Of a stretch of 64,000 nucleotides of DNA, positions 1 through 64,000 are shown piece after piece. Both the position numbers and the translations under genes were made by a program. Location of the stretch: sequence record NC_052653.1; one strand, written 5' to 3'. How positions within the stretch are numbered: position 1 is the stretch's first letter; the number at the start of each line of letters is the position of its first letter. The notes beneath the pieces are model-generated. The model ran no database searches. It saw nothing but the letters and a program-made list of their open reading frames with translations, and had not been told where the DNA came from. This stretch comes from Escherichia phage vB_vPM_PD06.

Positions 1-899
1 TTCTTATCACCAAAGCCCCAACCTGTGATCACGTGACCAGCATAGAAACGAGACTCGGACACACCAGCTTGGATACGTGCTCCTAGACGGATAGAAGACA
101 CAACAGAAGAAACTCTATTGTTAATGTTATTAATTTGGCCTTGCAAGTTGCTATTAACGTTGTTAATATTATTTTGCAGTGTACTTTGCAATGAGTTTAG
201 TCTTGAGTTAAGATAATCTAATCTTACAAGAGCATTACCATTGCCAGTATCTTGACCAGAATTAGAACGAGGATTGTCTATTAAAACATAACCTGCATCA
301 TACAAACGGACTCCACAAGATGTTCCTCCAGTAGATGGATTTATTCTATAAATATAGAGTTGACCACCTGCACCTGGTTCAGAAGACATATTGCCTACTG
401 TTTGTCCATTATAGTTTCTAAAAAATAATGTTGCAGGATCTGTAGCACCTGTACCACAAGTGTAAATATCACCTGCATAGATAGCACCACCATTATCACG
501 CTTAACAAGGACATTCCCTACAACTTGGCTTGATGTTGCGTCTGTAATGTTAGCTGATAAGTGATTGTGACTGTTATCTACGACTTGAATAGATAATGTT
601 ACAGCAGCATTACCATTCCATGTAACTTCACCTGTAGCATCACCTGCCATTGTAATTTTAGTACCGACTATAGGAAGATATGTCGTAGGCAATGTTGGGA
701 AGAATTCATCTTGCATATAGCGAATCCAAGACCCAATATTGTTTAAGATCCAGTTCATTTCTTCACAAGTCATAATCTGACCAAAGTCCATACCGACATT
801 ACGGATGGTTTCTTTTGGTCTAATCTTGTTTGTGTTTCCCGTTCCTGGGAGGGTTACTGTTTGTGTCGCCCAGTCAGGGTAGTATTGTGGCTTTGCCAT
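1..899 (-). CDS. tail fiber protein, partial (N-terminal ~299 aa; gene runs off the window start)
   Basis: Minus-strand frame open from ATG at 899 (GGAG upstream) to position 1 with no stop; no competing ORF in the six-frame track; Gly/Asn/Ser-rich with NNINN heptad-like repeats; sits at the end of the baseplate module. Confidence 0.5.
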   Translation of the reverse strand, partial: MAKPQYYPDWATQTVTLPGTGNTNKIRPKETIRNVGMDFGQIMTCEEMNWILNNIGSWIRYMQDEFFPTLPTTYLPIVGTKITMAGDATGEVTWNGNAAVTLSIQVVDNSHNHLSANITDATSSQVVGNVLVKRDNGGAIYAGDIYTCGTGATDPATLFFRNYNGQTVGNMSSEPGAGGQLYIYRINPSTGGTSCGVRLYDAGYVLIDNPRSNSGQDTGNGNALVRLDYLNSRLNSLQSTLQNNINNVNSNLQGQINNINNRVSSVVSSIRLGARIQAGVSESRFYAGHVITGWGFGDK

Positions 900-912
900 T
901 AAGGGTAACTCC

Positions 913-1542
913 TTATTCTATTTGAGCTATCAGCATAGTCATTCGCCCTGTATCATCTCCTTCAGCCTCTGTGTAAAGAGAACCTAAACCACCTATACCA
1001 TGAGGTGGATTTGTGGCATAATAGGAAGTGAAACCAAAGGCTGAACCCGCTTTCGCACCTAAGCGATAACTACTTAGGATCGGGAAAACGTTAAGTAACT
1101 GTGCTACTGCCTGATCGGATTGTAGACACAAATTATAAAAGAATACGTCGAATGTTTTATTTAATCCAACGTATGTATTAATCGTTTCTTTTTCTGTTCC
1201 TGTAAAACGAGCGAACATATCAATGATATCATCTCGCGTACCAGAAGACGCAACACGATAAGCCCTGATTTTTAATATTGTACGATACTCTTCATCTGTA
1301 GCACCATTTCTTTCCATCCCCATTTCTTCACCAATAAGATCTAAATACTTACCAGTTGCAGTAGAGATTAAGCGGTGTTTGGCAAGATAGATCATTGCCT
1401 GATCTATCTTTTGTTTTTCGCTAGAAATGATATAGAGTAGTTTGACAATGTTCGGAGAAGATTTAAAATCTTCAATCAGTAGGTCTTTAACATCTTCATT
1501 GATACTATCCCACGTTGTCACATGGTCAACACTCACTGCCAT
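913..1542 (-). CDS. hypothetical baseplate or fiber-attachment protein
   Basis: 209 aa ORF, tightly packed between baseplate J-like gene and tail fiber; no motif recognised. Confidence 0.4.
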   Translation of the reverse strand: MAVSVDHVTTWDSINEDVKDLLIEDFKSSPNIVKLLYIISSEKQKIDQAMIYLAKHRLISTATGKYLDLIGEEMGMERNGATDEEYRTILKIRAYRVASSGTRDDIIDMFARFTGTEKETINTYVGLNKTFDVFFYNLCLQSDQAVAQLLNVFPILSSYRLGAKAGSAFGFTSYYATNPPHGIGGLGSLYTEAEGDDTGRMTMLIAQIE

Positions 1543-1544
1543 TT

Positions 1545-3032
1545 TTAGACTCCGTACTCGTAGGAAATATTATCAAGGTCAAAGGATGGTACAACATTGT
1601 ACGCTGGAGTAATATCTCCCTCATTATATTTACTGTCATCCTCAGTATTAAGTTTAACATAAACACGGAGAGAAGTCAAGCGTCCGAACGCAAGTGCAGA
1701 ATAAATTACACCTTTTATCTGATCGTTAGTTACTGTTGACCCTAATTCAAAATAAGCCTGTAAGTTTGCAAGAGCAGAAACAATATTTTCCCTTTCTGTT
1801 GTACTTAACACACTACCATTGCCAGTTTGATACACCAGTTTAAGCGAGTATTCCGCATTATCCCCAGGAGAAAAACGAATTACTTCTTGACCACCATCTT
1901 CTGTTATGATAGTAATTGCTGTTGTACCATAGGTTAAGGTGTTAATAGGCTTAGTATTATAAATAACCTGTGCAACTTCTTCTGCTGTACCACCATACAC
2001 AATAGTCTGGAATGTCATAGCTGGAGCATGTTCCTGATCATGTAGTGTAGGGTTATCATAAATCTTAACCTTTGTCACACCATCTGTCAGTAGTAGAGCT
2101 TTAACAATAGCAGCACGAGTAGCAGCATTAGCTTCATCCATATTATCATTGAAACGAGAGCGGAATTCTGCATCTGTTTCAACATCCGTACCTGGAGAGA
2201 ATGGATAGAAGTTACCTGTATCTAAAAAGCCTGTAAACGTTGAAGAAATACCTGTAATACTTTCTGTACCTACTGGATTATAACCAACGTCTGAACACGT
2301 AACTGGAATTTCACTCCATTTTGTACCAATTGCAATAGATGCGTAAAATTTCACTGGTGTTACTAGACCTATTGGGTTAACATTATCTTCTGGATTATAA
2401 CCCATATAAACATTACTAGCATCATTCCATACTAAAGCACGATCTGTTGTTGATACGTTAGCTTTAATGAAATTCGTGAGATCTAAAATAAAGTTTGTAT
2501 TGCTAGGACTTAATGTTTTACTGTTAAGACCACCATCAATAGCACTTTGAATGTAGAAAGTAATAGAAGTTTCACCAGAAGCTGTTGCGTTTGCTTTAGA
2601 AATGGTGTATGCTCCAATCTTAGCATTCAACATTGTTGGTGCACTGACATAATATGTCAAATCGTTATCGGCATTAAAATAAACATCTGTGCTTAGCTCA
2701 TAAGTCCAAGCTGCCTTATTGTTAGATTTAACATAAGCATGACCACTACCAGCAGAAGCAGCTTTACGATAAAAACCTCTTTTAGAGAAGATTTCATCAA
2801 GGTAAATACCTTCTGCACCATCTAAGGTTTGGGTATTGTAAACACCTTGCATACCTTCCCAAAGGGTGTAATCTGTGTATGCAATAATACGGAACAGTTG
2901 ACCAAAGACAGTATCTTCAGATGTAGCTGTATCTGCACCGAAAGTGTTTTTCAATGCTGTCATATAATTATTTAAAATATCATCAAACGTTGGAATTACA
3001 AAACCAGCATCTGTTAAACCATAATCTGCCAT
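1545..3032 (-). CDS. baseplate J-like wedge protein
   Basis: 495 aa; N-terminal pattern (MADYGLTDAGFVIPTFDDIL...) resembles baseplate J family proteins; position in baseplate cluster. Confidence 0.5.
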   Translation of the reverse strand: MADYGLTDAGFVIPTFDDILNNYMTALKNTFGADTATSEDTVFGQLFRIIAYTDYTLWEGMQGVYNTQTLDGAEGIYLDEIFSKRGFYRKAASAGSGHAYVKSNNKAAWTYELSTDVYFNADNDLTYYVSAPTMLNAKIGAYTISKANATASGETSITFYIQSAIDGGLNSKTLSPSNTNFILDLTNFIKANVSTTDRALVWNDASNVYMGYNPEDNVNPIGLVTPVKFYASIAIGTKWSEIPVTCSDVGYNPVGTESITGISSTFTGFLDTGNFYPFSPGTDVETDAEFRSRFNDNMDEANAATRAAIVKALLLTDGVTKVKIYDNPTLHDQEHAPAMTFQTIVYGGTAEEVAQVIYNTKPINTLTYGTTAITIITEDGGQEVIRFSPGDNAEYSLKLVYQTGNGSVLSTTERENIVSALANLQAYFELGSTVTNDQIKGVIYSALAFGRLTSLRVYVKLNTEDDSKYNEGDITPAYNVVPSFDLDNISYEYGV

Positions 3033-3277
3033 TAATTATCCTCCTTATCAGGGGCAGGTGATCTGCCCCAACGTAAATCTATTAAATTCTTCATTAGTCT
3101 GGATGGTGTGATCATAAAAACAAAAGCCCAGCCCATCCATTCAGGAATTTCTTTATCAATTCCCAAATAAATAAACATACTGGACATAACAATCATACCA
3201 ATAGCATTCCAAACTTTAGTAGAACTGACTTTATTATCAGGATATGTACAAAACATACCTATTAAAAATTTTCTCAT
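3032..3277 (-). CDS. small membrane protein (two predicted hydrophobic helices)
   Basis: 81 aa with two hydrophobic stretches and a charged C-terminus; function unknown. Confidence 0.35.
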   Translation of the reverse strand: MRKFLIGMFCTYPDNKVSSTKVWNAIGMIVMSSMFIYLGIDKEIPEWMGWAFVFMITPSRLMKNLIDLRWGRSPAPDKEDN

Positions 3278-3582
3278 GGTGCGTTCTCATTACTTTTTAA
3301 ATCACGATATACAGCTAATTCCCCAAGGTCTACAGAACCCGCTGAATGCACAAGTACAGCAGCACTAAGACTAATGGCAGTAGTACCTGGGGCAATATCA
3401 GCAGGTAGGGAATACGCCCTTTGCGTCTCCTTATCATAGATAACCTTATACCCACCCAAATCCACACCAACTGAGAAGTAAACAACCTCAGATTGTTTAA
3501 CTCCAAAGTGACGGGCTACTGCTTGTTTATTGGTTAAGATTCCGGTTGAACCTTTACCACCTTGGGAGAACATTTCGTTCAT
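3274..3582 (-). CDS. hypothetical protein
   Basis: 102 aa ORF overlapping downstream gene start by 4 nt. Confidence 0.4.
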   Translation of the reverse strand: MNEMFSQGGKGSTGILTNKQAVARHFGVKQSEVVYFSVGVDLGGYKVIYDKETQRAYSLPADIAPGTTAISLSAAVLVHSAGSVDLGELAVYRDLKSNENAP

Positions 3583-3829
3583 AACAACCTCTTTGTTTTT
3601 CTAAGTAAGCCCCTCTTTGGAGGGGCTTGCAGTGGTAGTGACAACACTTTGAGTTAGTACGATAGTAACTAAAGACAAGATTAACCCTGCTACGATATGT
3701 TTTCATCATTTTATCACATGGCGATGACATGCGCTTGCAGGACATAGTTTGTATGGGTTGTGCGGAATGCCATTTTTGGCCTCTTGTCATCAATAAGTAA
3801 GTATTCATTTCCCCCGCCGAAGCGGGGTT

Positions 3830-5947
3830 TTATATTAAACCATACACTACATTGTGTATTGTTAAACTGCCAATCGAGTTCCCAACATTAAAATTCACCT
3901 CAGCCTTGTATGCTCCTTGAGGGACTGAATCCACTAAAGCATAAAAATTGAATGTGTCGCCTACTGGGATGTTATACCCTATGGAATCCGCAACAGCATT
4001 TCCTTGCTGGTCCAGGAATCTAATTGACGCCAGGGTTGTTGTTAGATTTTTAGCCCAAAAACCAAGCTGAAAATAACGACCAGGCTCACAATCAATGATT
4101 GTTTGGGTGAAATTAGCTGCTGCCTCAGCTGATGGTACAGATAAAACAAAAGAAGTTGAAAACATTAAATCATTAGGAACATCGTTTGCTGTAGTAGCAG
4201 TGACAACTCCTGTTCCAGTTTGCGATAGTGTCCAGTTAGATGTGTTTAAAAACTGTCCTGAGCCATTACTGATGCTATTAATATAAGGGCTTACAATGCT
4301 CCCTAAATTCCAGTTACTTGTGATAAATCCTGCCCGTGGATAGCACCCTCTGGACATTACTTTTTTGCTCGCGCCACCTATCAACTGTCTTGTGGGAAAT
4401 CCAGTAGCAATCGTTGTATTCCCATAGAGGGATAACGAGCAATTATTTAGGCTAACAACCCCATCGCCGTTGCTAACAATAGGTACACTGGTATACCCGT
4501 CTGGGAGTAGTATCGTCGAATTACTGACGGTTAATCGTGAACTGCCCTCCACAGTAAACCCAACGAAACTCTGACCAGGTTGGTACTCAATGTTACCGTT
4601 TGTGAAAACCACTGTTGCGTTATCGGATAGCGCAACAGCAGGGTCAAAATATCCTGATTTTTTACCTGCTGGCAGAGAGCAGCCATCGAATATAAATTGA
4701 CCATTAACAAATGTGAAAGGTCCACCGTTGTCAACCATCCAACAATGATTAAATCTTATAACTTCACCGGAATTTGCTGGTGAATTGAAAATAACAGAAT
4801 TTGTAAAACTTCTGGACAACGCACATTTATCAAAAAGAATACGATATGCATTATCAAGAAACTCAATCCCGGCAGTTGAGATAAACCCACTATTAGAGAT
4901 TCTTAACTCTGATACTTCACCACTGGTAGAACCACCGATAGCCAATTTCCTGGAACCTTTCCCGACGAATGACACACCACTAATCAAAGAAGTTGCGTTA
5001 ATTGCATCTCTGTTAGTGTAATCAGCGCCTGTATTAATGATGGTTAGGTAGTAGTCACCGGTTACAGATGAAGATTCTGTTAAAGTACATTTATTTTTTC
5101 CAATAAGTGCGCCTTTTGCTATGTCGAAAATAATTGGTGTTGTTATCTCTCCTGAAACAGGGACTACACAGTCAAACCCGGCAGCGTTTATTGTGTTGAT
5201 GAATACCGCCAAATCTTCGGTTCCAGTATAACCAGCATCATACACATCCACGGAACCATTGAAGAATTTTCTTTTCCATACCACACCGTTTCCGGGGAAG
5301 GTAACAATATTGTCTATAGCTGTATCCGCGCTAACAGCTACCATAATACCACCACCAAAGTTAAAACCGCTCACATACGAATCAAGTATTATGGAATCAC
5401 CAATTGATCCTGATATTGATGATAACTCAGAAACTGATGATGCAGTTCCTATATAAGACAAGCCATTTGTTTTATTTAAATCACCCCTCAGGGTGGCATC
5501 ACCAACACTAGCCCACGCACTAGGACCAACACCACCGGTTGATGTAGGGGTTGAGTCAGCGGGAACAGCTTTAGGGAAAGCACCACCCCATGTATAGCAC
5601 TGTCCACCTGCAATATACCAAACAGCATCAGTATTATTATTTAATGTAGCACCATCCTCAAAGCTACCATCAACAAGTGTTAACCCCGCTTCAGCAAGAC
5701 TACGACGCCACTGTTCACGATCATTAAGAAGATTGTTATTCAACTCTTCCTGAACAGTATTACCATTTGAGGATTGTATTAAATCTGCTCCATCTGTATC
5801 TTTCAACTGGGTGGCTAAAACCACCCCAGTGTCAGTAAGAAAATTAGAAACTGTGCTTTTAACGGTCTTATCAGGTTGGTCTAAAACTAGGTAATCAGAA
5901 CCATTAACTTTTGATGTTTCCGGTAAATTAGTAATTGTAGTTGACAT
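3830..5947 (-). CDS. tailspike protein with N-terminal anchor motif and beta-helix-like repeat body (putative polysaccharide depolymerase)
   Basis: 705 aa; N-terminus MSTTITNLPETSKVNGSDYLVLDQ...TVKSTVSNF is a tailspike anchor-type motif; long Gly/Ser/Asn-rich repetitive core typical of parallel beta-helix enzymes. Confidence 0.55.
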   Translation of the reverse strand: MSTTITNLPETSKVNGSDYLVLDQPDKTVKSTVSNFLTDTGVVLATQLKDTDGADLIQSSNGNTVQEELNNNLLNDREQWRRSLAEAGLTLVDGSFEDGATLNNNTDAVWYIAGGQCYTWGGAFPKAVPADSTPTSTGGVGPSAWASVGDATLRGDLNKTNGLSYIGTASSVSELSSISGSIGDSIILDSYVSGFNFGGGIMVAVSADTAIDNIVTFPGNGVVWKRKFFNGSVDVYDAGYTGTEDLAVFINTINAAGFDCVVPVSGEITTPIIFDIAKGALIGKNKCTLTESSSVTGDYYLTIINTGADYTNRDAINATSLISGVSFVGKGSRKLAIGGSTSGEVSELRISNSGFISTAGIEFLDNAYRILFDKCALSRSFTNSVIFNSPANSGEVIRFNHCWMVDNGGPFTFVNGQFIFDGCSLPAGKKSGYFDPAVALSDNATVVFTNGNIEYQPGQSFVGFTVEGSSRLTVSNSTILLPDGYTSVPIVSNGDGVVSLNNCSLSLYGNTTIATGFPTRQLIGGASKKVMSRGCYPRAGFITSNWNLGSIVSPYINSISNGSGQFLNTSNWTLSQTGTGVVTATTANDVPNDLMFSTSFVLSVPSAEAAANFTQTIIDCEPGRYFQLGFWAKNLTTTLASIRFLDQQGNAVADSIGYNIPVGDTFNFYALVDSVPQGAYKAEVNFNVGNSIGSLTIHNVVYGLI

Positions 5948-5955
5948 TTTTACTC

Positions 5956-8115
5956 CTATATATAAAATTTTTGTGTTGTTACTAAATCTTCTCCAGATTT
6001 AGTGGCTAATGTAATTCCACTTATAGTGGCAATCTCAACATTTACCTGTTTAAGAGTGATATCTTGCAAGTAGCAATTCAAAGGCACATTACCCATATAA
6101 AACACTTGGGATTTTGAATTAAGAACAGTTATTGAATCATGCATTATTTGTGGGTAAGCCCATATGTATTGATATAAACCAACAAACTTCTGATCATTCA
6201 ATACAATATTACCTATAATCATTTTCCACAAATATGTTCTGTAGTCTGATTCAGGATCAAAGCCATATAATGGTGCTAGAGTTGCGTCTGGAACAAACCC
6301 TGCAAGATAATGTATCTTATCATAACTAAAACCTAGTTGCTCATTAGGTATTTTGATAGCGTCGAAAGATCTTTCCATCTGACCTTCCAACAACCAGTCA
6401 TAACATTCTGAACAATAAAAGTCAAAGTTTTCTGGGATATAATAATCTTTAGGGAAGTTAACAAACTCCATCATACCGTTACCTAAAATGGATGGCACAA
6501 ATGGTAATAATGTAACTTTAGCTCCAGGATAGGCTAATTTAGTATCTGTTGCAAATTTAGCAACACGCAGTCCTAATGTTTTAGATAGGAATGCATAATA
6601 TTCATCATATGGTGTACCAGTTTTATAATTCTTAACTGTACCAACATCTTGTGCATATAATCCAGTTTCATTATTAAATGCAACTTTGGTTGCATAATCA
6701 TAAATACACGGGAGATTGGTAGCTGTGTTATACCACCACCACGGTTCACCAACCTGAATAATAACAGGAAGATCATTGGCAGCGGATATAGAAGCTATCT
6801 TATTTATTACACCTTGTAAATAATTCATCCCTTCATCAATTGAAGGAGATAAAACATAACTTGGTGGCTCATAACCTGTAGCAGCCAGATCATCATTCCA
6901 AGTATGTTGTACCCATTCTACAGGACACACTGTACTCATAAGTTCAAAACTTAAGGAGTTCATTACTGTGTAGCCCATAGCTTTTGCATTAGCGTGGAAA
7001 TTATCAAACCAGGCTTCTGTTGCTGGGTTTAAATATTCTGTTCTATTCAAAGCCCATTTATTAGATCCAGCATCCCAACTAAATTGATAATAGTGTGACA
7101 TACCATTATAATGGTTAATCATATCTCTATAACCTAATCTATAGGTGTTAGAAATAACTCGCTCTGGGGTTAGGTTATACATATCATCATAAGATGTACA
7201 CATTCTTATGGTGTGTGCTGGAACATTTAAATTACCCATATTCATCATACTATAACCCGTATCAGGTTCCAGTATGGTAAACTTAAAGGAAAGATCCTCA
7301 TTGTCTACAGGAATAATATCTTCAATTTCTTGATACCTTGTGGAGATCAAGGAGAAGAACATATTATCTATCTGTGTAGTGTCAACAACAATATCATTTT
7401 CTGGCCCAGATTTTAAATTTGAGAAATCTAATTTTATTGTTGCTGTTTTACCATCCTCTGAAACTTCTTCTGCATAAAAGTTTAGAGATACATAATGAAC
7501 TGTTTCATCCTTCAGTGTCACTGTTAAGGATGGCAATAATTTTTCTTCTTTTAATCCAGGAACACCTTGACTAAGTTCCATTTTAAACCAAAGTTTCTCT
7601 TTACTTAAGTCAGAATGTTCTTGGTAGCCTAATCCTTTGTGATCATATTTATCGTAAGTTGACCAAATAATCCCAGCAAGACCAGCCACTGTCCTATTAA
7701 CCATTCTTGCTGTGAAAGAATCACCATTAGAGATAATAGAACAACTTTCTGTTGCTTGAGAATCTATTGTCCAAAACTTAGGATCAAACATTCTAGACTT
7801 CACAACAGGCCAAGTTAGCGGGGTTGTATTCGATTGATTAGTCGTAATAACACAACGAATTTCTTCATTGATCATCATGTTATTTTGACTTATGCTAGTA
7901 ATCTCAAGAGTAAAATAAAGATCTAAAGAGTTTGCCGGACGTTCATATACATCAACCACCACAGTAGCAGAATCTGCATCAGAAGGGAACGTTACTGTTC
8001 CCTGTTTAGCTACATAATCTCTACCAGCGACCGCCGTTCCATCGACGGTCTTATAGCTGAATGAACTGGCATTTACTCTCGTATTTCGAGTTACAGTAAA
8101 AATAGCCTGTTTCAT
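5956..8115 (-). CDS. tail-associated protein with N-terminal Calx-beta-like domain and glycoside-hydrolase-like body
   Basis: 719 aa; N-terminal TVDGTAVAGRDYVAKQGTVTFPSDADSATVVVDV matches the Calx-beta signature; remainder aromatic-rich (PVIIQVGEPWWWY) like carbohydrate-active enzymes. Confidence 0.45.
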   Translation of the reverse strand: MKQAIFTVTRNTRVNASSFSYKTVDGTAVAGRDYVAKQGTVTFPSDADSATVVVDVYERPANSLDLYFTLEITSISQNNMMINEEIRCVITTNQSNTTPLTWPVVKSRMFDPKFWTIDSQATESCSIISNGDSFTARMVNRTVAGLAGIIWSTYDKYDHKGLGYQEHSDLSKEKLWFKMELSQGVPGLKEEKLLPSLTVTLKDETVHYVSLNFYAEEVSEDGKTATIKLDFSNLKSGPENDIVVDTTQIDNMFFSLISTRYQEIEDIIPVDNEDLSFKFTILEPDTGYSMMNMGNLNVPAHTIRMCTSYDDMYNLTPERVISNTYRLGYRDMINHYNGMSHYYQFSWDAGSNKWALNRTEYLNPATEAWFDNFHANAKAMGYTVMNSLSFELMSTVCPVEWVQHTWNDDLAATGYEPPSYVLSPSIDEGMNYLQGVINKIASISAANDLPVIIQVGEPWWWYNTATNLPCIYDYATKVAFNNETGLYAQDVGTVKNYKTGTPYDEYYAFLSKTLGLRVAKFATDTKLAYPGAKVTLLPFVPSILGNGMMEFVNFPKDYYIPENFDFYCSECYDWLLEGQMERSFDAIKIPNEQLGFSYDKIHYLAGFVPDATLAPLYGFDPESDYRTYLWKMIIGNIVLNDQKFVGLYQYIWAYPQIMHDSITVLNSKSQVFYMGNVPLNCYLQDITLKQVNVEIATISGITLATKSGEDLVTTQKFYI

Positions 8116-8123
8116 TATTTTCC

Positions 8124-11000
8124 TTATTTGGTTACATCAACACTAATATCATTCATAGTTAGAACAGTTAGTGTTGGTATGTTACTATTATCCAAAATTG
8201 GTAAAGCGTTTTGAGGGTTTAGTTTACGATACAAGGCATATAAACCAAAACCACGTAATAGTTCTCCAGCATGGAAACCAAAGAACATTCCGTTATCTGA
8301 ATCTGGGCGTGGTGCAACACTCCAGGAACCATTCATCGGATGGTTAGGGGAAAGCACAATATAGTTTTGCTGAATCAGATCAAAACATCTGTCTGCTACA
8401 ATACCAATGTTTGGAATTTGTGAATCATAACCTGCCAAGCCCATGATTGAACAACCCGCCATAAACAGTGCAGACATATGACTAGTAAAGTCATCTATAG
8501 GTGCAAGAACTGTACCATCTGGATTAAAGATAGTTGGTGTTCTTCCATCATTATTGTCTTGGAACCATTTAAGGTAGTTGATCCAATTTTTACAAACAGT
8601 TACTAGTTTTTCAGGAGGTGTTTCTCCTCTTTGTACAAGTTCGTATACAGCATGACAAGCACAGTAGAATGCACGAGCTTCATAACCATCCCACGCTTTT
8701 TCATTCCAGTGTTTCATTGTAAACGTATTAGGTTCACCGTATTTTCTTGCATCCCAACGATCCCACACATATGCTTGTGCCATAGGCCCAGGCATCACAG
8801 GATCAAACGTGTTATAAAACCACATTTGAGCATCATACAAGAAATCAATACTGTTGTTTAAACGTGTCCAATCAATATCCCTACCTGCGAAACAGTATAA
8901 GGAAGGATACTGGTATCCTGGGTATGGAATACCACGCCATCCATCGTATAATGCAGTGTTTGGGTCACTGATATTAGAGAATGGAATTATTCCTGGTGTG
9001 TAATTAAGACTATTTAACTTATAGTCAATAATAGTACAATCACCTAACTTAGCAGTATGAGGATTTGAAGCCTGTACAGTAATACGGAAGTACATGGTAT
9101 AATCATCACCAGAAGATGACGAATATCTTTCAGGTACATCGTTAATACAATAGAAATCTATTGTTCCTGTTAAACCATTGACAGGAGCCGTATCAAGAAC
9201 TAAATTTACCTGATCTACAGCAGTAAGATTTATTGCTGAAGGTTTAGGATCTGTTTCTGGATGATTAGGCTGGTAAGCACTTAACTTAAAAGCAGAGGCT
9301 GATAAAGTCTTCGTACTCCATGCCCCTTGCGTTTTAGGCAGCATAGCCCACCATCTCCAACCTTGAGCATCCGTGATAGTCATGTTAAAGTCATCTTCAT
9401 ATGTTCTATATGTAATAGACTTAACATTAGCTTTTGATGTAGGAGTTAACCAAAAACCAACAGTGATACCACCATCCGTATCCATTGATGCAGTAACAAT
9501 CTGGTCATTATTAGTTCCAGCAATACCTGTTACATACTTATATTGTACCACAGTATTGTCACCCCAGTCAACAATAATTCGCGGATCTGCGATAATATAT
9601 GTTCCACCACTAGGAGGGGTACTTCTCATAAAGCTGGATAGTGGAATATCCATGCTTGTCATATTAGCTGTACCTAGTGGTAAGCCACAACGGTAAGTTA
9701 CTGTGTTATTTTCATCTTTGGTCTTACTTAATTCCAACTCTGGACGGAAAAGAATACCATGTCCTGCGTCATCTACACCTTGAAACTGAACTCGTAATTT
9801 AGAGTTCTGATCAACTTTAAACCAAATGGATTGCTGTTCTAATGTTGTTTGAGCAGCAACATCTTGTCTAATAACAATATAACCTAAAGTATCTCTTGAA
9901 TATTTAGGTATTGCTGTAGATGGATACGAATAATCGTAAGAGATGCCATCTGTAAACGGAATAGTTGCATATGTAGACTTACGGAAGAATTTATCAAACA
10001 TATCAATGTTTGAGTAATCTTGACACACTAACAGTGAAGATTGCCAGCATAGCCAATATTTTCTTTCTCCTGTAATTTGGTACATCAGGTAATTAGCATC
10101 ACACCACCAAGTTTCGGCATCTGACGCATTATCCTGAAAGCCAATTTCTACCGGAACGTTAACTGGTCTGTTATGCCACATAGTGTTACGCTCCATTAAA
10201 TAACCACCGTGTTCAACAGGGTTACAAGTCGCATAGTTAAATTTATATGTACCGTTTACAGAAGTATTTTTTAGTTGAACTGTTCCGTATTGAGATGTTG
10301 GAAAACCTTCTTCTAAGATATTTCCATCCCAATCAACTTTACGTCCTAGACGATCAATGATCCAATCAACATCCCATTGATCTCCATTCTTAGACCAATC
10401 TGTTGTACCATCTGCATTAACAGCATATACTGTAGCGTTTACAGAGTTCCATCCTAGATTACCATTAAAAGCAAACCATGCTTTATCAAGGTATTCTCCC
10501 CAATGTGGAGCACCATGAGGAATAACTGTTCTACCGTTAGTCCACGTCATTAAGCTACCCTTAAAACCTCCGTGTGTAGGGTAGCCATCATCTGTAAGAG
10601 GATAGTGTGCAAGACGTGGTTCTTTACCGTTAATAATCCAGTTAGGGCGATATTTTGCTGGCGGATCTGGGATAGGTTGACCACCAAAGAAGTAATCTAT
10701 ATAGGCTTGCCAATATTTTTTAGCAGAGTCTAAATACTTTGTATCGCCGGAAGCCAGGTATGCATAAGCGCAACCAAGAATAAGCACGGATTGACCTTCT
10801 GTTGTAGCATCCCCGTTTGGTTGCCCTTCTTGAGCAGTCCAGTTTATAAAGTGTCTGTTATTAGCTAGAACGTTTTGTGGGTTTAATACATAGTGTTGCA
10901 CTGTAGGATCTACAGTTAAACCTGTATTACGATCTAAGAACTGAATATGTCCATCGATCAGTTGAAAAACATTGTCAATTCTGTGCTTAATTCTTGACAT
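8124..11000 (-). CDS. large tail-associated glycosidase-like protein (putative depolymerase catalytic subunit)
   Basis: 958 aa, Trp/Tyr-rich, no anchor motif of its own; start codon overlaps stop of the upstream anchor-motif ORF (TAATG). Confidence 0.45.
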   Translation of the reverse strand: MSRIKHRIDNVFQLIDGHIQFLDRNTGLTVDPTVQHYVLNPQNVLANNRHFINWTAQEGQPNGDATTEGQSVLILGCAYAYLASGDTKYLDSAKKYWQAYIDYFFGGQPIPDPPAKYRPNWIINGKEPRLAHYPLTDDGYPTHGGFKGSLMTWTNGRTVIPHGAPHWGEYLDKAWFAFNGNLGWNSVNATVYAVNADGTTDWSKNGDQWDVDWIIDRLGRKVDWDGNILEEGFPTSQYGTVQLKNTSVNGTYKFNYATCNPVEHGGYLMERNTMWHNRPVNVPVEIGFQDNASDAETWWCDANYLMYQITGERKYWLCWQSSLLVCQDYSNIDMFDKFFRKSTYATIPFTDGISYDYSYPSTAIPKYSRDTLGYIVIRQDVAAQTTLEQQSIWFKVDQNSKLRVQFQGVDDAGHGILFRPELELSKTKDENNTVTYRCGLPLGTANMTSMDIPLSSFMRSTPPSGGTYIIADPRIIVDWGDNTVVQYKYVTGIAGTNNDQIVTASMDTDGGITVGFWLTPTSKANVKSITYRTYEDDFNMTITDAQGWRWWAMLPKTQGAWSTKTLSASAFKLSAYQPNHPETDPKPSAINLTAVDQVNLVLDTAPVNGLTGTIDFYCINDVPERYSSSSGDDYTMYFRITVQASNPHTAKLGDCTIIDYKLNSLNYTPGIIPFSNISDPNTALYDGWRGIPYPGYQYPSLYCFAGRDIDWTRLNNSIDFLYDAQMWFYNTFDPVMPGPMAQAYVWDRWDARKYGEPNTFTMKHWNEKAWDGYEARAFYCACHAVYELVQRGETPPEKLVTVCKNWINYLKWFQDNNDGRTPTIFNPDGTVLAPIDDFTSHMSALFMAGCSIMGLAGYDSQIPNIGIVADRCFDLIQQNYIVLSPNHPMNGSWSVAPRPDSDNGMFFGFHAGELLRGFGLYALYRKLNPQNALPILDNSNIPTLTVLTMNDISVDVTK

Positions 11001-11473
11001 TAAATCACTCCTGCCATCACTAAACTACCTATCCAGGTAGCTCCATTATCATAACTAACAAATTCAAAAATATCTGTAGCTCCCTGTTTATAACTCAAAA
11101 CAGGAGCTCGACCAAAACTCCATTTAACAGATTGAGGCCACGTTACTTTATTTGCTCCACTTCCTTGACGTAGGGATAGAGTAAAGTTTTGAACAATGTT
11201 AGTTGTAACTGGAACATTACTAAATGAAATACTGCAAGTTGGACTAGATAAAGTGGCAGAGAAATACTCTGCCGTGCTAATATCTAAAGCTAGGGTATTT
11301 GTAACAGTACCCCTTGCAGAAAGACGATTTCGTGTAACACCAGCACCAGCAAGAAGAACACGTAATGATGTTTTCTTAGTGATGCCTGATTGATCTGTTA
11401 CAAAATAATCTGTGTCTGAAACAGATGTTGTTACAGGTAGATCAGACACCTTGATTGTAGTTAAATCAGCCAT
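11000..11473 (-). CDS. tailspike anchor/adaptor protein
   Basis: 157 aa; N-terminus MADLTTIKVSDLPVTTSVSDTDYFVTDQSGITKKTSL shares the anchor motif with the 3830-5947 tailspike. Confidence 0.45.
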   Translation of the reverse strand: MADLTTIKVSDLPVTTSVSDTDYFVTDQSGITKKTSLRVLLAGAGVTRNRLSARGTVTNTLALDISTAEYFSATLSSPTCSISFSNVPVTTNIVQNFTLSLRQGSGANKVTWPQSVKWSFGRAPVLSYKQGATDIFEFVSYDNGATWIGSLVMAGVI

Positions 11474-12101
11474 TATTATTTGTAGCTCCCATTGTTGCTG
11501 TTATAGCATAGTTGTAATTGGTTGCAAGACCTTTATTGGCTTCGTTAACAAGGTATTTTTCAAGCAATGCCTCGTTAGACCACTCATTCCACCAAGTAGA
11601 ATAAGTATCTTTAGGAAGACCAACAATGTTAATAAAGCGATAGAGTCTATTTGCAGATTCAACAATTTCAAATGCTTCACAAGTGATTGCTGCATTATCA
11701 TCACCAGCCTCTGGATAGATATATTCTTCAGACGGCTGTGTACTGAATAGAGCACTAACAACTTGTTCACCAACTGTAACAGTAACGTTCATTGAGTAAT
11801 ACCTATCATCTCTATCATAAGAGGATGTGTAGGAATTAATATTATCTATATAAACATTACTTGCGATAGTTGATAAGAAAATGCGATCAACAATCTCTTT
11901 CTTCTTGGCAACACCAATAATCTCTTGCAGATATGGAACCCCAAAATTAGAGTTGAGGAACCATTCTCCACGGAAAGTTCTAAGTGTTATTCCAAGCGTC
12001 TGTGCTGCAATTTCACTTTTAGTTGTGGTTAGTGTTAAATCACCATCCACCATTACTAAATCGTTAGAACCATCAAGTTTTAAATCAAATGGTATTCCCA
12101 T
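11466..12101 (-). CDS. hypothetical baseplate protein
   Basis: 211 aa ORF in baseplate cluster. Confidence 0.35.
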   Translation of the reverse strand: MGIPFDLKLDGSNDLVMVDGDLTLTTTKSEIAAQTLGITLRTFRGEWFLNSNFGVPYLQEIIGVAKKKEIVDRIFLSTIASNVYIDNINSYTSSYDRDDRYYSMNVTVTVGEQVVSALFSTQPSEEYIYPEAGDDNAAITCEAFEIVESANRLYRFINIVGLPKDTYSTWWNEWSNEALLEKYLVNEANKGLATNYNYAITATMGATNNNG

Positions 12102-12104
12102 CTG

Positions 12105-12842
12105 TTAACCTCCATTTGGTTTGTCGGAAGTAACAGTGCTACCACCAGTTTCAACACCGCGTACAGGGTGTGTATGTGTGTGTAAACCAATGCCGCCACT
12201 ATCTTTCATACGACCGTCAGGTGTGATTGTTAAACCGTTTAAATTTACAGTGCCACCTTTATATGTCATAGTCCCACCTTGCAGTGTAAGTTTTCCTCCT
12301 CCTGCATCAGTAAGAACGATACTGTCTGGTGTCATATCTATTTTCATACCTTGTGTGTTGTACACAGATATATTACCGTTAGGATCAAACGAAGCGTAAG
12401 TTTGCTTATTATTTGAGATAACAACTTTTTCAGAATCTACTTCTTCTGAAGAATCTGTAGCTGTTGCTATCTTAGGAATAAAACAGGCTGGATACAAACC
12501 ACAAGGTTGAATTAATGTTCCGCTGCTGGCTGTATCCCCGTCTGTCTGGAAAGCATTCGACGGATCTCTTTCTGAAAAGACAACAACACCAATATCTCCT
12601 GCTTTAATTGGAAATGAAATTCTACCTGTACCACCACCATTTACCATAAAAGGAACATCGTGGAATGTTGGGTAATCTATTTCATCTTCAGTAGATCTGG
12701 TATTTTTTACGATAGATTCTAAAGTTACTGTCTTAGATCCATAATCTACACCAATTACCCTTACAGGTAAAGATGTATGTACTTCCGCAACTTGCTCGTT
12801 GATTAATCCACGGATTGCTGTTACAAAATTTAAAGCATCCAT
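12105..12842 (-). CDS. baseplate central spike protein
   Basis: 245 aa; Gly-rich beta-repeat C-terminus with HTHTHP metal-binding-like tip, as in gpV/gp5-type spikes. Confidence 0.5.
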   Translation of the reverse strand: MDALNFVTAIRGLINEQVAEVHTSLPVRVIGVDYGSKTVTLESIVKNTRSTEDEIDYPTFHDVPFMVNGGGTGRISFPIKAGDIGVVVFSERDPSNAFQTDGDTASSGTLIQPCGLYPACFIPKIATATDSSEEVDSEKVVISNNKQTYASFDPNGNISVYNTQGMKIDMTPDSIVLTDAGGGKLTLQGGTMTYKGGTVNLNGLTITPDGRMKDSGGIGLHTHTHPVRGVETGGSTVTSDKPNGG

Positions 12843-12844
12843 TT

Positions 12845-13855
12845 CTAGCCCTTCTTAATAATTGCAGATACAGATACAGACTCTACTTCAGTTGTCCAGT
12901 CTTTACCTTCCCTATCTCCTGTATGAACAACAGATACTACCTTAAAACCACCATCGTAGTTATGGCTCTTGAGCCAAACAGTTTTTTCTGGTAGGATAGC
13001 ACCGTTCATTTCACATCTGAACTTAACACCATCTGTAGGCTTTTTAGCTTTCTTAGAAGATTTAGTTACTTTTTGTGTCGGTTTAATATCGTTGTGGAAA
13101 GGTTCTGGACTACCAATTAAACCTGTTTCTGCACTAATATATGCGCATCTTGCACTAGACATTTGTGATCTTGGTGTTACGTAAACAGATCCGTCTTGTA
13201 TTGACACATTATGATCAATACCTTTACAGATACTTTCTAAGTAATGTGATGTGTTCCCACACATAGCTGTTGCAGATGATAAAGTTTTCTCTGTGTCTAC
13301 GTGAATATTACCTTCTGTAGTACCTAAATCTTTAACTAAATCTTTAACAACCTTACTTACTTTTGTACCTTTCGGATAACTTCTGCTTGTCCTTGCTTCG
13401 GAGATGTTAATACCACCATCCAGACAATGTAACACTGTACGTCTGTCTGTATTGTTAAAGGTATCACTCACCCATTGCACCGTTCCCTTAAAGATCATAA
13501 TTAACTCTTGACCTTCATAACCTACCGCTAAAGCAACAGCCAAGTTGTTACGAATACCTTTGTTAATATAATTAACAGTATCATCACTTAGGTTATAAAT
13601 AGTTATCTCGGCTTGATTAGGATCTTTGTTATTATCTTTTCTTATTGTGAAAGATATTTGGTGCTCCGTAATAACATACAAGTTAGGGGTTGATTTTTTA
13701 GCATCCCCTAGTTTAGTATCTAAGTCTACTGTAGATTTGAAAGAGGAATTTTTTGTCCTTTTTTCTTTAGTATTAGTAGCTGTACCTATTAACAGTTTGT
13801 ATGCTCTGTTTAGATTTGGTGCAGGAGCTTTTGTGTAATTTCTTTCTTCTGCCAT
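12845..13855 (-). CDS. baseplate hub-like protein
   Basis: 336 aa ORF immediately upstream of the spike gene; positional inference only. Confidence 0.35.
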   Translation of the reverse strand: MAEERNYTKAPAPNLNRAYKLLIGTATNTKEKRTKNSSFKSTVDLDTKLGDAKKSTPNLYVITEHQISFTIRKDNNKDPNQAEITIYNLSDDTVNYINKGIRNNLAVALAVGYEGQELIMIFKGTVQWVSDTFNNTDRRTVLHCLDGGINISEARTSRSYPKGTKVSKVVKDLVKDLGTTEGNIHVDTEKTLSSATAMCGNTSHYLESICKGIDHNVSIQDGSVYVTPRSQMSSARCAYISAETGLIGSPEPFHNDIKPTQKVTKSSKKAKKPTDGVKFRCEMNGAILPEKTVWLKSHNYDGGFKVVSVVHTGDREGKDWTTEVESVSVSAIIKKG

Positions 13856-13870
13856 TTAAAACTCCTTTTA

Positions 13871-14290
13871 TCATGCTTGATATGGAAGAGCGTCGATATA
13901 AACCAAAGCAAATCTTTTATCTACACCTGTGTCATAGTAATTAGGTCTACCGTTTATTTTAACAGTATCTACCAAATAGAGTTGACCATCCGGTACAGAT
14001 TCTATATACTTATATGGTTCTAGAAGATCTAAACCATTGGTTACTTTAAAAGTTACACTAGGATTGTCTCCTGATAATCCTAATTGCATTTGCCAGGATT
14101 GATCTCTTGTATTCCATCTCAAACGTATATCATAATCTACTCCATCGAGAGTTACCGTATATGTTTGGTCTGGGTACTGTTCTGTAGGTAAGTACCAAGA
14201 ATAATAACCTAAATTTCGATCAATAAATACTGCATTGTAGCCACTATTAGATGTGCTTCTACTGATCTTTGAATAAGATGAAATAGCCAA
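13871..14290 (-). CDS. hypothetical tail protein
   Basis: 139 aa ORF. Confidence 0.35.
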   Translation of the reverse strand: MAISSYSKISRSTSNSGYNAVFIDRNLGYYSWYLPTEQYPDQTYTVTLDGVDYDIRLRWNTRDQSWQMQLGLSGDNPSVTFKVTNGLDLLEPYKYIESVPDGQLYLVDTVKINGRPNYYDTGVDKRFALVYIDALPYQA

Positions 14291-14301
14291 AAATTTTCTC
14301 C

Positions 14302-15012
14302 TTATTTTTTACCATCTGCACTGTGATCACTAAGATGTTCTGTACCAGTTGCTTTCCCTGTTCTTGCATCCAAATCAGCATCTGGACTAGTACCTTTCTT
14401 GTTTTTAACACCTGTATTCTTATTTGGTTTTGTCTTAAGTGCAATAGCATTTGTTTCCCCGTAGGAAACTAATCTTACTTGTTCAAATTCCAAGTCAAAT
14501 TGCATTGCATATTCTGTTTGATATTCATATGATATGCCTTTCAAAATAACATTCTCATACACCTTATGTTCTGTTATTAAAATGATAGGCTGTCTTTCAT
14601 CAAATATTTTATCTAAGTAAGTAATTGCTTGACTGATACGAGTACCGTTAACACCAGCACTATATAGCATATCTCGCATCAATCTCACAGGTGTCTCTGT
14701 AATCATTCCTGATAAAGAGAAAGTATTATTTTTAACTTGAACGTGATCAGATACGTTAGCTCCATTTTCTACAGGATAACTAGTTACATCTGCTTGACGT
14801 TTTACACCGATATTTGGAACAGCATCAAAAACTATAGCTTGGTAGTTTTGAATATATTGATCACTTGCACTATTGTAAACGCTTGCTAAAATACAAAAAC
14901 CATTCTCCCCTTTCACAGTAGAGGCAGAGTTATTTGTGTTTTTTGTAGAGTTTATATCTTGTTCCGCTTTATAAACCGCTTGAACGTGTTGTTCTGGAGT
15001 GTTTGCTGCCAT
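14302..15012 (-). CDS. hypothetical tail protein
   Basis: 236 aa ORF downstream of tape measure gene. Confidence 0.35.
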   Translation of the reverse strand: MAANTPEQHVQAVYKAEQDINSTKNTNNSASTVKGENGFCILASVYNSASDQYIQNYQAIVFDAVPNIGVKRQADVTSYPVENGANVSDHVQVKNNTFSLSGMITETPVRLMRDMLYSAGVNGTRISQAITYLDKIFDERQPIILITEHKVYENVILKGISYEYQTEYAMQFDLEFEQVRLVSYGETNAIALKTKPNKNTGVKNKKGTSPDADLDARTGKATGTEHLSDHSADGKK

Positions 15013-15090
15013 ATAATTTTACCTCTTAATGTGATAAGAAACATTCTCCCTTATCACTCATTTTATCACGAAAAACAACTCTTTGTCAAG

Positions 15091-15120
15091 ACAAATAAAA
15101 AGCCCCGCCGAAGCGAGGCT
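15091..15120 (-). terminator. intrinsic terminator after tape measure gene
   Basis: Minus strand reads GCCTCGC-TTCG-GCGGGGC hairpin followed by TTTTATTTGT. Confidence 0.5.
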
Positions 15121-15127
15121 TTATGCA

Positions 15128-17107
15128 TTAACCACCAGTAGAAGATTGTCCACTGCTTAACTGAAGAGTTAAACCTTGTGAGAAGTTACTAAAACTGGTA
15201 TTCATTGTCGCATCTAGATAATTACTAAAACCATAGCCATCTGGAATAACATTAATCTGGAATGCGTTGTCTGGGATAACAACCGTATTCTCTACACTTA
15301 ATGGTACTGGAACACCTTGGCGTGGTGTTAGCATAGATGCTGTTAAATCAGGTCTATTGTAACCGATACTAGAAGCACTTGGGTTTAAGGCACTAGTTAA
15401 GAAACTACTATCAAAGTCACCTAAAGGTTGATTTTCAGGTTTATGTTGATCTCTTCCAATAGGCCAATAAGCCCAAGGATTACCACCAACCTGTGCATCG
15501 TACCCATACTGCGTACCATTATAATAATCTCTTACAGCTTCTTTAGAATTGTTTTTTGGCCCAACCTTATTTGAAAAATCAAGGAAATATTTCGCAATTT
15601 TTGCAAGGCTACTTACAATACTACCAGACATTTCACCAAGACCACGAGCAGCTTCTTGGAAAGTTTTCATATTCTCTGCAAAATCTGGTGCAGATTTTAA
15701 ACCATCCATGAATCCTATAAGTAAGTTATTGGTAAAACCTTCTCCTGCTGCACTAATTTGTGCTCTTAGCTTAACAAAATCTTGTGCTGCTTTGATGTTT
15801 TCATCGTTAAGAGTTGCTCCTGAATTTTTTAACATATCCAAGACTTTCATGTACTCTTTACCGTTATCCAAAAACATACGTTGGTAGTGCATTAAGTCAT
15901 CACCAAGGTTTTCCATCAAACGACCAATTTGCGCGGAGTTCATTCCTCTTTTTTGACCTTCATTAACAAGTGCTTGAACAAAGTCTAAAGGTCTGTTCTG
16001 GAATTTAGCAACGTCTTCTTTCGACCAACCAAATTGGTTCATGATTTCATTAATACCACTATCTCCACCTTTCCATTTACCTGATTTTTCATCAAATTCG
16101 GAGTGGAGTACAGTATTACCTAAACGTTCACGAACGTCTTTAATATTGTCAATGGCTTTAATAATGCTGGCAGAGTCTACACCGTTCATCTCACCCCAAG
16201 TACGCATTGTTAAAATTGCATTAGGGTTTACCTGTACGTTCTGACCACCTTTACTAACCATATTAATACGTTCTGCCGCAGTTGTGATACTTTCAGCTAT
16301 TTTGCTTATACCTTGATATAAACCAGCACCTAAAAGAGCAGCACCAAACATAGCAGGGTTAAGAGCAATAGCAGCATTACCTACACCAGATAGCTTACGT
16401 TGTCTGTCGCGTTGTCTTGCTTCTTTTTCTCTTCTTTGCTGACGTTCGAAATCCTTTCTTTCTCTTTCTCGGATACGCTGTCTTCTTTTATCTTCTGCTT
16501 CTTGCAGACGGGCAATTCTACGTCTAGCTCTCTCTTCATCAAGAAGTTGTGCATTCTTCTCTTTATGAGATCTGCGTAGTTCTTCTAACTGTCTAGCCAA
16601 AGTATTATTCATTTGTTGGCTAGTGATCACACCTTTACGATAAAGTTCAACAGTTTCTTCTACAATCTTTTTAGATTTTTCTAGAATTCTGCTGTCTGCT
16701 TTTGTAAAAGGCATAGCTTTAAAACTAAAATCGTCTTGCTTCATATTAGCAAGTGCTGCACGTTTAGCGGCGGCTTCTGCGGCTCTTTCTTCTGGTGTTT
16801 TACGTCCTCCAGAAGATCCAGAACCACCTCTACCACTTCCTCCTTTTCCACCACCACTTGAACCTCCGGTTGGTGGGATTGGTGGAGGATTACCGCCGCC
16901 AAGACCTGACATTTGCTGCCTTATTCTTTTAGCATACTCTTCCATACTTTTAAACTGACGACGCATTTTAGTCATATTTAAAGATGGTTCAATAGATTCT
17001 GTAAAAGTTTTAAGGTTTTTAATTGCGTCTTTAGTATTTTTTAAACTGTCTTTATCTACAGTAAACGTTACTGTATTCTTAATCTTGGAAGTGTTAATTT
17101 CTAACAA
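15128..17107 (-). CDS. tail tape measure protein
   Basis: 659 aa; Gly-rich low-complexity segment, Arg/Glu-rich coiled coil, hydrophobic segment; follows the frameshifted chaperone pair. Confidence 0.6.
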   Translation of the reverse strand: MLEINTSKIKNTVTFTVDKDSLKNTKDAIKNLKTFTESIEPSLNMTKMRRQFKSMEEYAKRIRQQMSGLGGGNPPPIPPTGGSSGGGKGGSGRGGSGSSGGRKTPEERAAEAAAKRAALANMKQDDFSFKAMPFTKADSRILEKSKKIVEETVELYRKGVITSQQMNNTLARQLEELRRSHKEKNAQLLDEERARRRIARLQEAEDKRRQRIRERERKDFERQQRREKEARQRDRQRKLSGVGNAAIALNPAMFGAALLGAGLYQGISKIAESITTAAERINMVSKGGQNVQVNPNAILTMRTWGEMNGVDSASIIKAIDNIKDVRERLGNTVLHSEFDEKSGKWKGGDSGINEIMNQFGWSKEDVAKFQNRPLDFVQALVNEGQKRGMNSAQIGRLMENLGDDLMHYQRMFLDNGKEYMKVLDMLKNSGATLNDENIKAAQDFVKLRAQISAAGEGFTNNLLIGFMDGLKSAPDFAENMKTFQEAARGLGEMSGSIVSSLAKIAKYFLDFSNKVGPKNNSKEAVRDYYNGTQYGYDAQVGGNPWAYWPIGRDQHKPENQPLGDFDSSFLTSALNPSASSIGYNRPDLTASMLTPRQGVPVPLSVENTVVIPDNAFQINVIPDGYGFSNYLDATMNTSFSNFSQGLTLQLSSGQSSTGG

Positions 17108-17126
17108 GGGTAATCCTCCGTATTAC

Positions 17127-17354
17127 TTATGAATCTGGAATTAATTTTTTCATAGCCGTATCCAGTTCTCTTATTGTTCTCTGTTGACCACGTTTAATAT
17201 CCGCATCTTTAACGTGAAGATCTTGTACATAGTCTTCAAATGTTAAATATTCATAAATTTTAAGTAGATAATCTACACCATAATTATCTAACGAGGACAA
17301 GGTTTCGGAGGTATTCTTAATTACCTTACAAAGAATTACTTCATACCATGTCAA
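17127..17354 (-). CDS. tail assembly chaperone frameshift extension (GT-type C-terminal part)
   Basis: -1 frame relative to upstream ORF stays open ~35 codons upstream of its first start codon, overlapping the 3' end of 17402-17884. Confidence 0.45.
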   Translation of the reverse strand: MTWYEVILCKVIKNTSETLSSLDNYGVDYLLKIYEYLTFEDYVQDLHVKDADIKRGQQRTIRELDTAMKKLIPDS

Positions 17355-17401
17355 GCTAAGGGTTTGTGAGGCAATTTCAATTGCTGATTTAATTGCCGGA
17401 C

Positions 17402-17884
17402 TTAACTCTTCGCTAGAGTCTCTATTCCTTGAAATTGGGTCAACAGTTTTCCGAAACCTCGTTTGAAAAAAGGGGCATAGTTCACCTCAAGAACTTTTGC
17501 AGCTAAGTCAACAACTAATTCTGGGTGAGCAAAAAACAATTCATCAAAATTATCGGAAACACTGTGTCCTGCTTCTGTGTAAACTTCATCTAAAATTTTA
17601 CGTAAGAATGCAGCTAAGTTTTTTTCTTCCAGACCACTGAATAATTGGATCAGTGCCATAGCAATACGAGCTTCTAGATCTTCGTCTGCTGACATAAGAG
17701 CAGTATTATACATTGTCATAGGAACAGCCAGTACACTACCTAGTTCTGGAATCCTTTCAAAAACTTTAGTCGGACTCCACTTGAGAACTCTAAATTTTAC
17801 ACTGCGTCCTTCATCCAGATCAATTTCAACCATTACTTCTGGACGAGCAAATTTTGCAATAGTATTATCTTTTTGTTGTTCCAT
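17402..17884 (-). CDS. tail assembly chaperone (G-type)
   Basis: 160 aa ORF between tail tube and tape measure genes with slippery heptamer near its 3' end. Confidence 0.5.
   Translation of the reverse strand: MEQQKDNTIAKFARPEVMVEIDLDEGRSVKFRVLKWSPTKVFERIPELGSVLAVPMTMYNTALMSADEDLEARIAMALIQLFSGLEEKNLAAFLRKILDEVYTEAGHSVSDNFDELFFAHPELVVDLAAKVLEVNYAPFFKRGFGKLLTQFQGIETLAKS
17465..17473 (-). promoter_or_regulatory. programmed -1 ribosomal frameshift slippery site (CCT TTT TTC; heptamer T_TTT_TTC)
   Basis: Zero-frame codons CCT-TTT-TTC of the chaperone ORF; the -1 frame is open from here through 17127. Confidence 0.45.
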
Positions 17885-17901
17885 TATTTCCTCTCTTTAA
17901 A

Positions 17902-17930
17902 AATAAAGGGCATTTCTGCCCTTTTTATTA
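17902..17930. terminator. hairpin with flanking A and T runs (bidirectional terminator-like)
   Basis: AAGGGCA-TTTC-TGCCCTT flanked by AAAAATAA and TTTTATT between tube and chaperone genes. Confidence 0.4.
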
Positions 17931-18407
17931 CTGAATAGTTAGAGCACTAATAGAGTTAAGTGCGTTAACACCAACACCTACAGTAGAACGAAGTAGGCTT
18001 GCATCTTTAAGACCAATTACCCATTGGTTTTCTTGAATAGTTTCACCAATAGTATCGTCCGGTTGGCTTTGAATCCAACCAATTGTGCTGATATAATATC
18101 CGCGAGGGTCTTCCAGATATACGCTAAATGCTACTTGACGAGTAGAATACATCGTTTGTGCATAAGCAGCAAGGACTTCGTTTGCTGGAGAAGTACGTTG
18201 CAGTGACATTGTTAGCGTACCTAAACGGTTACGACTAAGCGCCAGGGAAACGTCACCATCAGTACCTGAATATGGGTTGATGATATCGTTAGTTTTGTTA
18301 ATAACAATTTTGGTATCTGCGGCGAAACCCCAAGGTTCCCAACCACCCAAAGACAGGATTACTTGAGAAGGATCATAGGCCATTACGCCAGTAAGCATTT
18401 TATCCAA
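17928..18407 (-). CDS. tail tube protein
   Basis: 159 aa ORF directly downstream of the sheath gene and upstream of the chaperone pair (canonical contractile-tail gene order). Confidence 0.55.
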   Translation of the reverse strand: MDKMLTGVMAYDPSQVILSLGGWEPWGFAADTKIVINKTNDIINPYSGTDGDVSLALSRNRLGTLTMSLQRTSPANEVLAAYAQTMYSTRQVAFSVYLEDPRGYYISTIGWIQSQPDDTIGETIQENQWVIGLKDASLLRSTVGVGVNALNSISALTIQ

Positions 18408-18427
18408 AGTGGATCTCCTTTTATACT

Positions 18428-18462
18428 ACTTTTCATATAAGCGGGGTTTCCCCCGCTGCTTT
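18428..18462. other. GC-rich stem-loop between sheath and tube genes
   Basis: AGCGGGG-TTT-CCCCCGCT followed by GCTTTTAATT on plus strand; T-run is on the strand opposite to local transcription. Confidence 0.3.
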
Positions 18463-18465
18463 TAA

Positions 18466-19872
18466 TTATGAAGATACAGTAGAGCTATTGGAATTCTGGC
18501 TATTTGCAGTGCGGTTCGTCAGAACGTTTACCTGCACTTTAACATAGTGGAAGAATCCAGCATATACGTATTCAATAACCATACCATCAACCAAACGTGC
18601 ATTGATTTGAGCATCAGTCATATCTGCACGAGATGGGATATAGATAGTAGGTTTAAGGCTTACCAGAAGTCCTGTTTCCTCTGAAGTTACTACCTCATTG
18701 GCAATAGAACCATTGTTAATACCTACTTGGATTGGGTTTGCAGTAACAGCCTGACGAATCAAAGCAAGACCAGCAGAAGTTGCTCTAACACCACTACCAA
18801 GCATAGATTGCTGTTTAAATAGAGCGAACAGAGATTCTTCTACGCGAGCTTTGAACCACAGAGCGTGTACCACATAGTCAACATAGAAACCACTAACCAT
18901 GAAACCATCACGGTAGAACAGAACACCGTGTTCTTTACGGTAAATATTACCATTCTGTTGAACGATAAAGTTTTCTGCTGTCTGACCAAGTTTTTCAATC
19001 TCGATACCAACAAGGGTTTTACCATGCAGGGTAGTAGTACCTGGTGTTGCAGAGCAGATAGAACCAACTACAGCAGCTTCTGGGAACACTGTATCAGCGT
19101 TAGTCATCCACAATGCCATACAAGTGTTATTGTAGCCCATATCACCTAAGCGTTCTAGAATGTTATCTTCTTGTTTAGTTAGAACACCTGGTTGCGAGGT
19201 AGAGAAGAAATACACTTTATCGTGCTCTTCTACATAACCTGCTAGATCGATAATATCTTGTTCTGCGTGAGAATCAGATAGTAACCAGAACCAACTGTTT
19301 TCATAATCTGCAATTTTAGCAATATCTTCTAAGATATCATTTGCATATTCTACTTTAGTTGTGAATCCTGAACTATCCATAGTAGCGTATTTACCTGCAA
19401 CTGGGGTTACAGTGATAACACTACCATCGTTTGACACAGTGAAGAATTCTTTATACACCATGTCTGCGTTGATCATTTCTGTTAAACCAACAACAATCTC
19501 TTGAGCAGTTGCAGTATCATCGGCAACAAACTTGAAGTCCTTGCTTTTTGAATTTGCTTTAATAGTGATAACGTAAGTTGCACTATCTTCAACTACTGGA
19601 GTTAGAGTTGTTTTAGAAACATCACGCTTACCGACGATAACTTGTTCTGGTGCGAACAGACCGTCAAATAGTAGTTTTGCCATTTTATAAGCTGGATCGG
19701 CAGTGCCAAAACCTGCTTGCAGAAGTGCGTCTGAAGAAGTGAAATAATCTACAAGATTGCCAGTAACGTTATGCCCTGTAAGAATTAGAGGGATATCAAA
19801 CTGTGTTTCACTAATTGAAGTAGCACCGTAGGTAAGGGTTACGGAAACTACCTTATCACGAAAAGTTGCCAT
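18466..19872 (-). CDS. tail sheath protein
   Basis: 468 aa ORF preceding tube gene; size and position fit a contractile sheath. Confidence 0.6.
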   Translation of the reverse strand: MATFRDKVVSVTLTYGATSISETQFDIPLILTGHNVTGNLVDYFTSSDALLQAGFGTADPAYKMAKLLFDGLFAPEQVIVGKRDVSKTTLTPVVEDSATYVITIKANSKSKDFKFVADDTATAQEIVVGLTEMINADMVYKEFFTVSNDGSVITVTPVAGKYATMDSSGFTTKVEYANDILEDIAKIADYENSWFWLLSDSHAEQDIIDLAGYVEEHDKVYFFSTSQPGVLTKQEDNILERLGDMGYNNTCMALWMTNADTVFPEAAVVGSICSATPGTTTLHGKTLVGIEIEKLGQTAENFIVQQNGNIYRKEHGVLFYRDGFMVSGFYVDYVVHALWFKARVEESLFALFKQQSMLGSGVRATSAGLALIRQAVTANPIQVGINNGSIANEVVTSEETGLLVSLKPTIYIPSRADMTDAQINARLVDGMVIEYVYAGFFHYVKVQVNVLTNRTANSQNSNSSTVSS

Positions 19873-19892
19873 TTATGCTCCTGTTAGAAACT

Positions 19893-20549
19893 TTATTCCA
19901 ATGAATTATCCGTTGGGATATACTTAATTAATGATCCATCATCAGTCGTCGTAAAGTAATAAGTTTTACTTCTGTGAGCAACAATGTAAATCTTATCCAA
20001 AGGAAGATCTATTGGAGTAGGATCATCGTAATCATCTCTGAACGAATGAATGTTCATATTAATTGCTTCAATTTCGGTAGTTACTAAATCCTCAATAACC
20101 ATCGTAGTATTGAATGTAAGAAATATTCTCGCTCTTTGTTCAGTTTTATCTCCATCCAGAACAGTGTTAGCCTGTGCAACATTTGTTGCAGACAAGAAGC
20201 TAATACCTTTGGAATAAAGATACTGGTATTTTAATTCATCTGCACCACGAAGTGCCGCAAGAACATAACTTAAAAGTGTCATTGGTCTTCCTCTAAAAGC
20301 CATAAGTTCTATTTCATACTTATTGTCCATTAGATATGAAAACGCATCTTCACTAAAAGAATATTTTTGTGACCAACCACCTGAATCATCAGATGATACA
20401 ATACGTAATGTCAGATATGGGGTTGTTGGTTTAACAAATGGTTTATCCATAACATAAACCGGAAGCCCCACGAGTCTTTGTAAGAACTTAGCGATATTTA
20501 ATAATATCGTATTTTCATACAATTCAATTTGTTCGTAGATATTAGCCAA
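19893..20549 (-). CDS. hypothetical protein (likely TTG start with GGAGG RBS)
   Basis: Six-frame ORF 19893-20594; upstream part overlaps previous gene, TTG at 20549 has GAGGAGGG 8 nt upstream. Confidence 0.35.
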   Translation of the reverse strand: MANIYEQIELYENTILLNIAKFLQRLVGLPVYVMDKPFVKPTTPYLTLRIVSSDDSGGWSQKYSFSEDAFSYLMDNKYEIELMAFRGRPMTLLSYVLAALRGADELKYQYLYSKGISFLSATNVAQANTVLDGDKTEQRARIFLTFNTTMVIEDLVTTEIEAINMNIHSFRDDYDDPTPIDLPLDKIYIVAHRSKTYYFTTTDDGSLIKYIPTDNSLE

Positions 20550-30769: not shown

Positions 30770-30882
30770 AATAAATACTGTTAAGTTGAAATGCTTTATT
30801 AGAATTGTGCGTTAAGGAGTCGCACCCCTCCATCTCAGAAGGAACTAGGCTTGTTCTTCGAAGACACCGCTGGCACGGAGTT

Positions 30883-30958
30883 TGGTCGTGGTAAACGGAG
30901 TCGAACCGTTGTTTCTCGATTATCGGTCGAGTGTACTAACCATCTGTACGATACCACA
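30883..30958 (-). tRNA. tRNA-Ile (anticodon GAT)
   Basis: Hand fold: 7 bp acceptor (U1-G72), T arm AACGG/TTCGACT/CCGTT, anticodon stem CTCGA/TCGAG, loop CCGATAA (C at position 33 is unusual), CCA encoded. Confidence 0.55.
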
Positions 30959-30963
30959 ATAAT

Positions 30964-31060
30964 TGGCAGCAAGGTGAGGAATCGAACCCCTTGATCTATG
31001 GTTTGGAGCCATATTGAGTACCATACTCTTTTAAATCTACCCAGCTATGAGTTCCTTGAG
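30964..31060 (-). ncRNA. tRNA-like sequence with Trp-type (CCA) anticodon hairpin, non-canonical 5' half
   Basis: T arm AGGGG/TTCGATT/CCTCA, 3' acceptor CCTTGCT-G-CCA, perfect hairpin TATGG-CTCCAAA-CCATA and D-like GAGT...ACTC, but no matching 5' acceptor strand at canonical distance. Confidence 0.3.
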
Positions 31061-31104
31061 GTGTCAATGTAATTTAATCATTACACCAGAAGGGAGGTAT
31101 TTAG

Positions 31105-31183
31105 TGGAGGCGGGAATCGGATTTGAACCGATGATCTCCAGCATATGAAACTGGCGAGGACGACCAGACTCCTCTATCCCGCG
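31105..31183 (-). tRNA. tRNA with CAT anticodon (elongator Met or Ile2 type)
   Basis: T arm ATCGG/TTCAAAT/CCGAT, anticodon stem CCAGT/GCTGG, loop TTCATAT, 11-nt D loop; position 1-72 is an unpaired C-C. Confidence 0.5.
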
Positions 31184-31198
31184 CAATCTGTAATAATT

Positions 31199-31283
31199 TG
31201 GTAGCTAAGGTGAGACTCGAACTCACAATCCCTTGGGGCAATACGTTCTAAGCGTATCGTGTATACCATTCCACCACTTAGCC
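31199..31283 (-). tRNA. tRNA-Leu (anticodon TAG), type II
   Basis: 85 nt; acceptor GGCTAAG/CTTAGCT, anticodon stem ATACG/CGTAT, loop CTTAGAA, long variable arm, T arm GTGAG/TTCGAGT/CTCAC, CCA encoded. Confidence 0.6.
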
Positions 31284-31360
31284 ATAATAAGTACACCACT
31301 GTAAGAAGCCTCAATGTGCTATTGACAGTTAACCAAGTCTACTCCTTGGATGGTGTTATT

Positions 31361-31435
31361 TGGTGCAGAGAGATGGTAACGATCCATCCTTTCTACCTTT
31401 TCAGGGTAGCACTAATCCGTCTCAGCTATCTCTGC
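31361..31435 (-). tRNA. tRNA-Phe (anticodon GAA)
   Basis: Perfect acceptor GCAGAGA/TCTCTGC, anticodon stem CTACC/GGTAG, loop CTGAAAA; T loop ATCGTTA is atypical. Confidence 0.5.
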
Positions 31436-31440
31436 AAATT

Positions 31441-31516
31441 TGGTCAGTGCGGCAGGACTCGAACCTGCGACCTGAAGCGTCCAAGGCTCCCACGCTACCA
31501 ACTGCGCTACGCACTG
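31441..31516 (-). tRNA. tRNA-Pro (anticodon TGG)
   Basis: 76 nt; acceptor CAGTGCG/CGCACTG, D arm GCGC/AGTTGGTA/GCGT, anticodon loop CTTGGAC, T arm GCAGG/TTCGAGT/CCTGC, CCA encoded. Confidence 0.7.
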
Positions 31517-31523
31517 TAAATCT

Positions 31524-31598
31524 TGGCTGGAGATCTAGGAATCGAACCTAGTCATCACGACTTCAAAGGCCGTTGCCTTCCCACTAGGCTAATCTCCA
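31524..31598 (-). tRNA. tRNA-Gln (anticodon TTG)
   Basis: 75 nt; acceptor TGGAGAT/ATCTCCA, anticodon stem ACGGC/GTCGT, loop CTTTGAA, T arm CTAGG/TTCGATT/CCTAG, CCA encoded. Confidence 0.6.
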
Positions 31599-32029
31599 AT
31601 AAATTACTTCAGTGTTACCACAAAGTGACGAACTGCTTTTCGTGCAGCAGAAGCCAGAGGCTTAGCATACTTAAGTTCATCTTTTTCCATTATAAATTCT
31701 CTTTTAAATGAAAATGCAGGACTTATTGGCATTGCCTGCGCAAGCCCTCAAGGGGAACATAGGTTTTTGGATATTTAACGACCAGGATAACCATAAACCC
31801 GTCATCATTCACATTCAAGAGGTACACCATAAAACTGCCGGGGTCTTAAAACTATAATGATTCGCAAATCATTAATCAGACAGTTCGATGGCTCCTCGAT
31901 TTTAGCTCACACTAAGGCAGTGAATCTCCAATAAACTAAAAAATCACTTAAAAAGAACCGCTAGAGTTTGAAGGAGAAAACCATGAGCGAAAAGAGAAAT
32001 TTTCTCTAGCGATTCCATTTAAATAATCT

Positions 32030-32104
32030 TGGAGCGAGTAACAGGACTTGAACCTGCACCTGGAGGGTGGAAACCTCATATGCTACCATTAACACTATAC
32101 CCGC
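32030..32104 (-). tRNA. tRNA-Gly (anticodon TCC)
   Basis: 75 nt; acceptor GCGGGTA/TACTCGC, anticodon loop TTTCCAC closed by a 4 bp stem with one mismatch, T arm GCAGG/TTCAAGT/CCTGT, CCA encoded. Confidence 0.5.
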
Positions 32105-32159
32105 TTAACAATATTACTCTAACATACTATTAGCCCCTTTGTCAAGAGGCTTTTGATAC

Positions 32160-32489
32160 TTATTTTAAAATAGTAGATGCACCACGTCTGTTTAGATATG
32201 CAATAGTAAAGTCCAAATCACCTATTTCTTCAGGTTCCCACTGACCTTCTAAGCCATAACAAGAACAATGATATGCGTGTACTTCATAAAACAAAGATGT
32301 TTTCATATCATAAAAATAAACGTGAGATTCACCTTCATAATATGCACAATCATAAGTGGCAGAAAGAATTACAATGTTATCCTTATCTAACTCTACTTCA
32401 TAATATCTTTCAACATCTTCAATATCATCAAAACCATCGAAAACATTGATATTAAAATATTTCTCTAACTCTTTTTCTGTCACATACAC
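32160..32489 (-). CDS. hypothetical protein inside tRNA array
   Basis: 109 aa acidic, Tyr/Cys-rich ORF between tRNA-Gly and tRNA-Thr. Confidence 0.45.
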   Translation of the reverse strand: MYVTEKELEKYFNINVFDGFDDIEDVERYYEVELDKDNIVILSATYDCAYYEGESHVYFYDMKTSLFYEVHAYHCSCYGLEGQWEPEEIGDLDFTIAYLNRRGASTILK

Positions 32490-32506
32490 TCCTTTAGAGT
32501 TAAAAT

Positions 32507-32581
32507 TGGTGCTCCCACAAGGACTCGAACCCTGATAAGTTGCTTACAAGGCAACCGTAATAGCCGTTATACGATAGGAGC
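32507..32581 (-). tRNA. tRNA-Thr (anticodon TGT)
   Basis: 75 nt; acceptor GCTCCTA/TGGGAGC, anticodon stem GTTGC/GCAAC, loop CTTGTAA, T arm CAGGG/TTCGAGT/CCTTG, CCA encoded. Confidence 0.6.
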
Positions 32582-32587
32582 AATACT

Positions 32588-32664
32588 TGGACTCGGCAGG
32601 ATTCGATACCTGCAATTCCAGAAGCCTCTTGGCGACTGGGGGTTTACCTTAACTCTACAAGTCC
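32588..32664 (-). ncRNA. tRNA-like sequence, non-canonical interior
   Basis: 7 bp acceptor-like pairing GGACTTG/CGAGTCC and perfect T stem GCAGG/CCTGC around 8-nt loop TATCGAAT, but no canonical 5-7-5 anticodon arm. Confidence 0.25.
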
Positions 32665-32671
32665 ATAATTC

Positions 32672-32756
32672 TGGCGATGGATCAAGGATTTGAACCTTGC
32701 TAGAACTTTCGTTCACGGATTAACAGTCCGTCGCCCAACCACTAGGCCAATCCATC
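32672..32756 (-). tRNA. tRNA with Asn anticodon (GTT) and a long variable arm (type II-like)
   Basis: 85 nt; acceptor GATGGAT/ATCCATC, anticodon arm ACGGA-CTGTTAA-TCCGT, 15-nt variable region GAACGAAAGTTCTAG forming a GAAC/GTTC stem with GAAA loop, T arm CAAGG/TTCAAAT/CCTTG, CCA encoded. Confidence 0.5.
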
Positions 32757-32763
32757 TTTAATT

Positions 32764-32850
32764 TGGTGCAGGTAGTTGGACTCGAACCAACGAAGCCCCG
32801 AAGGGCAAGAGATTTACAGTCTCCAGCAATTGCCGCTATGCGATACCTAC
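32764..32850 (-). tRNA. tRNA-Tyr (anticodon GTA), type II
   Basis: 87 nt; acceptor GTAGGTA/TACCTGC, anticodon stem GGAGA/TCTCT, loop CTGTAAA, variable arm GCCC-TTCG-GGGC, T arm GTTGG/TTCGAGT/CCAAC, CCA encoded. Confidence 0.65.
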
Positions 32851-32855
32851 GTGTT

Positions 32856-32931
32856 TGGTACATCGTGAAGGATTCGAACCTTCGACCTTGGAGTTAAAAG
32901 CACCTTGCTCTACCAACTAAGCTAACGATGT
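32856..32931 (-). tRNA. tRNA-Lys (anticodon TTT) with weakly paired anticodon stem
   Basis: 76 nt; perfect acceptor ACATCGT/ACGATGT, D arm GCTT/AGTTGGTA/GAGC, T arm GAAGG/TTCGAAT/CCTTC; anticodon loop CTTTTAA flanked by AGGTG/CTCCA with two mismatches. Confidence 0.5.
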
Positions 32932-33065
32932 ATAAATTATCTTTAAAATAGCCAGTGTTTGCGGCACTTAGCTATGAAGTATTGGGGTATCGGTAAAGTG
33001 GTTACCGCCACTTGCCGAAAGTTTACTCTGCTAAAGTAAGATTACAAGCTACATTAAAGATAACT

Positions 33066-33151
33066 TGGCGGTAGATGTAGGACTTGAACCTACACGCCGT
33101 TTCCGACGACAGTTTAGCAAACTGTTGTGGCTACCATTTCACCAATCTACC
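33066..33151 (-). tRNA. tRNA-Ser (anticodon GCT), type II
   Basis: 86 nt; acceptor GGTAGAT/ATCTACC, anticodon stem ACAGT/ACTGT, loop TTGCTAA, variable arm CGTCG-GAAA-CGGCG, T arm GTAGG/TTCAAGT/CCTAC, CCA encoded. Confidence 0.65.
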
Positions 33152-33159
33152 GTTCTTAA

Positions 33160-33312
33160 TTATTCAAAACAACCGGAATCTTTTTGTTCTGCTTTTACCA
33201 TACGAATATTTTTACCATCTTCAGATTGTTGAAGATTAGAATACTCATAAACAACTTTATTATCTACAATCTTAACTCCGGTAACAACCTGTCCAATAGT
33301 TTTATAATTCAT
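33160..33312 (-). CDS. small hypothetical protein (50 aa)
   Basis: Six-frame ORF 33160-33360 overlaps tRNA-Ser at its 5' end; internal ATG at 33312 has AGGAG upstream. Confidence 0.3.
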   Translation of the reverse strand: MNYKTIGQVVTGVKIVDNKVVYEYSNLQQSEDGKNIRMVKAEQKDSGCFE

Positions 33313-33330
33313 AAAGCTCCTAGTTGAATT

Positions 33331-33420
33331 TGGAGGAAGATAATGGAGTCGAACCATCACCGTATCGCTACAATGGGCCAGGGTTCAAACCTGGTTGCGC
33401 ACCGCTGCGCCCTACCTTCC
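33331..33420 (-). tRNA. tRNA-Ser (anticodon TGA), type II
   Basis: 90 nt; acceptor GGAAGGT/ATCTTCC, anticodon stem CCAGG/CCTGG, loop TTTGAAC, ~19-nt variable arm, T arm GATGG/TTCGACT/CCATT, CCA encoded. Confidence 0.6.
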
Positions 33421-33435
33421 CGTTATCATACTTTA

Positions 33436-33465
33436 AATCTAACATAAAACTATCTTGCTTGTCAA
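33436..33465 (-). promoter_or_regulatory. candidate sigma70-like promoter inside tRNA array
   Basis: Minus strand TTGACA, 18-nt spacer, TAGATT; upstream of tRNA-Ser(TGA). Confidence 0.3.
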
Positions 33466-33483
33466 GTAGTTTTTAAAACTTTT

Positions 33484-33565
33484 TGGTCGGGGTGACAGGA
33501 TTCGAACCTGCATACTCCAATTACTCGGTTAACGCCTGATTAGAAGTCAGGTGAGATACACCCCG
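33484..33565 (-). ncRNA. tRNA-Arg(TCT)-like sequence lacking a canonical D arm
   Basis: 7 bp GC-rich acceptor CGGGGTG/CACCCCG, T arm GCAGG/TTCGAAT/CCTGT, perfect hairpin CCTGA-CTTCTAA-TCAGG, but only 7 nt between acceptor and that hairpin and a 23-nt insert before the T arm. Confidence 0.35.
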
Positions 33566-33637
33566 TTTTCACAGTAACTATAACAAAAAACTAAGTGAAT
33601 GTCAAGATATTTTTACTAAAATTATTATTTAAATTGA

Positions 33638-33743
33638 AGCCTAGTTATGGAATCGAACCATATTTCGTATTTAGTTAGACAAAGCGGTCTAACATATTTT
33701 TCAGGCTTTGATGGCCTCGGAATTACCAAATACCCTACTAGGC
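33638..33743 (-). ncRNA. 106-nt tRNA-like element
   Basis: T arm TATGG/TTCGATT/CCATA and exact 7 bp acceptor pairing GCCTAGT/ACTAGGC 106 nt apart; interior has hairpins AGGC-CATCAAA-GCCT and GTTAGAC-CGCTTT-GTCTAAC; no CCA encoded. Confidence 0.25.
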
Positions 33744-33745
33744 GT

Positions 33746-33831
33746 TGGTGCAAGTGGAGGGATTCGAACCCTCAATCATTTAAGCGTTGCGTTTTAAGCA
33801 CAATGTGTATCACCAATTCCACCACACTTGC
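33746..33831 (-). tRNA. tRNA-Leu (anticodon TAA), type II
   Basis: 86 nt; acceptor GCAAGTG/CACTTGC, anticodon stem TTGTG/CGCAA, loop CTTAAAA, T arm GAGGG/TTCGAAT/CCCTC, CCA encoded. Confidence 0.6.
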
Positions 33832-33862
33832 ATATAGGAGATGCATAGCATCTCCTTTTAAA

Positions 33863-33938
33863 TGGTGGTTCCCCAGGGTTACAATCCCTGCCCTCGACAC
33901 TTATGAGGTGTGCGCTCTCGTCAGTGAGCTATGGAACC
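33863..33938 (-). tRNA. tRNA with CAT anticodon (second copy; Met or Ile2 type)
   Basis: 76 nt; D arm GCTC/GAGC perfect, anticodon loop CTCATAA, T stem CAGGG/CCCTG with atypical loop ATTGTAA, acceptor has one mismatch at 7-66. Confidence 0.45.
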
Positions 33939-33945
33939 TTGAATA

Positions 33946-34212
33946 TTAAGCATACTGGGTCATTTCACCAGCTTCGCGTTTCTCCAGAAGAACTGTAATC
34001 AAAGCAATAGCTGCTTCTTCTTCGTGAGGAAGCCCCATTTCATCCAGAAGAGCAAGGAAGTCAATTACCAAACTTTCTGTTTTAAGGCTAACGCTACCAT
34101 TTTCGTTTTCAGTAAGAACTGATTCAGGTTCAAAAATAAAGATTGCTCCACCTTTATTATCAATCAATACGTGCTTCTCAATCAGTTCTTTACCATAAGT
34201 ACGTTCTGTCAT
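33946..34212 (-). CDS. hypothetical protein
   Basis: 88 aa acidic ORF. Confidence 0.4.
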   Translation of the reverse strand: MTERTYGKELIEKHVLIDNKGGAIFIFEPESVLTENENGSVSLKTESLVIDFLALLDEMGLPHEEEAAIALITVLLEKREAGEMTQYA

Positions 34213-34392
34213 AGTTTTCTCCTTTTTGTTTAACTTGGGCTTATCTTAGCAAATAACTAGCTATGTTGTCAACTAGTTTTTACAATATTTTTTCTTGATC
34301 TGTAACCTAGTGTATAACCGCATACAAAGGATACAATAGCAATAAAAACAGATAAGCCAAAAATAATTTCTGTAGACATACTGTTTCCTTAA

Positions 34393-34614
34393 TTATGTGA
34401 AATCTAATTCCTCCTCTGGTGCTGTGTAATTTAGAAGAAGATCAGTTACACTTTGATGTTGATAAACCCTTTCGGGACTGTCATCGAATGCCAAACTTGT
34501 ACAAATCGAGCATAGATCCGACTCTTGAATATTACCATTCCTGTCTCTACGGGAATGATTAGTCAAGTGTCTGTTACAGGCTCGGCAACGAAAATAAAAA
34601 TTATGTTGTTTCAT
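34393..34614 (-). CDS. small Cys-rich (zinc-finger-like) protein
   Basis: 73 aa with CRACNRH...CSIC cysteine pairs. Confidence 0.4.
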   Translation of the reverse strand: MKQHNFYFRCRACNRHLTNHSRRDRNGNIQESDLCSICTSLAFDDSPERVYQHQSVTDLLLNYTAPEEELDFT

Positions 34615-34685
34615 AAATCCTTCGTGAAGCCCATCCAGGGCAGTTGTAGGCTCTCCTTACCTTAATCTTATCACGAAGTTTTTAT

Positions 34686-36419
34686 TTAGTCAACCTGGAT
34701 GGTTCCCATAGTACGAAGAACCTCTACATCAACACGGTTGCGGATATCAGTGAATGTTTCATCACGACCTTCTACTTGTGGTGTAATAACCTTACCATTC
34801 TTGAAGATAACTTGTAACTCATTGTCTTCATCCTGGATATCTTTAAAAGAAAGATTATCTACAAGAGAAAGATTACCATTGGTATCATTAACAACCTTAA
34901 TAAAACCTTTTGCAGAGCGTTTACCAGGATCAGTTTTAGGCTCCTTACTTACCAAAATTTCGTGTTCACCGATGATACTACCTGTTGCTTTAACAGCAAA
35001 ACCAAAAGTATCTCGTGTATTGAACTGATAAGTATAACTACCAACACCAAATACAATATTGGAAGCTGCAAAACCTTTCTTCTTCAGTCGGCGTAAGATC
35101 TCGTGTTCTCGTTCAACAGTAATAGAATCACCATAAATCATACCGATATGCTGATCAAGAACCTTGTAGCCTTTTCGGTTGATAGTACCACCAAACACTT
35201 CCCAAAGGATTTGAATAGAACCTACTGCTTCACAATAAGGAATCTCATAAGTTTCATCAATACAGTCAGCAACACTGCAATCCTGAAGAACATTGTAATA
35301 CTTATTAACATCAGCCAAATGAACTACTTCAGTGGCTGTCGCAATACCATTATTTAAGAGGTCTTGATAGTTATCAAAAGATTCAACATTGTATCCTGCA
35401 ACAACTTTAACCGGATCTCCTGAATCTGGACGAATAACAAGACGACCATTTCGTGACATAATGGAATCTTTCAATTCTACCAGAATGCGAGTCAATACAG
35501 CCCAATAGTCATAAGAGTCTGCTACATATGAACAAAAACCTTCTGGAACAATTTCTTCGATATAACGACGAAGAAACTCTTTTTCTGCTACATAACGAAG
35601 CCCATCTACATCATCTTTAAGATGTGGGAAATGTTTCTTCAGATCTTCAACAATAGATCCAATGTTAGTCGTTGCTACTGAATGTTCTGTTGCCGGAATC
35701 GAACCTGCAACAAACTGATCATAATCAATACCATAATAGTCATGCACAGTTTCAATAGCCAGAATATTATCTGTTCCTGTGAACGATGCCAAGTGAGCGA
35801 TACCACTCTTATAACCATCTTCGATATTACTTAAACCACGTAGGCTAAAATCATGACACTGGAAGTTAACGTGATCAATATTATCACACGTTGCCATCGC
35901 ATATGCCATAGCGATACGCTTATACTGAAAAGCTGCTGTGGCATTAGTCATTGTCTTCCAAGTTTCATCTGACAACAGTGTTTCCACATAGTTAGTTAAC
36001 CAAAAGAATTTTTCTAAAGTATTATGCACAGTAAACACAGGAACACCAATAGGACACAAAACACCTTCTGGCAGAGATCGAACTTCCAGCGGAAGATAAC
36101 CTAAATCGTGCAATTCTCCCCAACATTCCGCAGAAGGAGCAGAAGCACCTAACGCATTTTTAGACATACGATAAAATTTATTTACTGCTGCACTACGAGA
36201 CATTTTAAAGAAGCTATCCCACATAGTTACAAGAGCATCAGTGACTGCTCGACGAATACCTAAAACAATCACACCACGTGCTTCACGATCTGCATAGTGT
36301 GCAAAGTTTTTATCATTACGAGGAGTTAAATTAGAGAAAATAAGTTTTGTATTTTGGTTGTACATCTGCTTGTGACCAGGTTTGTACCAATCAGTAGCAA
36401 AAGGTGCAAAAATATTCAT
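34686..36419 (-). CDS. nadV: nicotinamide phosphoribosyltransferase (NAMPT/NadV family)
   Basis: 577 aa; N-terminal TDWYKPGH motif and RPDSGDP motif characteristic of NAMPT-type phosphoribosyltransferases. Confidence 0.75.
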   Translation of the reverse strand: MNIFAPFATDWYKPGHKQMYNQNTKLIFSNLTPRNDKNFAHYADREARGVIVLGIRRAVTDALVTMWDSFFKMSRSAAVNKFYRMSKNALGASAPSAECWGELHDLGYLPLEVRSLPEGVLCPIGVPVFTVHNTLEKFFWLTNYVETLLSDETWKTMTNATAAFQYKRIAMAYAMATCDNIDHVNFQCHDFSLRGLSNIEDGYKSGIAHLASFTGTDNILAIETVHDYYGIDYDQFVAGSIPATEHSVATTNIGSIVEDLKKHFPHLKDDVDGLRYVAEKEFLRRYIEEIVPEGFCSYVADSYDYWAVLTRILVELKDSIMSRNGRLVIRPDSGDPVKVVAGYNVESFDNYQDLLNNGIATATEVVHLADVNKYYNVLQDCSVADCIDETYEIPYCEAVGSIQILWEVFGGTINRKGYKVLDQHIGMIYGDSITVEREHEILRRLKKKGFAASNIVFGVGSYTYQFNTRDTFGFAVKATGSIIGEHEILVSKEPKTDPGKRSAKGFIKVVNDTNGNLSLVDNLSFKDIQDEDNELQVIFKNGKVITPQVEGRDETFTDIRNRVDVEVLRTMGTIQVD

Positions 36420-36490
36420 AGTTATGTCTCCTTGTTTGTTAATGTGGGAGTATCTTACTAAGCATACTCCCTATTGTCAACACTTATTAT

Positions 36491-37384
36491 TTAAAAATTC
36501 CACACGTATGGAGATACAATTTGTTGTTGCAAATCTGACTGATTCTTAACAAGAACACCAGAATCTTCTTGGATGTTATCTTCCCACACATTAAGAGAAT
36601 GAATGCAGTCAAAGTGCTCACTTAACTCTTTAAGACCTTTAGAAAAGATACCGTGTGTAACATATAGCTCAATCTTACCTGCGTTACGAGCACGTAGCAC
36701 TTTAGCCAATTCGATAAAAGTTCTACCACCATCACAGATATCATCTACGATCATCAGGTTACGCTTATTGAAATCCTGTACAGAAATGTCTGTACGAACA
36801 ATAGCACCTGTTGCGGTATCTCTAACCTTCTCTGCACAGAACACATCTAAAGACATTTTCTTAGATAATTTAAATATTTTCTTAAGAGCACCACCATCAG
36901 GGCTAACAAGAGCAAAATTCTCCATACGTAACTTCCACTTTAAAGTTTCGTAAGCAATCTCTTCTTGAGGCATTACACAGAGTCTGTCAAACACTGCTGG
37001 AGTAACATCACTATGCGGATCAGCAACGATAACACGTGAGAAATTTAATGAATTAATTATAGAAGCAAATGCTTTAACTCCGAATGCTTCCCCAGGCTCA
37101 CACACTCTGTCTTGTCGTGCATACGGCACATACAACATGAGTAAATCAACACAATATGGTTTATGATATAGCATATTGTCCAATGCATTCTTAGTCATAA
37201 CCAAAGTCATCAAGTCTTTAGCAGATCTTACTTCTAAAGTGAGTAAGATTCTGTCTGTAGCATGATTGAAACCTGATAGATTCGTATCTAATTGAACATG
37301 TTGTTCTCCACCAGAGAATGTAAACACTTTAACGTCTACATCAGTAACATAACAGTCAACACCATGCAGAATACTAACTTTCAT
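36491..37384 (-). CDS. prs: ribose-phosphate pyrophosphokinase (PRPP synthetase)
   Basis: 297 aa; PRPP-binding motif MIVDDICDGGRTF; adjacent to nadV. Confidence 0.7.
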   Translation of the reverse strand: MKVSILHGVDCYVTDVDVKVFTFSGGEQHVQLDTNLSGFNHATDRILLTLEVRSAKDLMTLVMTKNALDNMLYHKPYCVDLLMLYVPYARQDRVCEPGEAFGVKAFASIINSLNFSRVIVADPHSDVTPAVFDRLCVMPQEEIAYETLKWKLRMENFALVSPDGGALKKIFKLSKKMSLDVFCAEKVRDTATGAIVRTDISVQDFNKRNLMIVDDICDGGRTFIELAKVLRARNAGKIELYVTHGIFSKGLKELSEHFDCIHSLNVWEDNIQEDSGVLVKNQSDLQQQIVSPYVWNF

Positions 37385-37422
37385 TCTTTATCTCCTTAGT
37401 TGCGTTAGGACTTTATGTTCTC

Positions 37423-37452
37423 TACTCTACATACAGATAGATCTAAAGTCAA
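37423..37452 (-). promoter_or_regulatory. candidate sigma70-like promoter for prs-nadV
   Basis: Minus strand TTGACT, 18-nt spacer, TAGAGT, about 40 nt upstream of prs start with AAGGAG RBS. Confidence 0.35.
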
Positions 37453-37460
37453 TAGATATT

Positions 37461-37510
37461 TATTATTTAATTAATAATAAAATTAATAAATAATTAATAA
37501 ATAATCTATT
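37461..37510. repeat. AT-rich tandem repeats (TTAATAA/ATAAATA units) in divergent intergenic region
   Basis: ttaattaataataaaattaataaataattaataaataatc between divergently transcribed prs and the plus-strand early genes. Confidence 0.5.
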
Positions 37511-37804
37511 GTTAGTATAGAGCATGTATGTTAGTATTATAGATATAACATAGTGCTATATGTAGACTACTCAGTTGTCTGTTAGATCATGTATCACAAG
37601 ATTAGATAACACCCCCTCGCTGCGCTCGGCGTTTTTCGGGGGTTAGGGTAGCATACTTTTTTGCGTTTGTCAACACCTTTTTGGATTATTTTTAAGTACA
37701 ACCTGAACCTCCTAAAAACGATTGTAACGAGTTTTACTGTGAGGTAAGGTGATTGCATATCTTAGAGGCTATTAGCTCGTTACAGAGCCATACAGGAGGG
37801 AATA

Positions 37805-38173
37805 ATGAGGGTCACACGTTACGTTAGAAGTGAAACAATAGATGGAGGCATAATGTATGCTTTCTACGATGATAAAACTTTTTGTTCTGCATTCTATGAA
37901 GAAGACTTGTCTACGGAATGGCAACAAATCATCTTCTTACTTGACATTTTGAAAAGAAGAGATAACTTTGAAGGTATTGAGTGGACAGTGGGAGGCAAAG
38001 TTATCGTTGCAGGTTTAAGCAAACATGAGTTGCTTGACTTAGACTGTAAACTTTGTAATTATCAATTCTCAAAACGTTTACCATTAGAAAGACAGTTAGG
38101 AGTTGAGATTCATGTTGACTTGGGCGATGGAGTATCCTATACTCTCAACAATCATAGTGCTGACGTTAATTAG
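37805..38173 (+). CDS. hypothetical early protein
   Basis: 122 aa ORF, first gene of plus-strand block. Confidence 0.4.
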   Translation: MRVTRYVRSETIDGGIMYAFYDDKTFCSAFYEEDLSTEWQQIIFLLDILKRRDNFEGIEWTVGGKVIVAGLSKHELLDLDCKLCNYQFSKRLPLERQLGVEIHVDLGDGVSYTLNNHSADVN

Positions 38174-38239
38174 TGGGATCACAAAGTGCGTAACAAGCAT
38201 TTGCGATTGTTTAACACATTTTAAACAAAGGAAAAATAA

Positions 38240-38437
38240 ATGAATCAAACTATGCAAACAATCTATAGAGTAATCCTTGGTGAGTTCCATGTTGTTAAGT
38301 CAACATTGAATTATGAAGAAGCTAAAGAGAATTTCTTGCTATGGGTTGAAGCATTCTCTGAAGTTGAAAAGGTAAGTTACAATTGTGTAACTTTAACTGC
38401 TGATCACGTACCTGTATTGGAGTTTATTAAGAAATGA
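38240..38437 (+). CDS. hypothetical protein
   Basis: 65 aa ORF with upstream AAGGAAAAA. Confidence 0.35.
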   Translation: MNQTMQTIYRVILGEFHVVKSTLNYEEAKENFLLWVEAFSEVEKVSYNCVTLTADHVPVLEFIKK

Positions 38438-38673
38438 AAAAAGAAATTTTAACTGATGTAACATATTCTTGTATTAGCAAAGGCGGTTTATATCGTGTAG
38501 TTGGCTTTCCTAAACCAGCGGGTGTATCTAAAGTATTTGATCCTGTTGTGATCTACGAAGATGTAAGGACTGGTCAACAGTATTGGCGATTCCAGCAAGA
38601 TTTCTTACACCGCATGGAGGTTGTTGATGGCGAAAACACCGAAGAAGCGATCCGTAACAAAGCGCGCATCTAA
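38434..38673 (+). CDS. hypothetical protein
   Basis: 79 aa ORF; start overlaps previous stop. Confidence 0.35.
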   Translation: MKKEILTDVTYSCISKGGLYRVVGFPKPAGVSKVFDPVVIYEDVRTGQQYWRFQQDFLHRMEVVDGENTEEAIRNKARI

Positions 38674-38962
38674 AGATGGGGCGGCAAAAGCCGCTCCTAA
38701 GAAACAAAAATTTGACACAGAGGCTTTTGTCTTTGATACTCCAATAGAAAAGATAGAAGAAGCTCTTGCTAAATTTGAAGAACGGGATGCAGATCCTATG
38801 GCAGATCCTTTCACAGAAGATGAATTGTACTGGTTTGGCTGGTGGGTTTTGAATCTACCAGAAGCTAAAAAACGAGGAATGAAGTCAGTTCCTATTTGCG
38901 CAAAAGAATCGGCTGTGTTAGGTTTATACGAGAAGCCTAAAAGAAGGAGCAAAAAGAAATGA
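38627..38962 (+). CDS. hypothetical Lys-rich protein
   Basis: ATG at 38627 with GGAGG upstream; basic N- and C-termini, acidic middle. Confidence 0.35.
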   Translation: MAKTPKKRSVTKRASKDGAAKAAPKKQKFDTEAFVFDTPIEKIEEALAKFEERDADPMADPFTEDELYWFGWWVLNLPEAKKRGMKSVPICAKESAVLGLYEKPKRRSKKK

Positions 38963-39237
38963 GAAAAACTTATCTGAAGTGTTTGTCTGTTGTGCAAAAT
39001 GAATGGTATTCAGGTTTGCTGACAGCAGGTAAGAAATATGAAGTGCTCAATAAACCAGGGGCAAGATTTTCATTAATTAAGAACGACAAAGGCACTGAAA
39101 TGCTTATTTCAGTTGCAGATTCTATGTATGGTACTTTTGAGTTGGTCTATGAATATGTACCAATTATTCTTGAATACAGCGGTACAAACAAACCTTACAC
39201 AGCTTTAGATGTGATCAACAACAAAAGGAATAAGTAA
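38959..39237 (+). CDS. hypothetical protein
   Basis: 92 aa ORF. Confidence 0.35.
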   Translation: MRKTYLKCLSVVQNEWYSGLLTAGKKYEVLNKPGARFSLIKNDKGTEMLISVADSMYGTFELVYEYVPIILEYSGTNKPYTALDVINNKRNK

Positions 39238-39428
39238 TGTTCCTTATTTATTCAGGTAAAGCCAAATACATGCAAGGTGTGAAGCGTGTAAAAGTAGTAG
39301 ATACTGTAACTATAGGAAAATCCTTTATTCTTTATTTGTTTTATATCAATGGAGAAAGATTTGCTGTTTCTAAGAAGTTGGTAGATAATGGTAAAACTTG
39401 GAAAGAAGAGAAACAGGAAGGGGGTTGA
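39237..39428 (+). CDS. hypothetical protein
   Basis: 63 aa ORF. Confidence 0.3.
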   Translation: MFLIYSGKAKYMQGVKRVKVVDTVTIGKSFILYLFYINGERFAVSKKLVDNGKTWKEEKQEGG

Positions 39429-39430
39429 TA

Positions 39431-39772
39431 GTGGCTAAAATTCTTTGGTTAGACGATTTAAGAGATCCTAAAGATTATGGTTATGAGGATGCCATTTGGT
39501 TAAAATCTTTTGAGGATTGGTTATCTTTTGTTTCAGATGAAGATAATTTCAATAATATCTCAGAGATACACTTCGATAATGATCTTGGAGAAGATCAAGA
39601 AGGATATCATGCGTTCTTAGACGTAGAATGTATGTTGTACGCGGGTGAATGGGATGCTCTTAAAACTATCTATGTTCATACATCAAATCCTTCTGCTGCT
39701 GGTAAATATATGTTAGCCAAGGAAAATTTTATTTCATCCTATGGTGTTGAAATTAAACGTGTTAACTATTAA
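39431..39772 (+). CDS. hypothetical protein
   Basis: GTG start with GGAAGGGGG upstream; 113 aa. Confidence 0.35.
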   Translation: MAKILWLDDLRDPKDYGYEDAIWLKSFEDWLSFVSDEDNFNNISEIHFDNDLGEDQEGYHAFLDVECMLYAGEWDALKTIYVHTSNPSAAGKYMLAKENFISSYGVEIKRVNY

Positions 39773-39781
39773 GGAGGTGTT

Positions 39782-39928
39782 ATGCTTTATGTTATTTGGG
39801 TAGATGAAGGGGATGGGTTTTATATATACAAACACACTAACCATTGGCCCGATGTAGAAAAAGCACTTGCAACTTTTGAAGATTGCTTTTACGATATACA
39901 TACAGACGAAGAGTATGTAGAAAATTGA
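39782..39928 (+). CDS. small hypothetical protein (48 aa)
   Basis: ATG with AAGGAGG RBS; below ORF-track cutoff. Confidence 0.35.
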   Translation: MLYVIWVDEGDGFYIYKHTNHWPDVEKALATFEDCFYDIHTDEEYVEN

Positions 39929-40287
39929 TGTGCGCTACTAATCAACATGATATTTGTTACCAACCTCTTACTTGGATTGGTGAGGATCACTATGCTCAAC
40001 GTGTTATAGTCTGCGCTGCGAATAAGTATATTCTCAACAATGGCGAAGAGTTAATTATTCCTTGTGTTAGGCATGCAAATCCTGTACTATCTGCACAACT
40101 TAATGTTTTAAAAGATGCAGGATTGATCGATAAACTGTTTTGCTTACCTGATAATCAAGGGTTTATTGATCAATATTATAATTGGTGGAGTCGCAAAGAT
40201 GCTTATATCATTGCAGATAACGCCAAACAAATTAACTATGAAAGAAATGGTCACGACAGTGAACTATTCAGCGAGGGATTATACTAA
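39928..40287 (+). CDS. hypothetical protein
   Basis: ATG overlapping previous stop (TGATG); 119 aa. Confidence 0.35.
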   Translation: MCATNQHDICYQPLTWIGEDHYAQRVIVCAANKYILNNGEELIIPCVRHANPVLSAQLNVLKDAGLIDKLFCLPDNQGFIDQYYNWWSRKDAYIIADNAKQINYERNGHDSELFSEGLY

Positions 40288-40838
40288 TGTTTATTACAAG
40301 TGATTTGCATTTTATGCACAAACGTATTCGAGAGTTTGCTCCTGAATATCGCCCGTGGGAAGATATGGAGCATATGACAGAAGCACTGATTGAAGCATGG
40401 AATAAATGTGCTACGAGTCCTGGTGTCAAGATGTGGCATTTGGGCGACTTCTGTTTCGGGACTGAAGAAGATACCCGTAAAATTGCTTCACGTCTTCAAG
40501 GTGATATCACTTACTGTGTTGGGAACCATGATTACAGCAAACACCGAGAAGTGCTTGCAGAATATGGCGAGGTGGTGTATTATGACGAAGTGAAATATCA
40601 GAAACTGTTCTTCGTCTTAAGTCATTACCCTATGGCTGCTTGGAATAAACAAGGGCATGGATCAATCATGCTACACGGGCACTCTCACGGATCATTCCCT
40701 GATCATTTGTATGGGAAAATGTTGGATGTTGGTTGGGATGCACACGGAAAAATCTTGCATTTTGACGAAATCATCTCTATTATGGATAAGCGTGATATTG
40801 TTGTTGTAGACCATCATAAGATAATCAAAGGAGATTAA
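40287..40838 (+). CDS. metallophosphoesterase (calcineurin-like)
   Basis: 183 aa with GDxxxG...GNHD...GHSH metal-binding motifs. Confidence 0.6.
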   Translation: MFITSDLHFMHKRIREFAPEYRPWEDMEHMTEALIEAWNKCATSPGVKMWHLGDFCFGTEEDTRKIASRLQGDITYCVGNHDYSKHREVLAEYGEVVYYDEVKYQKLFFVLSHYPMAAWNKQGHGSIMLHGHSHGSFPDHLYGKMLDVGWDAHGKILHFDEIISIMDKRDIVVVDHHKIIKGD

Positions 40839-40839
40839 G

Positions 40840-41772
40840 GTGGCTAAGTTCAATTGTGATGACCTGATTGCAAAAGGTTTAGTGCATAAAAAAGAAGTTA
40901 AATCTGGAGAGTATGCTGGTCTTGCTGTACTTAAATACAAAAACAATGTATTCTGGGATAACTTGTGGAACGTTGACAAACGACTCCTAGATTGTCGTGG
41001 GTTGGTTGTTGACTCAGAAGACAATGTTGTTATCTGGCCTTTTACTAAAATCTTTAATCGTTTTGAGAATGGTACAGATCTTCCAGCAGACCAGCTTGTA
41101 GATGCTGTCCGTAAAGTAAACGGTTTTATGGCATCTGTAGGTGTGTACAAAGGGCAACTTATTGTATCAACAACAGGGAGCCTAGAGTCAGATTTTGCAA
41201 CTCTTGCCAAGAACCATATTGTTTCCGAGTGTGATGACATAGAATATTTCATTAAGTGGACAGAAAGTGCAAAAGCAACTTTCCTTTTTGAAATCTGTGA
41301 TCCTTCTGATCCACATATTGTCGAAGAAGAACCAGGCGCATACTTAATTGGAGCAAGAATTCAAAATCTTGATGGGACAAGTTTCATGCTACCCGAAGGT
41401 GTGCTTGATGGGATTGCATCTATTACAAAATTTAAACGTCCTGAAGTTTATCCGATGATTAAATTTTCAGATGTTGTTGAAATGTCTAAACATTGTAAGC
41501 ACGAAGGGTTTGTTGTTCGGGAAACAAACTATCCGTTTAACTTGCTGTTAAAGATTAAGTCACCATATTATCTTGCTAAGAAATTCCTTATGCGTGGTGG
41601 CAATAAGAAGTGGGATATGATTTGGGACAACCCAAAAAATGCTAAACAAATTGTTGACGAAGAATATTATACTTTGCTAGAATGGCTTCGAAACAACTTT
41701 ACTAAGACTCAATGGGCTGCTTTAGATCCACAAGAGCGACGTAAAGAAATAGAAAACTTCTTTGGAGGCTAA
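40840..41772 (+). CDS. Rnl2-like RNA ligase (nucleotidyltransferase)
   Basis: 310 aa; VDAVRKVNG resembles the T4 Rnl2 motif I region (VAREKIHG); EGFVVRE and LKIK motifs downstream. Confidence 0.5.
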   Translation: MAKFNCDDLIAKGLVHKKEVKSGEYAGLAVLKYKNNVFWDNLWNVDKRLLDCRGLVVDSEDNVVIWPFTKIFNRFENGTDLPADQLVDAVRKVNGFMASVGVYKGQLIVSTTGSLESDFATLAKNHIVSECDDIEYFIKWTESAKATFLFEICDPSDPHIVEEEPGAYLIGARIQNLDGTSFMLPEGVLDGIASITKFKRPEVYPMIKFSDVVEMSKHCKHEGFVVRETNYPFNLLLKIKSPYYLAKKFLMRGGNKKWDMIWDNPKNAKQIVDEEYYTLLEWLRNNFTKTQWAALDPQERRKEIENFFGG

Positions 41773-42177
41773 ATGAAACAACTTATCATTTTACGTGGTG
41801 TTTCAGGTGCAGGTAAATCTACAGTAGCAGAAATTATTTCTGAAGGTTATTGGCCTATCTGTGAGGCAGATCAATATCATTACACAGAAAGTGGTGTTTA
41901 CGATTGGAAGCCAGAGAATGTAGGTAAAGCACACGCATGGTGTCAGAGTATTGTTCGTGATGCTATGGTATCTAATATTAAAAAGATTATTGTCTCTAAC
42001 ACTTCAACCACAGAGAAAGAACTTAAACCTTATTTAACTCTTGCTGAAGAGTTTGGTTATCAAGTTATCTCCTTAGTTGTTGAAAATAGGCACGGTAACG
42101 ACTCAATTCATGAGGTTCCACAACATACTCGTGATCAGCAAGAGAAACGTCTTCGCAGTTCACTTAAGCTACAATAA
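41773..42177 (+). CDS. P-loop kinase (polynucleotide kinase-like)
   Basis: 134 aa; Walker A GVSGAGKST at N-terminus; directly follows the ligase. Confidence 0.5.
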   Translation: MKQLIILRGVSGAGKSTVAEIISEGYWPICEADQYHYTESGVYDWKPENVGKAHAWCQSIVRDAMVSNIKKIIVSNTSTTEKELKPYLTLAEEFGYQVISLVVENRHGNDSIHEVPQHTRDQQEKRLRSSLKLQ

Positions 42178-42186
42178 GGAGAGTGT

Positions 42187-42507
42187 ATGGAAATTTATTC
42201 TGGTGAAGGTAAGTATTTTACAGTAGTCGATAATGGTGAAATTATTATTTATCGCTACGGAAGTGAGTGGAGGAACGAGACAGGAGACGGTTATATCTTA
42301 TCTTTGCTCCGTTTGATTAATGATCTTACGGAAGAACTTGAAGAAACAAAACGTTCATATGATGATCAAGTAGATTCATTAGAAAACATTATTTCAGATC
42401 TAAATGAAGAAGTTTGTTATTTGAGTGGACAAGTTTCAGAGTTAACACTGGAATGTGAAGATTTAGGTGATGTTATTGCAGATTTAAATGAACGTCTTAA
42501 GGATTAA
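42187..42507 (+). CDS. hypothetical coiled-coil protein
   Basis: 106 aa, Glu/Leu-rich heptads. Confidence 0.35.
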   Translation: MEIYSGEGKYFTVVDNGEIIIYRYGSEWRNETGDGYILSLLRLINDLTEELEETKRSYDDQVDSLENIISDLNEEVCYLSGQVSELTLECEDLGDVIADLNERLKD

Positions 42508-42510
42508 TAT

Positions 42511-42735
42511 ATGAGTACAGCTATCTATGTTAAAGGTGTAAGCGAAGATCAACAAATGTTATTCTCATTTGGTGAGAATACTGAAATGGAAGATATGTTT
42601 AATGATATCCTTGATGCCCTTTCTTCGGAAGGGTTCACAATGATTACATACTTTATGGCAACATCTTCTGAATACGTTGATACAGATCTTGAAGACTTGA
42701 TGGAAGAGATTCAAACTCTTGTGTATAATTGGTAA
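42511..42735 (+). CDS. hypothetical acidic protein
   Basis: 74 aa ORF. Confidence 0.35.
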   Translation: MSTAIYVKGVSEDQQMLFSFGENTEMEDMFNDILDALSSEGFTMITYFMATSSEYVDTDLEDLMEEIQTLVYNW

Positions 42736-42743
42736 GGGTAACT

Positions 42744-42932
42744 ATGACATTTATTGAAGAACTAACGAGAATTGCAAACGCACCTAACAGTAGCGAAGAT
42801 CCTTACTTTATGGTGGATGATTACACTGGTGGTAATATTGATGATGCCTATGAACTAGGCAGACTACACGGTGAAATTGAAATGGCTAAATGGGTTCTTT
42901 CGCAACTGGAGGTTAAAGATGAAACAAACTAA
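42744..42932 (+). CDS. hypothetical protein
   Basis: ATG at 42744 within six-frame ORF 42729-42932. Confidence 0.3.
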   Translation: MTFIEELTRIANAPNSSEDPYFMVDDYTGGNIDDAYELGRLHGEIEMAKWVLSQLEVKDETN

Positions 42933-44034
42933 TCCTACACTATATGGTAAAACTTCTACAGGTAAAATTAAACAGTGGTCAGTCTATACCGAAGGTAGTG
43001 TTGTAACTGTTGCTCATGGTCAATTAGGTGGAAAGATTACTAGCAAATCTTATACAGCAGAACCTAAAAATATTGGTCGCTCAAATGAAACAACAGCAGA
43101 AGAACAAGCTGAAATAGAAGCTCTTGCCAAATGGACAAAGCAACTTAAGAATGGGTATTATAAAACAAAAGAGGAAGCTGAAAACCATGTTCCTTCCACA
43201 CCCATGAAATGTCAGGATTATAAAGATTATGCTGATCGTGTTTTGTTCCCAGGTTATGCACAGTATAAATTGAATGGTCTACGTTCAATGATTAACATGC
43301 AAGGTGAATGTTTATCTAAAGCTGGGGAAGTATATAAACTTCCACCTCACTGGAAAGAAATTCCAACCTTCATTAAAGAAGTAGTTGGTCATCCTCTTGA
43401 TGGTGAAGTTTTTGCTGGTTTGGGTGTTCTTAGCCTTCAGCAAATTAATAGTGCGTGGAAAAAGCATAATGCTAACACTCCGCTTCTTAAATACTATGTA
43501 TATGATGTTCCTGTGCCATCTGTACCATTTGAGAAGAGGGTTGAAGTTTTGGCTGCTCTAAAAGAAGTTGTTGAAGATAAAGGTTTAGATGAACTTATTT
43601 GTGTAGTGCATACAGAGTACATTGAAAACCAAGAGCAGTTTGATGAATTCTATGCAAAAGCTCTGCGTGAGAAAGCGGAAGGTGTGGTGTATCGTAATGC
43701 ACAAGGTGTTTACGAGTTTGATAAACGTTCTTATGATGTTATTAAACGTAAACCACGGCAGACGCTTGAAGTTAAGGTGGTAAGTGCAAAACGTGATAAA
43801 AATGGTGACGGGGTATTGACAGGCGAGATGGAAAATGGTAAAGTAGTCGAATTCCTGATGCGTAAGGATTCAGATGAAACCATTAACTATCGTAAAGCAG
43901 AAAATGCCGAAATGTTAATTGGTAAATTTGTTGAGATTGAGTATGAAGAGTTTTCCGATGGTGGAATACCTACTAAACCAACAGGTGTACGTGTACGTAA
44001 GATGATTCCAGGTACTTGGGAACCAGCAGAATAA
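42919..44034 (+). CDS. lig: ATP-dependent DNA ligase
   Basis: ATG at 42919 after GGAGG; KLNGLR adenylation motif (KxDG-type), EGVVYR motif, C-terminal OB-like region. Confidence 0.65.
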   Translation: MKQTNPTLYGKTSTGKIKQWSVYTEGSVVTVAHGQLGGKITSKSYTAEPKNIGRSNETTAEEQAEIEALAKWTKQLKNGYYKTKEEAENHVPSTPMKCQDYKDYADRVLFPGYAQYKLNGLRSMINMQGECLSKAGEVYKLPPHWKEIPTFIKEVVGHPLDGEVFAGLGVLSLQQINSAWKKHNANTPLLKYYVYDVPVPSVPFEKRVEVLAALKEVVEDKGLDELICVVHTEYIENQEQFDEFYAKALREKAEGVVYRNAQGVYEFDKRSYDVIKRKPRQTLEVKVVSAKRDKNGDGVLTGEMENGKVVEFLMRKDSDETINYRKAENAEMLIGKFVEIEYEEFSDGGIPTKPTGVRVRKMIPGTWEPAE

Positions 44035-44043
44035 GAGGTAAAT

Positions 44044-44223
44044 ATGGTATTAGCAACAGTTCTTATGATGTTAATTGCTATTGCAATTATAATGTTAGCC
44101 TCGTTTCCAGTGAACAAATGGTACTGCAATTTTTGTAGATTTGTTGTTTTCCTCTGTGCTGGGGCGTATATGGGCGAATCGGTAGTTCGCATTAGTGTTT
44201 TGTTAGAACAATATTTTAAATAA
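44044..44223 (+). CDS. small hydrophobic membrane protein (59 aa)
   Basis: ATG with AAGAGG RBS; almost entirely hydrophobic. Confidence 0.35.
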   Translation: MVLATVLMMLIAIAIIMLASFPVNKWYCNFCRFVVFLCAGAYMGESVVRISVLLEQYFK

Positions 44224-44232
44224 GGAGAAACA

Positions 44233-44955
44233 ATGATCGAGAATTTTTTCAAACAAGTAAAAGTGGACAATAGCTTCTTTATCAAAGCTGCCGATCAAAT
44301 TGTTGCTTGGAATGCTAAGGCACGTGGTGGCGTAACTCCAGAGTTTACTCAAGAGATGTTTGAAGCTCAACTTTCTTTTGTACGAGAAGAACTAAAAGAG
44401 TTCCAAGCAGCAGCACAGGAAAATGATCACGTTGAATTACTTGATGCAGCAGCAGATATTTTTGTGGTAGCATCCTATCTGGCGTTTATGTTCTTTGGTA
44501 AAGAAGGTGTTGATAAAGCTCTGGAAATGCCGACAGGAGATGTTCTGGCAGAAAACATCTACGATGTTATCATTGAATTTGATAAAATGGTAGAAAATGA
44601 CTTGCAATTTGCCCTAATGTCTCTTACACTTACACGTATGGCACGAGATACTTTGGTGCGTTCTGTTTATAACGAGAAGAAGGTTATGCGTGAAGTGTTG
44701 AATAGCAATGAGTCCAAGTATCCTACCAAGAAGCAACTCCTGGCTATTTGGGAAACTAAGGATATTGTTGAAGCTCTTGAAAAAGAGTGTGATGCTATCG
44801 AGATGAGAAGCAAAGATCGTGCAGAAGGTTCTTATACTGGAGTACATGCTGTATATAACGAAGTTCAAAAGGTATACGTATTCTTTGATGACAAAGGTAA
44901 AATTATGAAGCCATCTACCTTTGTTAAACCTAATATCGCAGCAATCATTGCTTAA
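44233..44955 (+). CDS. MazG-like all-alpha nucleotide pyrophosphohydrolase (possible dimeric dUTPase type)
   Basis: 240 aa; EELKEFQAAAQENDHVELLDAAADIFVV resembles the MazG/HisE metal-binding helix pair. Confidence 0.4.
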   Translation: MIENFFKQVKVDNSFFIKAADQIVAWNAKARGGVTPEFTQEMFEAQLSFVREELKEFQAAAQENDHVELLDAAADIFVVASYLAFMFFGKEGVDKALEMPTGDVLAENIYDVIIEFDKMVENDLQFALMSLTLTRMARDTLVRSVYNEKKVMREVLNSNESKYPTKKQLLAIWETKDIVEALEKECDAIEMRSKDRAEGSYTGVHAVYNEVQKVYVFFDDKGKIMKPSTFVKPNIAAIIA

Positions 44956-44991
44956 GAAATAAAGCCCCTTCGGGGGCTTATTGGAGGTATT

Positions 44992-45270
44992 ATGTTAACA
45001 GCAGAAGATATCTTTAAACACGGTTTGCGTCAGGTAATCAAATCCTTGAAGAATGCAGGTATTGAAGATATCACACAGGAAATTGTTGGTTTAGAAAAAG
45101 AAGGTAAGAGAACAGAATTTAAGTTTTACACAGAAGAACAGTGGTTGAGTAATCCGCAAAACAAAGCTAATGAGGCTGTTAGTCTGTTTGGTAAATCTTA
45201 TAAAGGATTTAAATATCCTGATCATATTGTCGAATATGATGGTGTAAAATATTTTGTAGTTGTTATTTGA
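44992..45270 (+). CDS. hypothetical protein
   Basis: 92 aa ORF. Confidence 0.35.
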   Translation: MLTAEDIFKHGLRQVIKSLKNAGIEDITQEIVGLEKEGKRTEFKFYTEEQWLSNPQNKANEAVSLFGKSYKGFKYPDHIVEYDGVKYFVVVI

Positions 45271-45280
45271 GGAGAAAATT

Positions 45281-46165
45281 ATGTTTGCTAAAAATTTCAA
45301 ATCTTGCGTAACCCTGATTTCTGGTGATGGTCTGTCTATTTCAGCACTGAACACAGTAACAGACAAACCGCTGGATTTTGTTGTGGCACAGGGGCAACAA
45401 GCACATACCATTGGTCTTGTTCGTTTTGAAGATGATGGTTCCTATGTAAAAGTGTTCTCTGGTTTAGAGGTTATTAAAGTAGGGCAGTCTGTTAAGAAAG
45501 TTAACAAGAAGAAAGTTAAACGCATTCTTAATGAAAAACTCCAGGAGATGGAACAAGAGTTTATTACTGCAAATCCTACTAAAGAGTTCTTCTTGGACAA
45601 AGAAAGCAAAAAAGCAATTGAGGCTGATATTGTGTTTTCTCTGCTCCCAGAAACAGAGGCAGATGATTTCTATAACTATGTTGTTGTAGACACTGAAAAC
45701 AGTATTACCTATGTTCTTAATGGTACTAAGAAAATTAGTGAAGATATTGCTGTATTTCTTCGTGAGGTGTTGGGTACTTTCCCAGTTCTGCCGTTTAGTG
45801 TACACGAAGAAGCCATTATTAAAGGTTTTGATACCATCTTAGAAGAACATGAAGCTGAACGACTGACCCTGGGTAATTATATTAAACTTGAAGATTCGGA
45901 AGGTGTGGTTGTATGGAGTAAAGAGTCCCTTTATGAATCTCGTGCAGTAGAACTTATGGAAGATGGTAAGCACGTTGTTGCCATTGGCCTGGAATATGAC
46001 GGCTTCGTTAACTTTATTGTTGATAAAGAATTTAAGTTGAGTGGTATTAAATTCCCTAAATACTTTAATGATGAAGAAGGATCTTTTGAAGCATCTGTCC
46101 TTCTGTGCTTTAACGAAATCCGTGGTATTATGCAAGACCTTATCAAGTCAACTATTCAAAAATAA
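45281..46165 (+). CDS. rdgC: recombination-associated protein RdgC-like
   Basis: ATG at 45281 with GAGGAG RBS; SLLPETEADDF and FLREVLGTFPVLPFS align with E. coli RdgC segments from memory. Confidence 0.5.
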   Translation: MFAKNFKSCVTLISGDGLSISALNTVTDKPLDFVVAQGQQAHTIGLVRFEDDGSYVKVFSGLEVIKVGQSVKKVNKKKVKRILNEKLQEMEQEFITANPTKEFFLDKESKKAIEADIVFSLLPETEADDFYNYVVVDTENSITYVLNGTKKISEDIAVFLREVLGTFPVLPFSVHEEAIIKGFDTILEEHEAERLTLGNYIKLEDSEGVVVWSKESLYESRAVELMEDGKHVVAIGLEYDGFVNFIVDKEFKLSGIKFPKYFNDEEGSFEASVLLCFNEIRGIMQDLIKSTIQK

Positions 46166-46198
46166 TACTTGACTTACTAATTTAATATGTGTTAATAT

Positions 46199-46227
46199 GC
46201 CTACCTACTTAGTTAGGTGGGCTTTTA
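46199..46227 (+). terminator. intrinsic terminator after rdgC
   Basis: GCCTACCTA-CTTAGT-TAGGTGGGC hairpin followed by TTTT. Confidence 0.45.
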
Positions 46228-46239
46228 AGGAGACACACC

Positions 46240-46452
46240 ATGAAAAAACTTCTTGTCGGTTTACTTCTAGTAATCAGTTCTTATTCTTATGCTGGTCAAA
46301 TAACTTTAATTAATTCTGGAGAACAAGTTTCTGGAAGTACAAAATACTGTTTTTACTCTAACGGTATGTACGACAAGGTTATAGAGGTTTCTGCAAGTCG
46401 TCAGTGTCCCTACACACGAACATTCTCAACAGAGAGTTCAGATGATGAATAG
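46240..46452 (+). CDS. small secreted protein
   Basis: 70 aa; N-terminal signal peptide MKKLLVGLLLVISSYSYA. Confidence 0.4.
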   Translation: MKKLLVGLLLVISSYSYAGQITLINSGEQVSGSTKYCFYSNGMYDKVIEVSASRQCPYTRTFSTESSDDE

Positions 46453-46460
46453 GAGGTAAT

Positions 46461-47579
46461 ATTAGCGGTTACATTTTAATCCAACCGGAAGACCTGCACA
46501 AATATGTTGACGAGAACACAATTCTTGCAATAGACTACGATCAAGTGGCGTTCCAAGCATCTTCGGCTTTAGAACAAAGAAAAATCCACGCTGTACACAA
46601 GGCTTCCGGTAATGTAAAAGAGTTTGAAACAAGAACAGATTTTTGGGGTAAATCTTCAAAAAATATTGGAGGATGGTTAGGAGCACTTAACGCGCAACGC
46701 GAAGCTGCTGGTAAGAAGTTGTTCTCTAGAGAAGATTTTGAAATAAAAGATGTTCAAATAGTCCCAGATAATATTTCTTTTACGTTTCAAGCTGCAAAGA
46801 CAAAAATAACCCAGATGATGGATCACCTAAAACTTCAAAAGTATTGCGGTGTCATCGGGGTAGGAAAAACCTTCCGGCATTCTTTCAAAATGCCAAAAGA
46901 ATATAAATCAGAACGATCAGATTTAAGACCAATCCATTTATCAGATACTAAAGATTATCTAGTTGAAAAACATAACGGTGACGTTGTTACTGGTATTGAG
47001 GCAGATGATGCTTTAGAAATCTATGGATATGCAGGGTATAAAGCCTACAAGGAAACTGGTAAGTTTTCTCATATTGTAGCATCTATCGACAAAGATAGCT
47101 TGCACACACCAAGTTTACTCTTTAACTTTTATAAAGAGGATGGTGTTTATAAAAATCCTTGTATTATTCTGATTGATGAATCTATTGGTGATATCTGGAT
47201 CGTAGAAAAAGGTAAGAAAAAAGAAATTAAGGGTTGGGGTAGTTACTGGTTAGCTTATCAAATGCTAATGGGTGATAAGACAGATAGTATTCGACCTTAC
47301 CAAGATTTCGATGTTAAGTTTGGAGATATTACTTGCTTTAATCTTATTTCCAAATGTAAAACACAGGCTGAACTTTTTCAGACAGTTAAAGATCAGTATT
47401 ATGAATGGTTCCCAGATGGCGTTAAATTTACTTCTTGGGATGGTGAAGAAGTAGAGATGACAACTGACGAATGGATAGAGACAATTTTTCAGTTGGTATA
47501 TATGAAACGTTGGGCGAATGATGAAACAACTTTTGAAAGTATGCTACAAGCATATATTTCAGAGCAGGAGGAACATTGA
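46461..47579 (+). CDS. rnh: RNase H / 5'-3' exonuclease (FEN family); 5' end uncertain
   Basis: GIEADD motif, LMGDKTDSI motif, and N-terminal ILAIDYDQVAF resembling the T4 RNase H N-terminus; conserved N-terminal residues lie upstream of the first in-frame GTG (46545) with no in-frame ATG. Confidence 0.5.
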   Translation: MSGYILIQPEDLHKYVDENTILAIDYDQVAFQASSALEQRKIHAVHKASGNVKEFETRTDFWGKSSKNIGGWLGALNAQREAAGKKLFSREDFEIKDVQIVPDNISFTFQAAKTKITQMMDHLKLQKYCGVIGVGKTFRHSFKMPKEYKSERSDLRPIHLSDTKDYLVEKHNGDVVTGIEADDALEIYGYAGYKAYKETGKFSHIVASIDKDSLHTPSLLFNFYKEDGVYKNPCIILIDESIGDIWIVEKGKKKEIKGWGSYWLAYQMLMGDKTDSIRPYQDFDVKFGDITCFNLISKCKTQAELFQTVKDQYYEWFPDGVKFTSWDGEEVEMTTDEWIETIFQLVYMKRWANDETTFESMLQAYISEQEEH

Positions 47580-48538
47580 GTAAATTAACAGACGAACAGA
47601 AAGCCTTGATTGTATCTATGAAAGCACAAGGTTATTCTTCGCGTAAGATTGCACAAGAGGTGTTGGGAAGTTCTACTAAGAAGAGCACAGTAAATGATTA
47701 CTTAGCTCGTGTAAATTCACCACATCGCGGTGCTCCGCAAGATAAAGGTGGGCCAGTAATTAAAATTATTGACGTAGAGACAGCACCTGAGATTGTGTAT
47801 AGCTTCTCACGTTTCAAAGCCTTTATTGCACCTGAACAAGTTATTCGTCGAGGTTACTTGCTTTCCTATTCATCTGCTGATTTAGAAACAGGAGAAGTAG
47901 AAGGTAAGAACCTTAGCAATTACCCTCTGTTTGACATAGATCATACAGATGATTGGGAATTATGTCAAGATCTGTGGCACTTGCTTGACGATGCAGATAT
48001 TGTGATCGCGCACAACGGTATTAAGTTTGATAAGGCTTATATTAACCAACGTTTTGCTTTTCACGGTATGGAGCCACCATCACACTATGTTGTAATTGAT
48101 ACACTCAAGGTAGCTAAGAAGCAGTTTGCACTACCTTCTAATGCGCTTAAAGAAATGTGTTTGTATTTTGATACAGAAAACTTTAAACTTGATAATGAAG
48201 GTTTTCCTTTGTGGAAAGCATGTTGTGAAGGAGACAGACACGCCTTCTTCCGTATGCAAACATACAACGATGGTGATGTTGTTTCTCTCAGAGATCTTTA
48301 CATCAAACTTCGTGCGTGGATTCCACAACATCCTAACGTATCTGCATTCTATGACGATGAAAAACTTCGTTGTCCTCGTTGCGGTAAAGAGCACCTTGAA
48401 GTTGTTCCTGGTAAGGTTTACACAACAGCGGTTAGTACATTCCAAGTGCTAAGATGCACATCATGTAATAGCCTGTCTCGTGGACGTGTTAATTTGCGTA
48501 GCAAAGAGAAGCGTGTAAACACTGTTATTGGAATTTAA
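47576..48538 (+). CDS. DEDD-family 3'-5' exonuclease with N-terminal HTH and C-terminal zinc ribbon
   Basis: 320 aa; IIDVETAP and HNGIKFDKAY exonuclease motifs; CPRCG...CTSCN near C-terminus. Confidence 0.45.
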   Translation: MSKLTDEQKALIVSMKAQGYSSRKIAQEVLGSSTKKSTVNDYLARVNSPHRGAPQDKGGPVIKIIDVETAPEIVYSFSRFKAFIAPEQVIRRGYLLSYSSADLETGEVEGKNLSNYPLFDIDHTDDWELCQDLWHLLDDADIVIAHNGIKFDKAYINQRFAFHGMEPPSHYVVIDTLKVAKKQFALPSNALKEMCLYFDTENFKLDNEGFPLWKACCEGDRHAFFRMQTYNDGDVVSLRDLYIKLRAWIPQHPNVSAFYDDEKLRCPRCGKEHLEVVPGKVYTTAVSTFQVLRCTSCNSLSRGRVNLRSKEKRVNTVIGI

Positions 48539-48540
48539 TA

Positions 48541-48567
48541 AAAAGGGGCGAAAGCCCCTTTATTTTT
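48541..48567 (+). terminator. intrinsic terminator
   Basis: AGGGGC-GAAA-GCCCCT hairpin followed by TTATTTTTGG. Confidence 0.55.
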
Positions 48568-48576
48568 GGAGGATTT

Positions 48577-48978
48577 ATGACTACAGCACTGGATATTCAA
48601 ATTGATGGTGATCACTACAAACGTATGCGTATGCAACCTTTGGAACTTGCATATCTAATTGGTGCAACTCCTTGTTTCACTAAGTTAGCTAAGTATGCTT
48701 GTCGAAACAAAGGTGATCGTGTGATCAACCTAAACAAAGCGATTCACGTTATTCATATTGAAAAAGAATTGAGTGATAAATATTACAATATGTTGTATGA
48801 AGCCTACCCTAACTTAAAAAATCCTGTAAAAATTGAGTTAGCTAATCAGCTAATTGATTTATACACAGACGATGATCTTGTTCGTAAGGCTTTAAAAGCA
48901 ATGTATAAAGGTAAGTATATTGAAGCAGCAGATGCTATTGAACAATTGAAGGAGAGTGTAGATGGCTTCTCACGGTAA
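48577..48978 (+). CDS. hypothetical protein (DUF3310-like GDHY motif)
   Basis: 133 aa; IQIDGDHYKRMRMQPLE near N-terminus. Confidence 0.35.
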   Translation: MTTALDIQIDGDHYKRMRMQPLELAYLIGATPCFTKLAKYACRNKGDRVINLNKAIHVIHIEKELSDKYYNMLYEAYPNLKNPVKIELANQLIDLYTDDDLVRKALKAMYKGKYIEAADAIEQLKESVDGFSR

Positions 48979-49156
48979 ACAATACGGAGAGGGTGAAGTA
49001 TATAAAATATACAATAAACGTGGAGATAAACTCCTATATACAATCACAATCCCAGAAAACATGTGTAAGGCTGGTTTAGACCGTATGCTTTTCTTTAAAT
49101 ATAACATTCCACCTGGAGATTATGTAGCTAAAAAGGTGAGCACTATTGGAAAATAA
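48962..49156 (+). CDS. hypothetical protein
   Basis: 64 aa ORF. Confidence 0.3.
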   Translation: MASHGKQYGEGEVYKIYNKRGDKLLYTITIPENMCKAGLDRMLFFKYNIPPGDYVAKKVSTIGK

Positions 49157-49721
49157 AGAACCTAAAGTTATTTGGGGAGATGGAACACCTTGGAAAACTC
49201 AAGCAGCCTTTTATACATATTTAAGGGGTTGCTTAAGGAAAGCATGGGTGAGACACCCGAATAAGATAAAAAAGATCCAATCTGTACGATTTAAAGCCGA
49301 TAGATTGGATAAAGACGGCAATGTAGTTTTAGATAAGAAAACAGGCAAACCGAAACAGGTTTGGAATTGTCAATGTGAATTGTGTGGACATACAGGAGGT
49401 ATGAAAGACTTTCAAGTAGACCATATTAATGCAGCAGGTACATTAACCTGTTATGAAGATATCCCAAGTTTTGTTTTACGCCTATTGTATGTAACAGAAG
49501 ACGACCTGCGTGTAGTTTGTAAGCAGTGTAACGCTATCCTAGCTTATGCTGACAAGCACGATATGACATTCAGGGAAGCAAAAGCGGAGAAGGAAGCGAT
49601 AGCTTTATGCCAGTCTAAAAAGGATAAAAATTGGCTAACGAAGCGCGGAATTTCACCAGAAAGTACAGTAAGTAAGCGAAGAAAACAAATAGTAAAAATT
49701 CTTCTTGACGAAGAGAAATAA
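49146..49721 (+). mobile_element. free-standing HNH endonuclease
   Basis: 191 aa; CQCELCG ... DHINAAG ... CKQCN matches the HNH zinc-finger nuclease pattern. Confidence 0.5.
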
Positions 49722-49766
49722 TAAAATATTATCGCTCCCACAAACGGGAGCGTTAGAGGAGAAAAT

Positions 49767-50330
49767 ATGGCTAAACTTTATTTCCGATATAGTCCGATGA
49801 ACAGTGGTAAAAGCACACATCTTCTACAAACAGCTTGGAACTATAAAGAAAGAAATATGAAAGTTCTTCTTTTAACTTCAGCTTTAGATACCAGATCTGG
49901 TGGTGCTATTGCTTCTAGGATAGGTATTAAAGAGGAAGCAAAACCAGTTAAAACAAAAGAAGATATGCTGGAAATTTATACACAACTTAAAGAGAATCCA
50001 GTAGATGCAGTATTTGTGGATGAATCACAATTCCTAACTAAAGATATGGTTGACATTCTTGGAGATGTGGTAGACAATTACGATATTCCTGTATTCTGCT
50101 ATGGACTTAAAACAGATTTTGCTACAGAATTGTTTGAAGGTTCTGAACGGTTATTAGCCATAGCAGATTCAATTACAGAATTGAAAAGCATTTGTAAATG
50201 TGGAAGAAAAGCTATTTTCAATGCTAGACTTATCGACTCTAAAGAACAGATTGTTATTGGAGGAGAAGACATTTACGAAACAATGTGTAGAAAATGTTAT
50301 AACAGGAGAAATAATGCGTCTAGTATGTGA
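49767..50330 (+). CDS. tdk: thymidine kinase
   Basis: 187 aa; P-loop SPMNSGKST, DESQF motif, C-terminal Cys cluster. Confidence 0.7.
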   Translation: MAKLYFRYSPMNSGKSTHLLQTAWNYKERNMKVLLLTSALDTRSGGAIASRIGIKEEAKPVKTKEDMLEIYTQLKENPVDAVFVDESQFLTKDMVDILGDVVDNYDIPVFCYGLKTDFATELFEGSERLLAIADSITELKSICKCGRKAIFNARLIDSKEQIVIGGEDIYETMCRKCYNRRNNASSM

Positions 50331-50904
50331 TTGGGATTTAGTAATAGCTCCAGCGGATATAGAATGGTTAAATTGGTTAAATGCGGTAAGTAGATCTAAT
50401 ATCAAATTTGATAAGACACATAAAACTGTGCACTATGATATTACGAAATATTTCCCTGATTTTAAAAAGCAATTTGGTGTAGATCCTTACTCTTTTTGGG
50501 ATAACCAACATCTATATGATACTATGGGAGTAGTACCTAATAGTACAGATGTTGTTCATCGTATAATTGCAAATGGATCTAATATATCTATAGCGAGCCA
50601 CACTAAAGGTGGACACCTTAGTTCTAAATATAGACACGTAACACGATCTTTAGATAAAGTGGATTTTAGTAGAACATCTGGTAATGGTTTTTTCGCAACA
50701 AAAGAAAAATACTTATTACCTTGCGATGTAACTATTGACGATAGGGCTGAAAATCTTGTCCTGTTTCCAGATGAAACGTTGAAAATATATTTCAACACTA
50801 TTTACGAAGATCCATATTTGGAAGAGTTAAAGAAACTTCCTAATGTAATTATCACTGGTTTAGACAATCAGTGGGAAGAAATTGAAAGTATTTTACTACC
50901 TTAA
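50314..50904 (+). CDS. putative HAD-type 5'(3')-deoxyribonucleotidase
   Basis: ATG at 50314 with GGAG upstream, overlaps tdk 3' end by 17 nt; N-terminal CDWDLVIA gives a DxD motif; assignment tentative. Confidence 0.3.
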   Translation: MRLVCDWDLVIAPADIEWLNWLNAVSRSNIKFDKTHKTVHYDITKYFPDFKKQFGVDPYSFWDNQHLYDTMGVVPNSTDVVHRIIANGSNISIASHTKGGHLSSKYRHVTRSLDKVDFSRTSGNGFFATKEKYLLPCDVTIDDRAENLVLFPDETLKIYFNTIYEDPYLEELKKLPNVIITGLDNQWEEIESILLP

Positions 50905-50913
50905 GGAGAAATA

Positions 50914-51885
50914 ATGACAAATTCTATTTCAGCAAAAATTATTGCACACTCTCAAACATCCGAAGGTAAGGATATTGTTACCTTTGAACTTGAATATCCT
51001 CGAATCATTCACTCTGAATTGATGACGCATCGTTTGTTTTCTCGTAATGCAGCATCAAGTCGAGCTATCCCTGTTAAAACTCTAATTGAAATGGTACGGC
51101 AATCTCCAGCACGTCCTTATCGTTTTGGTGCTAACCAACCAGGTATGCAAGATAAAGGCACAGATCACGATGCCCTGATTGATGCAGGTTACACTGCAAA
51201 AGAATGGTGGGACTTGGCTGCTCTAAGTGCTGCACGTTTTGCAGAAGAGTTTGCCCTTGCTGGTTATCATAAACAGGTTGCAAACCGCCTACTAGAACCA
51301 TTTCAGCGTATGAAGACTGTAGTAACCACTACAGAACTAGAAAACTTCTTGTGGTTGCGCGTAGATGCTGATGCAGATCCTACTATTGAGGCTCTTGCTA
51401 AAGAAATTAAAAAACTGTATGAATCTTCTGAACCATATCTTCTTTTCCCAGGAGAATGGCATACACCTTACGTTAATCGTGATCGAGATCCAGAAACTGG
51501 TATGATCCGTTATTTCTTGGGTGAAACCTTCTCCAACGAGAAAATGTTGACAGAAGACGAAGCAAAAGCTATTTCAGCTTCTTGTTGCGCTCAGGTAAGT
51601 TATCGTAAGTTGAATGATACTAAAGATAAAGCATTGGATATCTATTCTCGTTTGCTGTCTGGACAAAAGGTACATGCATCTCCGTTTGAACACCAGGCAA
51701 CGCCAATGAAAGAAATGGATTTGTCAGGATTAAAACAACAGAAAGGTGGTATTAATATTCCTCCGTTCCCTTCCTCTTGGGAAGAAGGTATTACACACAT
51801 GGATCGTAAACATCGTTTGTGGAGTGGAAACTTCTGTGGTTGGATTCAACATCGTCAACTTTTGACAAACCATACAAAATGGTGA
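50914..51885 (+). CDS. thyX: flavin-dependent thymidylate synthase (ThyX-like)
   Basis: 323 aa; THRLFSRNAASSR matches the ThyX RHR-x7-S-x-R signature except Thr for the first Arg. Confidence 0.55.
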   Translation: MTNSISAKIIAHSQTSEGKDIVTFELEYPRIIHSELMTHRLFSRNAASSRAIPVKTLIEMVRQSPARPYRFGANQPGMQDKGTDHDALIDAGYTAKEWWDLAALSAARFAEEFALAGYHKQVANRLLEPFQRMKTVVTTTELENFLWLRVDADADPTIEALAKEIKKLYESSEPYLLFPGEWHTPYVNRDRDPETGMIRYFLGETFSNEKMLTEDEAKAISASCCAQVSYRKLNDTKDKALDIYSRLLSGQKVHASPFEHQATPMKEMDLSGLKQQKGGINIPPFPSSWEEGITHMDRKHRLWSGNFCGWIQHRQLLTNHTKW

Positions 51886-51902
51886 TCAACTTAAAATTAT
51901 AG

Positions 51903-51931
51903 TTGACTTTTAATTGAGATTCGTGTAGTAT
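51903..51931 (+). promoter_or_regulatory. candidate sigma70-like promoter
   Basis: TTGACT, 17-nt spacer, TAGTAT; followed by GGAGAGC-TAT-GCTCTCC hairpin and an AAGGAG RBS. Confidence 0.4.
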
Positions 51932-51982
51932 AGGCTAACGTTAGGAGAGCTATGCTCTCCTTAAAAGAGAGAAGGAGAATTT

Positions 51983-52393
51983 ATGTCACTAATTAATACA
52001 ACCATTTGGGCGACCGTAAGTATGTCTACCATTAAGGCTACACCGATCTGGAAAGAAATGGCTAAAAAGCACGGAGGAAAAATTCCTCACGAGTATCATA
52101 ACACTACATTGCGAGCAGCATTAGTAATGCTTGGTATGTCTACCGATGGACATTATACAGTAGAACGTGGTGTTAATATTCGTAGTAACAACAATCGACG
52201 TGTGGTGTTTGCAAATACTACATTGTATACTTTCCCAGTTCGACAAGACTATAAATATAAGCGAATCTATCAAGGTGTAGATATTTTGCACTTTGGAGAA
52301 GAAGATTTTACAGGTTGGGGTAGCTCTCATATCAAAATGGAAGACTTCGGAAATGAACATGATCCATCACGAGATGATGATTCTGAATTCTAA
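51983..52393 (+). CDS. hypothetical protein
   Basis: 136 aa ORF. Confidence 0.4.
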   Translation: MSLINTTIWATVSMSTIKATPIWKEMAKKHGGKIPHEYHNTTLRAALVMLGMSTDGHYTVERGVNIRSNNNRRVVFANTTLYTFPVRQDYKYKRIYQGVDILHFGEEDFTGWGSSHIKMEDFGNEHDPSRDDDSEF

Positions 52394-52405
52394 TTGAGAG
52401 GCTAA

Positions 52406-52654
52406 ATGACAGAAAGTAATAAATATGAAGGCTGTGAAATTGAAGTCTATTTTGATGAAACATTAGGTTGCAATGTAACAGTTATCCTTGATACATCTAA
52501 AAGATTATCCCCAAAAAGACAAGAAGCAGACCGCAAAGCAAAGGCAAAAGGTTTTGAAGGTATAGATCATTTTGAAGGTTTTCTATACGCAAATGGCTTA
52601 TATAATGAGATGCGTGGCGGTTATGATGTAGATGTTCTAAACATGCACAATTAA
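52406..52654 (+). CDS. hypothetical protein
   Basis: 82 aa ORF. Confidence 0.35.
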   Translation: MTESNKYEGCEIEVYFDETLGCNVTVILDTSKRLSPKRQEADRKAKAKGFEGIDHFEGFLYANGLYNEMRGGYDVDVLNMHN

Positions 52655-52665
52655 TAGGAGAGGAA

Positions 52666-54927
52666 GTGACTCAGTATCTAAGCAAATCTATCCGTTATGT
52701 AACAAAAACAAACGGCAAGAAAGAAGAATTTAATCCAGAAAAACTTCGTAAATGGTCAGAGTTTGCTGCTGGTAAATTAAATTGGTCTGAAATTGAACTT
52801 GAAGCTGTTAAACGTTGTTACGACGGTGTGCCTACTCGTGATTTACATAAAGCTATGATAGCAGCATGTATTGATAAGAAAGATCAGGCATACAGTGATA
52901 TGGCAGGTCGGTTACTTCTTGGTATGATTTATAAACAGGCTCATGGGGGATATCACAATATCCCCTCCCTCCTGGATTTCTACAATATGTCTGTAAGTAA
53001 AGGCTATTGGGGAAAAATGGATTATACAGAAGAAGAAATTATTGAGATTGGTAAGATTGTCAATCACGATAAAAACCTAACTTATGGTTATTCCGTACTG
53101 CGCCAGATGGTTGATAAGTATCTTGTGAAAGATGCGATCAATGATGTTGTTTTTGAATCACCACAGTTTTTATTTATTGGTGTAGCAATGAAGGTAATGG
53201 AAATCCAACCAAAAGATCGCAGAGTAGAAGACATTAAACGTCTATATACCTACGTAAGTGATCTTAAGATTAATTTACCATCGCCTTATTTAACAACTTT
53301 GCGTACTAAGATTAAAGGTAGTGCTTCTTGTTGTCTGTTTAGAGCAGATGATACAGCAGAATCTTTAGCAATTGCTAACTATCTTGCGCATGAATATACA
53401 TTGAATAATGCAGGTATTGGTGTTAACCTTCAAACCCGTGCCACAGGACAAGGTGTTAAGAACAACCGTATCGTTCACGGTGGTCTTTTACCATATCTGA
53501 AATGGATGGAGACAAGTGTTGGAGCATCAAAACAAGCAAGTCGTGGTGGAAGTGCAACAGTAACGTTTACAATACTAGAACCTGATTTTGAAGATCTGGT
53601 ACGTTTGAAAAACCCAACTACTGTTAGTGAAAAACGAGTAGATAAACTTGATTACTCTATCGTAGTAAACAATGCTTTCCTGCGCCGTGCAGCAAAAGGT
53701 AAAGATTGGATGCTAGTTAGTTATGACGAAGCACCAGAACTCTATGAGGCGCTTTATAAAAGCGAGGAAGAGTTTGAAGAAGTATATGAAAAAGTTAGTC
53801 GCAAACGTATTAAGAAGAAGTTTGTAAAAGCACGAGATCTTCTGGCAGAAATTATTACACAAAGAGCAGAGACAGGACGTATTTATATGTTCTTTGCGGA
53901 TAATGCTAATAGGCATACTCCGTTTAAGGATGTTATTTATCAGTCAAACTTGTGCCAAGAAATTTTCTTACCTACGAAAGCATTTCACAATATGACTGAT
54001 CTTTTCACAGGTGAGAATACAGAAGATCAAGAATTGGCATTATGCTTCCTGTCTTCTATTGTAGCTGGTCGTGTTACACCAGAAGAATATGAAGATGTTG
54101 CATATTATACAGTTCTAACTATTGATAATGTTATTGAAACAATGCAGTATCCGTTTAAACATAACGAAATCACTGCTAAAGCACGTAGGTCTATCGGTGT
54201 AGGTATTACAAACCTTGCACATTATCTGGCAAGTAATTTTGTTACTTATTCAGATCCTTACGGCAAAAAACTAATTCACGAATTAGCAGAAAGGCATTAT
54301 TACTGGTTAGCAAGAGCTTCTCTTCGTTTGGCAAAAGAGAAGGGTAATGCACAATGGATGCATAAAACCAAATGGCCTGAAGGATGGTTGCCTATTGACA
54401 CCTACGCTAAAGCTGTAGACGATATTGGCAATTTTAAACTTAAAATGGATTGGGAAGGTTTACGACAAGATATCATTGCACAAGGTGGTATCCGAAATAG
54501 TGTATTAGCAGCTATTGCTCCAAATGAGTCCAGTAGTCTTGTAAGTAATACGACTAACTCTGTGTATCCTGTACGTGATACTATAGTTTATAAACAAAGC
54601 CAAAAAGGTAATGTTCTGTTTATTGTGCCAGATTACGATAAACTAAAAGATATTTACCAATCGGCTTGGGATACACCAGATAAAGATATGGCTGAAGCAT
54701 ATGGACTGTTGACTAAATTCTTAGATCAAGGTGCATCATGTGATAAGTGGATTGACTATTCTAAGATGGAAGGTGGTCGTTTATCCATTAAATCAGAAAT
54801 GCAATATATTCTTCAGTTTGCAAAACTTGGTGGTAAATCTTTGTACTATCTAAATAGCAGAACAAAATCGGCAACCTCACTCGCTCAAGAGGATGAAGAA
54901 TCCGGTTGTGAGTCTTGTAAGATGTAA
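52666..54927 (+). CDS. nrdA: ribonucleoside-diphosphate reductase alpha subunit (class I)
   Basis: 753 aa, GTG start with AGGAGAGGAA upstream; class Ia size, paired with nrdB. Confidence 0.7.
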   Translation: MTQYLSKSIRYVTKTNGKKEEFNPEKLRKWSEFAAGKLNWSEIELEAVKRCYDGVPTRDLHKAMIAACIDKKDQAYSDMAGRLLLGMIYKQAHGGYHNIPSLLDFYNMSVSKGYWGKMDYTEEEIIEIGKIVNHDKNLTYGYSVLRQMVDKYLVKDAINDVVFESPQFLFIGVAMKVMEIQPKDRRVEDIKRLYTYVSDLKINLPSPYLTTLRTKIKGSASCCLFRADDTAESLAIANYLAHEYTLNNAGIGVNLQTRATGQGVKNNRIVHGGLLPYLKWMETSVGASKQASRGGSATVTFTILEPDFEDLVRLKNPTTVSEKRVDKLDYSIVVNNAFLRRAAKGKDWMLVSYDEAPELYEALYKSEEEFEEVYEKVSRKRIKKKFVKARDLLAEIITQRAETGRIYMFFADNANRHTPFKDVIYQSNLCQEIFLPTKAFHNMTDLFTGENTEDQELALCFLSSIVAGRVTPEEYEDVAYYTVLTIDNVIETMQYPFKHNEITAKARRSIGVGITNLAHYLASNFVTYSDPYGKKLIHELAERHYYWLARASLRLAKEKGNAQWMHKTKWPEGWLPIDTYAKAVDDIGNFKLKMDWEGLRQDIIAQGGIRNSVLAAIAPNESSSLVSNTTNSVYPVRDTIVYKQSQKGNVLFIVPDYDKLKDIYQSAWDTPDKDMAEAYGLLTKFLDQGASCDKWIDYSKMEGGRLSIKSEMQYILQFAKLGGKSLYYLNSRTKSATSLAQEDEESGCESCKM

Positions 54928-54967
54928 TGAAACTAGGGGGCTTTGTCCCCCTTTCTTAAGGAGGAAT

Positions 54968-55303
54968 ATGCCTACATTAGTTGTATTACCTGGGGCAACA
55001 CCACAAAGACGCTGGGGAAATTATACACTGGTAGATAGTAAAGATTTTACATTCGATTGGTGTTGTCATTATATTGCAGGTTTTCAATTTTCCAGTGTTG
55101 AAATATGGGCTTCCAATGATCCCATAGCTACCTGGTATGCTTTAACCAGAGCAAGGTATGAGGGAGAGGTTACTATACTACTCACAAAGAGTGTATGGGA
55201 CGCATTAGAGAAGGCTTACATAGAGAATGGTATGGAGAGAAAACACATTGATACAATAAAAGCAATGTGTGATATCGTGGAGGATTTAAATGGCAGCGAT
55301 TAA
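54968..55303 (+). CDS. hypothetical protein between nrdA and nrdB
   Basis: ATG at 54968 with AAGGAGG RBS; 111 aa. Confidence 0.35.
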   Translation: MPTLVVLPGATPQRRWGNYTLVDSKDFTFDWCCHYIAGFQFSSVEIWASNDPIATWYALTRARYEGEVTILLTKSVWDALEKAYIENGMERKHIDTIKAMCDIVEDLNGSD

Positions 55304-56375
55304 TTTATACAACGACACTTACAAAGAAGGTTTCTACCCTGTATTTTTGGGAGAACAGTTAGGTATTTTTGATTCTATTAATGTAACATACCCAGAAATG
55401 CATCGTCTGTACAAACTACAAAAACAGCAAGATTGGGATGAAAACGAAGTAAACTTAGATCAGACACGAAAAGATTTCGTAGCTTGTTCTAAAAGCAACT
55501 ACGATGTTATGATCAAAAACCTATCCTTCCAATGGGAAAATGATTCACTTGCTAAATCAATCATCACTTTGTTTGCACCATTTTTAAGCAACAACGAAGC
55601 ATGTGCAATGATGATGAAGCAATCAGAAATGGAAGTTCTACACGCTTTGACATATTCTGAAATTATTCGTCAGTGTATCCCTAATCCAAATGAAGTTATC
55701 GATCAGATTATGGAGAACGAAAGAATCTTCCAGAGGATGGGTATAGTTGAAGAGGTAATGAGTGATCTGGCAGAGGCAGGACATAAATATGCTCTAGGTC
55801 TGATTGAGAAGGATGATAACCTTCGTCTACTGATCCTGAAAGGAATGATTGCACTTATCGGTCTGGAAGGCATTCAATTCATATCCTCTTTTGCTGCAAC
55901 ATTTGCCTTAGCAGAGCAGCAACTGTTTGTAGGTGCAGCTAAACTCATTCAAAAAATTATGTTGGATGAACTATTGCACGTTAAAATGGATTATGCTATT
56001 ATTGATGCACTGCTGAAAGATCCTGTTTGGAGAAAAGTATACGAAGATAATATCGACGTTCTGACAGAAATTCTTGACACGGTAGTTGGACAAGAGGAAG
56101 ATTGGTGTGACTATCTGTTTAGTGAAGGAAGGGTTATCGTTGGTGGTAACGCAGAGTTGTTCAAACTTTGGGTTTACTTCAATGCTGCGCCTATCTATCG
56201 CAGACTGAAAATGAAACACAAATTCCGTGCACCGAAGAAAAGTCCACTGCCTTGGATGGATGTTTGGTTAAATCCAGATCAAATTCAAGCAGCAGCACAG
56301 GAGATCCAAATTACAGCTTACAAACTGAATTCAGCAAATAAAGATGTAAGTGATGACGAGGAGTTAGACTTCTAA
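55290..56375 (+). CDS. nrdB: ribonucleoside-diphosphate reductase beta subunit
   Basis: 361 aa; paired ExxH motifs (MEVLHALTYSE, DELLHVKM), acidic C-terminal tail. Confidence 0.65.
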   Translation: MAAINLYNDTYKEGFYPVFLGEQLGIFDSINVTYPEMHRLYKLQKQQDWDENEVNLDQTRKDFVACSKSNYDVMIKNLSFQWENDSLAKSIITLFAPFLSNNEACAMMMKQSEMEVLHALTYSEIIRQCIPNPNEVIDQIMENERIFQRMGIVEEVMSDLAEAGHKYALGLIEKDDNLRLLILKGMIALIGLEGIQFISSFAATFALAEQQLFVGAAKLIQKIMLDELLHVKMDYAIIDALLKDPVWRKVYEDNIDVLTEILDTVVGQEEDWCDYLFSEGRVIVGGNAELFKLWVYFNAAPIYRRLKMKHKFRAPKKSPLPWMDVWLNPDQIQAAAQEIQITAYKLNSANKDVSDDEELDF

Positions 56376-56593
56376 TGAAACTACTTTGTGTTGGATTAAT
56401 TTCTGACTTCAAAGACGTTTTCGAAAAGGGAGCCTCTTACGAGGCTTCCGAATTACAGAATGGTTTCTGTGATGTTTACGGCAAACGTTTAAAAAAGAAT
56501 GGTGATCATTGGCTAGGAGTTATGTCTTGCGGTCATATTATAGTTAATGGTGTAGCCAAGTTTGAAATTATCAAAGGAGAAAAAGATGATTGA
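56375..56593 (+). CDS. hypothetical protein
   Basis: 72 aa ORF. Confidence 0.3.
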   Translation: MKLLCVGLISDFKDVFEKGASYEASELQNGFCDVYGKRLKKNGDHWLGVMSCGHIIVNGVAKFEIIKGEKDD

Positions 56594-56768
56594 TTTTGTT
56601 GATGTAGATATTAATTCTGACTTAACAGAAGATGAAGGTGGTGCTTTTGTATGTTCAGATGGAGAGAAATGTTTTACTCTGATGGTAGAGACTTATGATG
56701 GTATCACAGAAATTCTATTAACAGAGAATGAGTTAAAACAGATGTTAGAAAAGATTGAGGAGCTTTAA
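56586..56768 (+). CDS. hypothetical acidic protein
   Basis: ATG at 56586 with AAGGAG RBS. Confidence 0.3.
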   Translation: MIDFVDVDINSDLTEDEGGAFVCSDGEKCFTLMVETYDGITEILLTENELKQMLEKIEEL

Positions 56769-56770
56769 TA

Positions 56771-56917
56771 ATGGACGATGTAAGTATTTGTCCTATCTGC
56801 GGTGGTACTGGGAATTTTATTGTTAGTATGGAACAATTTATTCCTTGTTGGAATTGTAACGGCTTAGGTTTCGTTCATACAGAAGAAAAAGAAGAGGAGG
56901 AAGATAGTGGGGGTTGA
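56771..56917 (+). CDS. small zinc-ribbon protein (48 aa)
   Basis: CPICGGTG...CWNCNG pair of CxxC motifs; below ORF-track cutoff. Confidence 0.35.
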   Translation: MDDVSICPICGGTGNFIVSMEQFIPCWNCNGLGFVHTEEKEEEEDSGG

Positions 56918-57233
56918 TATTGCATGGCGTATGTTACAGGGTGCACCTTTTAATAAATGGGAAGAGGCTGTAGGAGAAGATCCTAGAATTGAAGAAGAAT
57001 TTGATGGAGATTTTAATTGGTTCTTACAAGAAGGTCTTGATTTAAGCCGTATCTCTCCTTTCTATGATGCTGATGAATCTTATTGCATATATGGCATTTA
57101 TTTAGAAGGTGGCGAAGGAAGTGTAGCTGTAGATCTTGAGCAACTAAATAAGAATGCAAAAGAAGCCTATGCACAACTTCTTGAAAAATATAACATTGAA
57201 ACGGAAACTATTATTTCTCAACACGTTTGGTAA
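56907..57233 (+). CDS. hypothetical protein
   Basis: GTG start with GAGGAGG upstream; 108 aa. Confidence 0.3.
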   Translation: MGVDIAWRMLQGAPFNKWEEAVGEDPRIEEEFDGDFNWFLQEGLDLSRISPFYDADESYCIYGIYLEGGEGSVAVDLEQLNKNAKEAYAQLLEKYNIETETIISQHVW

Positions 57234-57246
57234 GGAGGATAGTAGA

Positions 57247-57444
57247 ATGATGCTAGATCAACTGATCAATGCTCCTCGCGTAACAGTAAGTCCAAAAACA
57301 TTTGCATCACTTTTAGAAGATGCTAGAGAGGTTTATAACTTTACTGAAGAAGAGCTTCCTGTTCCTGTTGAAAAAGGTTCCAGATGGTTGTTTTATGAAG
57401 GTATTATTTTTACTGAAGGGAATAATTGGAAGGAGACTAAATGA
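57247..57444 (+). CDS. hypothetical protein
   Basis: ATG with AGGAGG RBS; 65 aa. Confidence 0.3.
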   Translation: MMLDQLINAPRVTVSPKTFASLLEDAREVYNFTEEELPVPVEKGSRWLFYEGIIFTEGNNWKETK

Positions 57445-58430
57445 AATACTTAGTAACAGGTGGTTTAGGCTTTATTGGAAGTGCGGTAGTTCGTTTCCTA
57501 GCTAAAAATACTAAGAATGATATTTACGTTATAGATAAATGGGGTTACGCTTCAGACCCTAGAAATTTATCAGAAACACCTAATGTAAAGTTTTGTCGTG
57601 TTGACTTGACAAATGCTCAGTTAACTGCTAAGATTGTGGCAGATGTTAACCCAGATTATATAATGCATCTTGCAGCAGAAAGTCACGTAGATAATTCAAT
57701 AGCATCACCGAGTGTTTTTATAAATTCAAATATTGTTGGAACATTTAATCTTCTAGAAGCTGTTCGTTTAATGGGAGATAAATCAAATCTTAAAATGTTT
57801 CATCATATTTCAACAGATGAAGTGTATGGTGATATGGAAGAAGGGGATTATCCGTTTACAGAACAGAATCCTTATAAACCAAGTAGTCCATATGCTGCAT
57901 CTAAAGCTGCAAGCGATCATTTGGTAAGAGCGTGGCATCGTACTTATGGTATTCCGACAGTTATAACAAATTGTTCAAATAATTTTGGAGCGTATCATCA
58001 TCCAGAAAAACTAATACCTAAAACGATAACAAATATCTTGATGCATAAACCAATCCCTGTTTATGGCAATGGTCTTCAAGTAAGAGACTGGCTATACGTT
58101 GACGATCACGCAGAAGCATTACACCTAGTAGTAACTAAAGGCAAATCTGGAGAAACATATAATATTGGGAGCAGAAACCCTAGAACTAATATTGATGTAA
58201 TCTATATGATTTGTGATTATATGGATGCGGTATATCCATCTGAAACAGATGCTTGTAGCCTCATTGAGATGGTTACAGATAGGCCTGGGCATGATCTAAG
58301 ATATGAAGTGAATCCTTATAAGATTGAAAAGGAATTAGGGTGGAAAGCTAAAGGCACATTTGAAGAAAAACTTTATTCAACCATTGATTGGTATGTAGAT
58401 AACAAAGAGTGGTGGGAAAATAAAGTTTAA
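57441..58430 (+). CDS. rmlB: dTDP-glucose 4,6-dehydratase
   Basis: 329 aa; N-terminal [14 protein letters not shown] Rossmann motif, [11 protein letters not shown] catalytic YxxxK. Confidence 0.75.
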
Positions 58431-58438
58431 GGAGGAGT

Positions 58439-59308
58439 ATGAAAGGTATTATCTTAGCAGGTGGTAGTGGAACAAGACTTTACCCAGTTACTAAAGGGGT
58501 TAGTAAACAACTATTACCAATTTATGATAAGCCTATGATTTATTATCCACTCTCTGTCCTAATGCTTTCTGGAATTAGGGAAATACTAATAATTACAACA
58601 CCAGAAGATCAAATTAATTTTGTAAATCTTCTAGGTGATGGTTCTTCTTTTGGTATTTCCCTACAGTATGCAATACAGGATAGTCCAAGAGGTTTAGCAG
58701 AAGCGTTTATTATTGGTGAGAACTTTATTGGTGAAGATTCTGTAGCACTTGTGCTAGGTGATAATTTATTCTTTGGTCAGAGTTTTGGTAGCATTTTAGA
58801 TTCTGCTAAAGAACATATTGAAAAGAATGGTGGAGCTAATATTTTTGGGTATCACGTAAATGATCCTGAAAGATTTGGTGTTGTTGAGTTTGATTCTGAA
58901 GGTACAGTGGTAAGTATTGAAGAAAAACCAAAAGCACCAAAAAGCAACTATGCAATTACAGGCTTGTACTTTTACGATAATTCTGTTATACAGAAAGCTA
59001 AAAGCGTTAAGCCTTCTGCTAGAGGGGAGTTAGAGATTACAGATATAAATGAGATGTACTGGAAAGAAAAGGCTTTACGTGTCTGTAAGCTAGGAAGAGG
59101 TTTCACTTGGCTGGATACAGGAACACATGAAAGTCTTATGGAAGCATCTCAATTTGTTCATGCAATAGAAAAGCAACAAGGTATGAAGGTTGCATGCCTA
59201 GAAGAGATTGCTTTTAAAAATGAATGGATTACTTTAGATTCTGTAAAAAGTTCTGGAGAGGTTTTAAGTAAAACAGACTACGGCAAGTATTTACTTAAAT
59301 TAAAATAA
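58439..59308 (+). CDS. rmlA: glucose-1-phosphate thymidylyltransferase
   Basis: 289 aa; N-terminal [18 protein letters not shown] signature. Confidence 0.75.
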
Positions 59309-59320
59309 GGGGGAGATTAA

Positions 59321-59875
59321 ATGATTCAAGCAACAAAAATCGAAGATTTGTTGATCATTCAACCTGACGTTTACGGGGATGAACGTGGTTTTTTCTTAGA
59401 AAGTTTTAATCAGGCTTTATATGATCAATACATAGGTAAACAAAACTTTGTCCAAGATAACCATTCACGTTCTATTCGAGGAGTTCTACGTGGGCTTCAT
59501 TTTCAAAAGAAAAACCCACAAGGGAAGTTAGTACGTTGTGTTCGTGGTGAAGTTTATGATGTTGCTGTAGATATTAGGGTTGGTAGTCCAACATTTGGAG
59601 AATGGGTAGGTGTTCTTTTATCTGAAAAGAATAAAACACAATTTTGGATTCCTCCTGGTTTCGCTCATGGCTTTGTTGTGATTAGCGACATTGCTGATTT
59701 TGAATATAAATGTACAGAATATTACGATCCGACTTCAGAGTGTAGTCTTGCGTGGAATGATCCAGATATCAATATAGATTGGGGTTTTGATTTAATCTTT
59801 AATGATATTAATTTTAAACCTATCTTGTCACAAAAAGATCAGGAAGCCAAAACACTAAAGGAGATCATATTTTGA
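59321..59875 (+). CDS. rmlC: dTDP-4-dehydrorhamnose 3,5-epimerase
   Basis: 184 aa; LRGLHFQ motif and cupin-like pattern; position between rmlA and rmlD. Confidence 0.65.
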   Translation: MIQATKIEDLLIIQPDVYGDERGFFLESFNQALYDQYIGKQNFVQDNHSRSIRGVLRGLHFQKKNPQGKLVRCVRGEVYDVAVDIRVGSPTFGEWVGVLLSEKNKTQFWIPPGFAHGFVVISDIADFEYKCTEYYDPTSECSLAWNDPDINIDWGFDLIFNDINFKPILSQKDQEAKTLKEIIF

Positions 59876-60702
59876 CAAAATTTTTAATCTTTGGTTCAAA
59901 AGGTCAATTAGGACAATCTTTGGCAAAAGTTGCACCAGAAGATGTTATTTTGATTGAAGCAAGTGATATAGACATTACCAACTTTAAAGATGTTATGAAT
60001 AGTCTTGTACAGCACGTGCCTGATGTTGTTGTGAATTGTGCGGCTTACACGGCAGTAGATAAAGCTGAAGAAGATGTTAACACCTGTATAAATGTTAATG
60101 CATACGGTGCAACAAACATTGCCAAAGCATGTAATGATTTACTGATACAGTTTGTACATATTTCAACAGACTATGTTTTTGATGGACATGTTGCTGGCAC
60201 AGAAGAGAGTAAAACAAACCCCTTGAACACCTACGGTTACAGTAAACAATTAGGTGAAACTTTAGTACAAGCAGTTTGTCCTACAGCACTTATTATCAGA
60301 ACAGCTTCTGTTTATAGTGAATTTGGACATAACTTTTTGAAAACTATGTTGGAACGCTACAACGGTGGTCAAAAAGAATTTAATGTAGTATGTGATCATT
60401 TATCATGTCCTACTTATGCACCTGATCTTGCAGAAACAATTTTTAAACTTGTAAAAGATGGTGTAAATAGTAAAATTGTACACTATGCAGGTGCAGATTA
60501 TATTTCTTGGTATGATTTTGCACGTAAGATATTTCTTGTTATAGATTTGTCTGTTACAGTTAATCCTGTATCTGCTTCAACCTATAATTCTAAAGCAGTC
60601 AGACCAGCAACATCTTATTTAAAAACAGATCCTACTTTAAATCCGCGAAGTGTTGATAGCGGTATTGTAAGAACTTTAACTATACTTTTAAACAAGGAGT
60701 GA
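59872..60702 (+). CDS. rmlD: dTDP-4-dehydrorhamnose reductase
   Basis: 276 aa; N-terminal FGSKGQLGQ Rossmann motif; overlaps rmlC stop. Confidence 0.65.
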   Translation: MTKFLIFGSKGQLGQSLAKVAPEDVILIEASDIDITNFKDVMNSLVQHVPDVVVNCAAYTAVDKAEEDVNTCINVNAYGATNIAKACNDLLIQFVHISTDYVFDGHVAGTEESKTNPLNTYGYSKQLGETLVQAVCPTALIIRTASVYSEFGHNFLKTMLERYNGGQKEFNVVCDHLSCPTYAPDLAETIFKLVKDGVNSKIVHYAGADYISWYDFARKIFLVIDLSVTVNPVSASTYNSKAVRPATSYLKTDPTLNPRSVDSGIVRTLTILLNKE

Positions 60703-60965
60703 AAATGAATTTTATTATCTACGGTAAACCAAATTGTCCTTTCTGCACTAACGCTAAGACTCTACTGGAACAGCGTGAACAGGATTTTAAATATCTTACC
60801 TTAGATGAAGACTATTCTTTAGATCAGATTCAGAATCTGGTTTTAGAGAAAACAGGTGTTCTGCCACGTACCTTTCCTCAAATTTTTGTGGAAGATGGTG
60901 AACATCTAACCCACGTAGGAGGTTTTTCTGAACTACGTGAATTCATGGCTCAGATTGCGGAGTAA
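60699..60965 (+). CDS. glutaredoxin (NrdH-like redoxin)
   Basis: 88 aa with CPFC active-site motif. Confidence 0.6.
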   Translation: MKMNFIIYGKPNCPFCTNAKTLLEQREQDFKYLTLDEDYSLDQIQNLVLEKTGVLPRTFPQIFVEDGEHLTHVGGFSELREFMAQIAE

Positions 60966-60969
60966 CAAT

Positions 60970-61113
60970 ATGAAAGGTAAACAGAAACGTAAGATCTTTT
61001 CTCGTGCTTTGGCAACAGAGCTTAAGTCCCAAACTAAAAAGACGAAGCCTAAACGTGAAATGTCTCCTGAACACCTACTGTTTCAAGAGCTAGATCATGG
61101 GGAGGGCGACTAA
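60970..61113 (+). CDS. small basic hypothetical protein (47 aa)
   Basis: ATG 5 nt after glutaredoxin stop; Lys/Arg-rich. Confidence 0.25.
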   Translation: MKGKQKRKIFSRALATELKSQTKKTKPKREMSPEHLLFQELDHGEGD

Positions 61114-61125
61114 TATAAGGAAAAC

Positions 61126-61626
61126 ATGGCTAAAGTAGTTGATGTGTTTGATATGTTACGTTTTGATGAAGGACTAAAGCTAACTGTATATACTGATACC
61201 GAAGGGTATTGGACAGTTGGTATTGGACACCTTCTGACAAAACTCAAAGATAAAGCAGAAGCTATACGCATTCTTGATAACTTAGTAGGTAGAAAAACCA
61301 ATGGGGTTATTACTGAAGCGGAAGCTAGAAGAATCTTTGAGAGTGACGTAAAGAAAGCGATACAACAAATCCATTCAAGCACCATATTATCTCCTATTTA
61401 CGATAAAGTAAGCCCTAATCGTAAAATGGCTATTATTAATATGGTATTTCAAATGGGATTGAAAGGTGCAGAATCTTTCAAAAATAGCTTAACTTTAGTG
61501 AGTAATTCATATTATACTCAAGCCTCTATAAATTTACGTAAAAGTAAATGGTATCGCCAAACGCCTAATCGCGCAGAGCGTGTAATTCAGGTGCTTAAAA
61601 CTGGAACATTAGACGCTTATAACTAA
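61126..61626 (+). CDS. endolysin, T4 lysozyme family
   Basis: 166 aa; FDMLRFDEGLKLTVYTDTEGYWTVGIGHLLTK closely matches the T4 lysozyme N-terminus (catalytic E and D positions conserved). Confidence 0.75.
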   Translation: MAKVVDVFDMLRFDEGLKLTVYTDTEGYWTVGIGHLLTKLKDKAEAIRILDNLVGRKTNGVITEAEARRIFESDVKKAIQQIHSSTILSPIYDKVSPNRKMAIINMVFQMGLKGAESFKNSLTLVSNSYYTQASINLRKSKWYRQTPNRAERVIQVLKTGTLDAYN

Positions 61627-61629
61627 ACA

Positions 61630-61652
61630 AAGGGGCGAAAGCCCCTTTTATA
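61630..61652 (+). terminator. intrinsic terminator after endolysin
   Basis: AGGGGC-GAAA-GCCCCT hairpin (identical to the 48544 hairpin) followed by TTTTAT. Confidence 0.45.
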
Positions 61653-61664
61653 AGGAGTGCAAAC

Positions 61665-62417
61665 ATGGGAAATAAAACCGCAAAGGCTCGTCGTCAATCA
61701 GCAGCCAATGATGACAAACGTGCCAGTCGTTATGCGGCTAAAGCAGTAGGAAATGATGATTACCGTCTTGATGAATTTACCCCTGTTGGGAATCAAGAAG
61801 CTATTGTAAGAAGCATGGTTTGGAATGATTTAACCATTGTTAATGCCCCAGCAGGAACAGGAAAAACGACAACAGCACTATGGAAAGCATTGCAAATGCT
61901 TAAAGCTGGTGACTTCAGAAAGTTGATTTTCCTTAAAAACCCGACAGAAGTAGGTGATGACCAAATTGGTTTCTTATCTGGAGATAAGACTGATAAACTA
62001 GCAGCACACTACGAGTCAACTAAAAGAATTTTCCAACAGTTTATGACTGCAAATAAATTGGAAAACGATATTGCAAGTGGCAAAATTGAACTTAATATTC
62101 CGAACTATGCACTAGGTGCTACGTGGGATAACAGCATTATTCTTATTGATGAAGTTCAACTTATGTCACCAAACACAGTAAAACTTCTCCTTGAGCGAGC
62201 AGGTCTTAATACACGTATTGTCATTATGGGCGATGTTAATCAAACATATGCAATTAAACGAAGAGCTAACGGGTTAGGTGATTTGTTAGATCGTGTTGTT
62301 CCTATTAACGAAGAAGGAGAAAGGGAAGCTATTGTAGATTTTATTGGTTATGTTGAAATGACAACTGCTGATAACCAACGTTCCCGTTTGTCTCAGTTCA
62401 TCACGGAAGTATATTAA
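61665..62417 (+). CDS. phoH: PhoH-like ATPase
   Basis: 250 aa; Walker A NAPAGTGKTTTAL, DEVQ Walker B-like. Confidence 0.65.
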   Translation: MGNKTAKARRQSAANDDKRASRYAAKAVGNDDYRLDEFTPVGNQEAIVRSMVWNDLTIVNAPAGTGKTTTALWKALQMLKAGDFRKLIFLKNPTEVGDDQIGFLSGDKTDKLAAHYESTKRIFQQFMTANKLENDIASGKIELNIPNYALGATWDNSIILIDEVQLMSPNTVKLLLERAGLNTRIVIMGDVNQTYAIKRRANGLGDLLDRVVPINEEGEREAIVDFIGYVEMTTADNQRSRLSQFITEVY

Positions 62418-62453
62418 TAATTACAAGGCAAGGATGCCTATTATGGAGGTTAA

Positions 62454-62948
62454 ATGACGCTAATTGAGATTGATCGCAATGGTATTGATGAATGCTATCA
62501 AGCTGGCTTAGTTAAGCCGAATGAGTTTAGACAGATTTATATTGACAAGATTGAAAAAGAAATATCTCTTCGTTTAGAGAACATGACAACTTTGCAAAAA
62601 GTTCAGATGTTTTTTAGTTGGTTAAAAGGAGAGGATTGGCTAACTAAATATTACCAGGAATTATCTGATAGTCAAGAAGGCTTGTTTGAGTGTATAATAA
62701 ATGTAGCTGGGTCTAATTCAGAATTACTCCTGATTGATGAAGAAGATTCTAAACTTCTTTTTCTTAGCAGTATCTTTCACAAGAAATCTATGTTAGTAAG
62801 AAATTGCAGTGATTTACTAAATCATCCACTAACAAGAACCAATAAAATTCTTGTGGATAAAGAAACACTAAGAGCTATTGATTACCTACGTAAGTATGTA
62901 AGCGGTGGTAAAGCAGTCCTTAAAACACTACAGGAGGAAGTACAATGA
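62454..62948 (+). CDS. hypothetical protein
   Basis: 164 aa ORF. Confidence 0.4.
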   Translation: MTLIEIDRNGIDECYQAGLVKPNEFRQIYIDKIEKEISLRLENMTTLQKVQMFFSWLKGEDWLTKYYQELSDSQEGLFECIINVAGSNSELLLIDEEDSKLLFLSSIFHKKSMLVRNCSDLLNHPLTRTNKILVDKETLRAIDYLRKYVSGGKAVLKTLQEEVQ

Positions 62949-63598
62949 CAACAATTATTGCAACACATAACAAAATTCTATCTGACGGTAAAGTAACAGT
63001 AGGTAATCGAGTAGACACTTTAAATTTCAAGAAAGTGCGTAAAATTGGGGATTACCTTGTTGGTGGTGCAGGACGTCTGTCTTCTATCCTGACTTTCTTT
63101 TCTTGGTTTGAACAAAACTTACAGTGCCAGGCAGCACAAGAGACAATCCCAGGTTTGGTGATCCAATCAGACCCTGATAAAGAAGATGAAGAGTTTGTGG
63201 CATTGGTTGTTCACCCAGACGGTAAAATTTATATGCACGAGGGTAATAATCCAACGCGAGCATATCCTTTAACTGAAGATTACTATGCTGTTGGTAGTGG
63301 GGCAGATTTTGCTTTAGCAGCTTTAGACGCTGGGGCAACCCCAGAAGAAGCGATGGAAGTTGCAAAACTACGAGATGCTTTTTCAGGCGGTGAAACTTTT
63401 GTTGAAGAGATCGAAGAACAACTGGAGCTAACAGCGGAAGATATTCTGAACTTCAGCAAGGAGCAACTAATTAGTATGCTGTTGACTGGTGATCCTGATA
63501 GTGATGAAGCTGAAAGTATTTTAGCAGAAATGAAAGAATCACAAGAAAAAGTATTGACAGTCTCTGAAAAACTTGATAAAGTATCCTCTGATAATTAA
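62945..63598 (+). CDS. HslV-like Ntn-hydrolase peptidase with acidic C-terminal extension
   Basis: 217 aa; MTTIIATHN (Thr after Met), VTVGNRVDTLNFKKVRKIGDYLVGGAG and AVGSGADFALAA resemble E. coli HslV segments. Confidence 0.5.
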   Translation: MTTIIATHNKILSDGKVTVGNRVDTLNFKKVRKIGDYLVGGAGRLSSILTFFSWFEQNLQCQAAQETIPGLVIQSDPDKEDEEFVALVVHPDGKIYMHEGNNPTRAYPLTEDYYAVGSGADFALAALDAGATPEEAMEVAKLRDAFSGGETFVEEIEEQLELTAEDILNFSKEQLISMLLTGDPDSDEAESILAEMKESQEKVLTVSEKLDKVSSDN

Positions 63599-63639
63599 TC
63601 TAACATAAACCCCCTCACGGGGGTTATTAGGAGGAGATA

Positions 63640-64000
63640 TGTTACCAGTACCTGTAATCTTTGTAGAAAAAGCCTACTACTACTCTTTAGAACAAAACTG
63701 TAAAAGGGCTAAAAATTTTATTGAAAGTTTAGCAGAACAGCGTTACACTGTATCTAAAAAGGGATGGTTCAGAACTTCAAAATATCTAGTCAACCCTTTC
63801 GGAGAAGTTCGTGTGTTGTACGGCAACACAGAAAATATCTTAGAAAGAATGTTAGAACTAGATAGGATCTCCTCCTGTGATTATCAACTGTTGAAATTTT
63901 ACGATGTGTCAGAAAGCGTTAAAAACTTTCTTGACGACTTATGTAAACGAAAAACAGAAGAAGATACAATACCAGTATCTATGGAAGAATTAACGTTCTT
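63640..64000 (+). CDS. hypothetical protein, partial (runs off window end)
   Basis: ATG at 63640 with AGGAGG RBS; open to position 64000. Confidence 0.35.

Follow-up and report, generated by a model that had tools for sequence, protein, structure and literature searches.

A textbook rule holds that, in bacteria, long variable arms are limited to tRNAs for leucine, serine and tyrosine (and selenocysteine). A 64,000-nucleotide stretch of the genome of Escherichia phage vB_vPM_PD06 (NC_052653.1; hereafter, the window) contains a gene which, in a preliminary description made from the sequence alone, was read as a tRNA combining the asparagine anticodon GTT with a Tyr/Ser-style long variable arm. 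Is this gene a genuine asparagine tRNA, is the additional hairpin an accident or a selected feature, and what could such an arm do for a phage?

A phage tRNA-Asn gene with a fourth hairpin

ARAGORN calls a tRNA-Asn gene with ends identical to those of the preliminary description (32672-32756), on the minus strand, and the anticodon arm ACGGA-CTGTTAA-TCCGT followed by a 15-nt insert with a GAAC/GTTC stem and a GAAA loop is present there in full. Scoring against a covariance model, suggested as a check in the same description, gave 56.5 bits with the Rfam tRNA model RF00005 (gathering score 29, E=1e-10), 12 nt of the variable region being scored as an insertion. The minimum free energy (MFE) and centroid structures both correspond to a cloverleaf with a fourth hairpin, GAAC/GUUC capped by GAAA (-29.5 kcal/mol, z=-2.6 versus shuffled sequences), and no alternative fold with a different anticodon, one of the objections foreseen, was found by MFE and centroid folding. 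Since the ARAGORN call, the Rfam score and the MFE fold agree, the structure as first described is confirmed in every detail. The parts of the gene are listed below; alignment A1 comprises 17 distinct long-arm tRNA-Asn sequences in exact register.

32672..32756, minus strand: tRNA-Asn(GUU) gene, 85 nt with encoded CCA, GAUGGAUUGGCCUAGUGGUUGGGCGACGGACUGUUAAUCCGUGAACGAAAGUUCUAGCAAGGUUCAAAUCCUUGAUCCAUCGCCA (ARAGORN, Rfam, MFE fold, annotations in phage records)
32750..32756, minus strand: 5′ strand of the acceptor stem, GAUGGAU, with G1-C72 and A2-U71 (all 7 of 7 acceptor pairs covary and are 100% paired in A1)
32733..32747, minus strand: D arm, GCCU-AGUGGUU-GGGC, preceded by U8 and G9 (Rfam; 3 of 4 pairs covary)
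32715..32731, minus strand: anticodon stem-loop, ACGGA-CUGUUAA-UCCGU, anticodon GUU at 32722-32724 (sequence comparison)
32700..32714, minus strand: long variable arm, GAACGAAAGUUCUAG, that is GAAC-GAAA-GUUC plus UAG (fold and covariation)
32683..32699, minus strand: T arm, CAAGG-UUCAAAU-CCUUG (Rfam, alignment A1)
32676..32682, minus strand: 3′ strand of the acceptor stem, AUCCAUC (alignment A1)
32672..32675, minus strand: discriminator G73 (32675) and encoded CCA (32672-32674) (sequence)

The full 85-nt RNA thus reads GAUGGAU-UG-GCCUAGUGGUUGGGC-G-ACGGA CUGUUAA UCCGU-GAACGAAAGUUCUAG-CAAGG UUCAAAU CCUUG-AUCCAUC-G-CCA. It displays the features captured by RF00005, namely, a 7-bp acceptor stem, a D arm with GG, a 5-bp anticodon stem with a 7-nt loop containing U33, and a 5-bp T stem with a UUCRANY loop. 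The variable region consists of a 4-bp stem, a GNRA tetraloop (GAAA) and a 3-nt UAG linker on the 3′ side, and conforms to the class II architecture, in which the anticodon and T arms are separated by more than 10 nt that fold as a stem-loop; the class I pattern of bacterial tRNA-Asn, a 4-5-nt variable loop, is replaced by this 15-nt hairpin. The locus 32672-32756 is a genuine phage tRNA for asparagine with a conserved extra hairpin.

The premise that bacterial tRNA-Asn is normally class I holds for the E. coli host, in which a 76-nt tRNA-Asn with a 5-nt variable loop is encoded in about four copies per genome in 5,425 of 5,426 genomes. The host and window molecules share GUU, G73, a 17-nt anticodon stem-loop identical except at position 27, and the sequence context for Q34 and t6A37 (U33-G34-U35 and U36-A37), but they differ in the variable loop (5 nt in the host), in the 1:72 pair (U1-A72 in the host), and in the D arm and acceptor stem. 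Outside the anticodon arm, the host tRNA is no more similar to the window copy than are unrelated tRNAs.

The gene lies within a dense cluster with the local order Ser-Ser-Lys-Tyr-Asn-(tRNA-like)-Thr:

30883..33938, minus strand: tRNA array with 15 tRNAs called by ARAGORN and at least two tRNA-like RNAs (ARAGORN, Rfam)
33465-33436, minus strand: promoter-like TTGACA with an extended -10, upstream (consensus match only)
30769-30751, minus strand: terminator-like hairpin (consensus match only)

On the coding strand, four promoter-like sites combine a perfect TTGACA with a TG-extended -10 (34272-34243, 33605-33577, 33465-33436 and 32145-32116, minus strand) and are spread over the array; with the terminator-like hairpin, they suggest that it comprises several tRNA transcription units.

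Conservation and distribution of the long arm

The tRNA-Asn sequence recurs with 100% identity in about 50 phage genome records and is mostly annotated as plain tRNA-Asn; given that it is annotated in many GenBank records, the existence of the gene is not new. Its 2-kb surroundings are 96-99% identical to those of the phi92-like E. coli myophages SD2, PHB05 and 'alia' (~147 kb), members of the genus Justusliebigvirus in the Stephanstirmvirinae. Full-length homologues of 85-86 nt are encoded by Klebsiella phage KP13-26, Citrobacter phage Tr1, the Salmonella phages SSE121 and NINP13076 (Vequintavirinae), and phAPEC8/ESCO13 (Phapecoctavirus). The backbones of these relatives are nearly alike, yet their variable (V) stems differ while remaining complementary: GAAC/GUUC in the window, GAGA/UCUC in KP13-26, GAGG/CCUC in Tr1, GAGU/ACUC in SSE121 and GUUC/GAAC in phAPEC8. 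Across A1 (n=17), the V helix is paired in 100% of the sequences, and three of its four pairs are changed on both sides, in 8, 10 and 7 sequences, respectively; no change is seen in the first pair (G-C) or in the middle A of the 3′ linker. The complete five-helix structure is 98% paired, compared to 70% for shuffled sequences and 33-48% when the partners are slid. The preliminary description had allowed for either an insertion or an evolved feature and had listed related phage arrays as a comparison to be made. This comparison, in which the hairpin is retained through compensatory changes in many lineages, supports the latter and speaks against a recent or accidental insertion. Because the stems of the relatives change and nevertheless stay complementary, the interpretation of the arm as an evolved, selected module is strongly supported.

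The design extends well beyond these relatives. A pattern combining the tRNA-Asn anticodon arm with a long variable region produced at least 120 matches in viral contigs, and most of the matches listed were confirmed by ARAGORN as tRNA-Asn of 79-91 nt. From this and later scans, 93 distinct long-arm tRNA-Asn sequences were collected, in 88 of which the V region folds as a hairpin; the mean energy of the V regions is -3.29 kcal/mol, and shuffling them raises it to -0.58 (sd 0.10). The typical arm measures 11-19 nt (mode 15), its stem of 3-4 bp being preceded by 0-1 nt and followed by 3-4 unpaired nt. Stable tetraloops (GNRA, UUCG) predominate, GNRA being typical and GAAA present in 41 of the 93 sequences. 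Carriers include T5-like phages, with 263 records of a near-identical 83-nt long-arm gene (for example, SSP1 and SP15), as well as T4-like and jumbo-phage contigs, and some viral contigs hold class I and long-arm tRNA-Asn together. The arm thus persists over very divergent backbones and hosts.

When both classes were accepted in the viral scan, 16 long-arm and 97 class I tRNA-Asn were recovered (about 14%), and a second scan with the anticodon stem left free gave a share of about 7-10%; overall, long-arm genes account for about 7-15% of the tRNA-Asn in viral contigs. By comparison, 185,579 bacterial and archaeal genomes yielded 71 pattern matches, of which about 20 are real and the rest are due to chance; most of these real cellular genes lie in arrays of 10-36 tRNAs of the prophage or mobile-element type. 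Neither the 5,426 complete E. coli genomes nor the 72,556 plasmids searched contain the window gene itself. The long-arm design is thus widespread among phages and mobile elements with tRNA arrays but hardly ever occurs in cellular genomes. No description of long-arm tRNA-Asn, in particular of its class II architecture, covariation and viral enrichment, was found in the papers searched, a set to which the older T5/BF23 tRNA papers do not belong.

Asparagine is not the only isotype concerned. A tally covering viral loci L001-L224 and L305-L412 shows that tRNAs for Ile, Cys, Thr, Met, Phe, Glu and Trp also bear, at low frequency, long V hairpins with this geometry, for example, in 12/35 Ile(UAU), 8/65 Cys(GCA), 7/68 Ile(GAU), 6/93 Thr(UGU) and 6/147 Met genes, and no long arm was found in Lys(UUU), 0/76, or in Arg(UCU) in the same loci. 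As a separate observation, no long arm is present in about 44% of the genes that ARAGORN types as 'tRNA-Leu' in these loci, and these calls may be mis-typed.

Amino-acid identity

In E. coli, asparaginyl-tRNA synthetase (AsnRS) recognizes the three anticodon bases and G73 (PMC9976931), and the window tRNA has the complete set, G34-U35-U36 at 32722-32724 and G73 at 32675. G73 is found in 84 of 86 long-arm tRNA-Asn sequences, in which the 1:72 pair is U-A in 57 cases and G-C in 28. The acceptor ends of the tRNAs in the viral loci compare as follows:

Long-arm Asn: 1:72 U-A in 48 and G-C in 29; 2:71 not distinctive; G73 in 74/78
Class I Asn: 1:72 U-A in 129 and G-C in 32; 2:71 not distinctive; G73 in 160/165
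Tyr: A73 in 75/75
Leu: A73 in 101/101
Ser: 1:72 G-C in 113/124; 2:71 G-C in 117/124

By these statistics, long-arm tRNA-Asn resembles class I tRNA-Asn rather than tRNAs for Tyr, Leu or Ser. Hence, the earlier suggestion that the arm might alter recognition by synthetases appears unlikely, with G73, GUU and the acceptor end all matching class I tRNA-Asn, and we consider it likely that the host AsnRS charges the molecule.

As for the arm, its description as 'Tyr/Ser-style' is borne out only in its first half. Phage tRNA-Tyr (1 nt, a 3-bp stem and 3 nt on the 3′ side) has the organization of the long-arm family, in which 0-1 nt precede and 3-4 nt follow a stem of 3-4 bp with a tetraloop; it shares G34-U35 and is encoded by the neighbouring gene of the array, but has A73 and A36 in place of the G73 and U36 of the window tRNA-Asn; the phage's own tRNA-Tyr shows no sequence affinity to the latter. 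The arm of phage tRNA-Ser, by contrast, is 16-21 nt long with 5-7 bp and 1 nt on the 3′ side, and that of tRNA-Leu leaves 2 nt on the 3′ side. The gene is therefore best regarded as an asparagine tRNA with a Tyr-type arm. The allo-tRNAs and tRNA-Sec (Mukai et al. 2017; Krahn et al. 2020) likewise combine a long arm with anticodons other than those for Leu, Ser or Tyr and occur in phages and polycistronic tRNA clusters; these have 8/4, 9/3, 8/5 or 9/4 branches and Ser-type identity, whereas the window copy, with a 7-bp acceptor stem and a 5-bp T stem, is 7/5 and Asn-type. An attempt to trace its origin by sequence similarity, either to a tRNA-Asn that acquired an insertion or to a tRNA-Tyr or tRNA-Ser that switched anticodon, gave no clear affinity to any tRNA; the acceptor-end statistics alone point to an Asn origin.

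Possible roles of the arm

A potential role for the arm is suggested by defence nucleases that attack tRNAs. AriB of the PARIS system and P2 OLD are Toprim defence nucleases acting on the anticodon stem (PMC12409363 and PMC12445682). AriB cuts the E. coli tRNAs Lys(UUU) and Thr(UGU) and, with lower efficiency, Asn(GUU) at 40|41, adjacent to a U36-A-A-U39 motif; a second contact, at D-loop U16/U17, is predicted by an AlphaFold 3 model and supported by a U16->C mutant (PMC12409363). For P2 OLD, the cuts fall 3′ of C28 and of C40, within CNG motifs on either strand of the stem; tRNA-Asn(GUU) was one of the tRNAs assayed, and Thr(UGU) was the fastest substrate (PMC12445682). The variable arm goes unmentioned in both papers, in which the word 'variable' does not occur.

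The anticodon stem-loop of the window tRNA-Asn retains both host motifs, U36AAUC|C41 and C28-G29-G30 / C40-C41-G42. The phage tRNA-Lys(UUU) (32856-32931, minus strand) carries A27·A43 and U30·U40 mismatches and C39 (UAACUC), and the phage tRNA-Thr(UGU) (32507-32581, minus strand) has G39 (UAAGCA) and lacks CNG motifs, so that these two tRNAs are altered exactly at the positions relevant for AriB and P2 OLD. Because tRNA-Asn keeps the nuclease motifs which tRNA-Lys and tRNA-Thr have lost, we infer that its arm might shield or disguise it. Under this proposal, the molecule would act as an elongator tRNA reading AAC/AAU and inserting asparagine; by keeping G34-U35-U36 and G73, it would offer everything that E. 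coli AsnRS is known to read, and, with an anticodon stem-loop that is identical to that of the host, decoding and anticodon-loop modification could run as for the host tRNA. The 4-bp GAAA hairpin, a selected module with tyrosine-tRNA geometry, would reshape the tRNA at the junction between its core and the 3′ strand of the anticodon stem. Nucleases of the host or of prophages (AriB at 40|41, P2 OLD at the C28 and C40 motifs) would then cleave the phage copy poorly, with the identity and decoding sequence left untouched. Taken as a whole, the reading of the gene as a functional Asn tRNA for AAC/AAU codons whose arm makes it a poor substrate for defence nucleases is the one we tentatively adopt, at somewhat below an even chance; nuclease evasion by the arm, considered on its own, is a possibility that we regard as rather doubtful. 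A generalization, according to which the Tyr-type arm would be a widespread phage disguise hiding otherwise host-identical tRNAs from anticodon-stem nucleases such as AriB or OLD-family Toprim enzymes by shape and not by altering the cut site, is unlikely to a similar degree, but, if true, would explain why long-arm tRNAs for Asn, Thr(UGU), Ile, Cys and further class I isotypes are frequent in phages and in mobile elements with tRNA arrays and nearly missing from cells.

Several observations weaken the shield proposal. The isotypes that gained arms do not follow the AriB and OLD targets: the match is partial, with Asn and Thr(UGU) conforming, Lys(UUU), the best AriB substrate, failing to do so, and Ile(UAU) and Cys left without explanation. 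A host-like tRNA-Asn of class I is encoded by many enterobacterial phages. Furthermore, T5 evades the nuclease by sequence change within a class I molecule. The T5 tRNA-Asn(GUU) resembles the window copy in being phage-encoded within a large tRNA array and followed by a homologous tRNA-like RNA, and it is functionally tied to AriB evasion, with the Lys, Thr and Asn tRNAs of T5 jointly neutralizing PARIS (PMC12409363). However, it is a 78-nt class I tRNA with substitutions and mismatches in the anticodon stem relative to the host, whereas the window copy retains the host anticodon stem and gains the arm; other T5-like phages (SSP1, SP15, Epseptimavirus), unlike T5, carry the long-arm form. The T5 tRNA-Asn being class I, the published functional data concern another design, and the T5/PARIS experiments were accordingly rejected as a test of the arm.

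Escherichia phage SelmaRatti (Bas34) was considered as a further test. Its annotated 77-nt tRNA-Asn is really of the long-arm type (locus L304, about 20599-20681; V arm GUCGAAAGACAAC), and this tRNA is insufficient against PARIS, plasmid-borne T5 tRNA-Asn being needed for escape (PMC12409363). The Bas34 gene is probably defective, because its 3′ acceptor strand ACCCGCU cannot pair with GGGUCGU, a defect that could explain the need for the T5 tRNA. The broken acceptor stem makes Bas34 uninformative with respect to the long arm, and it was set aside. From a different angle, AsnRS, like other class II synthetases, docks on the variable-loop side of its tRNA, where the arm might get in the way of charging.

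With T5, Bas34, the class I carriers and the isotype pattern all weakening the shield, a structural role unrelated to defence is a serious rival, to which we assign a limited probability. The arm of a functional Asn tRNA might aid folding or stabilize a tRNA that is made fast and under-modified, or it could be a historical add-on, spread by gene exchange among phage tRNA arrays, with the hairpin kept since an unstructured 15-nt loop would be harmful. The occurrence of hairpins of the same geometry in Ile, Cys, Thr, Met, Phe, Glu and Trp tRNAs, with no clear link to nuclease targets, the dominance of stable tetraloops, as in a purely structural element, and the coexistence of class I and long-arm tRNA-Asn in some contigs are all compatible with such a role, but the gap in frequency between viruses and cells, which we judge to span orders of magnitude, would be hard to explain for a neutral or generally stabilizing feature, and so would the persistence of the arm over such divergent backbones and hosts.

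It is improbable, by our estimate, that the arm serves as a handle for a processing or modification enzyme, or that the tRNA, instead of mainly serving translation, acts as a decoy for an effector that targets tRNAs or inhibits it by competition. The authors of PMC12409363 do suggest that over-expressed viral tRNAs may inhibit AriB by competition, and the invariance of the first V-stem pair and the middle linker A, along with the location of the gene in a dense array holding other odd tRNA-like RNAs, could fit a binding role. Nevertheless, the conservation of all standard tRNA features and of the Asn identity elements points to use in translation, and no candidate partner was identified.

Less probable still is a redirection of the tRNA, by the arm, G73 and G1-C72 to SerRS, or by the Tyr-like arm and G34-U35 to TyrRS, with Asn codons consequently being read in part as Ser or Tyr. 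The long arm is the main element read by E. coli SerRS, which takes no account of the anticodon and for which G73 is a determinant (PMC9976931), an allo-tRNA with G73 inserted serine in E. coli (PMC5389517), and the geometry of the arm equals that of tRNA-Tyr. Yet, bacterial tRNA-Ser has G2-C71 (117/124 in phages) where the window copy has A2-U71, most members of the long-arm family have U1-A72, and the 4-bp arm is shorter than that of tRNA-Ser, its 3-nt 3′ linker being of the wrong length. The A73 of tRNA-Tyr and tRNA-Leu is replaced by G73, an antideterminant against TyrRS and LeuRS, both of which need A73 (PMC9976931), and proteome-wide missense at Asn codons would be costly. Mischarging by SerRS or TyrRS is thus unlikely. 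Finally, a decaying, non-functional tRNA with an accidental insertion, which a lone-sequence reading could not rule out and of which the broken acceptor stem of Bas34 is a reminder, is effectively refuted by the five intact, covarying helices, the conservation of the arm in hundreds of genomes, the encoded CCA and the position within a promoter-led array.

Whichever role the arm has, asparagine represents a fourth isotype, beyond Leu, Ser and Tyr, bearing a long arm conserved by covariation, and its carriers include well-used model and therapeutic phage groups (phi92-like, phAPEC8-like, many T5-like and T4-like phages). The gene offers an entry to the questions of how phage tRNAs escape a growing list of tRNA-cleaving defence systems and how much structural change a class II synthetase such as AsnRS tolerates, and it bears on annotation and on the design of orthogonal or nuclease-resistant tRNAs.

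Other members of the array are also unusual. Directly downstream of tRNA-Asn lies a tRNA-like RNA (32582-32671, minus strand; MFE -28.5 kcal/mol, z=-3.5) in which an acceptor stem and a T arm are combined with an unusual D region and an unusual anticodon arm; its homologue in T5, the 'rna3 putative tRNA-like RNA', also follows tRNA-Asn, and an Asn-Thr gap of roughly 90 nt recurs in phAPEC8 and ESCO13. A second tRNA-like gene (33487-33565, minus strand), missed by ARAGORN and scored at 40 bits by Rfam, has the anticodon UCU (Arg AGA; loop CUUCUAA) and normal acceptor stem, anticodon arm and T arm, with ~4 nt replacing the D arm and a 22-23-nt variable region containing a hairpin; an ordinary tRNA-Arg is absent from the array (30883..33938). 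This gene is conserved in at least 237 phage records, for the most part without annotation; Felix O1 (84% identity) is among them. The tRNA-Ser(UGA) at 33331-33420 (minus strand) scores best against the tRNA-Sec model, at 35 bits, below the threshold, and tRNA-Phe (31361-31435, minus strand) and the second tRNA-Met (33863-33938, minus strand) have the non-canonical T loops GAUCGUUAC and GAUUGUAAC, respectively.

Follow-up and report, generated by a model that had tools for sequence, protein, structure and literature searches.

In the tRNA cluster of a virulent phi92-like coliphage we find genes with genuine non-canonical features, and we read them, with moderate confidence, as functional and selectively maintained phage tRNA genes. 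They comprise a tRNA-Lys(UUU) that carries the host anticodon loop on a remodelled anticodon stem and a tRNA-Ile(GAU) with C at position 33, both of which may withstand nucleases that cut host tRNAs, and two tRNAs whose unusual T loops are structurally compensated variants of the tRNA elbow. Phage tRNA clusters have long been attributed to codon usage, and recent work has shown that some of the encoded tRNAs stand in for those of the host and withstand its tRNA nucleases. The genes described here belong to this known kind, the phage-encoded replacement tRNA with an altered anticodon arm; the most interesting new element is the specificity of C33 for the tRNA-Ile(GAU) of viruses and tRNA arrays.

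The window, a stretch of 64,000 nucleotides from Escherichia phage vB_vPM_PD06 (sequence record NC_052653.1), belongs to a phage of the genus Justusliebigvirus (phi92-like; Stephanstirmvirinae), and its 3.2-kb tRNA region shares 97-99% identity with that of some 50 members of this genus besides Escherichia phage phi92 itself. In this cluster, which extends from 30883 to 33938, ARAGORN recovers 15 tRNA genes; all of them are on the minus strand, and every one has an encoded CCA end. Four strong sigma-70-like matches, with a perfect TTGACA and an extended -10 element, precede subsets of these genes in a consensus scan, and a terminator-like hairpin lies downstream of the last of them. At the site of a weak Rfam 'RyhB' match downstream of tRNA-Ile (30751-30769, minus strand) there is a terminator-like hairpin with a T run after it; the match probably marks where transcription of the tRNA unit ends, and not a small RNA. 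In the literature on Justusliebigvirus tRNAs we found nothing specific; one preprint reports only sensitivity of the genus to the ApeA nuclease.

Structures were checked with ARAGORN and with Infernal using the Rfam tRNA covariance model (RF00005; gathering threshold 29 bits). Conservation was assessed in an alignment of the cluster from 17 genomes, namely the window, 13 isolates and three metagenomic contigs. As a viral background we used 1322 unique tRNAs from 120 loci (0.98 Mb) that were retrieved by a pattern scan of IMG/VR for tRNA-Ile-like sequences. Alleles of tRNA-Lys were counted in 53 Justusliebigvirus database records, with the window counted separately; a further search of IMG/VR and metagenomes via the shared T arm and acceptor yielded three contigs only, and the census hence rests on the GenBank phage collection. 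Four of the records used (MG065639, MG065645, MG065656 and MG065689) are UNVERIFIED GenBank entries labelled 'Campylobacter phage' that represent near-identical Justusliebigvirus genomes, and their label looks doubtful.

The initial annotation had described two mismatches in the anticodon stem of tRNA-Lys, C at position 33 of tRNA-Ile, and T loops starting with A in tRNA-Phe and one CAU tRNA, and had allowed that all of these could be hand-folding errors. Automated folding refutes such errors, as it returns the same boundaries and the same deviations. ARAGORN and the Rfam model both mark A27·A43 and U30·U40 of tRNA-Lys as non-pairs, and both recover the loop CCGAUAA of tRNA-Ile and the T loop AUCGUUA of tRNA-Phe; the T loop AUUGUAA of the CAU tRNA comes from ARAGORN alone, this tRNA not being reported by the Rfam model even at E<=10. 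Neither tool returned canonical stems and loops with other boundaries, and none of the alternative folding registers yields canonical stems. Among the 1322 viral tRNAs a residue other than U33 occurs in 4.2%, A54 in 2.5% and a 30:40 mismatch in 1.8%, and mismatches at both 27:43 and 30:40 in 2 of 1322, so that the deviations are rare but not unique to the source phage.

Table. Features of the tRNA cluster, with positions in the window
Feature	Position	Strand	Characteristics	Detection
tRNA-Lys(UUU), type A	32856-32931	-	anticodon stem AGGUG/CUCCA	ARAGORN and Rfam tRNA model, identical boundaries
tRNA-Ile(GAU)	30883-30958	-	anticodon loop CCGAUAA; C33 at 30925	ARAGORN and Rfam tRNA model (57.3 bits)
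tRNA-Phe(GAA)	31361-31435	-	T loop AUCGUUA (31377-31383); reversed A54-U58	ARAGORN; Rfam tRNA model (49.2 bits)
CAU tRNA (Met or Ile2 type)	33863-33938	-	T loop AUUGUAA (33879-33885); D loop ACUGACGA	ARAGORN alone
tRNA-Thr(UGU)	32507-32581	-	anticodon arm GUUGC-CUUGUAA-GCAAC; G39 for host U39	
tRNA-Asn(GUU)	32672-32756	-	85 nt; 3-bp D stem; 4-bp variable arm (class II shape); host-like anticodon arm	ARAGORN and Rfam tRNA model
tRNA-Tyr(GUA)	32764-32850	-	adjoins tRNA-Lys; block Thr-Asn-Tyr-Lys	ARAGORN
tRNA-like gene, Arg UCU	33487-33565	-	anticodon loop CUUCUAA	Rfam tRNA model (40 bits); missed by ARAGORN
Sigma-70-like promoter	32116-32145	-	TTGACA, 18 nt, TAGAGT, TG extension; upstream of tRNA-Gly	consensus scan alone
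Similar sigma-70-like site	33436-33465			consensus scan alone
Similar sigma-70-like site	33577-33605			consensus scan alone
Similar sigma-70-like site	34243-34272			consensus scan alone

The tRNA-Lys has the highest Rfam score of the cluster (66 bits). Its mismatched residues lie at 32905/32889 (A27·A43) and 32902/32892 (U30·U40), on either side of the loop CUUUUAA with the anticodon at 32896-32898. A non-cloverleaf gene model, which the minimum-free-energy fold of the unmodified RNA prefers, was rejected and taken as a sign of a weak stem. Across the 53 genus records the gene occurs in two allele families with common acceptor and T arms, which differ at 16 positions between nucleotides 11 and 47, i.e. 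in the D and anticodon arms. Type A, found in 42 of the records and in the window, is characterized by the D arm GCUU-AGUUGGUA-GAGC and by CUCCA as the 3' stem strand. In type B (the other 11, with zero variation) the D arm is another one and includes C16, and all positions of the stem CUUGA/UCAAG are paired. The 5' stem strand of type A is in turn variable: the majority form AGGGG, with a G30·U40 wobble, is present in about 28 records; AGGG, with one G deleted, in seven, of which UAB_1 additionally has C41A; AGGUG in five besides the window, namely phiWec187 and the four near-identical 'Campylobacter phage' records; and AGGGU in two, both of them phi92 (the same phage). The A27·A43 mismatch is thus fixed in type A, and U30·U40 is a rare derived G-to-T change in the GGGG run. 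The forms with the one-G deletion, including UAB_1 with its extra C41A, are probably loss-of-function alleles.

In the viral sample the 27:43 pair is mismatched in 13.6% of the 1322 tRNAs, with a rate of 48% in tRNA-Lys(UUU) as against 12% otherwise, and of 40% in tRNA-Arg(UCU). Since the rate varies by tRNA type and the baseline is one of viral tRNAs only, we do not take this mismatch for a phage-specific mark of tRNA-Lys. The 30:40 pair, mismatched in 1.8% overall, is mismatched in none of the 52 viral tRNA-Lys(UUU), 47 of which keep G30-C40, which makes U40 unusual. The host-like U39-C40-A41 is kept by only two of the 52.

These last positions are those read by a stem-cutting host nuclease. 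AriB, of the PARIS defence system, cuts the tRNA-Lys of E. coli between nucleotides 40 and 41, within U36-A-A-U-C|A41 (i.e. after C40), and its action is abolished by U39A, inhibited by A41C and impaired by the D-loop change U16C, with modifications not required. The window tRNA-Lys reads U-A-A-C-U-C from 36 to 41, with C39-U40-C41 for the host U39-C40-A41, and retains U16; in type B the stretch is the host's U-A-A-U-C-A, but position 16 is C. Hence, each family departs from the host in one of the two proposed contact regions of the AriB dimer, type A at 39-41 and type B at C16. Both the anticodon UUU and the loop CUUUUAA of the window tRNA-Lys are those of E. coli tRNA-Lys, and loop-reading enzymes such as PrrC are thus not evaded by sequence.

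A close parallel is the tRNA-Lys(UUU) of T5, which counters PARIS (Burman et al. 2024; Belukhina et al. 2025), agrees with the window tRNA in anticodon and loop (CUUUUAA), is likewise encoded in the tRNA cluster of a large virulent coliphage, and has a stem that also differs from that of E. coli at 39 and 41. The 27:43 pair is mismatched in both, as C·U in T5 and A·A in the window. The two stems are nevertheless without sequence relationship: T5 has A39-C40-C41 together with C16, whereas the window has C39-U40-C41, U16 and the additional U30·U40; and resistance, which is experimental for the T5 tRNA, is a prediction for that of the window. The two-mismatch pattern itself recurs in the tRNA-Asn(GUU) of T5, where ARAGORN gives G27·A43 and U30·U40, and this tRNA belongs to the trio of T5 tRNAs whose co-expression neutralizes PARIS; the amino-acid identity differs, and in the tRNA-Asn of the window itself the stem is host-like with every position paired, and the variable arm is long. 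In the 245-tRNA library screen of the P2-OLD study most coliphage tRNA-Lys suppressed AriB toxicity, as judged by cell rescue.

A second Toprim nuclease, P2-OLD, cuts after C28 and after nucleotide 40, and phage tRNA-Thr resists it through a changed 30:40 pair together with U43A, by which the 27:43 pair is lost, both changes being required (Govande et al. 2025). The resistant tRNAs, coliphage tRNA-Thr6 and the tRNA-Thr of phage 21, are thus altered at the same two pairs as the window tRNA-Lys; however, they are tRNA-Thr(UGU) facing an enzyme that needs a paired CNG motif. The stem of E. coli tRNA-Lys, GUUGA/UCAAU, has neither C28 nor G42 and so lacks the paired motif that defines OLD substrates, for which reason P2-OLD is not an established threat to tRNA-Lys. 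The window tRNA-Lys has A·A at 27:43 and no CNG motif. General avoidance of this motif was considered and rejected, the motif being kept in four tRNAs of the window and in 35 of the 52 viral tRNA-Lys.

The window tRNA-Lys retains the host anticodon loop that is required for decoding and for recognition by LysRS, on a remodelled stem with no 27:43 pair, a non-Watson-Crick 30:40 and C39-U40-C41. We infer that it acts as a spare which would outlast those host nucleases whose cuts fall within the anticodon stem, Toprim enzymes such as the AriB of PARIS, so that the phage could go on translating AAA codons once the host tRNA-Lys has been destroyed. To this extent the adaptive interpretation of the initial annotation has indirect support, with nuclease evasion by the tRNA-Lys being plausible on the basis of its sequence. 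These phages thus present a second coliphage lineage in which the tRNA-Lys departs from that of the host at the very positions recognized by a stem-cutting nuclease, and in two alternative ways, for both of which natural alleles exist.

Tolerated drift at a mutational hot spot offers a possible, if somewhat doubtful, alternative, under which type A is relaxed and U30·U40 is a neutral or mildly harmful, non-adaptive G-to-T change. The U30·U40 mismatch may be neutral in itself. Every change of the type A 5' strand away from the majority AGGGG (GGUG, GGGU and the one-G deletion) sits in the one GGGG run, which makes a hot spot possible, and another GGGG run, in the tRNA-Tyr of AV123, likewise shows a G-to-T change. 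The roughly seven events in the 76 nucleotides of type A amount to a rate similar to that of the spacers, and some of them break the stem, including the further change in UAB_1; nearest-neighbour folding predicts a cost of 3.5 kcal/mol for G30U and a fall in stem pairing probability from 0.46 to 0.003. On the other hand, four of the seven events fall within the 10 stem nucleotides of the 76 (p = 0.0075) and the other arms are invariant, the GGGG run of the CAU tRNA never varies, and the T5 tRNA-Asn with the same mismatch pattern contributes to rescue from PARIS when co-expressed. Moreover, the GGUG allele is known from Japan, the USA and the window, and within the recombinationally mosaic flanks of the tRNA-Lys gene its haplotype in the window is not that of phiWec187, which indicates that the allele persists in nature.

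Conflict with a homing endonuclease, in which host nucleases would have no part, is an unlikely source of the two families and of the variation within the gene, although the locus has features that recall it. In five of the 11 type B records an ORF for a 126-aa putative homing endonuclease lies 3 nt upstream of tRNA-Lys, its last seven codons and stop falling inside nucleotides 1-21 of the tRNA and ending in the D loop. It is absent from that place in all 14 type A loci fetched, and the remaining type A records have no annotation of one at the tRNA. The divergence between the families is a 37-nt patch that starts beside the insertion site, the flanks being otherwise identical, and target-site immunity with co-conversion could account for this patch. 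The mosaic flanks agree with such a history, and HNH endonuclease genes of T5 likewise abut tRNA genes. Yet the ORF is absent from six of the 11 type B records, and the proposal leaves the missing 27:43 pair of type A unexplained and is silent on the tRNA-Ile, tRNA-Phe and CAU tRNA. A Pfam search gave no match for the 126-aa protein, for which reason we do not call it HNH. The ORF is found at positions 2240-2620 of the relative L016 and also in L006 and L012, and endonuclease genes are present elsewhere in the cluster in UAB_1 and SD2.

The case of tRNA-Ile(GAU) is of a different kind, in that its deviation recurs well beyond the genus. The loop CCGAUAA is present in 53 of 53 Justusliebigvirus records, and the same loop is found on different stems in five lineages: Stephanstirmvirinae (Justusliebigvirus), Ackermannviridae (CRW-SP2), Schitoviridae (phiEaP8), Demerecviridae (IME260) and Straboviridae (LC53). 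The tRNA-Ile of T5, of a Kuttervirus and of an Erskinevirus have U33 instead. In the viral sample C33 is carried by 22 of 96 unique tRNA-Ile(GAU) (23%) versus 24 of the 1226 other tRNAs (2%), an enrichment of about 11-fold (odds ratio 15; p = 1.6e-14), and the acceptor stems of the 22 are very diverse. Fixation within the genus, recurrence in unrelated phage families and enrichment in viral tRNA-Ile(GAU) together argue for selection. Positions 30925-30924 on the minus strand deserve mention: on the same tRNA body, C33-G34 (anticodon GAU) stands in all isolates and U33-C34 (anticodon CAU, loop CUCAUAA) in two metagenomic relatives, L004 (8146-8221) and L008, the adjacent bases having changed together.

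For cellular genomes the C33 form of the tRNA-Ile pattern was scanned in one genome per species across 185,579 bacterial and archaeal species (GTDB). Of the 34 matches this gave, 26 proved to be tRNAs; all but two of these come from loci that hold four or more tRNAs (24), 17 of them from arrays with no fewer than 10, and none stands beside a 16S rRNA 3' end in these genomes. C33 in tRNA-Ile(GAU) is thus a recurrent trait of viruses and tRNA arrays, specific to mobile elements: frequent in the former, and rare and never beside the 16S end in the single set of cellular genomes to which this pattern was applied. Dense arrays with 10-27 tRNAs per 8 kb, each with a C33 tRNA-Ile(GAU), are seen in GTDB contigs L148-L181, which come from both metagenome-assembled and other genomes of many phyla.

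Several known activities bear on this position. The toxin CdiA-CT EC536 with CysK cuts E. coli tRNA-Ile(GAU) at C32|U33, and the prophage-encoded HEPN nuclease HepS cuts tRNA-Thr, tRNA-Ile(GAU) and tRNA-Ser(GCU). The window tRNA, with C33 for the U33 of E. coli tRNA-Ile(GAU), differs from the host in the loop at the cleavage site of CdiA-CT EC536, and C33 would be expected to change the loop where cuts are known to fall (32|33), or directly beside such a place. The E. coli enzymes TsaBCDE that form t6A37 cannot modify a U33C initiator tRNA-Met, and given this block C33 may leave A37 of the tRNA-Ile unmodified. Since t6A37 reportedly helps charging by IleRS, C33 may also carry a cost. We consider nuclease evasion by the C33 tRNA-Ile plausible from its sequence, and here, too, the adaptive suggestion has indirect support. 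We found no paper that describes the C33 pattern of viral tRNA-Ile(GAU), and the main text of van den Berg et al. (2023) makes no mention of tRNA-Ile or position 33. The variants of mycobacteriophages and other phages described there place the difference between phage and host tRNA at the cleavage site in the anticodon loop, a scheme into which C33 of tRNA-Ile would fit, whereas the deviation of the window tRNA-Lys is in the stem. The best-known functional C33 tRNAs are the initiator tRNAs of multicellular eukaryotes, which belong to another domain of life, whereas the C33 of the window is in an elongator tRNA-Ile.

A bolder proposal, which we put forward only tentatively, is that phages and mobile tRNA arrays use C33 of tRNA-Ile(GAU) as a mark dedicated to counter-defence, rendering the tRNA a non-substrate for the host t6A37 machinery, for a tRNA-Ile anticodon nuclease or for both, and that the two tRNA-Lys families are alternative escapes from the two contact sites of a stem-cutting Toprim nuclease, kept as a polymorphism among near-identical phages. 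The C33 pattern could serve to mark mobile tRNA arrays, or could point to an undiscovered nuclease or to a role of t6A in defence.

The T-loop variants call for another explanation. A54 occurs in 33 of the 1322 viral tRNAs and U58 in 18, always with A54 (18/18; p = 5e-32), while U56 occurs in 12, all 12 of which have a D loop carrying G18-A19. This covariation identifies A54-U58 and A19-U56 as structurally compensated variants of the elbow. Both the tRNA-Phe of the window (A54, U58) and its CAU tRNA (A54, U56, U58) conform to it; in the latter A54-U58 and A19-U56 replace T54-A58 and G19-C56, and C27·C43 and A7·G66 are present as well. Initiator tRNAs of multicellular eukaryotes also carry A54, paired with A58; the window tRNAs have U58. 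As these variants are located outside the anticodon loop, and nothing links them to anticodon nucleases, nuclease evasion is not indicated for them, and the adaptive suggestion, as far as it extended to the T loops, is not upheld.

Across the 17 genomes, the tRNA genes other than tRNA-Lys and the fMet-like gene vary at 11 of 1044 sites (1.05%) versus 112 of 1116 (10%) in the spacers (Fisher p = 8e-22). The tRNA-Phe (0/75), the CAU tRNA (0/76) and tRNA-Asn have no variable sites, and tRNA-Ile has two of 76, positions 33 and 34 only. Near-invariance next to spacers that vary at 10% shows purifying selection on the Phe, CAU and Ile tRNAs, which are therefore no pseudogenes. That the four deviations are folding artefacts, or the genes decaying pseudogenes, is therefore contradicted by the data and exceedingly improbable: in spite of the phi92 record, where tRNA-Phe and tRNA-Ser(UGA) are labelled pseudo and the CAU tRNA is entered as a 'hypothetical tRNA', and of the failure of the Rfam model to detect the CAU tRNA, each of the four deviations is borne out by ARAGORN and those of tRNA-Lys, tRNA-Ile and tRNA-Phe also by Infernal, the odd genes are invariant, and the covariation in the elbow indicates a maintained structure. 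On this reading the tRNAs would also be expressed and charged.

Other members of the cluster show peculiarities of their own. The anticodon arm of the tRNA-Thr equals that of T5 tRNA-Thr except at position 42 (A in the window, U in T5). The tRNA-Asn, with its long variable arm, has counterparts of at least 80 nt with similar arms among 7 of 62 viral tRNA-Asn of the IMG/VR sample; to our knowledge a class II shape is otherwise known only for Leu, Ser and bacterial Tyr tRNAs. In the Arg-like gene the acceptor, the anticodon arm and the T arm are normal and CCA is encoded, but only 4 nt take the place of a D arm and the variable region is 20 nt long; it has its own promoter match, TTGACA-17-TATAGT, at 33577-33605, and is present in all 17 relatives, with no more than a single mismatch. 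The fMet-like gene, an initiator-like CAU tRNA (31105-31183, minus strand) with an unpaired C1, U73 and the loop UUCAUAU, is the second hypervariable tRNA of the cluster, with nine alleles in the 17 genomes and 11 of 79 sites variable; the differences include one compensated swap in the T stem and others near the 3' terminus. Finally, the apparent spacers at 33636-33750, 32585-32671 and 30960-31040 (minus strand) contain tRNA-like remnants, in which long insertions accompany a stem like that of an acceptor and the T arm GGUUCGAUUCC; these are at least 97.6% identical where present in relatives and resemble the 'tRNA-like stable RNAs' annotated in the tRNA region of T5.

What the first reader, a model, noticed from the sequence alone, without database searches (positions are those of the whole stretch)
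33484..33565. tRNA-Arg(TCT)-like gene with no D arm and a 23-nt insert before the T arm
A perfect GC-rich acceptor, a canonical T arm and a perfect CCTGA-CTTCTAA-TCAGG hairpin are present. Only 7 nt separate acceptor from that hairpin, and 23 nt (CGTTAACCGAGTAATTGGAGTAT, with a D-loop-like TTGGAG) precede the T arm. It may be a rearranged tRNA, a pseudogene or a non-canonical functional tRNA.
Basis: seen in the sequence. Interest (0 to 1): 0.5.

Follow-up and report, generated by a model that had tools for sequence, protein, structure and literature searches.

The report
Rewired arginine tRNA of phages
This phage gene, conserved in hundreds of phage genomes, most likely encodes a working arginine tRNA whose D arm is split into two strands that pair across the anticodon arm, a layout not found described for any tRNA of a bacterial system.

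Summary
Window 33484-33565 (minus strand) encodes an 82-nt tRNA-like RNA with a 7-bp acceptor stem, a 7-nt linker, a CCUGA-CUUCUAA-UCAGG anticodon arm (UCU), a 23-nt segment, a T arm and an encoded ACCA end.

It is not a pseudogene. The window comes from a phi92-like coliphage. The same gene is found in about 250 GenBank phage genomes and 84 loci from IMG/VR and genome-collection scans. All stems show compensatory changes.

"No D arm" is only half right. Linker bases 11-13 pair with bases 40-42 of the "insert" in 54 of 54 sequences, with perfect covariation. The motif that follows, UAAUUGGAG-UAU, matches the D loop (A14 A15 .. G18 G19 A20) plus the end of the variable loop of canonical phage tRNA-Arg.

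The D stem therefore appears to form around the anticodon arm rather than before it. An L-shaped core with changed strand connectivity is inferred from this.

Every relative carries an arginine anticodon (UCU, CCU, UCG, ACG or GCG). The gene is the only tRNA-Arg in this phage's tRNA cluster, and AGA makes up 30% of the phage's arginine codons. It has a near-consensus promoter of its own.

Most likely it is a functional AGA-decoding tRNA-Arg charged by the host ArgRS. Expression and charging are untested. I found no published description.

The parts
33577..33605 (-). Sigma-70-type promoter-like site, TTGACA-17 nt-TATAGT with a TG extension. It ends 12 nt upstream of the first base of the gene.
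   Evidence: This is the best match in the tRNA cluster (11 of 12 hexamer positions). It is conserved in close relatives (alignment A1). Activity was not tested.
33484..33565 (-). The whole gene: an 82-nt rewired tRNA-Arg(UCU), including discriminator A (33487) and encoded CCA (33484-33486). RNA position i corresponds to window coordinate 33566 - i.
   Evidence: Sequence read. Rfam tRNA model 40 bits. Family model R1 scores 99 bits here, against 25 bits or less for the canonical tRNAs of the window.
33559..33565 (-). Acceptor stem, 5' strand (RNA positions 1-7, CGGGGUG).
   Evidence: It pairs with positions 72-78. Across the family 99% of cells are paired, and all 7 pairs show changes on both sides.
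33556..33558 (-). Invariant U8 A9 U10 joining the acceptor stem to the long-range helix.
   Evidence: Invariant in 54 of 54 sequences (A3). U8 and A9 also match the canonical T5-like tRNA-Arg.
33553..33555 (-). 5' strand of the D-stem-like long-range helix (RNA 11-13, CUC). A14 (33552) follows as a one-base spacer before the anticodon stem.
   Evidence: Pairs 11:42, 12:41 and 13:40 are formed in 54 of 54 sequences. Pair 12:41 is UA 35, GC 11, AU 8; pair 13:40 is CG 44, GC 6, UA 4. Mutual information equals the full column entropy.
33535..33551 (-). Anticodon arm (RNA 15-31): CCUGA CUUCUAA UCAGG. The anticodon UCU lies at 33542-33544.
   Evidence: The stem is 96% paired with changes on both sides in all 5 pairs. 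The anticodon is UCU in 53 of 54 sequences and CCU in 1.
33527..33534 (-). Connector CGUUAA + 2 variable nt (RNA 32-39), running from the 3' end of the anticodon stem to the 3' strand of the long-range helix.
   Evidence: C32 G33 U34 U35 A36 A37 are invariant; positions 38 and 39 vary. Pair 14:39 forms in only 10 of 54 sequences. Its role is unknown.
33524..33526 (-). 3' strand of the D-stem-like helix (RNA 40-42, GAG).
   Evidence: Same evidence as for the 5' strand. A divergent relative has G11-C42 in place of C11-G42 (L040 13348-13426).
33512..33523 (-). D-loop-like and variable-loop-like strand (RNA 43-54): U AAUUGGAG UAU.
   Evidence: Nearly invariant across the family. It matches the D loop AAUGGA(U)A or AAGGGAG of canonical phage tRNA-Arg and the UAU that ends their variable loop. 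The assignments A50 = A20 and G48 G49 = G18 G19 are inferred.
33495..33511 (-). T arm (RNA 55-71): GCAGG UUCGAAU CCUGU.
   Evidence: 99% paired, with changes on both sides in 4 of 5 pairs. It is identical to the T arm of a T5-like canonical tRNA-Arg(UCU).
33488..33494 (-). Acceptor stem, 3' strand (RNA 72-78, CACCCCG).
   Evidence: It is followed by discriminator A. Across the family the discriminator is G in 30 sequences, A in 20, U in 3 and C in 1.

Best explanation
The element is a transcribed gene for a functional arginine tRNA (anticodon UCU, reading AGA and probably AGG). It belongs to a phage-restricted lineage of tRNA-Arg whose core is rewired.

In a canonical tRNA the D hairpin sits between the acceptor and anticodon stems. 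Here the strand right after U8 A9 U10 (C11 N12 N13) runs straight into the anticodon stem. It pairs with N40 N41 G42, which lie 3' of the anticodon arm. This short helix can stack on the anticodon stem the way a D stem does.

The chain that leaves the helix carries a D-loop motif (A44 A45 N U G48 G49 A50). It then enters the T stem through UAU, the equivalent of variable-loop positions 46-48.

Inferred consequences:
- The RNA keeps an L-shaped body with the elbow contacts (GG to the T loop) and the major ArgRS determinant (A20 equivalent).
- It is charged by the host ArgRS, carried by EF-Tu, and supplies AGA decoding for a phage that uses AGA heavily in a host where that tRNA is scarce.

A plausible origin is a swap of canonical segments 10-21 and 22-43 of an ordinary phage tRNA-Arg(UCU), for example by duplication followed by deletion.

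What is shown: the sequence anatomy, the conservation, the covariation, the arginine-only anticodons, the promoter-like site and the codon usage. What is inferred: transcription, processing, the three-dimensional fold, arginylation, use on the ribosome, and any selective advantage of the rewiring.
For: 1. The anatomy is as described, and the Rfam tRNA model finds no canonical fold.

2. Full-length homologs occur in unrelated phage groups: Justusliebigvirus (including phi92), Felixounavirus, jumbo 121Q-like phages, Vequintavirinae, Klebsiella Sugarland-like phages, and Streptomyces and Rhodococcus phages. About 250 GenBank records carry it, plus 84 loci from the IMG/VR and genome-collection scans (55 distinct sequences). 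Conservation starts at RNA position 1 and stops at the 3' end.

3. The acceptor, anticodon and T stems are 96-99% paired with many compensatory changes.

4. Helix 11-13:40-42 is paired in 54 of 54 sequences. There are 8 different base-pair combinations at its two variable pairs (12:41 and 13:40), and each column's best mutual-information partner is its proposed mate. The search patterns left these columns free. The rival local hairpin 38-41:46-49 does not covary.

5. Every RNA of this architecture found in 1.48 Mb of phage DNA has an arginine anticodon: UCU, CCU, UCG, ACG or GCG. C35 is constant across these.

6. The base after GG is A in 53 of 54 sequences and the discriminator is A or G in 50 of 54. 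These are the bacterial arginine determinants A20, C35, U/G36 and A/G73 (PMC9976931).

7. In large phage tRNA clusters the element is the only UCU tRNA. This window has 15 canonical tRNAs and no other tRNA-Arg. The curated Paula genome lists 16 tRNAs, none of them Arg, and the element sits in an unannotated gap there.

8. AGA is 30.5% of arginine codons in the window's long ORFs.

9. A near-consensus promoter-like site lies 12 nt upstream. CCA is encoded in 41 of 55 distinct family sequences.

10. Positions 1-9 are identical, and the last 31 nt nearly so (2 mismatches), to a canonical T5-like tRNA-Arg(UCU). That tRNA's D loop (AAGGGAG) and variable-loop end (UAU) correspond to AAUUGGAG-UAU here.

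11. The E. coli ribosome and EF-Tu, and HisRS for charging, accept an engineered D-arm-less histidine tRNA (PMC11551756).
Against: - There are no expression, processing, aminoacylation or structure-probing data.
- The 3-bp helix is not predicted by RNAalifold. It costs about +1 kcal/mol in nearest-neighbour energy relative to leaving it open, and the single-sequence MFE prefers a local hairpin. Its support is covariation only.
- C11-G42 and the whole D-loop-like strand are nearly invariant within the main family, so their pairings and tertiary roles cannot be tested by covariation.
- The invariant CGUUAA connector has no assigned role. Such invariance would also suit a protein-binding decoy.
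- The anticodon loop is the ordinary CUUCUAA, so evasion of loop-directed nucleases would not be explained.
- No selective advantage of the rewiring has been demonstrated.
Confidence: 0.7

Rival explanations
1. It is a tRNA-like decoy or regulator, not an adaptor in translation. For example, it might titrate or block a host tRNA-directed nuclease, a modification enzyme or ArgRS, with the invariant CGUUAA and UAAUUGGAGUAU segments serving as protein-binding sites.
For: The single-stranded segments are unusually invariant. The fold is non-canonical and standard tRNA finders miss it. Phage tRNAs are known to counter tRNA-targeting defences (PMC10264068 and the PARIS preprint, listed).
Against: The anticodon is always an arginine one, and five different arginine anticodons occur in variants, as expected for decoding rather than mimicry. 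The element fills the empty UCU slot in otherwise near-complete phage tRNA sets. The arginine identity elements and the CCA end are kept. The phage's AGA usage is high. A decoy role could also coexist with decoding.
Confidence: 0.13
2. It is a functional D-arm-less tRNA of the mitochondrial type, as the first reader literally described. On this view there is no D-stem equivalent, the 23-nt segment is a flexible or hairpin-forming variable region, the molecule is Y-shaped or floppy rather than a rewired L, and the 11-13:40-42 pairing is absent or transient.
For: The MFE and centroid folds place a local hairpin at 38-41:46-49 and leave the linker unpaired. RNAalifold predicts only three helices. 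Forming the long-range helix costs energy in the nearest-neighbour model.
Against: Pairs 12:41 and 13:40 covary perfectly in 54 of 54 sequences, across 8 base-pair combinations. The local hairpin is only 72% paired, with no informative covariation, and pair 41:46 is broken in 27 of 54 sequences. The GG-A motif and the UAU are conserved as in canonical D and variable loops, which a floppy spacer would not need.
Confidence: 0.1
3. It is a decaying or recombinant tRNA pseudogene: a relic of a tRNA-Arg gene damaged by rearrangement, with no function.
For: ARAGORN fails to call it. Most GenBank records leave it unannotated or mislabel it. One truncated copy exists (L085).
Against: The gene is conserved at 80-100% identity across phages of Proteobacteria and Actinobacteria, with compensatory substitutions in four helices and sharp conservation boundaries. 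Among close relatives it is invariant apart from the discriminator, even where the neighbouring odd tRNA-like gene has been deleted.
Confidence: 0.02

Closest known systems
Canonical bacterial and phage tRNA-Arg(UCU), for example the T5-like phage tRNA-Arg (L167 47-121) and E. coli argU
   Same: It has a 7-bp acceptor stem, a 5-bp T stem with a UUCGAAU loop, and an anticodon arm with the loop CUUCUAA. It also carries a D-loop motif ending in GGA(G), a UAU before the T stem, an A or G discriminator, and CCA. Positions 1-9 are identical, and the last 31 nt nearly so (2 mismatches), to the T5-like gene.
   Different: There is no D hairpin between the acceptor and anticodon stems. The two strands of the D-stem equivalent lie on either side of the anticodon arm. 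The D-loop motif lies 3' of the anticodon arm. An invariant 8-nt CGUUAANN connector is added. ARAGORN does not recognise it.
Metazoan mitochondrial D-arm-less tRNAs (bovine mt tRNA-Ser(AGY); nematode mt tRNA-Ser(UCU); reviewed in PMC7609411)
   Same: There is no D hairpin, and a short connector joins the acceptor and anticodon stems.
   Different: The mitochondrial tRNAs are truncated (about 55-65 nt). They lack the GG/T-loop elbow and work with co-evolved mitochondrial factors. This RNA is full-sized (79 nt plus CCA), keeps the GG-A motif and a canonical T loop, has a covarying D-stem substitute, and must work with the ordinary bacterial machinery.
Circularly permuted and split tRNA genes (Cyanidioschyzon merolae; the archaeon Thermofilum; PMC3218864, title and abstract)
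   Same: The order of the tRNA segments in the gene differs from the canonical order.
   Different: In those cases the 3' half precedes the 5' half, and processing restores a canonical mature tRNA. Here the acceptor ends are in normal order. The swap is internal (segments 10-21 and 22-43), and no processing route to a canonical molecule is apparent.
Class II tRNAs and allo-tRNAs or tRNA-Sec-like tRNAs with 8/4 or 9/3 acceptor branches, some found in phages (PMC5389517)
   Same: They are non-standard tRNAs found in phage and bacterial metagenomes, with extra nucleotides between the anticodon and T arms.
   Different: They keep a normal D arm, and the extra nucleotides form a self-contained variable hairpin. 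Here the extra segment pairs with the 5' linker and carries the D-loop motif. The acceptor/T branch is the standard 7/5.
Engineered mini HisT, a D-arm-less tRNA usable by E. coli (PMC11551756)
   Same: It shows that the bacterial ribosome, EF-Tu and a synthetase tolerate a tRNA without a D hairpin.
   Different: Mini HisT is artificial, has no D-stem or D-loop substitute, and needed a pnp mutation for stability. The phage RNA is natural, widespread, and retains D-domain elements in rewired form.

Membership tests
tRNA (Rfam RF00005, cloverleaf) | Score at or above the family's gathering threshold | tested here: met
   40 bits against a gathering score of 29, with model positions 1-71 matched.
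tRNA (Rfam RF00005, cloverleaf) | 7-bp acceptor stem, 5-bp T stem with a T-loop consensus, and a 5-bp anticodon stem with a 7-nt loop carrying U33 and a purine at 37 | tested here: met
   Seen in the sequence. The stems are 96-99% paired with compensatory changes across 54 sequences.
tRNA (Rfam RF00005, cloverleaf) | D hairpin (positions 10-25) between the acceptor and anticodon stems | tested here: not met
   In the Rfam alignment 15 model positions are replaced by 4 nt. Only 7 nt separate the two stems. ARAGORN makes no call.
Bacterial tRNA-Arg (identity set for ArgRS; PMC9976931) | C35 and U36 or G36 in the anticodon | tested here: met
   The anticodon is UCU in 53 of 54 sequences and CCU in 1. 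Variants carry UCG, ACG and GCG.
Bacterial tRNA-Arg (identity set for ArgRS; PMC9976931) | Discriminator A73 or G73 | tested here: met
   A in the window. Across the family it is G in 30, A in 20, U in 3 and C in 1.
Bacterial tRNA-Arg (identity set for ArgRS; PMC9976931) | A20 in the D loop, the main determinant | tested here: inconclusive
   An A follows the GG dinucleotide in 53 of 54 sequences, within a motif that matches canonical tRNA-Arg D loops. Whether it occupies the spatial position of A20 cannot be shown from sequence.
Bacterial tRNA-Arg (identity set for ArgRS; PMC9976931) | Arginylation by ArgRS and use in translation | not testable with these tools
   This needs aminoacylation assays or tRNA sequencing.
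Mitochondrial-type D-arm-less tRNA | A truncated body with no D-stem equivalent and no D-loop/T-loop elbow elements | tested here: not met
   The RNA is 79 nt. A covarying helix 11-13:40-42 is present, along with a conserved GG-A motif and a canonical T loop.
Circularly permuted tRNA gene | The 3' half is encoded upstream of the 5' half, with processing to a canonical tRNA | tested here: not met
   The acceptor 5' and 3' strands are in normal order and flank the gene. The rearrangement is internal.
tRNA pseudogene | No purifying selection: broken stems and a patchy, lineage-restricted distribution | tested here: not met

The most novel reading that the evidence does not exclude
Phages of Enterobacteria and Actinobacteria carry a natural lineage of arginine tRNAs with a topologically rewired core: the D stem forms around the anticodon arm and the D loop is moved 3' of it. 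If these are charged and used by the unmodified bacterial translation machinery, they would be the first non-cloverleaf tRNAs known to work in a bacterial system. They might also give the phage an arginine adaptor that escapes host or phage factors which recognise the canonical tRNA-Arg body.
Probability: 0.45. Interest if true: 0.9.

Novelty: new variant of a known kind. Interest (0 to 1): 0.8.

Why it matters
[quoted passage not shown] Departures from it are treated as a mitochondrial peculiarity. A conserved, arginine-specific tRNA with different strand connectivity, present in well-studied coliphages (phi92, Felix O1-like, 121Q-like), would show three things:

- The L-shape can be built with another wiring and still serve ArgRS, EF-Tu, RNase P and the ribosome.
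- Standard annotation systematically misses or mislabels a real tRNA. About 250 GenBank phage genomes carry it, and in the 60 rows listed it is mostly unannotated, or labelled tRNA-OTHER, Val, Leu or TERM, or overlaid by hypothetical CDSs. Phage tRNA and codon-usage analyses that find no AGA tRNA in these phages are therefore incomplete.
- Nature offers a scaffold for orthogonal tRNA design.

It also opens a testable question: why only arginine tRNAs? ArgRS reads A20 in the D loop, which is unusual among synthetases.

Tried and rejected
- A canonical alternative fold. The Rfam covariance model aligns the D arm as deleted, and no D hairpin can be drawn from the 7-nt linker.
- The MFE hairpin CCGA-GUAA-UUGG in the 23-nt segment. 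I rejected it because it is only 72% paired with no covariation.
- Pairing of U8 A9 U10 with G51 U52 A53. This is possible in the main family but absent in the divergent ACG and GCG variants (read), so I dropped it.
- A mini D-like hairpin G42 U43 A44 / U52 A53 U54. All six bases are invariant, so it cannot be tested. It fits poorly with variants that carry an extra hairpin after GGAGU and conflicts with C11-G42. It remains unresolved.
- ARAGORN calls of long tRNA-Arg(tct) at L043, L060 and L040. The first two are the same element drawn with spurious outer stems; the third is a divergent family member.
- The loose pattern scan returned mostly chance matches and was replaced by a tighter one.
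- The genome-contig scan gave 2 true hits, on contigs of 36-41 kb from metagenome-assembled genomes, plus 3 chance hits.
- A search of 5,426 complete E. coli genomes found nothing.
- Seven literature searches found no description of such a tRNA. This is absence in the held library only.
- RNAalifold and nearest-neighbour energies do not support the long-range helix on their own.

Full report
**1. The observation**

The window is a phi92-like coliphage (Justusliebigvirus). The 701 bases around the finding are 100% identical to Escherichia phage vB_vPM_PD114 and 97-99.9% identical to 27 more of the 40 listed records.

The minus strand between 30.9 and 33.9 kb holds a tRNA gene cluster. ARAGORN tRNAs there, none for arginine, and calls nothing at 33484-33565.

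Read on the minus strand, that stretch is CGGGGUG UAUCUCA CCUGA CUUCUAA UCAGG CGUUAACCGAGUAAUUGGAGUAU GCAGG UUCGAAU CCUGU CACCCCG A CCA.

Rfam's tRNA covariance model matches it at 40 bits (gathering score 29). Its alignment shows the same anatomy: the D arm is deleted (15 model positions replaced by 4 nt) and 20 nt are inserted before the T arm. The covariance model therefore offers no canonical alternative fold.

**2. It is a conserved gene, not an accident**

Among close relatives the 82 nt are invariant except for the discriminator (A or G). This holds even where the neighbouring tRNA-like gene has been cleanly deleted (A1).

Full-length homologs at 80-87% identity occur in unrelated phages:
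- Felixounavirus
- 121Q-like jumbo phages
- Proteus phage Mydo and Klebsiella phages of about 145 kb
- Sugarland-like Klebsiella siphoviruses
- Streptomyces (BoomerJR, Yaboi) and Rhodococcus phages

About 250 GenBank phage records hold it, including phi92 itself. In the 60 rows listed, most have no annotation there, or it is labelled tRNA-OTHER, tRNA-Undet, tRNA-Val, tRNA-Leu or tRNA-TERM, or it is overlaid by a hypothetical CDS.

In the cross-family alignment, conservation begins at RNA position 1 and ends at the 3' terminus, while the flanks are unrelated (A2).

The pattern scans returned 84 loci with 55 distinct sequences, nearly all from IMG/VR. The same pattern found only two true copies in 185,579 species-representative bacterial and archaeal genomes. 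Both lie on contigs of 36-41 kb from metagenome-assembled genomes. A search of 5,426 complete E. coli genomes found no copy. The family therefore appears restricted to phages.

**3. Structure from covariation**

I used an alignment of 54 distinct sequences whose columns equal the window's RNA numbering (A3).
- The acceptor stem is 99% paired, the anticodon stem 96%, and the T stem 99%. Sixteen of these 17 pairs show changes on both sides.
- The new result is a fourth helix. C11 N12 N13 of the "linker" pairs with N40 N41 G42 of the "insert" in 54 of 54 sequences.
- Pair 12:41 is U-A in 35 sequences, G-C in 11 and A-U in 8. Pair 13:40 is C-G in 44, G-C in 6 and U-A in 4. No sequence is unpaired at either pair.
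- Eight different combinations occur at these two variable pairs: CUC/GAG, CAC/GUG, CGC/GCG, CGG/CCG, CAG/CUG, CAU/AUG, CGU/ACG and CUU/AAG.
- The mutual information between 12 and 41, and between 13 and 40, equals the full column entropy. Each column's best partner is its proposed mate.
- The search pattern left these four columns free, so the covariation is not an artefact of how the sequences were collected.
- C11-G42 is invariant in the main family but is G-C in a divergent relative (L040 13348-13426).
- Pair 14:39 forms in only 10 of 54 sequences.
- The hairpin that single-sequence folding puts in the 23-nt segment (38-41:46-49) is only 72% paired and does not covary.

There are caveats. 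RNAalifold does not predict the 3-bp helix. In the nearest-neighbour model it costs about 1 kcal/mol relative to leaving it open. Like many D stems, it would depend on tertiary context.

**4. What the remaining nucleotides look like**

U8 A9 U10 are invariant. So are C32 G33 U34 U35 A36 A37, and G42 U43 A44 A45. U47 G48 G49 A50 G51 U52 A53 U54 are invariant or nearly so.

Canonical tRNA-Arg genes from the same phage loci have D loops reading AAUGGAUA, AAUGGAAUA or AGUGGAUA. A T5-like canonical tRNA-Arg(UCU) reads CGGGGUG UA GUCU AAGGGAG AGGC A GGAGU CUUCUAA AUUCC UUUAU GCAGG UUCGAAU CCUGU CACCUCG G CCA.

Compared with the window RNA, positions 1-9 are identical and the last 31 nt differ at two positions. 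The T5-like D loop AAGGGAG and the variable-loop end UAU correspond to AAUUGGAG-UAU in the window.

The 23-nt "insert" thus has four parts:
- a connector (CGUUAANN)
- one strand of a D-stem-like helix (GAG)
- a D-loop motif (A14 A15 .. G18 G19 A20 equivalents)
- the last three variable-loop bases

**5. The model (inference)**

The 5' strand of the new helix continues through a single base (A14) into the 5' strand of the anticodon stem. The helix can therefore stack on the anticodon stem with the same continuous strand that positions 22-25, 26 and 27-31 form in a canonical tRNA.

On that mapping:
- 11-13 occupy the place of 23-25.
- A14 occupies the place of 26.
- 40-43 occupy the place of 10-13.
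- The chain leaving the helix runs toward the elbow as the D loop does, then enters the T stem as position 48 does.
- U8 keeps its place, and A9 falls near where A21 lies.

Relative to the canonical order, segments 10-21 and 22-43 have changed places. Duplication followed by deletion could produce this.

Variants with an extra hairpin inserted after GGAGU (L138, L143) place it where long variable arms sit in class II tRNAs. That fits the mapping.

The role of the invariant CGUUAA connector is unknown. It may supply groove contacts normally made by positions 9, 45 and 46, or it may bind a protein.

**6. Why it is probably a working tRNA-Arg**

- A structural descriptor scan and the family covariance model were run over 1.48 Mb of phage DNA. 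Every RNA of this architecture had an arginine anticodon: UCU (many), CCU, UCG, ACG or GCG. Sometimes two isoacceptors occur in one phage. No other amino acid was represented.
- The bacterial arginine identity set is A20, C35, U/G36 and A/G73. A20 is the main determinant, which is unusual among the tRNA families (PMC9976931). The family keeps C35 and U36 or G36. An A follows GG in 53 of 54 sequences, and the discriminator is a purine in 50 of 54.
- In large clusters (23, 28, 15 and 13 tRNAs) the element is the only UCU tRNA.
- In this window, and in the curated Paula genome (16 tRNAs), there is no other tRNA-Arg.
- AGA is 30.5% of arginine codons (12 per 1000 codons) in the window's long ORFs. 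From general knowledge, AGA is rare in E. coli.
- The best sigma-70-like site of the cluster, TTGACA-17-TATAGT with a TG extension, ends 12 nt upstream of the gene.
- CCA is encoded in 41 of 55 distinct family sequences.
- The E. coli ribosome and EF-Tu, and HisRS for charging, accept an engineered D-arm-less histidine tRNA (PMC11551756).

None of this shows transcription, charging or decoding. Those steps remain inferences.

**7. Rival explanations**

- Pseudogene: excluded by the comparative data.
- A floppy, mitochondrial-type D-arm-less tRNA: disfavoured by the perfect covariation and by the retained D-loop motif.
- A tRNA-like decoy or regulator: not excluded. The invariance of the single-stranded segments would suit it. 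But the arginine-only spread of anticodons and the empty UCU slot argue for decoding, and the two roles could coexist.
- Why the rewiring is kept is unknown. Escape from a factor that recognises the canonical tRNA-Arg body is speculation, and the anticodon loop itself is the ordinary CUUCUAA.

**8. Comparison with what is known, and novelty**

The closest relatives are canonical phage tRNA-Arg(UCU) genes, which have the same ends, loop motifs and identity elements but different connectivity.

It resembles mitochondrial D-arm-less tRNAs only in lacking the hairpin. It resembles permuted tRNA genes only in having a changed segment order. It differs from allo-tRNAs and class II tRNAs, which keep the D arm (PMC7609411, PMC5389517, PMC3218864).

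Seven full-text searches found no description of such a tRNA. [quoted passage not shown]

I rate it a new variant of a known kind. The caveat is that the library does not hold subscription-only literature.

**9. Verdict**

The "missing" D arm is in fact split and rewired.

Noticed in passing
window 33639-33743 (-): A second non-canonical tRNA-like gene of about 105 nt lies between the rewired tRNA-Arg and tRNA-Leu(taa). It has acceptor GCCUAGU/ACUAGGC and a D-arm-like GGUA-UUUGGUAA-UUCC. A 4-bp stem carries the loop CAUCAAA, with UCA in the anticodon position but A at position 33. The ~41-nt variable region holds a 7-bp hairpin, followed by the T arm UAUGG-UUCGAUU-CCAUA. Neither ARAGORN nor Rfam calls it. 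It is present in 28 phi92-like phages and cleanly deleted in KKE7M and Paula. Homologs at ~70% identity with compensatory acceptor changes occur in Erwinia phage Hena1 (annotated tRNA-sup(tca)) and Salmonella phage UTK0002. It may be an opal-suppressor-like tRNA.
   Followed up: partly
window 33863-33938 (-): The tRNA-Met(cat) called by ARAGORN is not matched by the Rfam tRNA model even at E <= 10. Its D loop (ACUGACGA) lacks the GG dinucleotide, and its T loop reads AUUGUAA instead of UUCRANY. Both partners of the elbow contact are therefore non-standard.
   Followed up: partly
window 33331-33420 (-): The 90-nt tRNA-Ser(tga) called by ARAGORN falls below the Rfam tRNA gathering score. Its best Rfam match is the tRNA-Sec model, at 35 bits against a gathering score of 47.
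   Followed up: no
window 30967-31027 (-): A weak tRNA-model match (22.9 bits) lies next to tRNA-Ile. It has a UAUGG-CUCCAAA-CCAUA hairpin (CCA, a Trp-type anticodon), a T arm and a CCA end, but I could find no 5' acceptor strand. It may be a tRNA remnant or another odd tRNA.
   Followed up: no
IMG/VR loci L131 3788-3865; L163 2689-2763; L138 10185-10274; L143 3326-3402 and 3407-3493; L040 12999-13077 and 13348-13426: The same rewired architecture occurs with other arginine anticodons (UCG, ACG, ACG, GCG, UCG, CCU) and as a divergent UCU form. Two of these carry an additional hairpin after the GGAGU motif. L143 has two of these genes directly adjacent to each other.
   Followed up: partly
L060 10443-10536; L085 6111-6183: In L060 a 7-bp leader-trailer pairing (UCAGAGC/GCUCUGA) extends the acceptor stem of the rewired gene, which misled ARAGORN into a 94-nt call. 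In L085 the gene is truncated after position ~46 and continues into unrelated sequence, so it is a genuine broken copy.
   Followed up: no
window 34686-36419 (-) and 36491-37384 (-): The two long ORFs just upstream of the tRNA cluster correspond by position to Paula genes annotated as nicotinamide phosphoribosyltransferase and phosphoribosyl pyrophosphate synthase (Phi92_gp108 and gp107). This would be an NAD-salvage pair next to the tRNA block. I did not verify it by a protein search.
   Followed up: no
GenBank records MG065639, MG065645, MG065656, MG065689: Records labelled Campylobacter phage with host Campylobacter jejuni are 98% identical to this E. coli phi92-like tRNA region. The host labels look doubtful.
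   Followed up: no
window 32116-32145, 33436-33465, 33577-33605, 34243-34272 (-): Four TTGACA-type promoter-like sites with a TG-extended -10 element are spread through the tRNA cluster on the coding strand. This suggests several short transcription units rather than one polycistron.
   Followed up: no

Follow-up and report, generated by a model that had tools for sequence, protein, structure and literature searches.

What is the 106-nucleotide element that lies among the tRNA genes of a phi92-like phage: a working tRNA, an RNA that imitates one, or the remains of a lost gene? The window, the whole 64,000-nt stretch of DNA analysed here, belongs to a phi92-like E. coli myophage (Justusliebigvirus, Stephanstirmvirinae). 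Round the element the sequence matches Escherichia phage vB_vPM_PD114 at 100% identity, and other phi92-like myophages at 97-99.8%. ARAGORN finds a cluster of 15 tRNA genes at 30883-33938, all on the minus strand, to which Rfam adds an atypical tRNA at 33487-33565. The element sits inside this cluster, and the neighbouring protein genes, which serve NAD salvage and packaging, are unconnected to tRNA. The original prediction described a "tRNA-like element" at 33638-33743. The coordinates proved exact, the label is right and the match is not due to chance; the strand, left unsaid there, is minus. The element consists of the following parts.

33638..33743, minus strand: the whole tRNA-like gene, 106 nt; RNA 5' end at 33743, discriminator U at 33638.
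33737..33743, minus strand: acceptor 5' strand GCCUAGU; exact 7 bp with 33639-33645, five of the seven pairs double-changed in the family.
33719..33734, minus strand: D arm GGUAUU / UGGU / AAUUCC; 6-bp stem with one U.U mismatch, tetraloop with the G18/G19 equivalents.
33718, minus strand: G 5' of the anticodon-like stem, invariant in 32/32 variants and partnered by an equally invariant G at 33702.
33703..33717, minus strand: anticodon-like arm AGGC/GCCU with the loop CAUCAAA at 33713-33707; 4-bp stem, 7-nt loop, two of the four pairs covary.
33694..33702, minus strand: invariant G and, on the 5' side of the variable region, an A-rich flank, together G AAAAAUAU; G-AAAA is conserved family-wide.
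33674..33693, minus strand: variable-arm hairpin GUUAGAC CGCUUU GUCUAAC; 7 bp.
33663..33673, minus strand: 3' flank of the variable region, UAAAUACGAAA; consensus (U/G)AAUAC AUA, with AUAC invariant.
33646..33662, minus strand: T arm UAUGG / UUCGAUU / CCAUA; canonical, stem covaries.
33638..33645, minus strand: acceptor 3' strand ACUAGGC and discriminator U; the trailer is UCA, not CCA.

From the acceptor 5' strand on, the parts follow each other in the RNA in the order listed, with AG between the acceptor strand and the D arm. The acceptor, in which GCCUAGU (33743-33737) pairs exactly over 7 bp with ACUAGGC (33645-33639), and the canonical T arm (33662-33646) are as they were originally described. 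The two hairpins said to replace the D and anticodon arms are in fact three: a D arm, an anticodon-like arm and a variable hairpin. The D arm was overlooked because of its U.U mismatch, which is a trait of the window clade; in the homologues the D stem is a clean 6 bp with a tetraloop. The minimum-free-energy fold (z = -2.7) likewise recovers the acceptor, variable and T helices, not the D arm, and the centroid fold gives the anticodon-like stem as well, with the D arm still missing.

The triplet UCA had been thought to appear only in a non-canonical register, and a suppressor role was dismissed on that ground. Numbered from the 3' side, the loop is C32 A33 U34 C35 A36 A37 A38, which places UCA at the normal positions 3-5 of a 7-nt loop. 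The reasoning was thus mistaken, and an opal suppressor role of the element is possible. What is truly non-canonical in this arm is the A in place of U at position 33, just before the triplet, and the stem, shortened to 4 bp.

Set beside a canonical tRNA, the element has the 7-bp acceptor, the T arm (5-bp stem and 7-nt loop of the T-Psi-C type) and the D/T elbow feature (G18-Psi55, G19-C56), for which the D tetraloop supplies GG and the T loop C. The anticodon arm departs from the canonical one in its 4-bp stem flanked by G.G and in A33; A37 is present. The variable region, counted from the 3' G of the anticodon-like arm to the T stem, is 39 nt long, outside both the 4-5 nt of class I and the ~10-24 nt of class II. 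Because of the 4-bp stem and its flanking G.G, the D/anticodon arm is one layer shorter than that of canonical tRNA or tRNA-Sec.

The surroundings of the element suggest how its RNA may be made. The relevant features are these.

34243-34272, minus strand: sigma-70-like promoter TTGACA-N18-TAAGAT, a consensus match only.
33938-33863, minus strand: tRNA-Met, upstream of the element.
33831-33746, minus strand: tRNA-Leu(UAA), upstream; its CCA ends 2 nt before the element starts.
33577-33605, minus strand: second, strong promoter-like site TTGACA-N17-TATAGT, directly downstream.

The element starts 2 nt past the CCA of tRNA-Leu and therefore probably shares one precursor with it. Its homologues in clusters always lie 2-5 nt past the CCA of another tRNA. 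The promoter at 34272-34243 probably drives an ORF (34212-33946), tRNA-Met, tRNA-Leu and the element, which would be transcribed together with the two tRNAs. The promoter-like site at 33605-33577 would close the transcription unit to which the element belongs and serve the neighbouring atypical tRNA. RNase P would then cut the 5' end, and the 3' end would be trimmed and completed with CCA. The trailer is UCA in the window copy and CCC in the sister phages, so CCA needs to be added; most homologues encode U-CCA.

Automated detection largely passes the element by. ARAGORN, in standard and relaxed modes, does not call it. Rfam has no family for it, either in a gathering-score scan of the whole window or in a scan of 33400-33900 at E up to 10; the window copy has zero matches to RF00005 (tRNA) or RF01852 (tRNA-Sec) at E up to 10. 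The covariance-model check proposed with the original prediction places the element in no other Rfam family. Only an rV5-type homologue passes the Rfam tRNA model (RF00005), with 35.5 bits. The element is not a tmRNA; ARAGORN finds none, and the Rfam tmRNA score of 7.1 bits comes from the T loop only. An intron-like insertion had also been suggested. When introns were allowed, ARAGORN gave five isotypes for five homologues, each with a different intron, and the extra 39 nt lie in the variable region between conserved flanks; an intron-bearing tRNA was rejected.

Is the element confined to this phage? By blastn, some 28 phi92-like phages carry the same element. Distant copies are present in the Erwinia phages Hena1 and pEp_SNUABM_01, where they are annotated as tRNA-sup(tca), 108 nt, and, unannotated, in the N4-like Salmonella phage UTK0002. 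When the UTK0002 copy was used as the query it returned 226 records spanning the Vequintavirinae of E. coli (rV5-like, Av-05), Salmonella/Cronobacter (Seunavirus) and Klebsiella/Raoultella/Proteus (Mydovirus). Across those records the annotations range from none to hypothetical protein, tRNA-TERM/Stop(tta), tRNA-OTHER, tRNA-Lys and tRNA-???(atcc).

Tight DNA patterns retrieved near-identical copies only from IMG/VR. A looser pattern was therefore required, followed by a family covariance model built here (R1), and this two-step search was run on IMG/VR and metagenomes. The R1 scores are bimodal, 80-117 bits for members against at most 27 bits for ordinary tRNAs. This set 24 metagenome and IMG/VR members, together with the window copy (95.9 bits, E=3e-19), apart from ordinary tRNAs; the scores of this group run from 80 to 114 bits. 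The family now comprises 32 distinct parsed variants from Vequintavirinae, Stephanstirmvirinae, one N4-like phage and metagenomes.

A bacterial or prophage origin was considered and rejected; the family signature has 0 matches in 185,579 bacterial and archaeal species genomes. A blastn search with the element against 5,426 complete E. coli genomes was empty. Given this absence from the bacterial genome sets, the element appears to be specific to lytic phages. The family is conserved in large phages of enteric bacteria and is not described in the published literature searched.

The fold is maintained by selection on pairing. In a model-guided alignment of 31 homologues 99.3% of the cells pair, and compensatory double changes occur in 12 of the 19 pairs. 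A MAFFT alignment of 17 variants gives 99.4%, with 10 pairs double-changed. When the 3' partners were slid as a control, pairing fell to 25-47%. All four core helices (acceptor, D, anticodon-like and T) covary. RNAalifold independently gives the same cloverleaf, with the D stem lengthened by the invariant pairs U14:A21 and U15:A20 to 6 bp closed by a tetraloop. It pairs 10:25 to 15:20 in this arm; three of these pairs covary, and single-sequence folds of the homologues agree.

The covariation extends to the tertiary structure. The elbow pair G19:C56 becomes U19:A56 in 6 of the 17 sequences; the third base of the tetraloop is G where the T loop is UUCGAUU, and U where it is UUAGAUU (the same fraction, 6/17). 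This covariation points to a tRNA-like L shape, and we infer that the RNA adopts it with a D arm resembling that of tRNA-Sec. Several unpaired bases are also invariant: A8, the two G that flank the anticodon-like stem, the A-run that follows, and the AUAC before the T arm. They suggest a structured junction. The variable hairpin has been swapped several times, and other clades hold different hairpins at the same place. A 12-nt variable-hairpin loop, GAACUAACAGUA, is common to distant members.

The hairpin and the A-run raise the question of whether the element is an intrinsic terminator for the plus strand, its tRNA look being secondary. Read on the plus strand, 33674-33693 followed by ATATTTTTCA scores as terminator-like, and an A-run precedes the variable hairpin on its 5' side throughout the family. 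Such a terminator would however account for only about 30 of the 106 nt, and the acceptor, D, anticodon-like and T helices all covary. The DNA from 913 to about 37.8 kb is otherwise minus-strand coding, so there is nothing obvious to terminate. We regard a terminator as hardly credible.

A decaying tRNA paralogue, kept merely as a spacer or to signal processing by RNase P or RNase E in the polycistronic precursor, deserves more attention, and the original prediction had listed both a degenerate gene and a processing element. The element is embedded among tRNAs and its loop is not conserved family-wide. It is lost in KKE7M and in three other natural phi92-like isolates, in which both neighbours remain; JohannJBalmer is likewise a natural deletion; the deletion is clean and its junction is the CTAG common to both acceptor strands (microhomology). 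These four natural deletions show that the element is dispensable for propagation. Against decay, compensatory changes keep the cloverleaf and the elbow pair across two phage subfamilies and an N4-like phage. The single-stranded flanks (G..G, AAAA, AUAC) are invariant and the loop is fixed inside each of the classes described below. Within the phi92-like clade the element has diverged less than the spacer beside it: its changes are confined to the loop of the variable hairpin or are compatible with G.U pairing, whereas the trailer and spacer bear substitutions and indels. A pure processing element would need neither the tertiary pair of the elbow nor a class-constrained loop. A relic of either kind is improbable, and the element is almost certainly a real, selected, tRNA-shaped RNA gene.

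By their loop, nearly all variants fall into four classes.

UCA class, loop N-A-U-C-A-A-R: 12 variants including the window copy; discriminator always U; phi92-like phages, Henunavirus, UTK0002 and metagenomes.
NCC class, loop C-C-N-N-C-C-A-G, 8 nt, with NCC counted from the 3' side: 13 variants; discriminator U; Seunavirus and Mydovirus.
UUU class, loop UUUUUAA: 5 variants; discriminator A; rV5-like phages.
UAU class, loop UUUAUAA: 3 variants; discriminator U or C; Av-05-like phages.

Metagenome contig L054, with a 6-nt loop GUGAUA and discriminator U, stands outside all four. In the UCA class positions 33-37 (AUCAA) are fixed in 12/12 variants and positions 32 and 38 are free to vary, a pattern that real anticodon loops show too. 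Loop class and discriminator track each other by lineage. Together with the fixed positions 33-37, this tracking is what selection for aminoacylation and decoding would yield.

The bases themselves can be read against known rules. A36-A37-A38 is the motif of tRNAs that read codons starting with U. By the identity rules, UUU with A73 suits LysRS, and NCC with U73, G1:C72 and C2:G71 suits GlyRS; U73 with C35 and A36 comes closest to CysRS. These rules are partly echoed in PMC5389517, in which the selC* tRNA-Cys(UCA) likewise has U73. At the rV5-like loci examined the element is the sole Lys-type gene.

The loop can also change quickly. Three Mydovirus copies share all of their 106 nt apart from nt 33 and 34. 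The anticodon nuclease PrrC cuts just 5' of nt 34. Anticodon-loop mutations have been proposed to let phage tRNAs evade such nucleases (PMC10264068). The variable hairpin need not prevent translation; PMC7590224 describes large variable-arm hairpins as compatible with it.

We tentatively favor the following mechanism, which as a whole is quite possible but somewhat short of probable: the element would be a processed, chargeable, non-canonical tRNA and a weak reader of UGA, belonging to a phage-specific family. After processing, the RNA would fold into the L shape with its tRNA-Sec-like D arm. U73 together with C35/A36 would suit a U73-dependent CysRS or GlyRS. The charged product would be an inefficient UGA-reading tRNA, the opal member of a scaffold re-targeted between lineages (UUU, UAU, NCC, UCA). 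Its odd body and fast-changing loop would probably provide escape from host nucleases directed at tRNA. Decoding is the weak link of this mechanism.

The genome was examined for traces of UGA decoding. TGA ends 14 of the 79 predicted genes in the window, which is normal stop use. No readthrough fusions were found there; the in-frame extensions after the 14 TGA stops are 0-15 codons long. The window extensions are shorter after TGA than after TAA (median 3 vs 8, p=0.027, a difference confounded by ATGA overlaps), and the trend toward backup stops disappears in a further 50 kb of this phage's genome (p=0.87). One long extension, after the TGA of the DNA polymerase gene, was set aside; the downstream in-frame ORF has its own Shine-Dalgarno sequence and ATG. 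Nothing in the window or the next 50 kb indicates that the phage depends on UGA being decoded. From a weak suppressor, no genomic trace would be expected.

The same results can be read in another way. A tRNA mimic that does not decode would be processed and L-shaped and stay off the ribosome; its role would be to bind, titrate or be modified by a tRNA-binding factor. Its candidate targets include a host anticodon nuclease or another tRNA-directed defence, a synthetase, proteins of the SelA/SelB type and a phage enzyme, and its loop would imitate the anticodon loop of the target tRNA. The non-canonical anticodon arm, with 4 bp, the invariant G.G and a position 33 that is A or C, fits such a role, as do the 8-nt loop of the NCC class and the 6-nt loop of L054. 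So do the failure of tRNA detectors to find the window copy, the change of nt 33 and 34 between otherwise identical copies, the dispensability in natural isolates and the lack of a TGA recoding signal in the window and next 50 kb. There are precedents: allo-tRNA(UAU) species that are inactive in translation and linked to toxin-antitoxin loci, irregular tRNAs that are charged yet unused, and the tRNA-Other of B. cereus (PMC5389517).

A decoy, however, would have to be abundant, and the tracking of loop with discriminator and the fixed 33-37 with variable 32/38 point instead to aminoacylation and decoding. Nor is there a co-distributed partner protein. We rate mimicry only slightly below the UGA-reading tRNA.

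The partner considered most closely was a 190-aa class-II synthetase-like protein of the same phage, encoded outside the window. It is labelled seryl-tRNA synthetase in GenBank and histidyl-tRNA synthetase in PHROGs (phrog_4806, E=4e-71). It has a faint Pfam match to the class-II core, and segments like motif 2 and motif 3 can be seen by eye; it has no sequence match in PDB or NCBIfam. The protein is present in 270 phage records and is not co-distributed with the element, and it was rejected as a dedicated synthetase partner. Phapecoctavirus has the protein and a tRNA cluster without the element; the rV5-like phages have the element, yet are not among the protein matches. The protein is a lead that lies outside the system proper.

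One can go further and picture a private scaffold of large enterobacterial myophages, repeatedly re-targeted (Lys, Ile-like, Gly, opal) and dedicated to countering host defence. The RNA would then replace cleaved tRNAs in a form that nucleases cannot attack, or act as a decoy for immunity that cleaves tRNA, and is perhaps charged by an unconventional enzyme such as the 190-aa protein. We put this forward as speculation that is unlikely to hold in full.

These alternatives have practical consequences. The carriers (rV5-like, phi92-like and PVP-SE1-like phages and the Klebsiella Mydovirus) are in wide use, both as models and in therapy. Their annotation of the element is inconsistent at present: the labels tRNA-TERM, Sup, Stop, OTHER, Undet and Lys all occur, or it is missed or overlaid by a spurious ORF. 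Whichever reading applies, the family model R1 permits consistent annotation. If decoding is true, some coliphages import an opal-reading tRNA into E. coli, and the family offers genetic-code engineering a useful natural tRNA body that can be re-targeted and whose variable domain is very large. If mimicry is true, the conflict between phages and tRNA-cleaving defence has an additional RNA player.

Among known systems, tRNA-Sec (RF01852) shares with the element a long variable arm and a D stem of 6 bp closed by 4 nt. In E. coli the tRNA-Sec loop that holds UCA reads CUUCAAA, from which the loop of the element differs only at position 33. In the Av-05, PVP-SE1, KPP-1 and LNA4 homologues tRNA-Sec is the best model of the tRNA clan, at 23.7-29.4 bits against a threshold of 47 bits. 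The differences are several. First, the acceptor/T branch is 7/5 in the element and 8/5 (13 bp) in bacterial tRNA-Sec; an eighth acceptor pair is impossible because A8 faces the last base of the T stem. Second, the anticodon stem has 4 bp rather than 6, with A33 in place of U33. Third, the discriminator is U and not G73. Fourth, the 39-nt variable region has long single-stranded flanks.

Mukai et al. 2017 describe the allo-tRNAs and the selC* tRNA-Cys, which resemble tRNA-Sec in their long D stem, tetraloop and long V arm (PMC5389517). Allo-tRNA anticodons are very diverse on one scaffold, including UAU and stop-reading ones; some allo-tRNAs are encoded by phages, and what they do is in part unknown or lies outside translation (PMC5389517). 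The element family resembles them in its tRNA-Sec-like D arm, its long V arm and its varied anticodons on a single scaffold, and the selC* tRNA-Cys has the U73 and UCA of the window copy. Allo-tRNAs, in contrast, have an 8/4 or 9/3 acceptor/T branch, where all 32 element variants have 7/5, and longer anticodon stems, where the element has a shorter one. The conserved flanks of the variable region are the element family's own. The hosts also differ from those of allo-tRNAs and selC*; the element is carried by large lytic phages of Enterobacterales.

Phage T4 makes two stable small RNAs of unknown function, species 1 and 2 (rnaC, rnaD), whose genes close a tRNA cluster and lie on the tRNA strand. 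As in the element, the T arm of rnaC is preceded by an extra hairpin, but one long hairpin takes the place of separate D and anticodon arms. Homology was rejected; in T4, R1 matches ordinary tRNAs only, at 21 bits or less. The two T4 RNAs are positional analogues with undetectable homology.

Phage tRNAs that act against tRNA-cleaving host defences are the remaining comparison. T5 tRNA-Lys resists PARIS through changes in its anticodon stem-loop (PMC11464382), and in two further papers anticodon stem-loop changes give phage tRNAs resistance to retron effectors (PMC10264068, PMC11555353). Like the element, these tRNAs are accessory genes of large lytic coliphages, and the variation at nt 33/34 in otherwise identical copies of the element is a parallel. 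Unlike the element, whose body is remodelled and whose decoding is hypothetical, they have a canonical cloverleaf and demonstrated decoding. The closest relatives thus appear to be tRNA-Sec and the allo-tRNAs, but the element lacks the features that define either, and it is best described as belonging with the non-canonical, tRNA-Sec-like tRNAs.

Two features lie beside or across the element, the 106-nt tRNA-like RNA gene:

Window 33487-33565, minus strand: atypical tRNA-Arg-like gene of 79 nt, scoring 40 bits as an Rfam tRNA
Window 33647-33949, plus strand: ORF of 100 codons, antisense to the element, tRNA-Leu and tRNA-Met

The 79-nt gene was not called by ARAGORN. In its fold the D arm is absent and replaced by a 7-nt linker; the anticodon arm is normal, with the anticodon UCU (Arg), the variable region forms a 4-bp hairpin (CCGA-GUAA-UUGG), and a T arm is present. 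The gene has a strong predicted promoter of its own at 33605-33577. The counterpart in phage PATM is labelled tRNA-Undet. The antisense ORF, annotated as a hypothetical protein in several GenBank records, is almost certainly spurious.

The element has been lost naturally in a related phage:

Phage KKE7M, around locus positions 545-548: deletion junction, the element precisely removed

The deletion runs between the CTAG motifs of the element's two acceptor strands, and KKE7M still carries the counterpart of the 79-nt gene. The same deletion is found in EC_OE_11, JohannJBalmer and 92CQ.

Farther along and around the tRNA cluster are the following features:

Window 30968-31045, minus strand: weak tRNA-like stretch between tRNA-Ile and tRNA-Met
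Window 34686-37384, minus strand: NAPRTase-family and PRPP-synthetase-like genes, just upstream of the cluster
Window 25616-29366: terminase and portal genes

The weak stretch, which has a T arm and a 3' end reading ...GCUGCCA, may be a decayed tRNA. It scored 18.4 bits with R1, the covariance model of the element's family, folded no better than its shuffles (z=-0.16), and received no call from ARAGORN or Rfam. The two genes just upstream belong to NAD salvage; the cluster separates them from the terminase and portal genes.

The phage of the window encodes two proteins with a possible link to tRNA outside the window (locus L121, with MH675927.1 coordinates in brackets):

L121 39337-39909 (MH675927.1 124336-124908), minus strand: 190-aa protein labelled seryl- or histidyl-tRNA synthetase (phrog_4806, E=4e-71)
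L121 12068-12661 (MH675927.1 97067-97660), minus strand: 197-aa protein, Phi92_gp158

The 190-aa protein is too short for a normal synthetase. It has segments resembling motif-2 and motif-3, and its class-II match in Pfam is faint only. It turned up in 270 phage records, from phi92-like, Phapecoctavirus, Henunavirus and Certrevirus phages, Acinetobacter T4-likes, Caulobacter giant phages and Microcystis phages. Phi92_gp158 has a sub-threshold match (E=0.0017) to the PolyA_pol head domain of the CCA-adding enzyme family. It could be relevant here, because CCA is encoded neither by the element nor by some phage tRNAs.

Related tRNA clusters contain odd tRNAs and an insertion:

Mydovirus locus L020, 928-997 and 2598-2672, and Mydovirus locus L028, 5383-5457: ARAGORN 'tRNA-???' calls
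Raoultella phage Ro1 locus, 5-397: HNH endonuclease gene

The 'tRNA-???' calls have 2-base anticodons and 6-nt loops, and one of them directly precedes the element. Mydovirus phages seem often to have odd anticodon loops. The Ro1 gene is inserted with tRNA-Thr on one side and the element on the other, placed much like the homing endonuclease segB within the tRNA cluster of T4.

What the first reader, a model, noticed from the sequence alone, without database searches (positions are those of the whole stretch)
34686..37384. NAD+ salvage pair (NAMPT plus PRPP synthetase) flanking the tRNA array
NadV-type NAMPT and Prs together convert nicotinamide and ribose-5-phosphate into NMN. Phage NAD-reconstitution pathways have been described as a way to survive NAD-depleting defense systems. 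No NMN adenylyltransferase was recognised in this window.
Basis: partly seen in the sequence, partly recalled or inferred. Interest (0 to 1): 0.5.

Follow-up and report, generated by a model that had tools for sequence, protein, structure and literature searches.

The report
Known phage NAD-rebuilding operon (NARP1)
These two adjacent phage genes are most likely not a PRPP synthetase plus an NMN-making enzyme but the already published two-enzyme NARP1 pathway (Adps + Namat), which rebuilds NAD+ directly from the ADP-ribose and nicotinamide left by bacterial NAD+-destroying defences, so no NMN adenylyltransferase is needed.

Summary
Two intact minus-strand ORFs, a Prs-like one (36491-37384) and a NAMPT-like one (34686-36419), lie just upstream of a tRNA array. 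The window is about 99% identical to phi92-like E. coli myophages (Justusliebigvirus). The anti-defence NAD+ idea holds, but the chemistry is wrong. The pair matches NARP1: Adps pyrophosphorylates ADP-ribose, and Namat joins ADPR-PP to nicotinamide to give NAD+ directly. That explains the "missing" NMNAT. The NAMPT-like protein carries the published Namat clamp signature (GSYTYQFNTRD) and the full catalytic core. The Prs-like protein keeps the Adps catalytic lysine, has a PP-loop identical to Bas63 Adps, lacks the Prs C-terminal module and fails every Prs equivalog model. In 80 related viral loci, 79 pair with an Adps and all carry GS+aromatic. Nine unlinked Nampts carry neither. No NMNAT, Nudix, Macro or RyR gene was found. 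The discovery paper's supplementary tables already list the orthologues from PHB05, phi92 and two BASEL phages as NARP1. Activity in this lineage is inferred, not measured. Verdict: already known, low interest.

The parts
36491..37384 (-). adps: ADP-ribose pyrophosphate synthetase (PRPS-like, 297 aa), the first gene of NARP1
   Evidence: ORF. TIGR01251 scores 119 bits, but every Prs equivalog model fails (for example 98 bits against a 296-bit cut-off). PHROG 619 gives 5e-91. It is 40% identical to the structurally characterised ICP1 Adps, 31% to Bas63 Adps and 25% to E. coli Prs. K186 equals the ICP1 catalytic K185. F23, R90, H124, D163, D214, D215 and D218 are conserved. The PP-loop ICDGGRTF is identical to Bas63. 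The alignment with E. coli Prs ends at residue 248, and the tail has no similarity to Prs alpha11-alpha12. There is one residue of difference from the PHB05 protein that Osterman Table S1 lists in the Adps clade.
34686..36419 (-). namat: nicotinamide ADP-ribose transferase (NAMPT-like, 577 aa), the second gene of NARP1
   Evidence: ORF. The best solved relative is SPbetaL1 Namat (9W5X/9W5W) at 2e-119, against 2e-50 for mammalian NAMPT. All core residues named in the structure paper are conserved: D10, Y12, F191, S192, R194, D217, A243, H246, R330, D332, G430 and D431. The selectivity-clamp helix reads GSYTYQFNTRD at 460-470, with aromatic Y462 and F466. There are four residues of difference from the PHB05 protein listed as 'Adps-associated' in Table S2.
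37424..37452 (-). sigma-70-like promoter candidate for the operon (TTGACT-17-TAGAGT), below an AT-rich tract
   Evidence: Consensus scan, 9 of 12 matches; sequence read. This is inferred only. Consensus matches are not evidence of function.
37391..37397 (-). Shine-Dalgarno AAGGAGA, 6 nt before the adps ATG
   Evidence: Read directly from the sequence.
36420..36490 (-). 71-nt adps-namat spacer. It holds a promoter-like TTGACA-17-TAAGAT (36480-36452), which overlaps an 8-bp hairpin GGGAGTAT/ATACTCCC (36471-36446), and a Shine-Dalgarno AAGGAGA (36433-36427) 7 nt before the namat ATG.
   Evidence: The hairpin and SD were read from the sequence. The hairpin was not folded and no function has been tested.

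Best explanation
The two genes form a minimal two-gene NARP1 operon (NAD+ reconstitution pathway 1) of a phi92-like E. coli myophage. When a host defence NADase (SIR2, TIR or SEFIR type) cleaves NAD+ into ADP-ribose and nicotinamide, Adps (36491-37384) transfers the beta,gamma-pyrophosphate of ATP onto the terminal ribose of ADP-ribose to give ADPR-PP. Namat (34686-36419) then displaces that pyrophosphate with nicotinamide and regenerates NAD+ in one step. NMN is not an intermediate, so no NMN adenylyltransferase is needed. Shown here: gene presence and order, family membership, conservation of the catalytic and specificity residues, tight Adps-Namat linkage across relatives, and absence of NMNAT. 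Inferred from homologues: the enzymatic activities and the anti-defence phenotype. Those homologues are SPbetaL1 and ICP1 in vitro, and Bas63, FADO and engineered SBSphiJ in vivo.
For: (1) Literature. The pathway and its enzymology are established for homologues. Tables S1 and S2 of the discovery paper list the PHB05, phi92, alia, JohannJBalmer and PaulScherrer proteins as Adps-clade with Namat nearby, and the Namat homologues (PaulScherrer was seen only in S1) as 'Adps-associated'. The window proteins differ from the PHB05 ones by 1 and 4 residues. (2) Adps. The catalytic K186 and all acceptor residues are conserved. The PP-loop is identical to that of Bas63 Adps, whose operon was validated in vivo, whereas E. 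coli Prs has MIDTGGTL. It fails all Prs equivalog models and has no detectable alpha11-alpha12 module. (3) Namat. [quoted passage not shown] (4) My own association test. Of the 80 closest viral-contig homologues, 79 have an Adps gene 17-1,700 nt away and all 80 have GS[Y/F]. Nine homologues without an Adps neighbour have GGG, GGE or GTK instead, and three of them sit beside an annotated NMNAT or cytidyltransferase. (5) No NMNAT or Nudix was found in the window or in the 99%-identical PHB05 genome. (6) The gene order, adps then namat, with a 71-nt gap and strong ribosome-binding sites, matches Bas63 genes 79-80 and SPbetaL1 genes 190-191.
Against: Nobody has assayed the Justusliebigvirus enzymes; I found no paper that does. 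The catalytic residues of Adps are also conserved in true Prs, so the case for Adps rests on the PP-loop, the missing C-terminal module, the published clade placement and the linkage to Namat. It does not rest on a single diagnostic residue. ICP1 F92, an adenine contact, is Cys here, although it also varies in Bas63 and others. In the variable clamp loop, the residue after K37 is Asn rather than the aromatic seen in Bas63 (W) or Aeromonas 65.2 (Y). Namat here has insertions of 23 and about 57 residues that are absent from the solved structure. My association sample is the 80 best-scoring loci, so it is biased towards Namat-like proteins, and the contrast set is small (9). Motif position 7 is aromatic in only 63 of the 80.
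Confidence: 0.9

Rival explanations
1. The pair is a genuine PRPP synthetase plus NAMPT that makes NMN from ribose-5-phosphate and nicotinamide. The last step to NAD+ is done by a host enzyme (NadR or PncC/NadD-NadE) or by an unrecognised phage NMNAT.
For: Generic family models and nearly all GenBank annotations give these names. SPbetaL1 Namat can make NMN from PRPP in vitro when ADPR-PP is absent. E. coli has NadR and PncC.
Against: The SPbetaL1 homologue gave no measurable product in the canonical Prs assay, and Bas63 rescue did not need pncC or nadR. The window protein fails every Prs equivalog model and lacks the Prs C-terminal module. The window Namat has the ADPR-PP selectivity clamp, which PRPP-preferring phage Nampts lack. 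Phage Nampts that do work through NMN are accompanied by an NMNAT in 94% of cases, and none is present here.
Confidence: 0.05
2. Dual use, which is not exclusive of NARP1. When ADP-ribose is available the pair runs NARP1. In cells without an active NADase, Namat uses host PRPP and nicotinamide to make NMN, which tops up NAD+ through host enzymes.
For: SPbetaL1 Namat keeps about half the NMN-forming activity of human Nampt, and clamp mutants retain it. The catalytic core is fully conserved in the window protein.
Against: When both donors were offered, only NAD+ was formed. No in vivo evidence exists for an NMN role in any NARP1 phage. ADPR-PP was seen only when a defence system was present.
Confidence: 0.2
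3. The Prs-like gene is a nucleotide-supply auxiliary gene. It would boost PRPP for phage DNA synthesis, unrelated to NAD+, and its adjacency to the NAMPT-like gene would be incidental.
For: The window is rich in nucleotide-metabolism genes (ribonucleotide reductase, thymidylate synthase, thymidine kinase) by the annotation of the 99%-identical phage.
Against: Linkage to the NAMPT-like gene is near-universal: 79 of 80 loci here and 97% of the Adps clade in the literature. The protein is far from any Prs equivalog.
Confidence: 0.02

Closest known systems
NARP1 of Escherichia phage Bas63 (JohannRWettstein) genes 79-80 (Osterman et al., bioRxiv 10.1101/2024.02.11.579819)
   Same: The host species and the gene order (adps then namat) are the same. 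The Adps PP-loop (ICDGGRTF) is identical. The clamp helix is of the same type (GSYTYQYMTRD against GSYTYQFNTRD). Both have Lys at the third position of the clamp loop, and both have a large insertion in Namat after the RPDSGDPV strand.
   Different: Identity is only 31% for Adps and 39-43% for Namat. The phage family differs (Felixounavirus against Justusliebigvirus). Bas63 has Trp after the clamp-loop Lys, where the window has Asn then Phe. The flanking small genes are not shared, and no tRNA lies within 20 kb in Bas63. Bas63 was tested genetically; this lineage was not.
SPbetaL1 Adps/Namat (in vitro enzymology; Namat structures 9W5X and 9W5W, PMC12774641)
   Same: It is the best solved relative of the 577-aa protein (2e-119). 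Every NAM-, ribose-, phosphate- and adenine-contacting residue of the helix part of the clamp is conserved or conservatively replaced (F392 to Y462, Y396 to F466).
   Different: SPbetaL1 uses Arg40 as the loop stacking residue and the window has Lys37. The window Namat is 86 residues longer, with inserts at 255-277 and 343-399 and a clamp loop 6 residues longer. SPbetaL1 Adps has a divergent PP-loop (LSSFGGTF).
Vibrio phage ICP1 Adps (structures and mutagenesis, PMC13586617)
   Same: It is 40% identical. F18, R87, H121, D161, K185, D212, D213, I214, C215 and D216 are all conserved in the window protein, and both lack the PRPS alpha11-alpha12 module.
   Different: ICP1 F92 is Cys95 here. The PP-loop tail is GGRT rather than AAS, and F223 is Glu. 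The window protein has a lineage-specific tail of about 45 residues.
NARP2 (Vibrio phage KVP40 Nampt plus NMNAT/Nudix)
   Same: The NAMPT fold and catalytic core are the same, and so is the purpose of restoring NAD+.
   Different: The KVP40-type Nampt is only about 29% identical. It has GGGLLQQLDRD in place of the aromatic clamp and a short loop, has no Adps neighbour, and needs an NMNAT, which is absent here.
Canonical bacterial Prs (E. coli prs) and NadV/NAMPT
   Same: The folds are shared, as are the conserved RQDR, DPH and DD motifs and the catalytic lysine.
   Different: Identity to E. coli Prs is 25-28% and the alignment ends at residue 248. The C-terminal regulatory and filament module is missing. 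The donor loop differs (ICDG against MIDT). Scores are far below the Prs equivalog cut-offs.

Membership tests
Adps (NARP1 enzyme 1) | PRPS-like fold, but outside canonical Prs orthologue groups | tested here: met
   TIGR01251 (generic subfamily) scores 119 bits against a cut-off of 113. All Prs equivalog and subfamily models are far below cut-off, for example PRK00934 at 98 against 296 and PRK01259 at 98 against 297. The phage family PHROG 619 gives 5e-91.
Adps (NARP1 enzyme 1) | Catalytic beta-hairpin lysine (ICP1 K185, SPbetaL1 K162) and acceptor-groove residues R87, H121, D161, D212, D213, D216 | tested here: met
   K186, R90, H124, D163, D214, D215 and D218 are present. These are necessary but not discriminating, because E. 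coli Prs has them too.
Adps (NARP1 enzyme 1) | Remodelled PP-loop donor site conserved among Adps homologues (ICP1 C215-S220) | tested here: met
   The window has I216-C217-D218-G219-G220-R221-T222-F223. This is identical to Bas63 Adps and shares DDICDG with ICP1, Thibault, KB57 and a Pseudomonas phage. E. coli Prs has DDMIDTGGTL.
Adps (NARP1 enzyme 1) | Absence of the PRPS C-terminal alpha11-alpha12 module (called a defining signature in PMC13586617) | tested here: met
   BLASTP against E. coli Prs stops at residue 248 of the query and 254 of Prs. The 48-residue tail gives no hit to the Prs C-terminus even at E<=100 and occurs only in the same phage lineage. This was tested by sequence only, with no structure.
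Adps (NARP1 enzyme 1) | Placement in the phage Adps clade of the Prs/Adps tree | tested here: met
   This was a look-up, not a tree of my own. The PHB05, phi92, JohannJBalmer and PaulScherrer proteins are rows of Osterman Table S1 flagged 'Yes' for an associated Namat. The window protein differs from PHB05 by 1 residue.
Adps (NARP1 enzyme 1) | Namat gene in the immediate vicinity (97% of the clade) | tested here: met
   There is a 71-nt gap on the same strand. In my own sample, 79 of 80 related loci show the linkage.
Adps (NARP1 enzyme 1) | Converts ADP-ribose + ATP to ADPR-PP + AMP and does not make PRPP | not testable with these tools
   This needs purified protein and LC-MS.
Namat (NARP1 enzyme 2) | NAMPT-like catalytic core (SPbetaL1 D13, Y15, F189, R192, D215, A242, catalytic His, R306, D308, G360, D361) | tested here: met
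   D10, Y12, F191, R194, D217, A243, H246, R330, D332, G430 and D431 are present. This core is shared with Nampt, so it does not discriminate.
Namat (NARP1 enzyme 2) | [quoted passage not shown] | tested here: met
   The motif is GSYTYQFNTRD at 460-470. GS plus an aromatic residue occurs in 80 of 80 related viral loci (79 with an Adps neighbour, 1 at a contig edge) and in Aeromonas 65.2, and in 0 of 9 homologues without an Adps neighbour.
Namat (NARP1 enzyme 2) | Selectivity-clamp loop: third residue Arg, Lys or Tyr, with that residue or the next stacking on adenine | tested here: inconclusive
   The third residue is K37, as in Bas63 K42, and the loop is long like other Namats. The next residue is Asn38, where Bas63 has Trp and Aeromonas 65.2 has Tyr; Phe39 follows. 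Which residue stacks cannot be decided without a dimer model containing ligand.
Namat (NARP1 enzyme 2) | Prefers ADPR-PP over PRPP and yields NAD+ directly | not testable with these tools
   This needs an enzyme assay with both donors.
NARP2 (Nampt + NMNAT) | An NMN adenylyltransferase (often fused to Nudix) encoded by the same phage | tested here: not met
   No CTP_transf_like or NUDIX hit in 25 window ORFs. tblastn of four phage NMNAT proteins against the window and the whole PHB05 genome gave only noise (E>=1.4). The PHB05 'nucleotidyltransferase' gp151 is PolyA_pol-like and weak.
NARP2 (Nampt + NMNAT) | KVP40-type Nampt without an adenine clamp | tested here: not met
   The window protein is 29% identical to the KVP40-like Nampt and carries the clamp, whereas the KVP40 type has GGGLLQQLDRD.
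NARP3 (PnuC-like transporter + NadR-like enzyme) | A two-gene PnuC/NadR module | tested here: not met
   No such product appears in the annotation of the 99%-identical PHB05 genome or among the Pfam hits of the scanned window ORFs. Not every small ORF was scanned.
NARP1-AP (NARP1 with ADPR-1''-phosphate phosphatase Adpp) | A Macro-domain gene within two genes of Adps/Namat | tested here: not met
   The two genes on each side (73 aa and 88 aa downstream; 122 aa and 65 aa on the divergent side) were checked. The 73-, 88- and 122-aa proteins have no Macro hit, and the 65-aa ORF was not scanned but is too short to hold a Macro domain. The only Macro-domain gene in PHB05 (gp179) lies about 67 kb from the pair, in a Ter/PRTase cluster outside the window.
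Canonical ribose-phosphate diphosphokinase (Prs) | Reaches an orthologue-level Prs model and has the C-terminal regulatory module | tested here: not met

The most novel reading that the evidence does not exclude
The Justusliebigvirus Namat could be a functionally distinct subtype. It has a 23-residue insert (255-277), an insert of about 57 residues after the RPDSGDPV strand (343-399; Bas63 has a larger one at the same site), the longest clamp loop seen here, and Asn rather than an aromatic residue at the proposed stacking position. These additions might alter donor specificity (for example acceptance of other ADP-ribose derivatives) or add regulation that is absent from the solved SPbetaL1 enzyme. 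A related possibility concerns the Macro-domain protein of this phage lineage, which lies far from the operon. It might act in trans as the ADPR-1''-phosphate phosphatase, giving a 'split' NARP1-AP.
Probability: 0.1. Interest if true: 0.4.

Novelty: already known. Interest (0 to 1): 0.15.

Why it matters
The main value is correction. Public records for this and about 2,000 other phage genomes still call these genes ribose-phosphate pyrophosphokinase and nicotinamide phosphoribosyltransferase. Reading the pair as NARP1 removes the puzzle and gives concrete predictions for a phage group used in therapy-oriented collections. It should escape SIR2-, TIR- and SEFIR-type NAD+ depletion. Because it lacks an operon-linked Macro-domain phosphatase, it should remain sensitive to aRES-type defences, which produce ADPR-1''-phosphate. 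No new biology follows from the finding itself.

Tried and rejected
(1) I tried overall similarity to solved structures as a discriminator and rejected it. 9KE8, of unknown origin (no paper found), scores 340 bits against 403 for SPbetaL1 Namat, yet its motif is GAQTYQRNTRD with no aromatic at positions 3 or 7. The motif and gene linkage are the useful tests.

(2) I tested the small flanking ORFs as extra pathway components. The 73-aa CxxC protein (34393-34614), the 88-aa, 122-aa and 109-aa ORFs have no homologue near NARP1 in Bas63 or SPbetaL1, so they are lineage-specific neighbours.

(3) I tested tRNA adjacency as part of the system. The Bas63 region around its NARP1 (30-80 kb) has no tRNA, so the adjacency is not conserved.

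(4) I looked for NARP1 accessories (Macro/Adpp, RyR/RyDEP) and for NMNAT, Nudix, NadR and PnuC. None is in the window.

(5) The search for related loci with the KVP40-like Nampt returned only 2 loci, so I built the contrast class from low-identity hits of the phage collection instead.

(6) Rfam found nothing but tRNAs in 30000-38500.

(7) I did not run structure prediction or the large protein-database searches. The tool would not accept an alignment built from locus-derived sequences, and the verdict did not depend on them.
Full report
**Observation.** A 297-aa ORF lies at 36491-37384 and a 577-aa ORF at 34686-36419. Both are on the minus strand and 71 nt apart. The family assignments are real at the superfamily level. 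The larger protein hits Pfam NAPRTase (5e-38), NCBIfam PRK09198 (462 bits) and PHROG 448 (3e-188). The smaller hits TIGR01251 ribP_PPkin (119 bits, only just above the 113-bit cut-off) and PHROG 619 (5e-91). ARAGORN finds fifteen tRNA genes at 30883-33938 on the same strand, and Rfam confirms fourteen tRNAs at gathering score. The array begins about 750 nt downstream of the pair.

**Source of the window.** The stretch 34300-37500 is 99.5% identical over its full length to Escherichia phage vB_EcoM_PHB05. It is 97.6-99.3% identical to the other listed top matches among the 53 full-length phi92-like records, including the BASEL phage JohannJBalmer. These are Stephanstirmvirinae, genus Justusliebigvirus, with genomes of about 148 kb. 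The window maps to roughly 21-85 kb of PHB05 in reverse orientation.

**Why the names mislead.** The paper that discovered phage NAD+ reconstitution began from the same Pfam reading, Prs plus Nampt giving NMN, and then refuted it.
- Bas63 still overcame SIR2-HerA in a host lacking pncC and nadR.
- Infected defence-carrying cells accumulated a new metabolite, ADPR-pyrophosphate.
- The purified Prs-like enzyme of SPbetaL1 gave no measurable product in the canonical Prs assay, but pyrophosphorylated ADP-ribose.
- The Nampt-like enzyme joined ADPR-PP to nicotinamide to give NAD+ directly. When offered PRPP and ADPR-PP together, it made only NAD+.

The enzymes were named Adps and Namat, and the pathway NARP1. 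Phage Nampts that really work through NMN form a separate clade (NARP2, the KVP40 type). In 94% of cases those phages also encode an NMNAT, and no phage was found with both pathways.

**This gene pair is already catalogued.** Supplementary Table S1 of that paper lists the Prs-like proteins of PHB05, phi92, JohannJBalmer and PaulScherrer among the Adps-clade sequences with a Namat nearby. Table S2 lists the NAMPT-like proteins of PHB05, phi92, alia and JohannJBalmer as 'Adps-associated'. The window proteins differ from the PHB05 ones by one residue in Adps and four residues in Namat.

**Independent test of the Prs-like protein.** I aligned it with the biochemically or genetically characterised Adps proteins (ICP1, SPbetaL1, Bas63), four more from Table S1, and E. 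coli Prs. The residue numbers quoted in the ICP1 structure paper all landed on the stated residues, which validates the mapping.
- The window protein keeps the catalytic lysine (K186 = ICP1 K185 = SPbetaL1 K162).
- It keeps the acceptor-groove residues F23, R90, H124, D163, D214, D215 and D218.
- These residues are also present in E. coli Prs, so they show an active enzyme but not which one.

The features that discriminate are as follows.
- The donor PP-loop is ICDGGRTF. This is identical to Bas63 Adps and shares DDICDG with ICP1, whereas E. coli Prs has MIDTGGTL.
- It fails every orthologue-level Prs model, scoring about 98 bits against cut-offs near 296.
- It lacks the C-terminal alpha11-alpha12 module, which the structure paper calls a defining signature of the family. 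BLASTP against E. coli Prs ends at residue 248. The lineage-specific 48-residue tail has no similarity to the Prs C-terminus even at E<=100.
- Identity is 40% to ICP1 Adps and 25% to E. coli Prs.

**Independent test of the NAMPT-like protein.** Its best solved relatives are 9W5X and 9W5W (2e-119), which are SPbetaL1 Namat. Mammalian NAMPT scores 2e-50. Similarity alone is not decisive, however. A third entry, 9KE8, scores 340 bits but lacks the Namat motif.

The structure paper defines an adenine 'selectivity clamp'. It consists of a conserved helix with the signature GSX-phi-X-phi-X-phi-TRD, aromatic at positions 3 and 7, and a variable loop that contributes one more stacking residue.
- In an alignment with SPbetaL1, Bas63 and a KVP40-like Nampt, all twenty SPbetaL1 residues named in the paper mapped correctly. 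The KVP40-like reference is validated by the match of its N-terminus to the KVP40 cloning primer.
- The window protein has the complete catalytic core: D10, Y12, F191, S192, R194, D217, A243, H246, R330, D332, G430 and D431.
- Its helix motif is GSYTYQFNTRD, with Y462 and F466 aromatic. The KVP40-like enzyme has GGGLLQQLDRD.
- The loop is only partly conclusive. It is long, like other Namats, and its third residue is Lys (K37), as in Bas63. The next residue is Asn, where Bas63 has Trp, and Phe follows.

**Does the motif really track Adps linkage?** I fetched the 80 best viral-contig relatives with 7-kb flanks.
- Seventy-nine contain an Adps homologue 17-1,700 nt from the NAMPT-like gene. The exception has its gene 52 nt from the contig end.
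- All 80 have GS followed by Tyr or Phe. Position 7 is Tyr, Phe or His in 63, and Cys, Met, Leu or Gly in the rest.

As a contrast I took low-identity homologues from the phage collection.
- Nine have no Adps within 7 kb: three KVP40-like, phT4A, Aeromonas 31, RCIP0023, Marchewka, XM05 and BONAISHI. All carry GGG, GGE or GTK at the motif.
- Three of these nine sit directly beside an annotated NMNAT or cytidyltransferase.
- Aeromonas phage 65.2 is equally distant (32% identity) but has an Adps 1.4 kb upstream, and its motif begins GSW.

The sample is biased towards close relatives and the contrast set is small. Even so, the association is clean, and the window protein falls on the Namat side.

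**Search for the 'missing' enzyme and for accessories.** Pfam scans of 25 window ORFs found no cytidylyltransferase/NMNAT, Nudix, Macro or RyR domain. tblastn with four phage NMNAT/Nudix proteins against the window and the complete PHB05 genome gave only noise, with E of 1.4 or worse. The PHB05 annotation has no NadR, PnuC or NMNAT.

The published NARP1 accessories are also absent from the operon. These are the Macro-domain ADPR-1''-phosphate phosphatase Adpp, defined as lying within two genes of the pair, and the RyR-domain glycosidase RyDEP. The only Macro-domain gene of PHB05 lies about 67 kb from the pair, inside a Ter/PRTase/HAD cluster outside the window. This is therefore a minimal two-gene NARP1.

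**Anatomy.**
- The order is adps then namat, as in Bas63 (genes 79-80) and SPbetaL1 (genes 190-191).
- Each gene has an AAGGAGA Shine-Dalgarno 6-7 nt before its ATG.
- A sigma-70-like site, TTGACT-17-TAGAGT, lies at 37452-37424 below an AT-rich tract.
- The 71-nt spacer holds a second promoter-like site that overlaps an 8-bp hairpin.
- The next terminator-like hairpin on this strand is at 30769-30751, after the tRNA array. Read-through into the array is therefore possible but untested.
- The small flanking ORFs have no counterpart next to NARP1 in Bas63 or SPbetaL1. Bas63 has no tRNA within 20 kb of its operon. Neither the small ORFs nor the tRNAs belong to the pathway.

**Mechanism, with shown and inferred steps separated.**
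- Shown here: both genes are intact. They carry the catalytic residues, and for Namat the specificity residues. They are tightly linked, as in validated systems, and no NMNAT accompanies them.
- Inferred from homologues: Adps converts ADP-ribose plus ATP to ADPR-PP plus AMP. Namat converts ADPR-PP plus nicotinamide to NAD+ plus pyrophosphate. The operon protects the phage from defences that split NAD+ into ADP-ribose and nicotinamide (SIR2-HerA, type I Thoeris, DSR1/2, SEFIR), but not from aRES, which yields ADPR-1''-phosphate.
- I found no paper that tests the phi92-lineage enzymes.

**Verdict.** The feature is an already published and already catalogued pathway in a well-sampled phage genus. 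Its only unexplained particulars are lineage-specific insertions in Namat and an atypical clamp-loop residue. Interest is low.

Noticed in passing
window 39398-42177 (+): An RNA-repair-type cassette lies about 2 kb beyond the NARP1 start codon, on the opposite (divergent) strand. It comprises a cREC_REC 'cyclic-phosphate processing receiver' protein (39398-39772, 3e-14), an unassigned 134-aa ORF, a calcineurin-like phosphoesterase (40287-40838), a T4 Rnl1-type RNA ligase (40840-41772, 6e-14) and an AAA_33 kinase (41773-42177). Together with the tRNA array and NARP1, this looks like a counter-defence neighbourhood that could repair tRNAs cut by anticodon nucleases.
   Followed up: partly
window 33487-33565 (-); also 33331-33420 and 33863-33938: Rfam calls a tRNA (40 bits) at 33487-33565 that ARAGORN did not report. 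Conversely, ARAGORN's tRNA-Ser(tga) at 33331-33420 and tRNA-Met(cat) at 33863-33938 are not in the Rfam gathering-score list. The array may hold 16 tRNA-like genes, some of them atypical.
   Followed up: no
window 36446-36480 (-): In the adps-namat spacer, a promoter-like TTGACA-17-TAAGAT overlaps an 8-bp hairpin (GGGAGTAT, 10-nt loop, ATACTCCC). No T-run follows it. It could be an internal promoter or an RNA processing or stability element. It was not folded or compared across relatives.
   Followed up: no
window 32116-34272 (-): Several strong TTGACA-N17/18-TAxxxT sites, many with an extended -10 TG, recur between tRNA genes and small ORFs (33605, 34272, 33465, 32145). The region has 34 promoter-like sites, against 22.4 +/- 5.2 in shuffles.
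   Followed up: no
window 34686-36419 (-), protein residues 41-46, 255-277 and 343-399: The Namat here is 86 residues longer than the solved SPbetaL1 enzyme. It has a clamp loop 6 residues longer, a 23-residue insert, and an insert of about 57 residues after the RPDSGDPV strand. Bas63 Namat has an even larger insert at that same site. The function of these inserts is unknown.
   Followed up: partly
window 34393-34614 (-): A 73-aa protein with CxxC...CxxC spacing lies immediately downstream of namat. It has a weak RecR zinc-finger hit and belongs to PHROG 37033 of unknown function. It is not found next to NARP1 in Bas63 or SPbetaL1.
   Followed up: partly
window 44233-44955 (+): A 240-aa protein annotated 'nucleotide pyrophosphohydrolase' in PHB05 has a PRA-PH/MazG-type domain (3e-7) and is not Nudix.
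   Followed up: partly
window 57441-60702 (+): Four consecutive genes correspond to PHB05 genes annotated as nucleotide-sugar epimerase, glucose-1-phosphate thymidylyltransferase, dTDP-4-dehydrorhamnose 3,5-epimerase and a second epimerase. That would be a near-complete dTDP-rhamnose-type pathway in a phage. This rests on the annotation of the relative only.
   Followed up: no
L004:12317-13129 and L002:45601-47816 (PHB05 genome, outside the window): The closest complete genome encodes a Sir2-family protein (1e-22). Elsewhere it has a Macro-domain protein (2e-7) next to a ComF-like PRTase_3 (1e-41) and a HAD hydrolase, in a TerC/tellurite-resistance cluster. These genes handle NAD+ or ADP-ribose and could interact with NARP1. 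For example, the Macro protein might act as a trans ADPR-1''-phosphate phosphatase.
   Followed up: partly
PDB entry 9KE8/9KEO: A solved 'nicotinamide phosphoribosyltransferase' of unknown origin scores 340 bits against the window protein, but its motif is GAQTYQRNTRD, intermediate between the Namat and Nampt forms. No paper mentioning it was found.
   Followed up: partly
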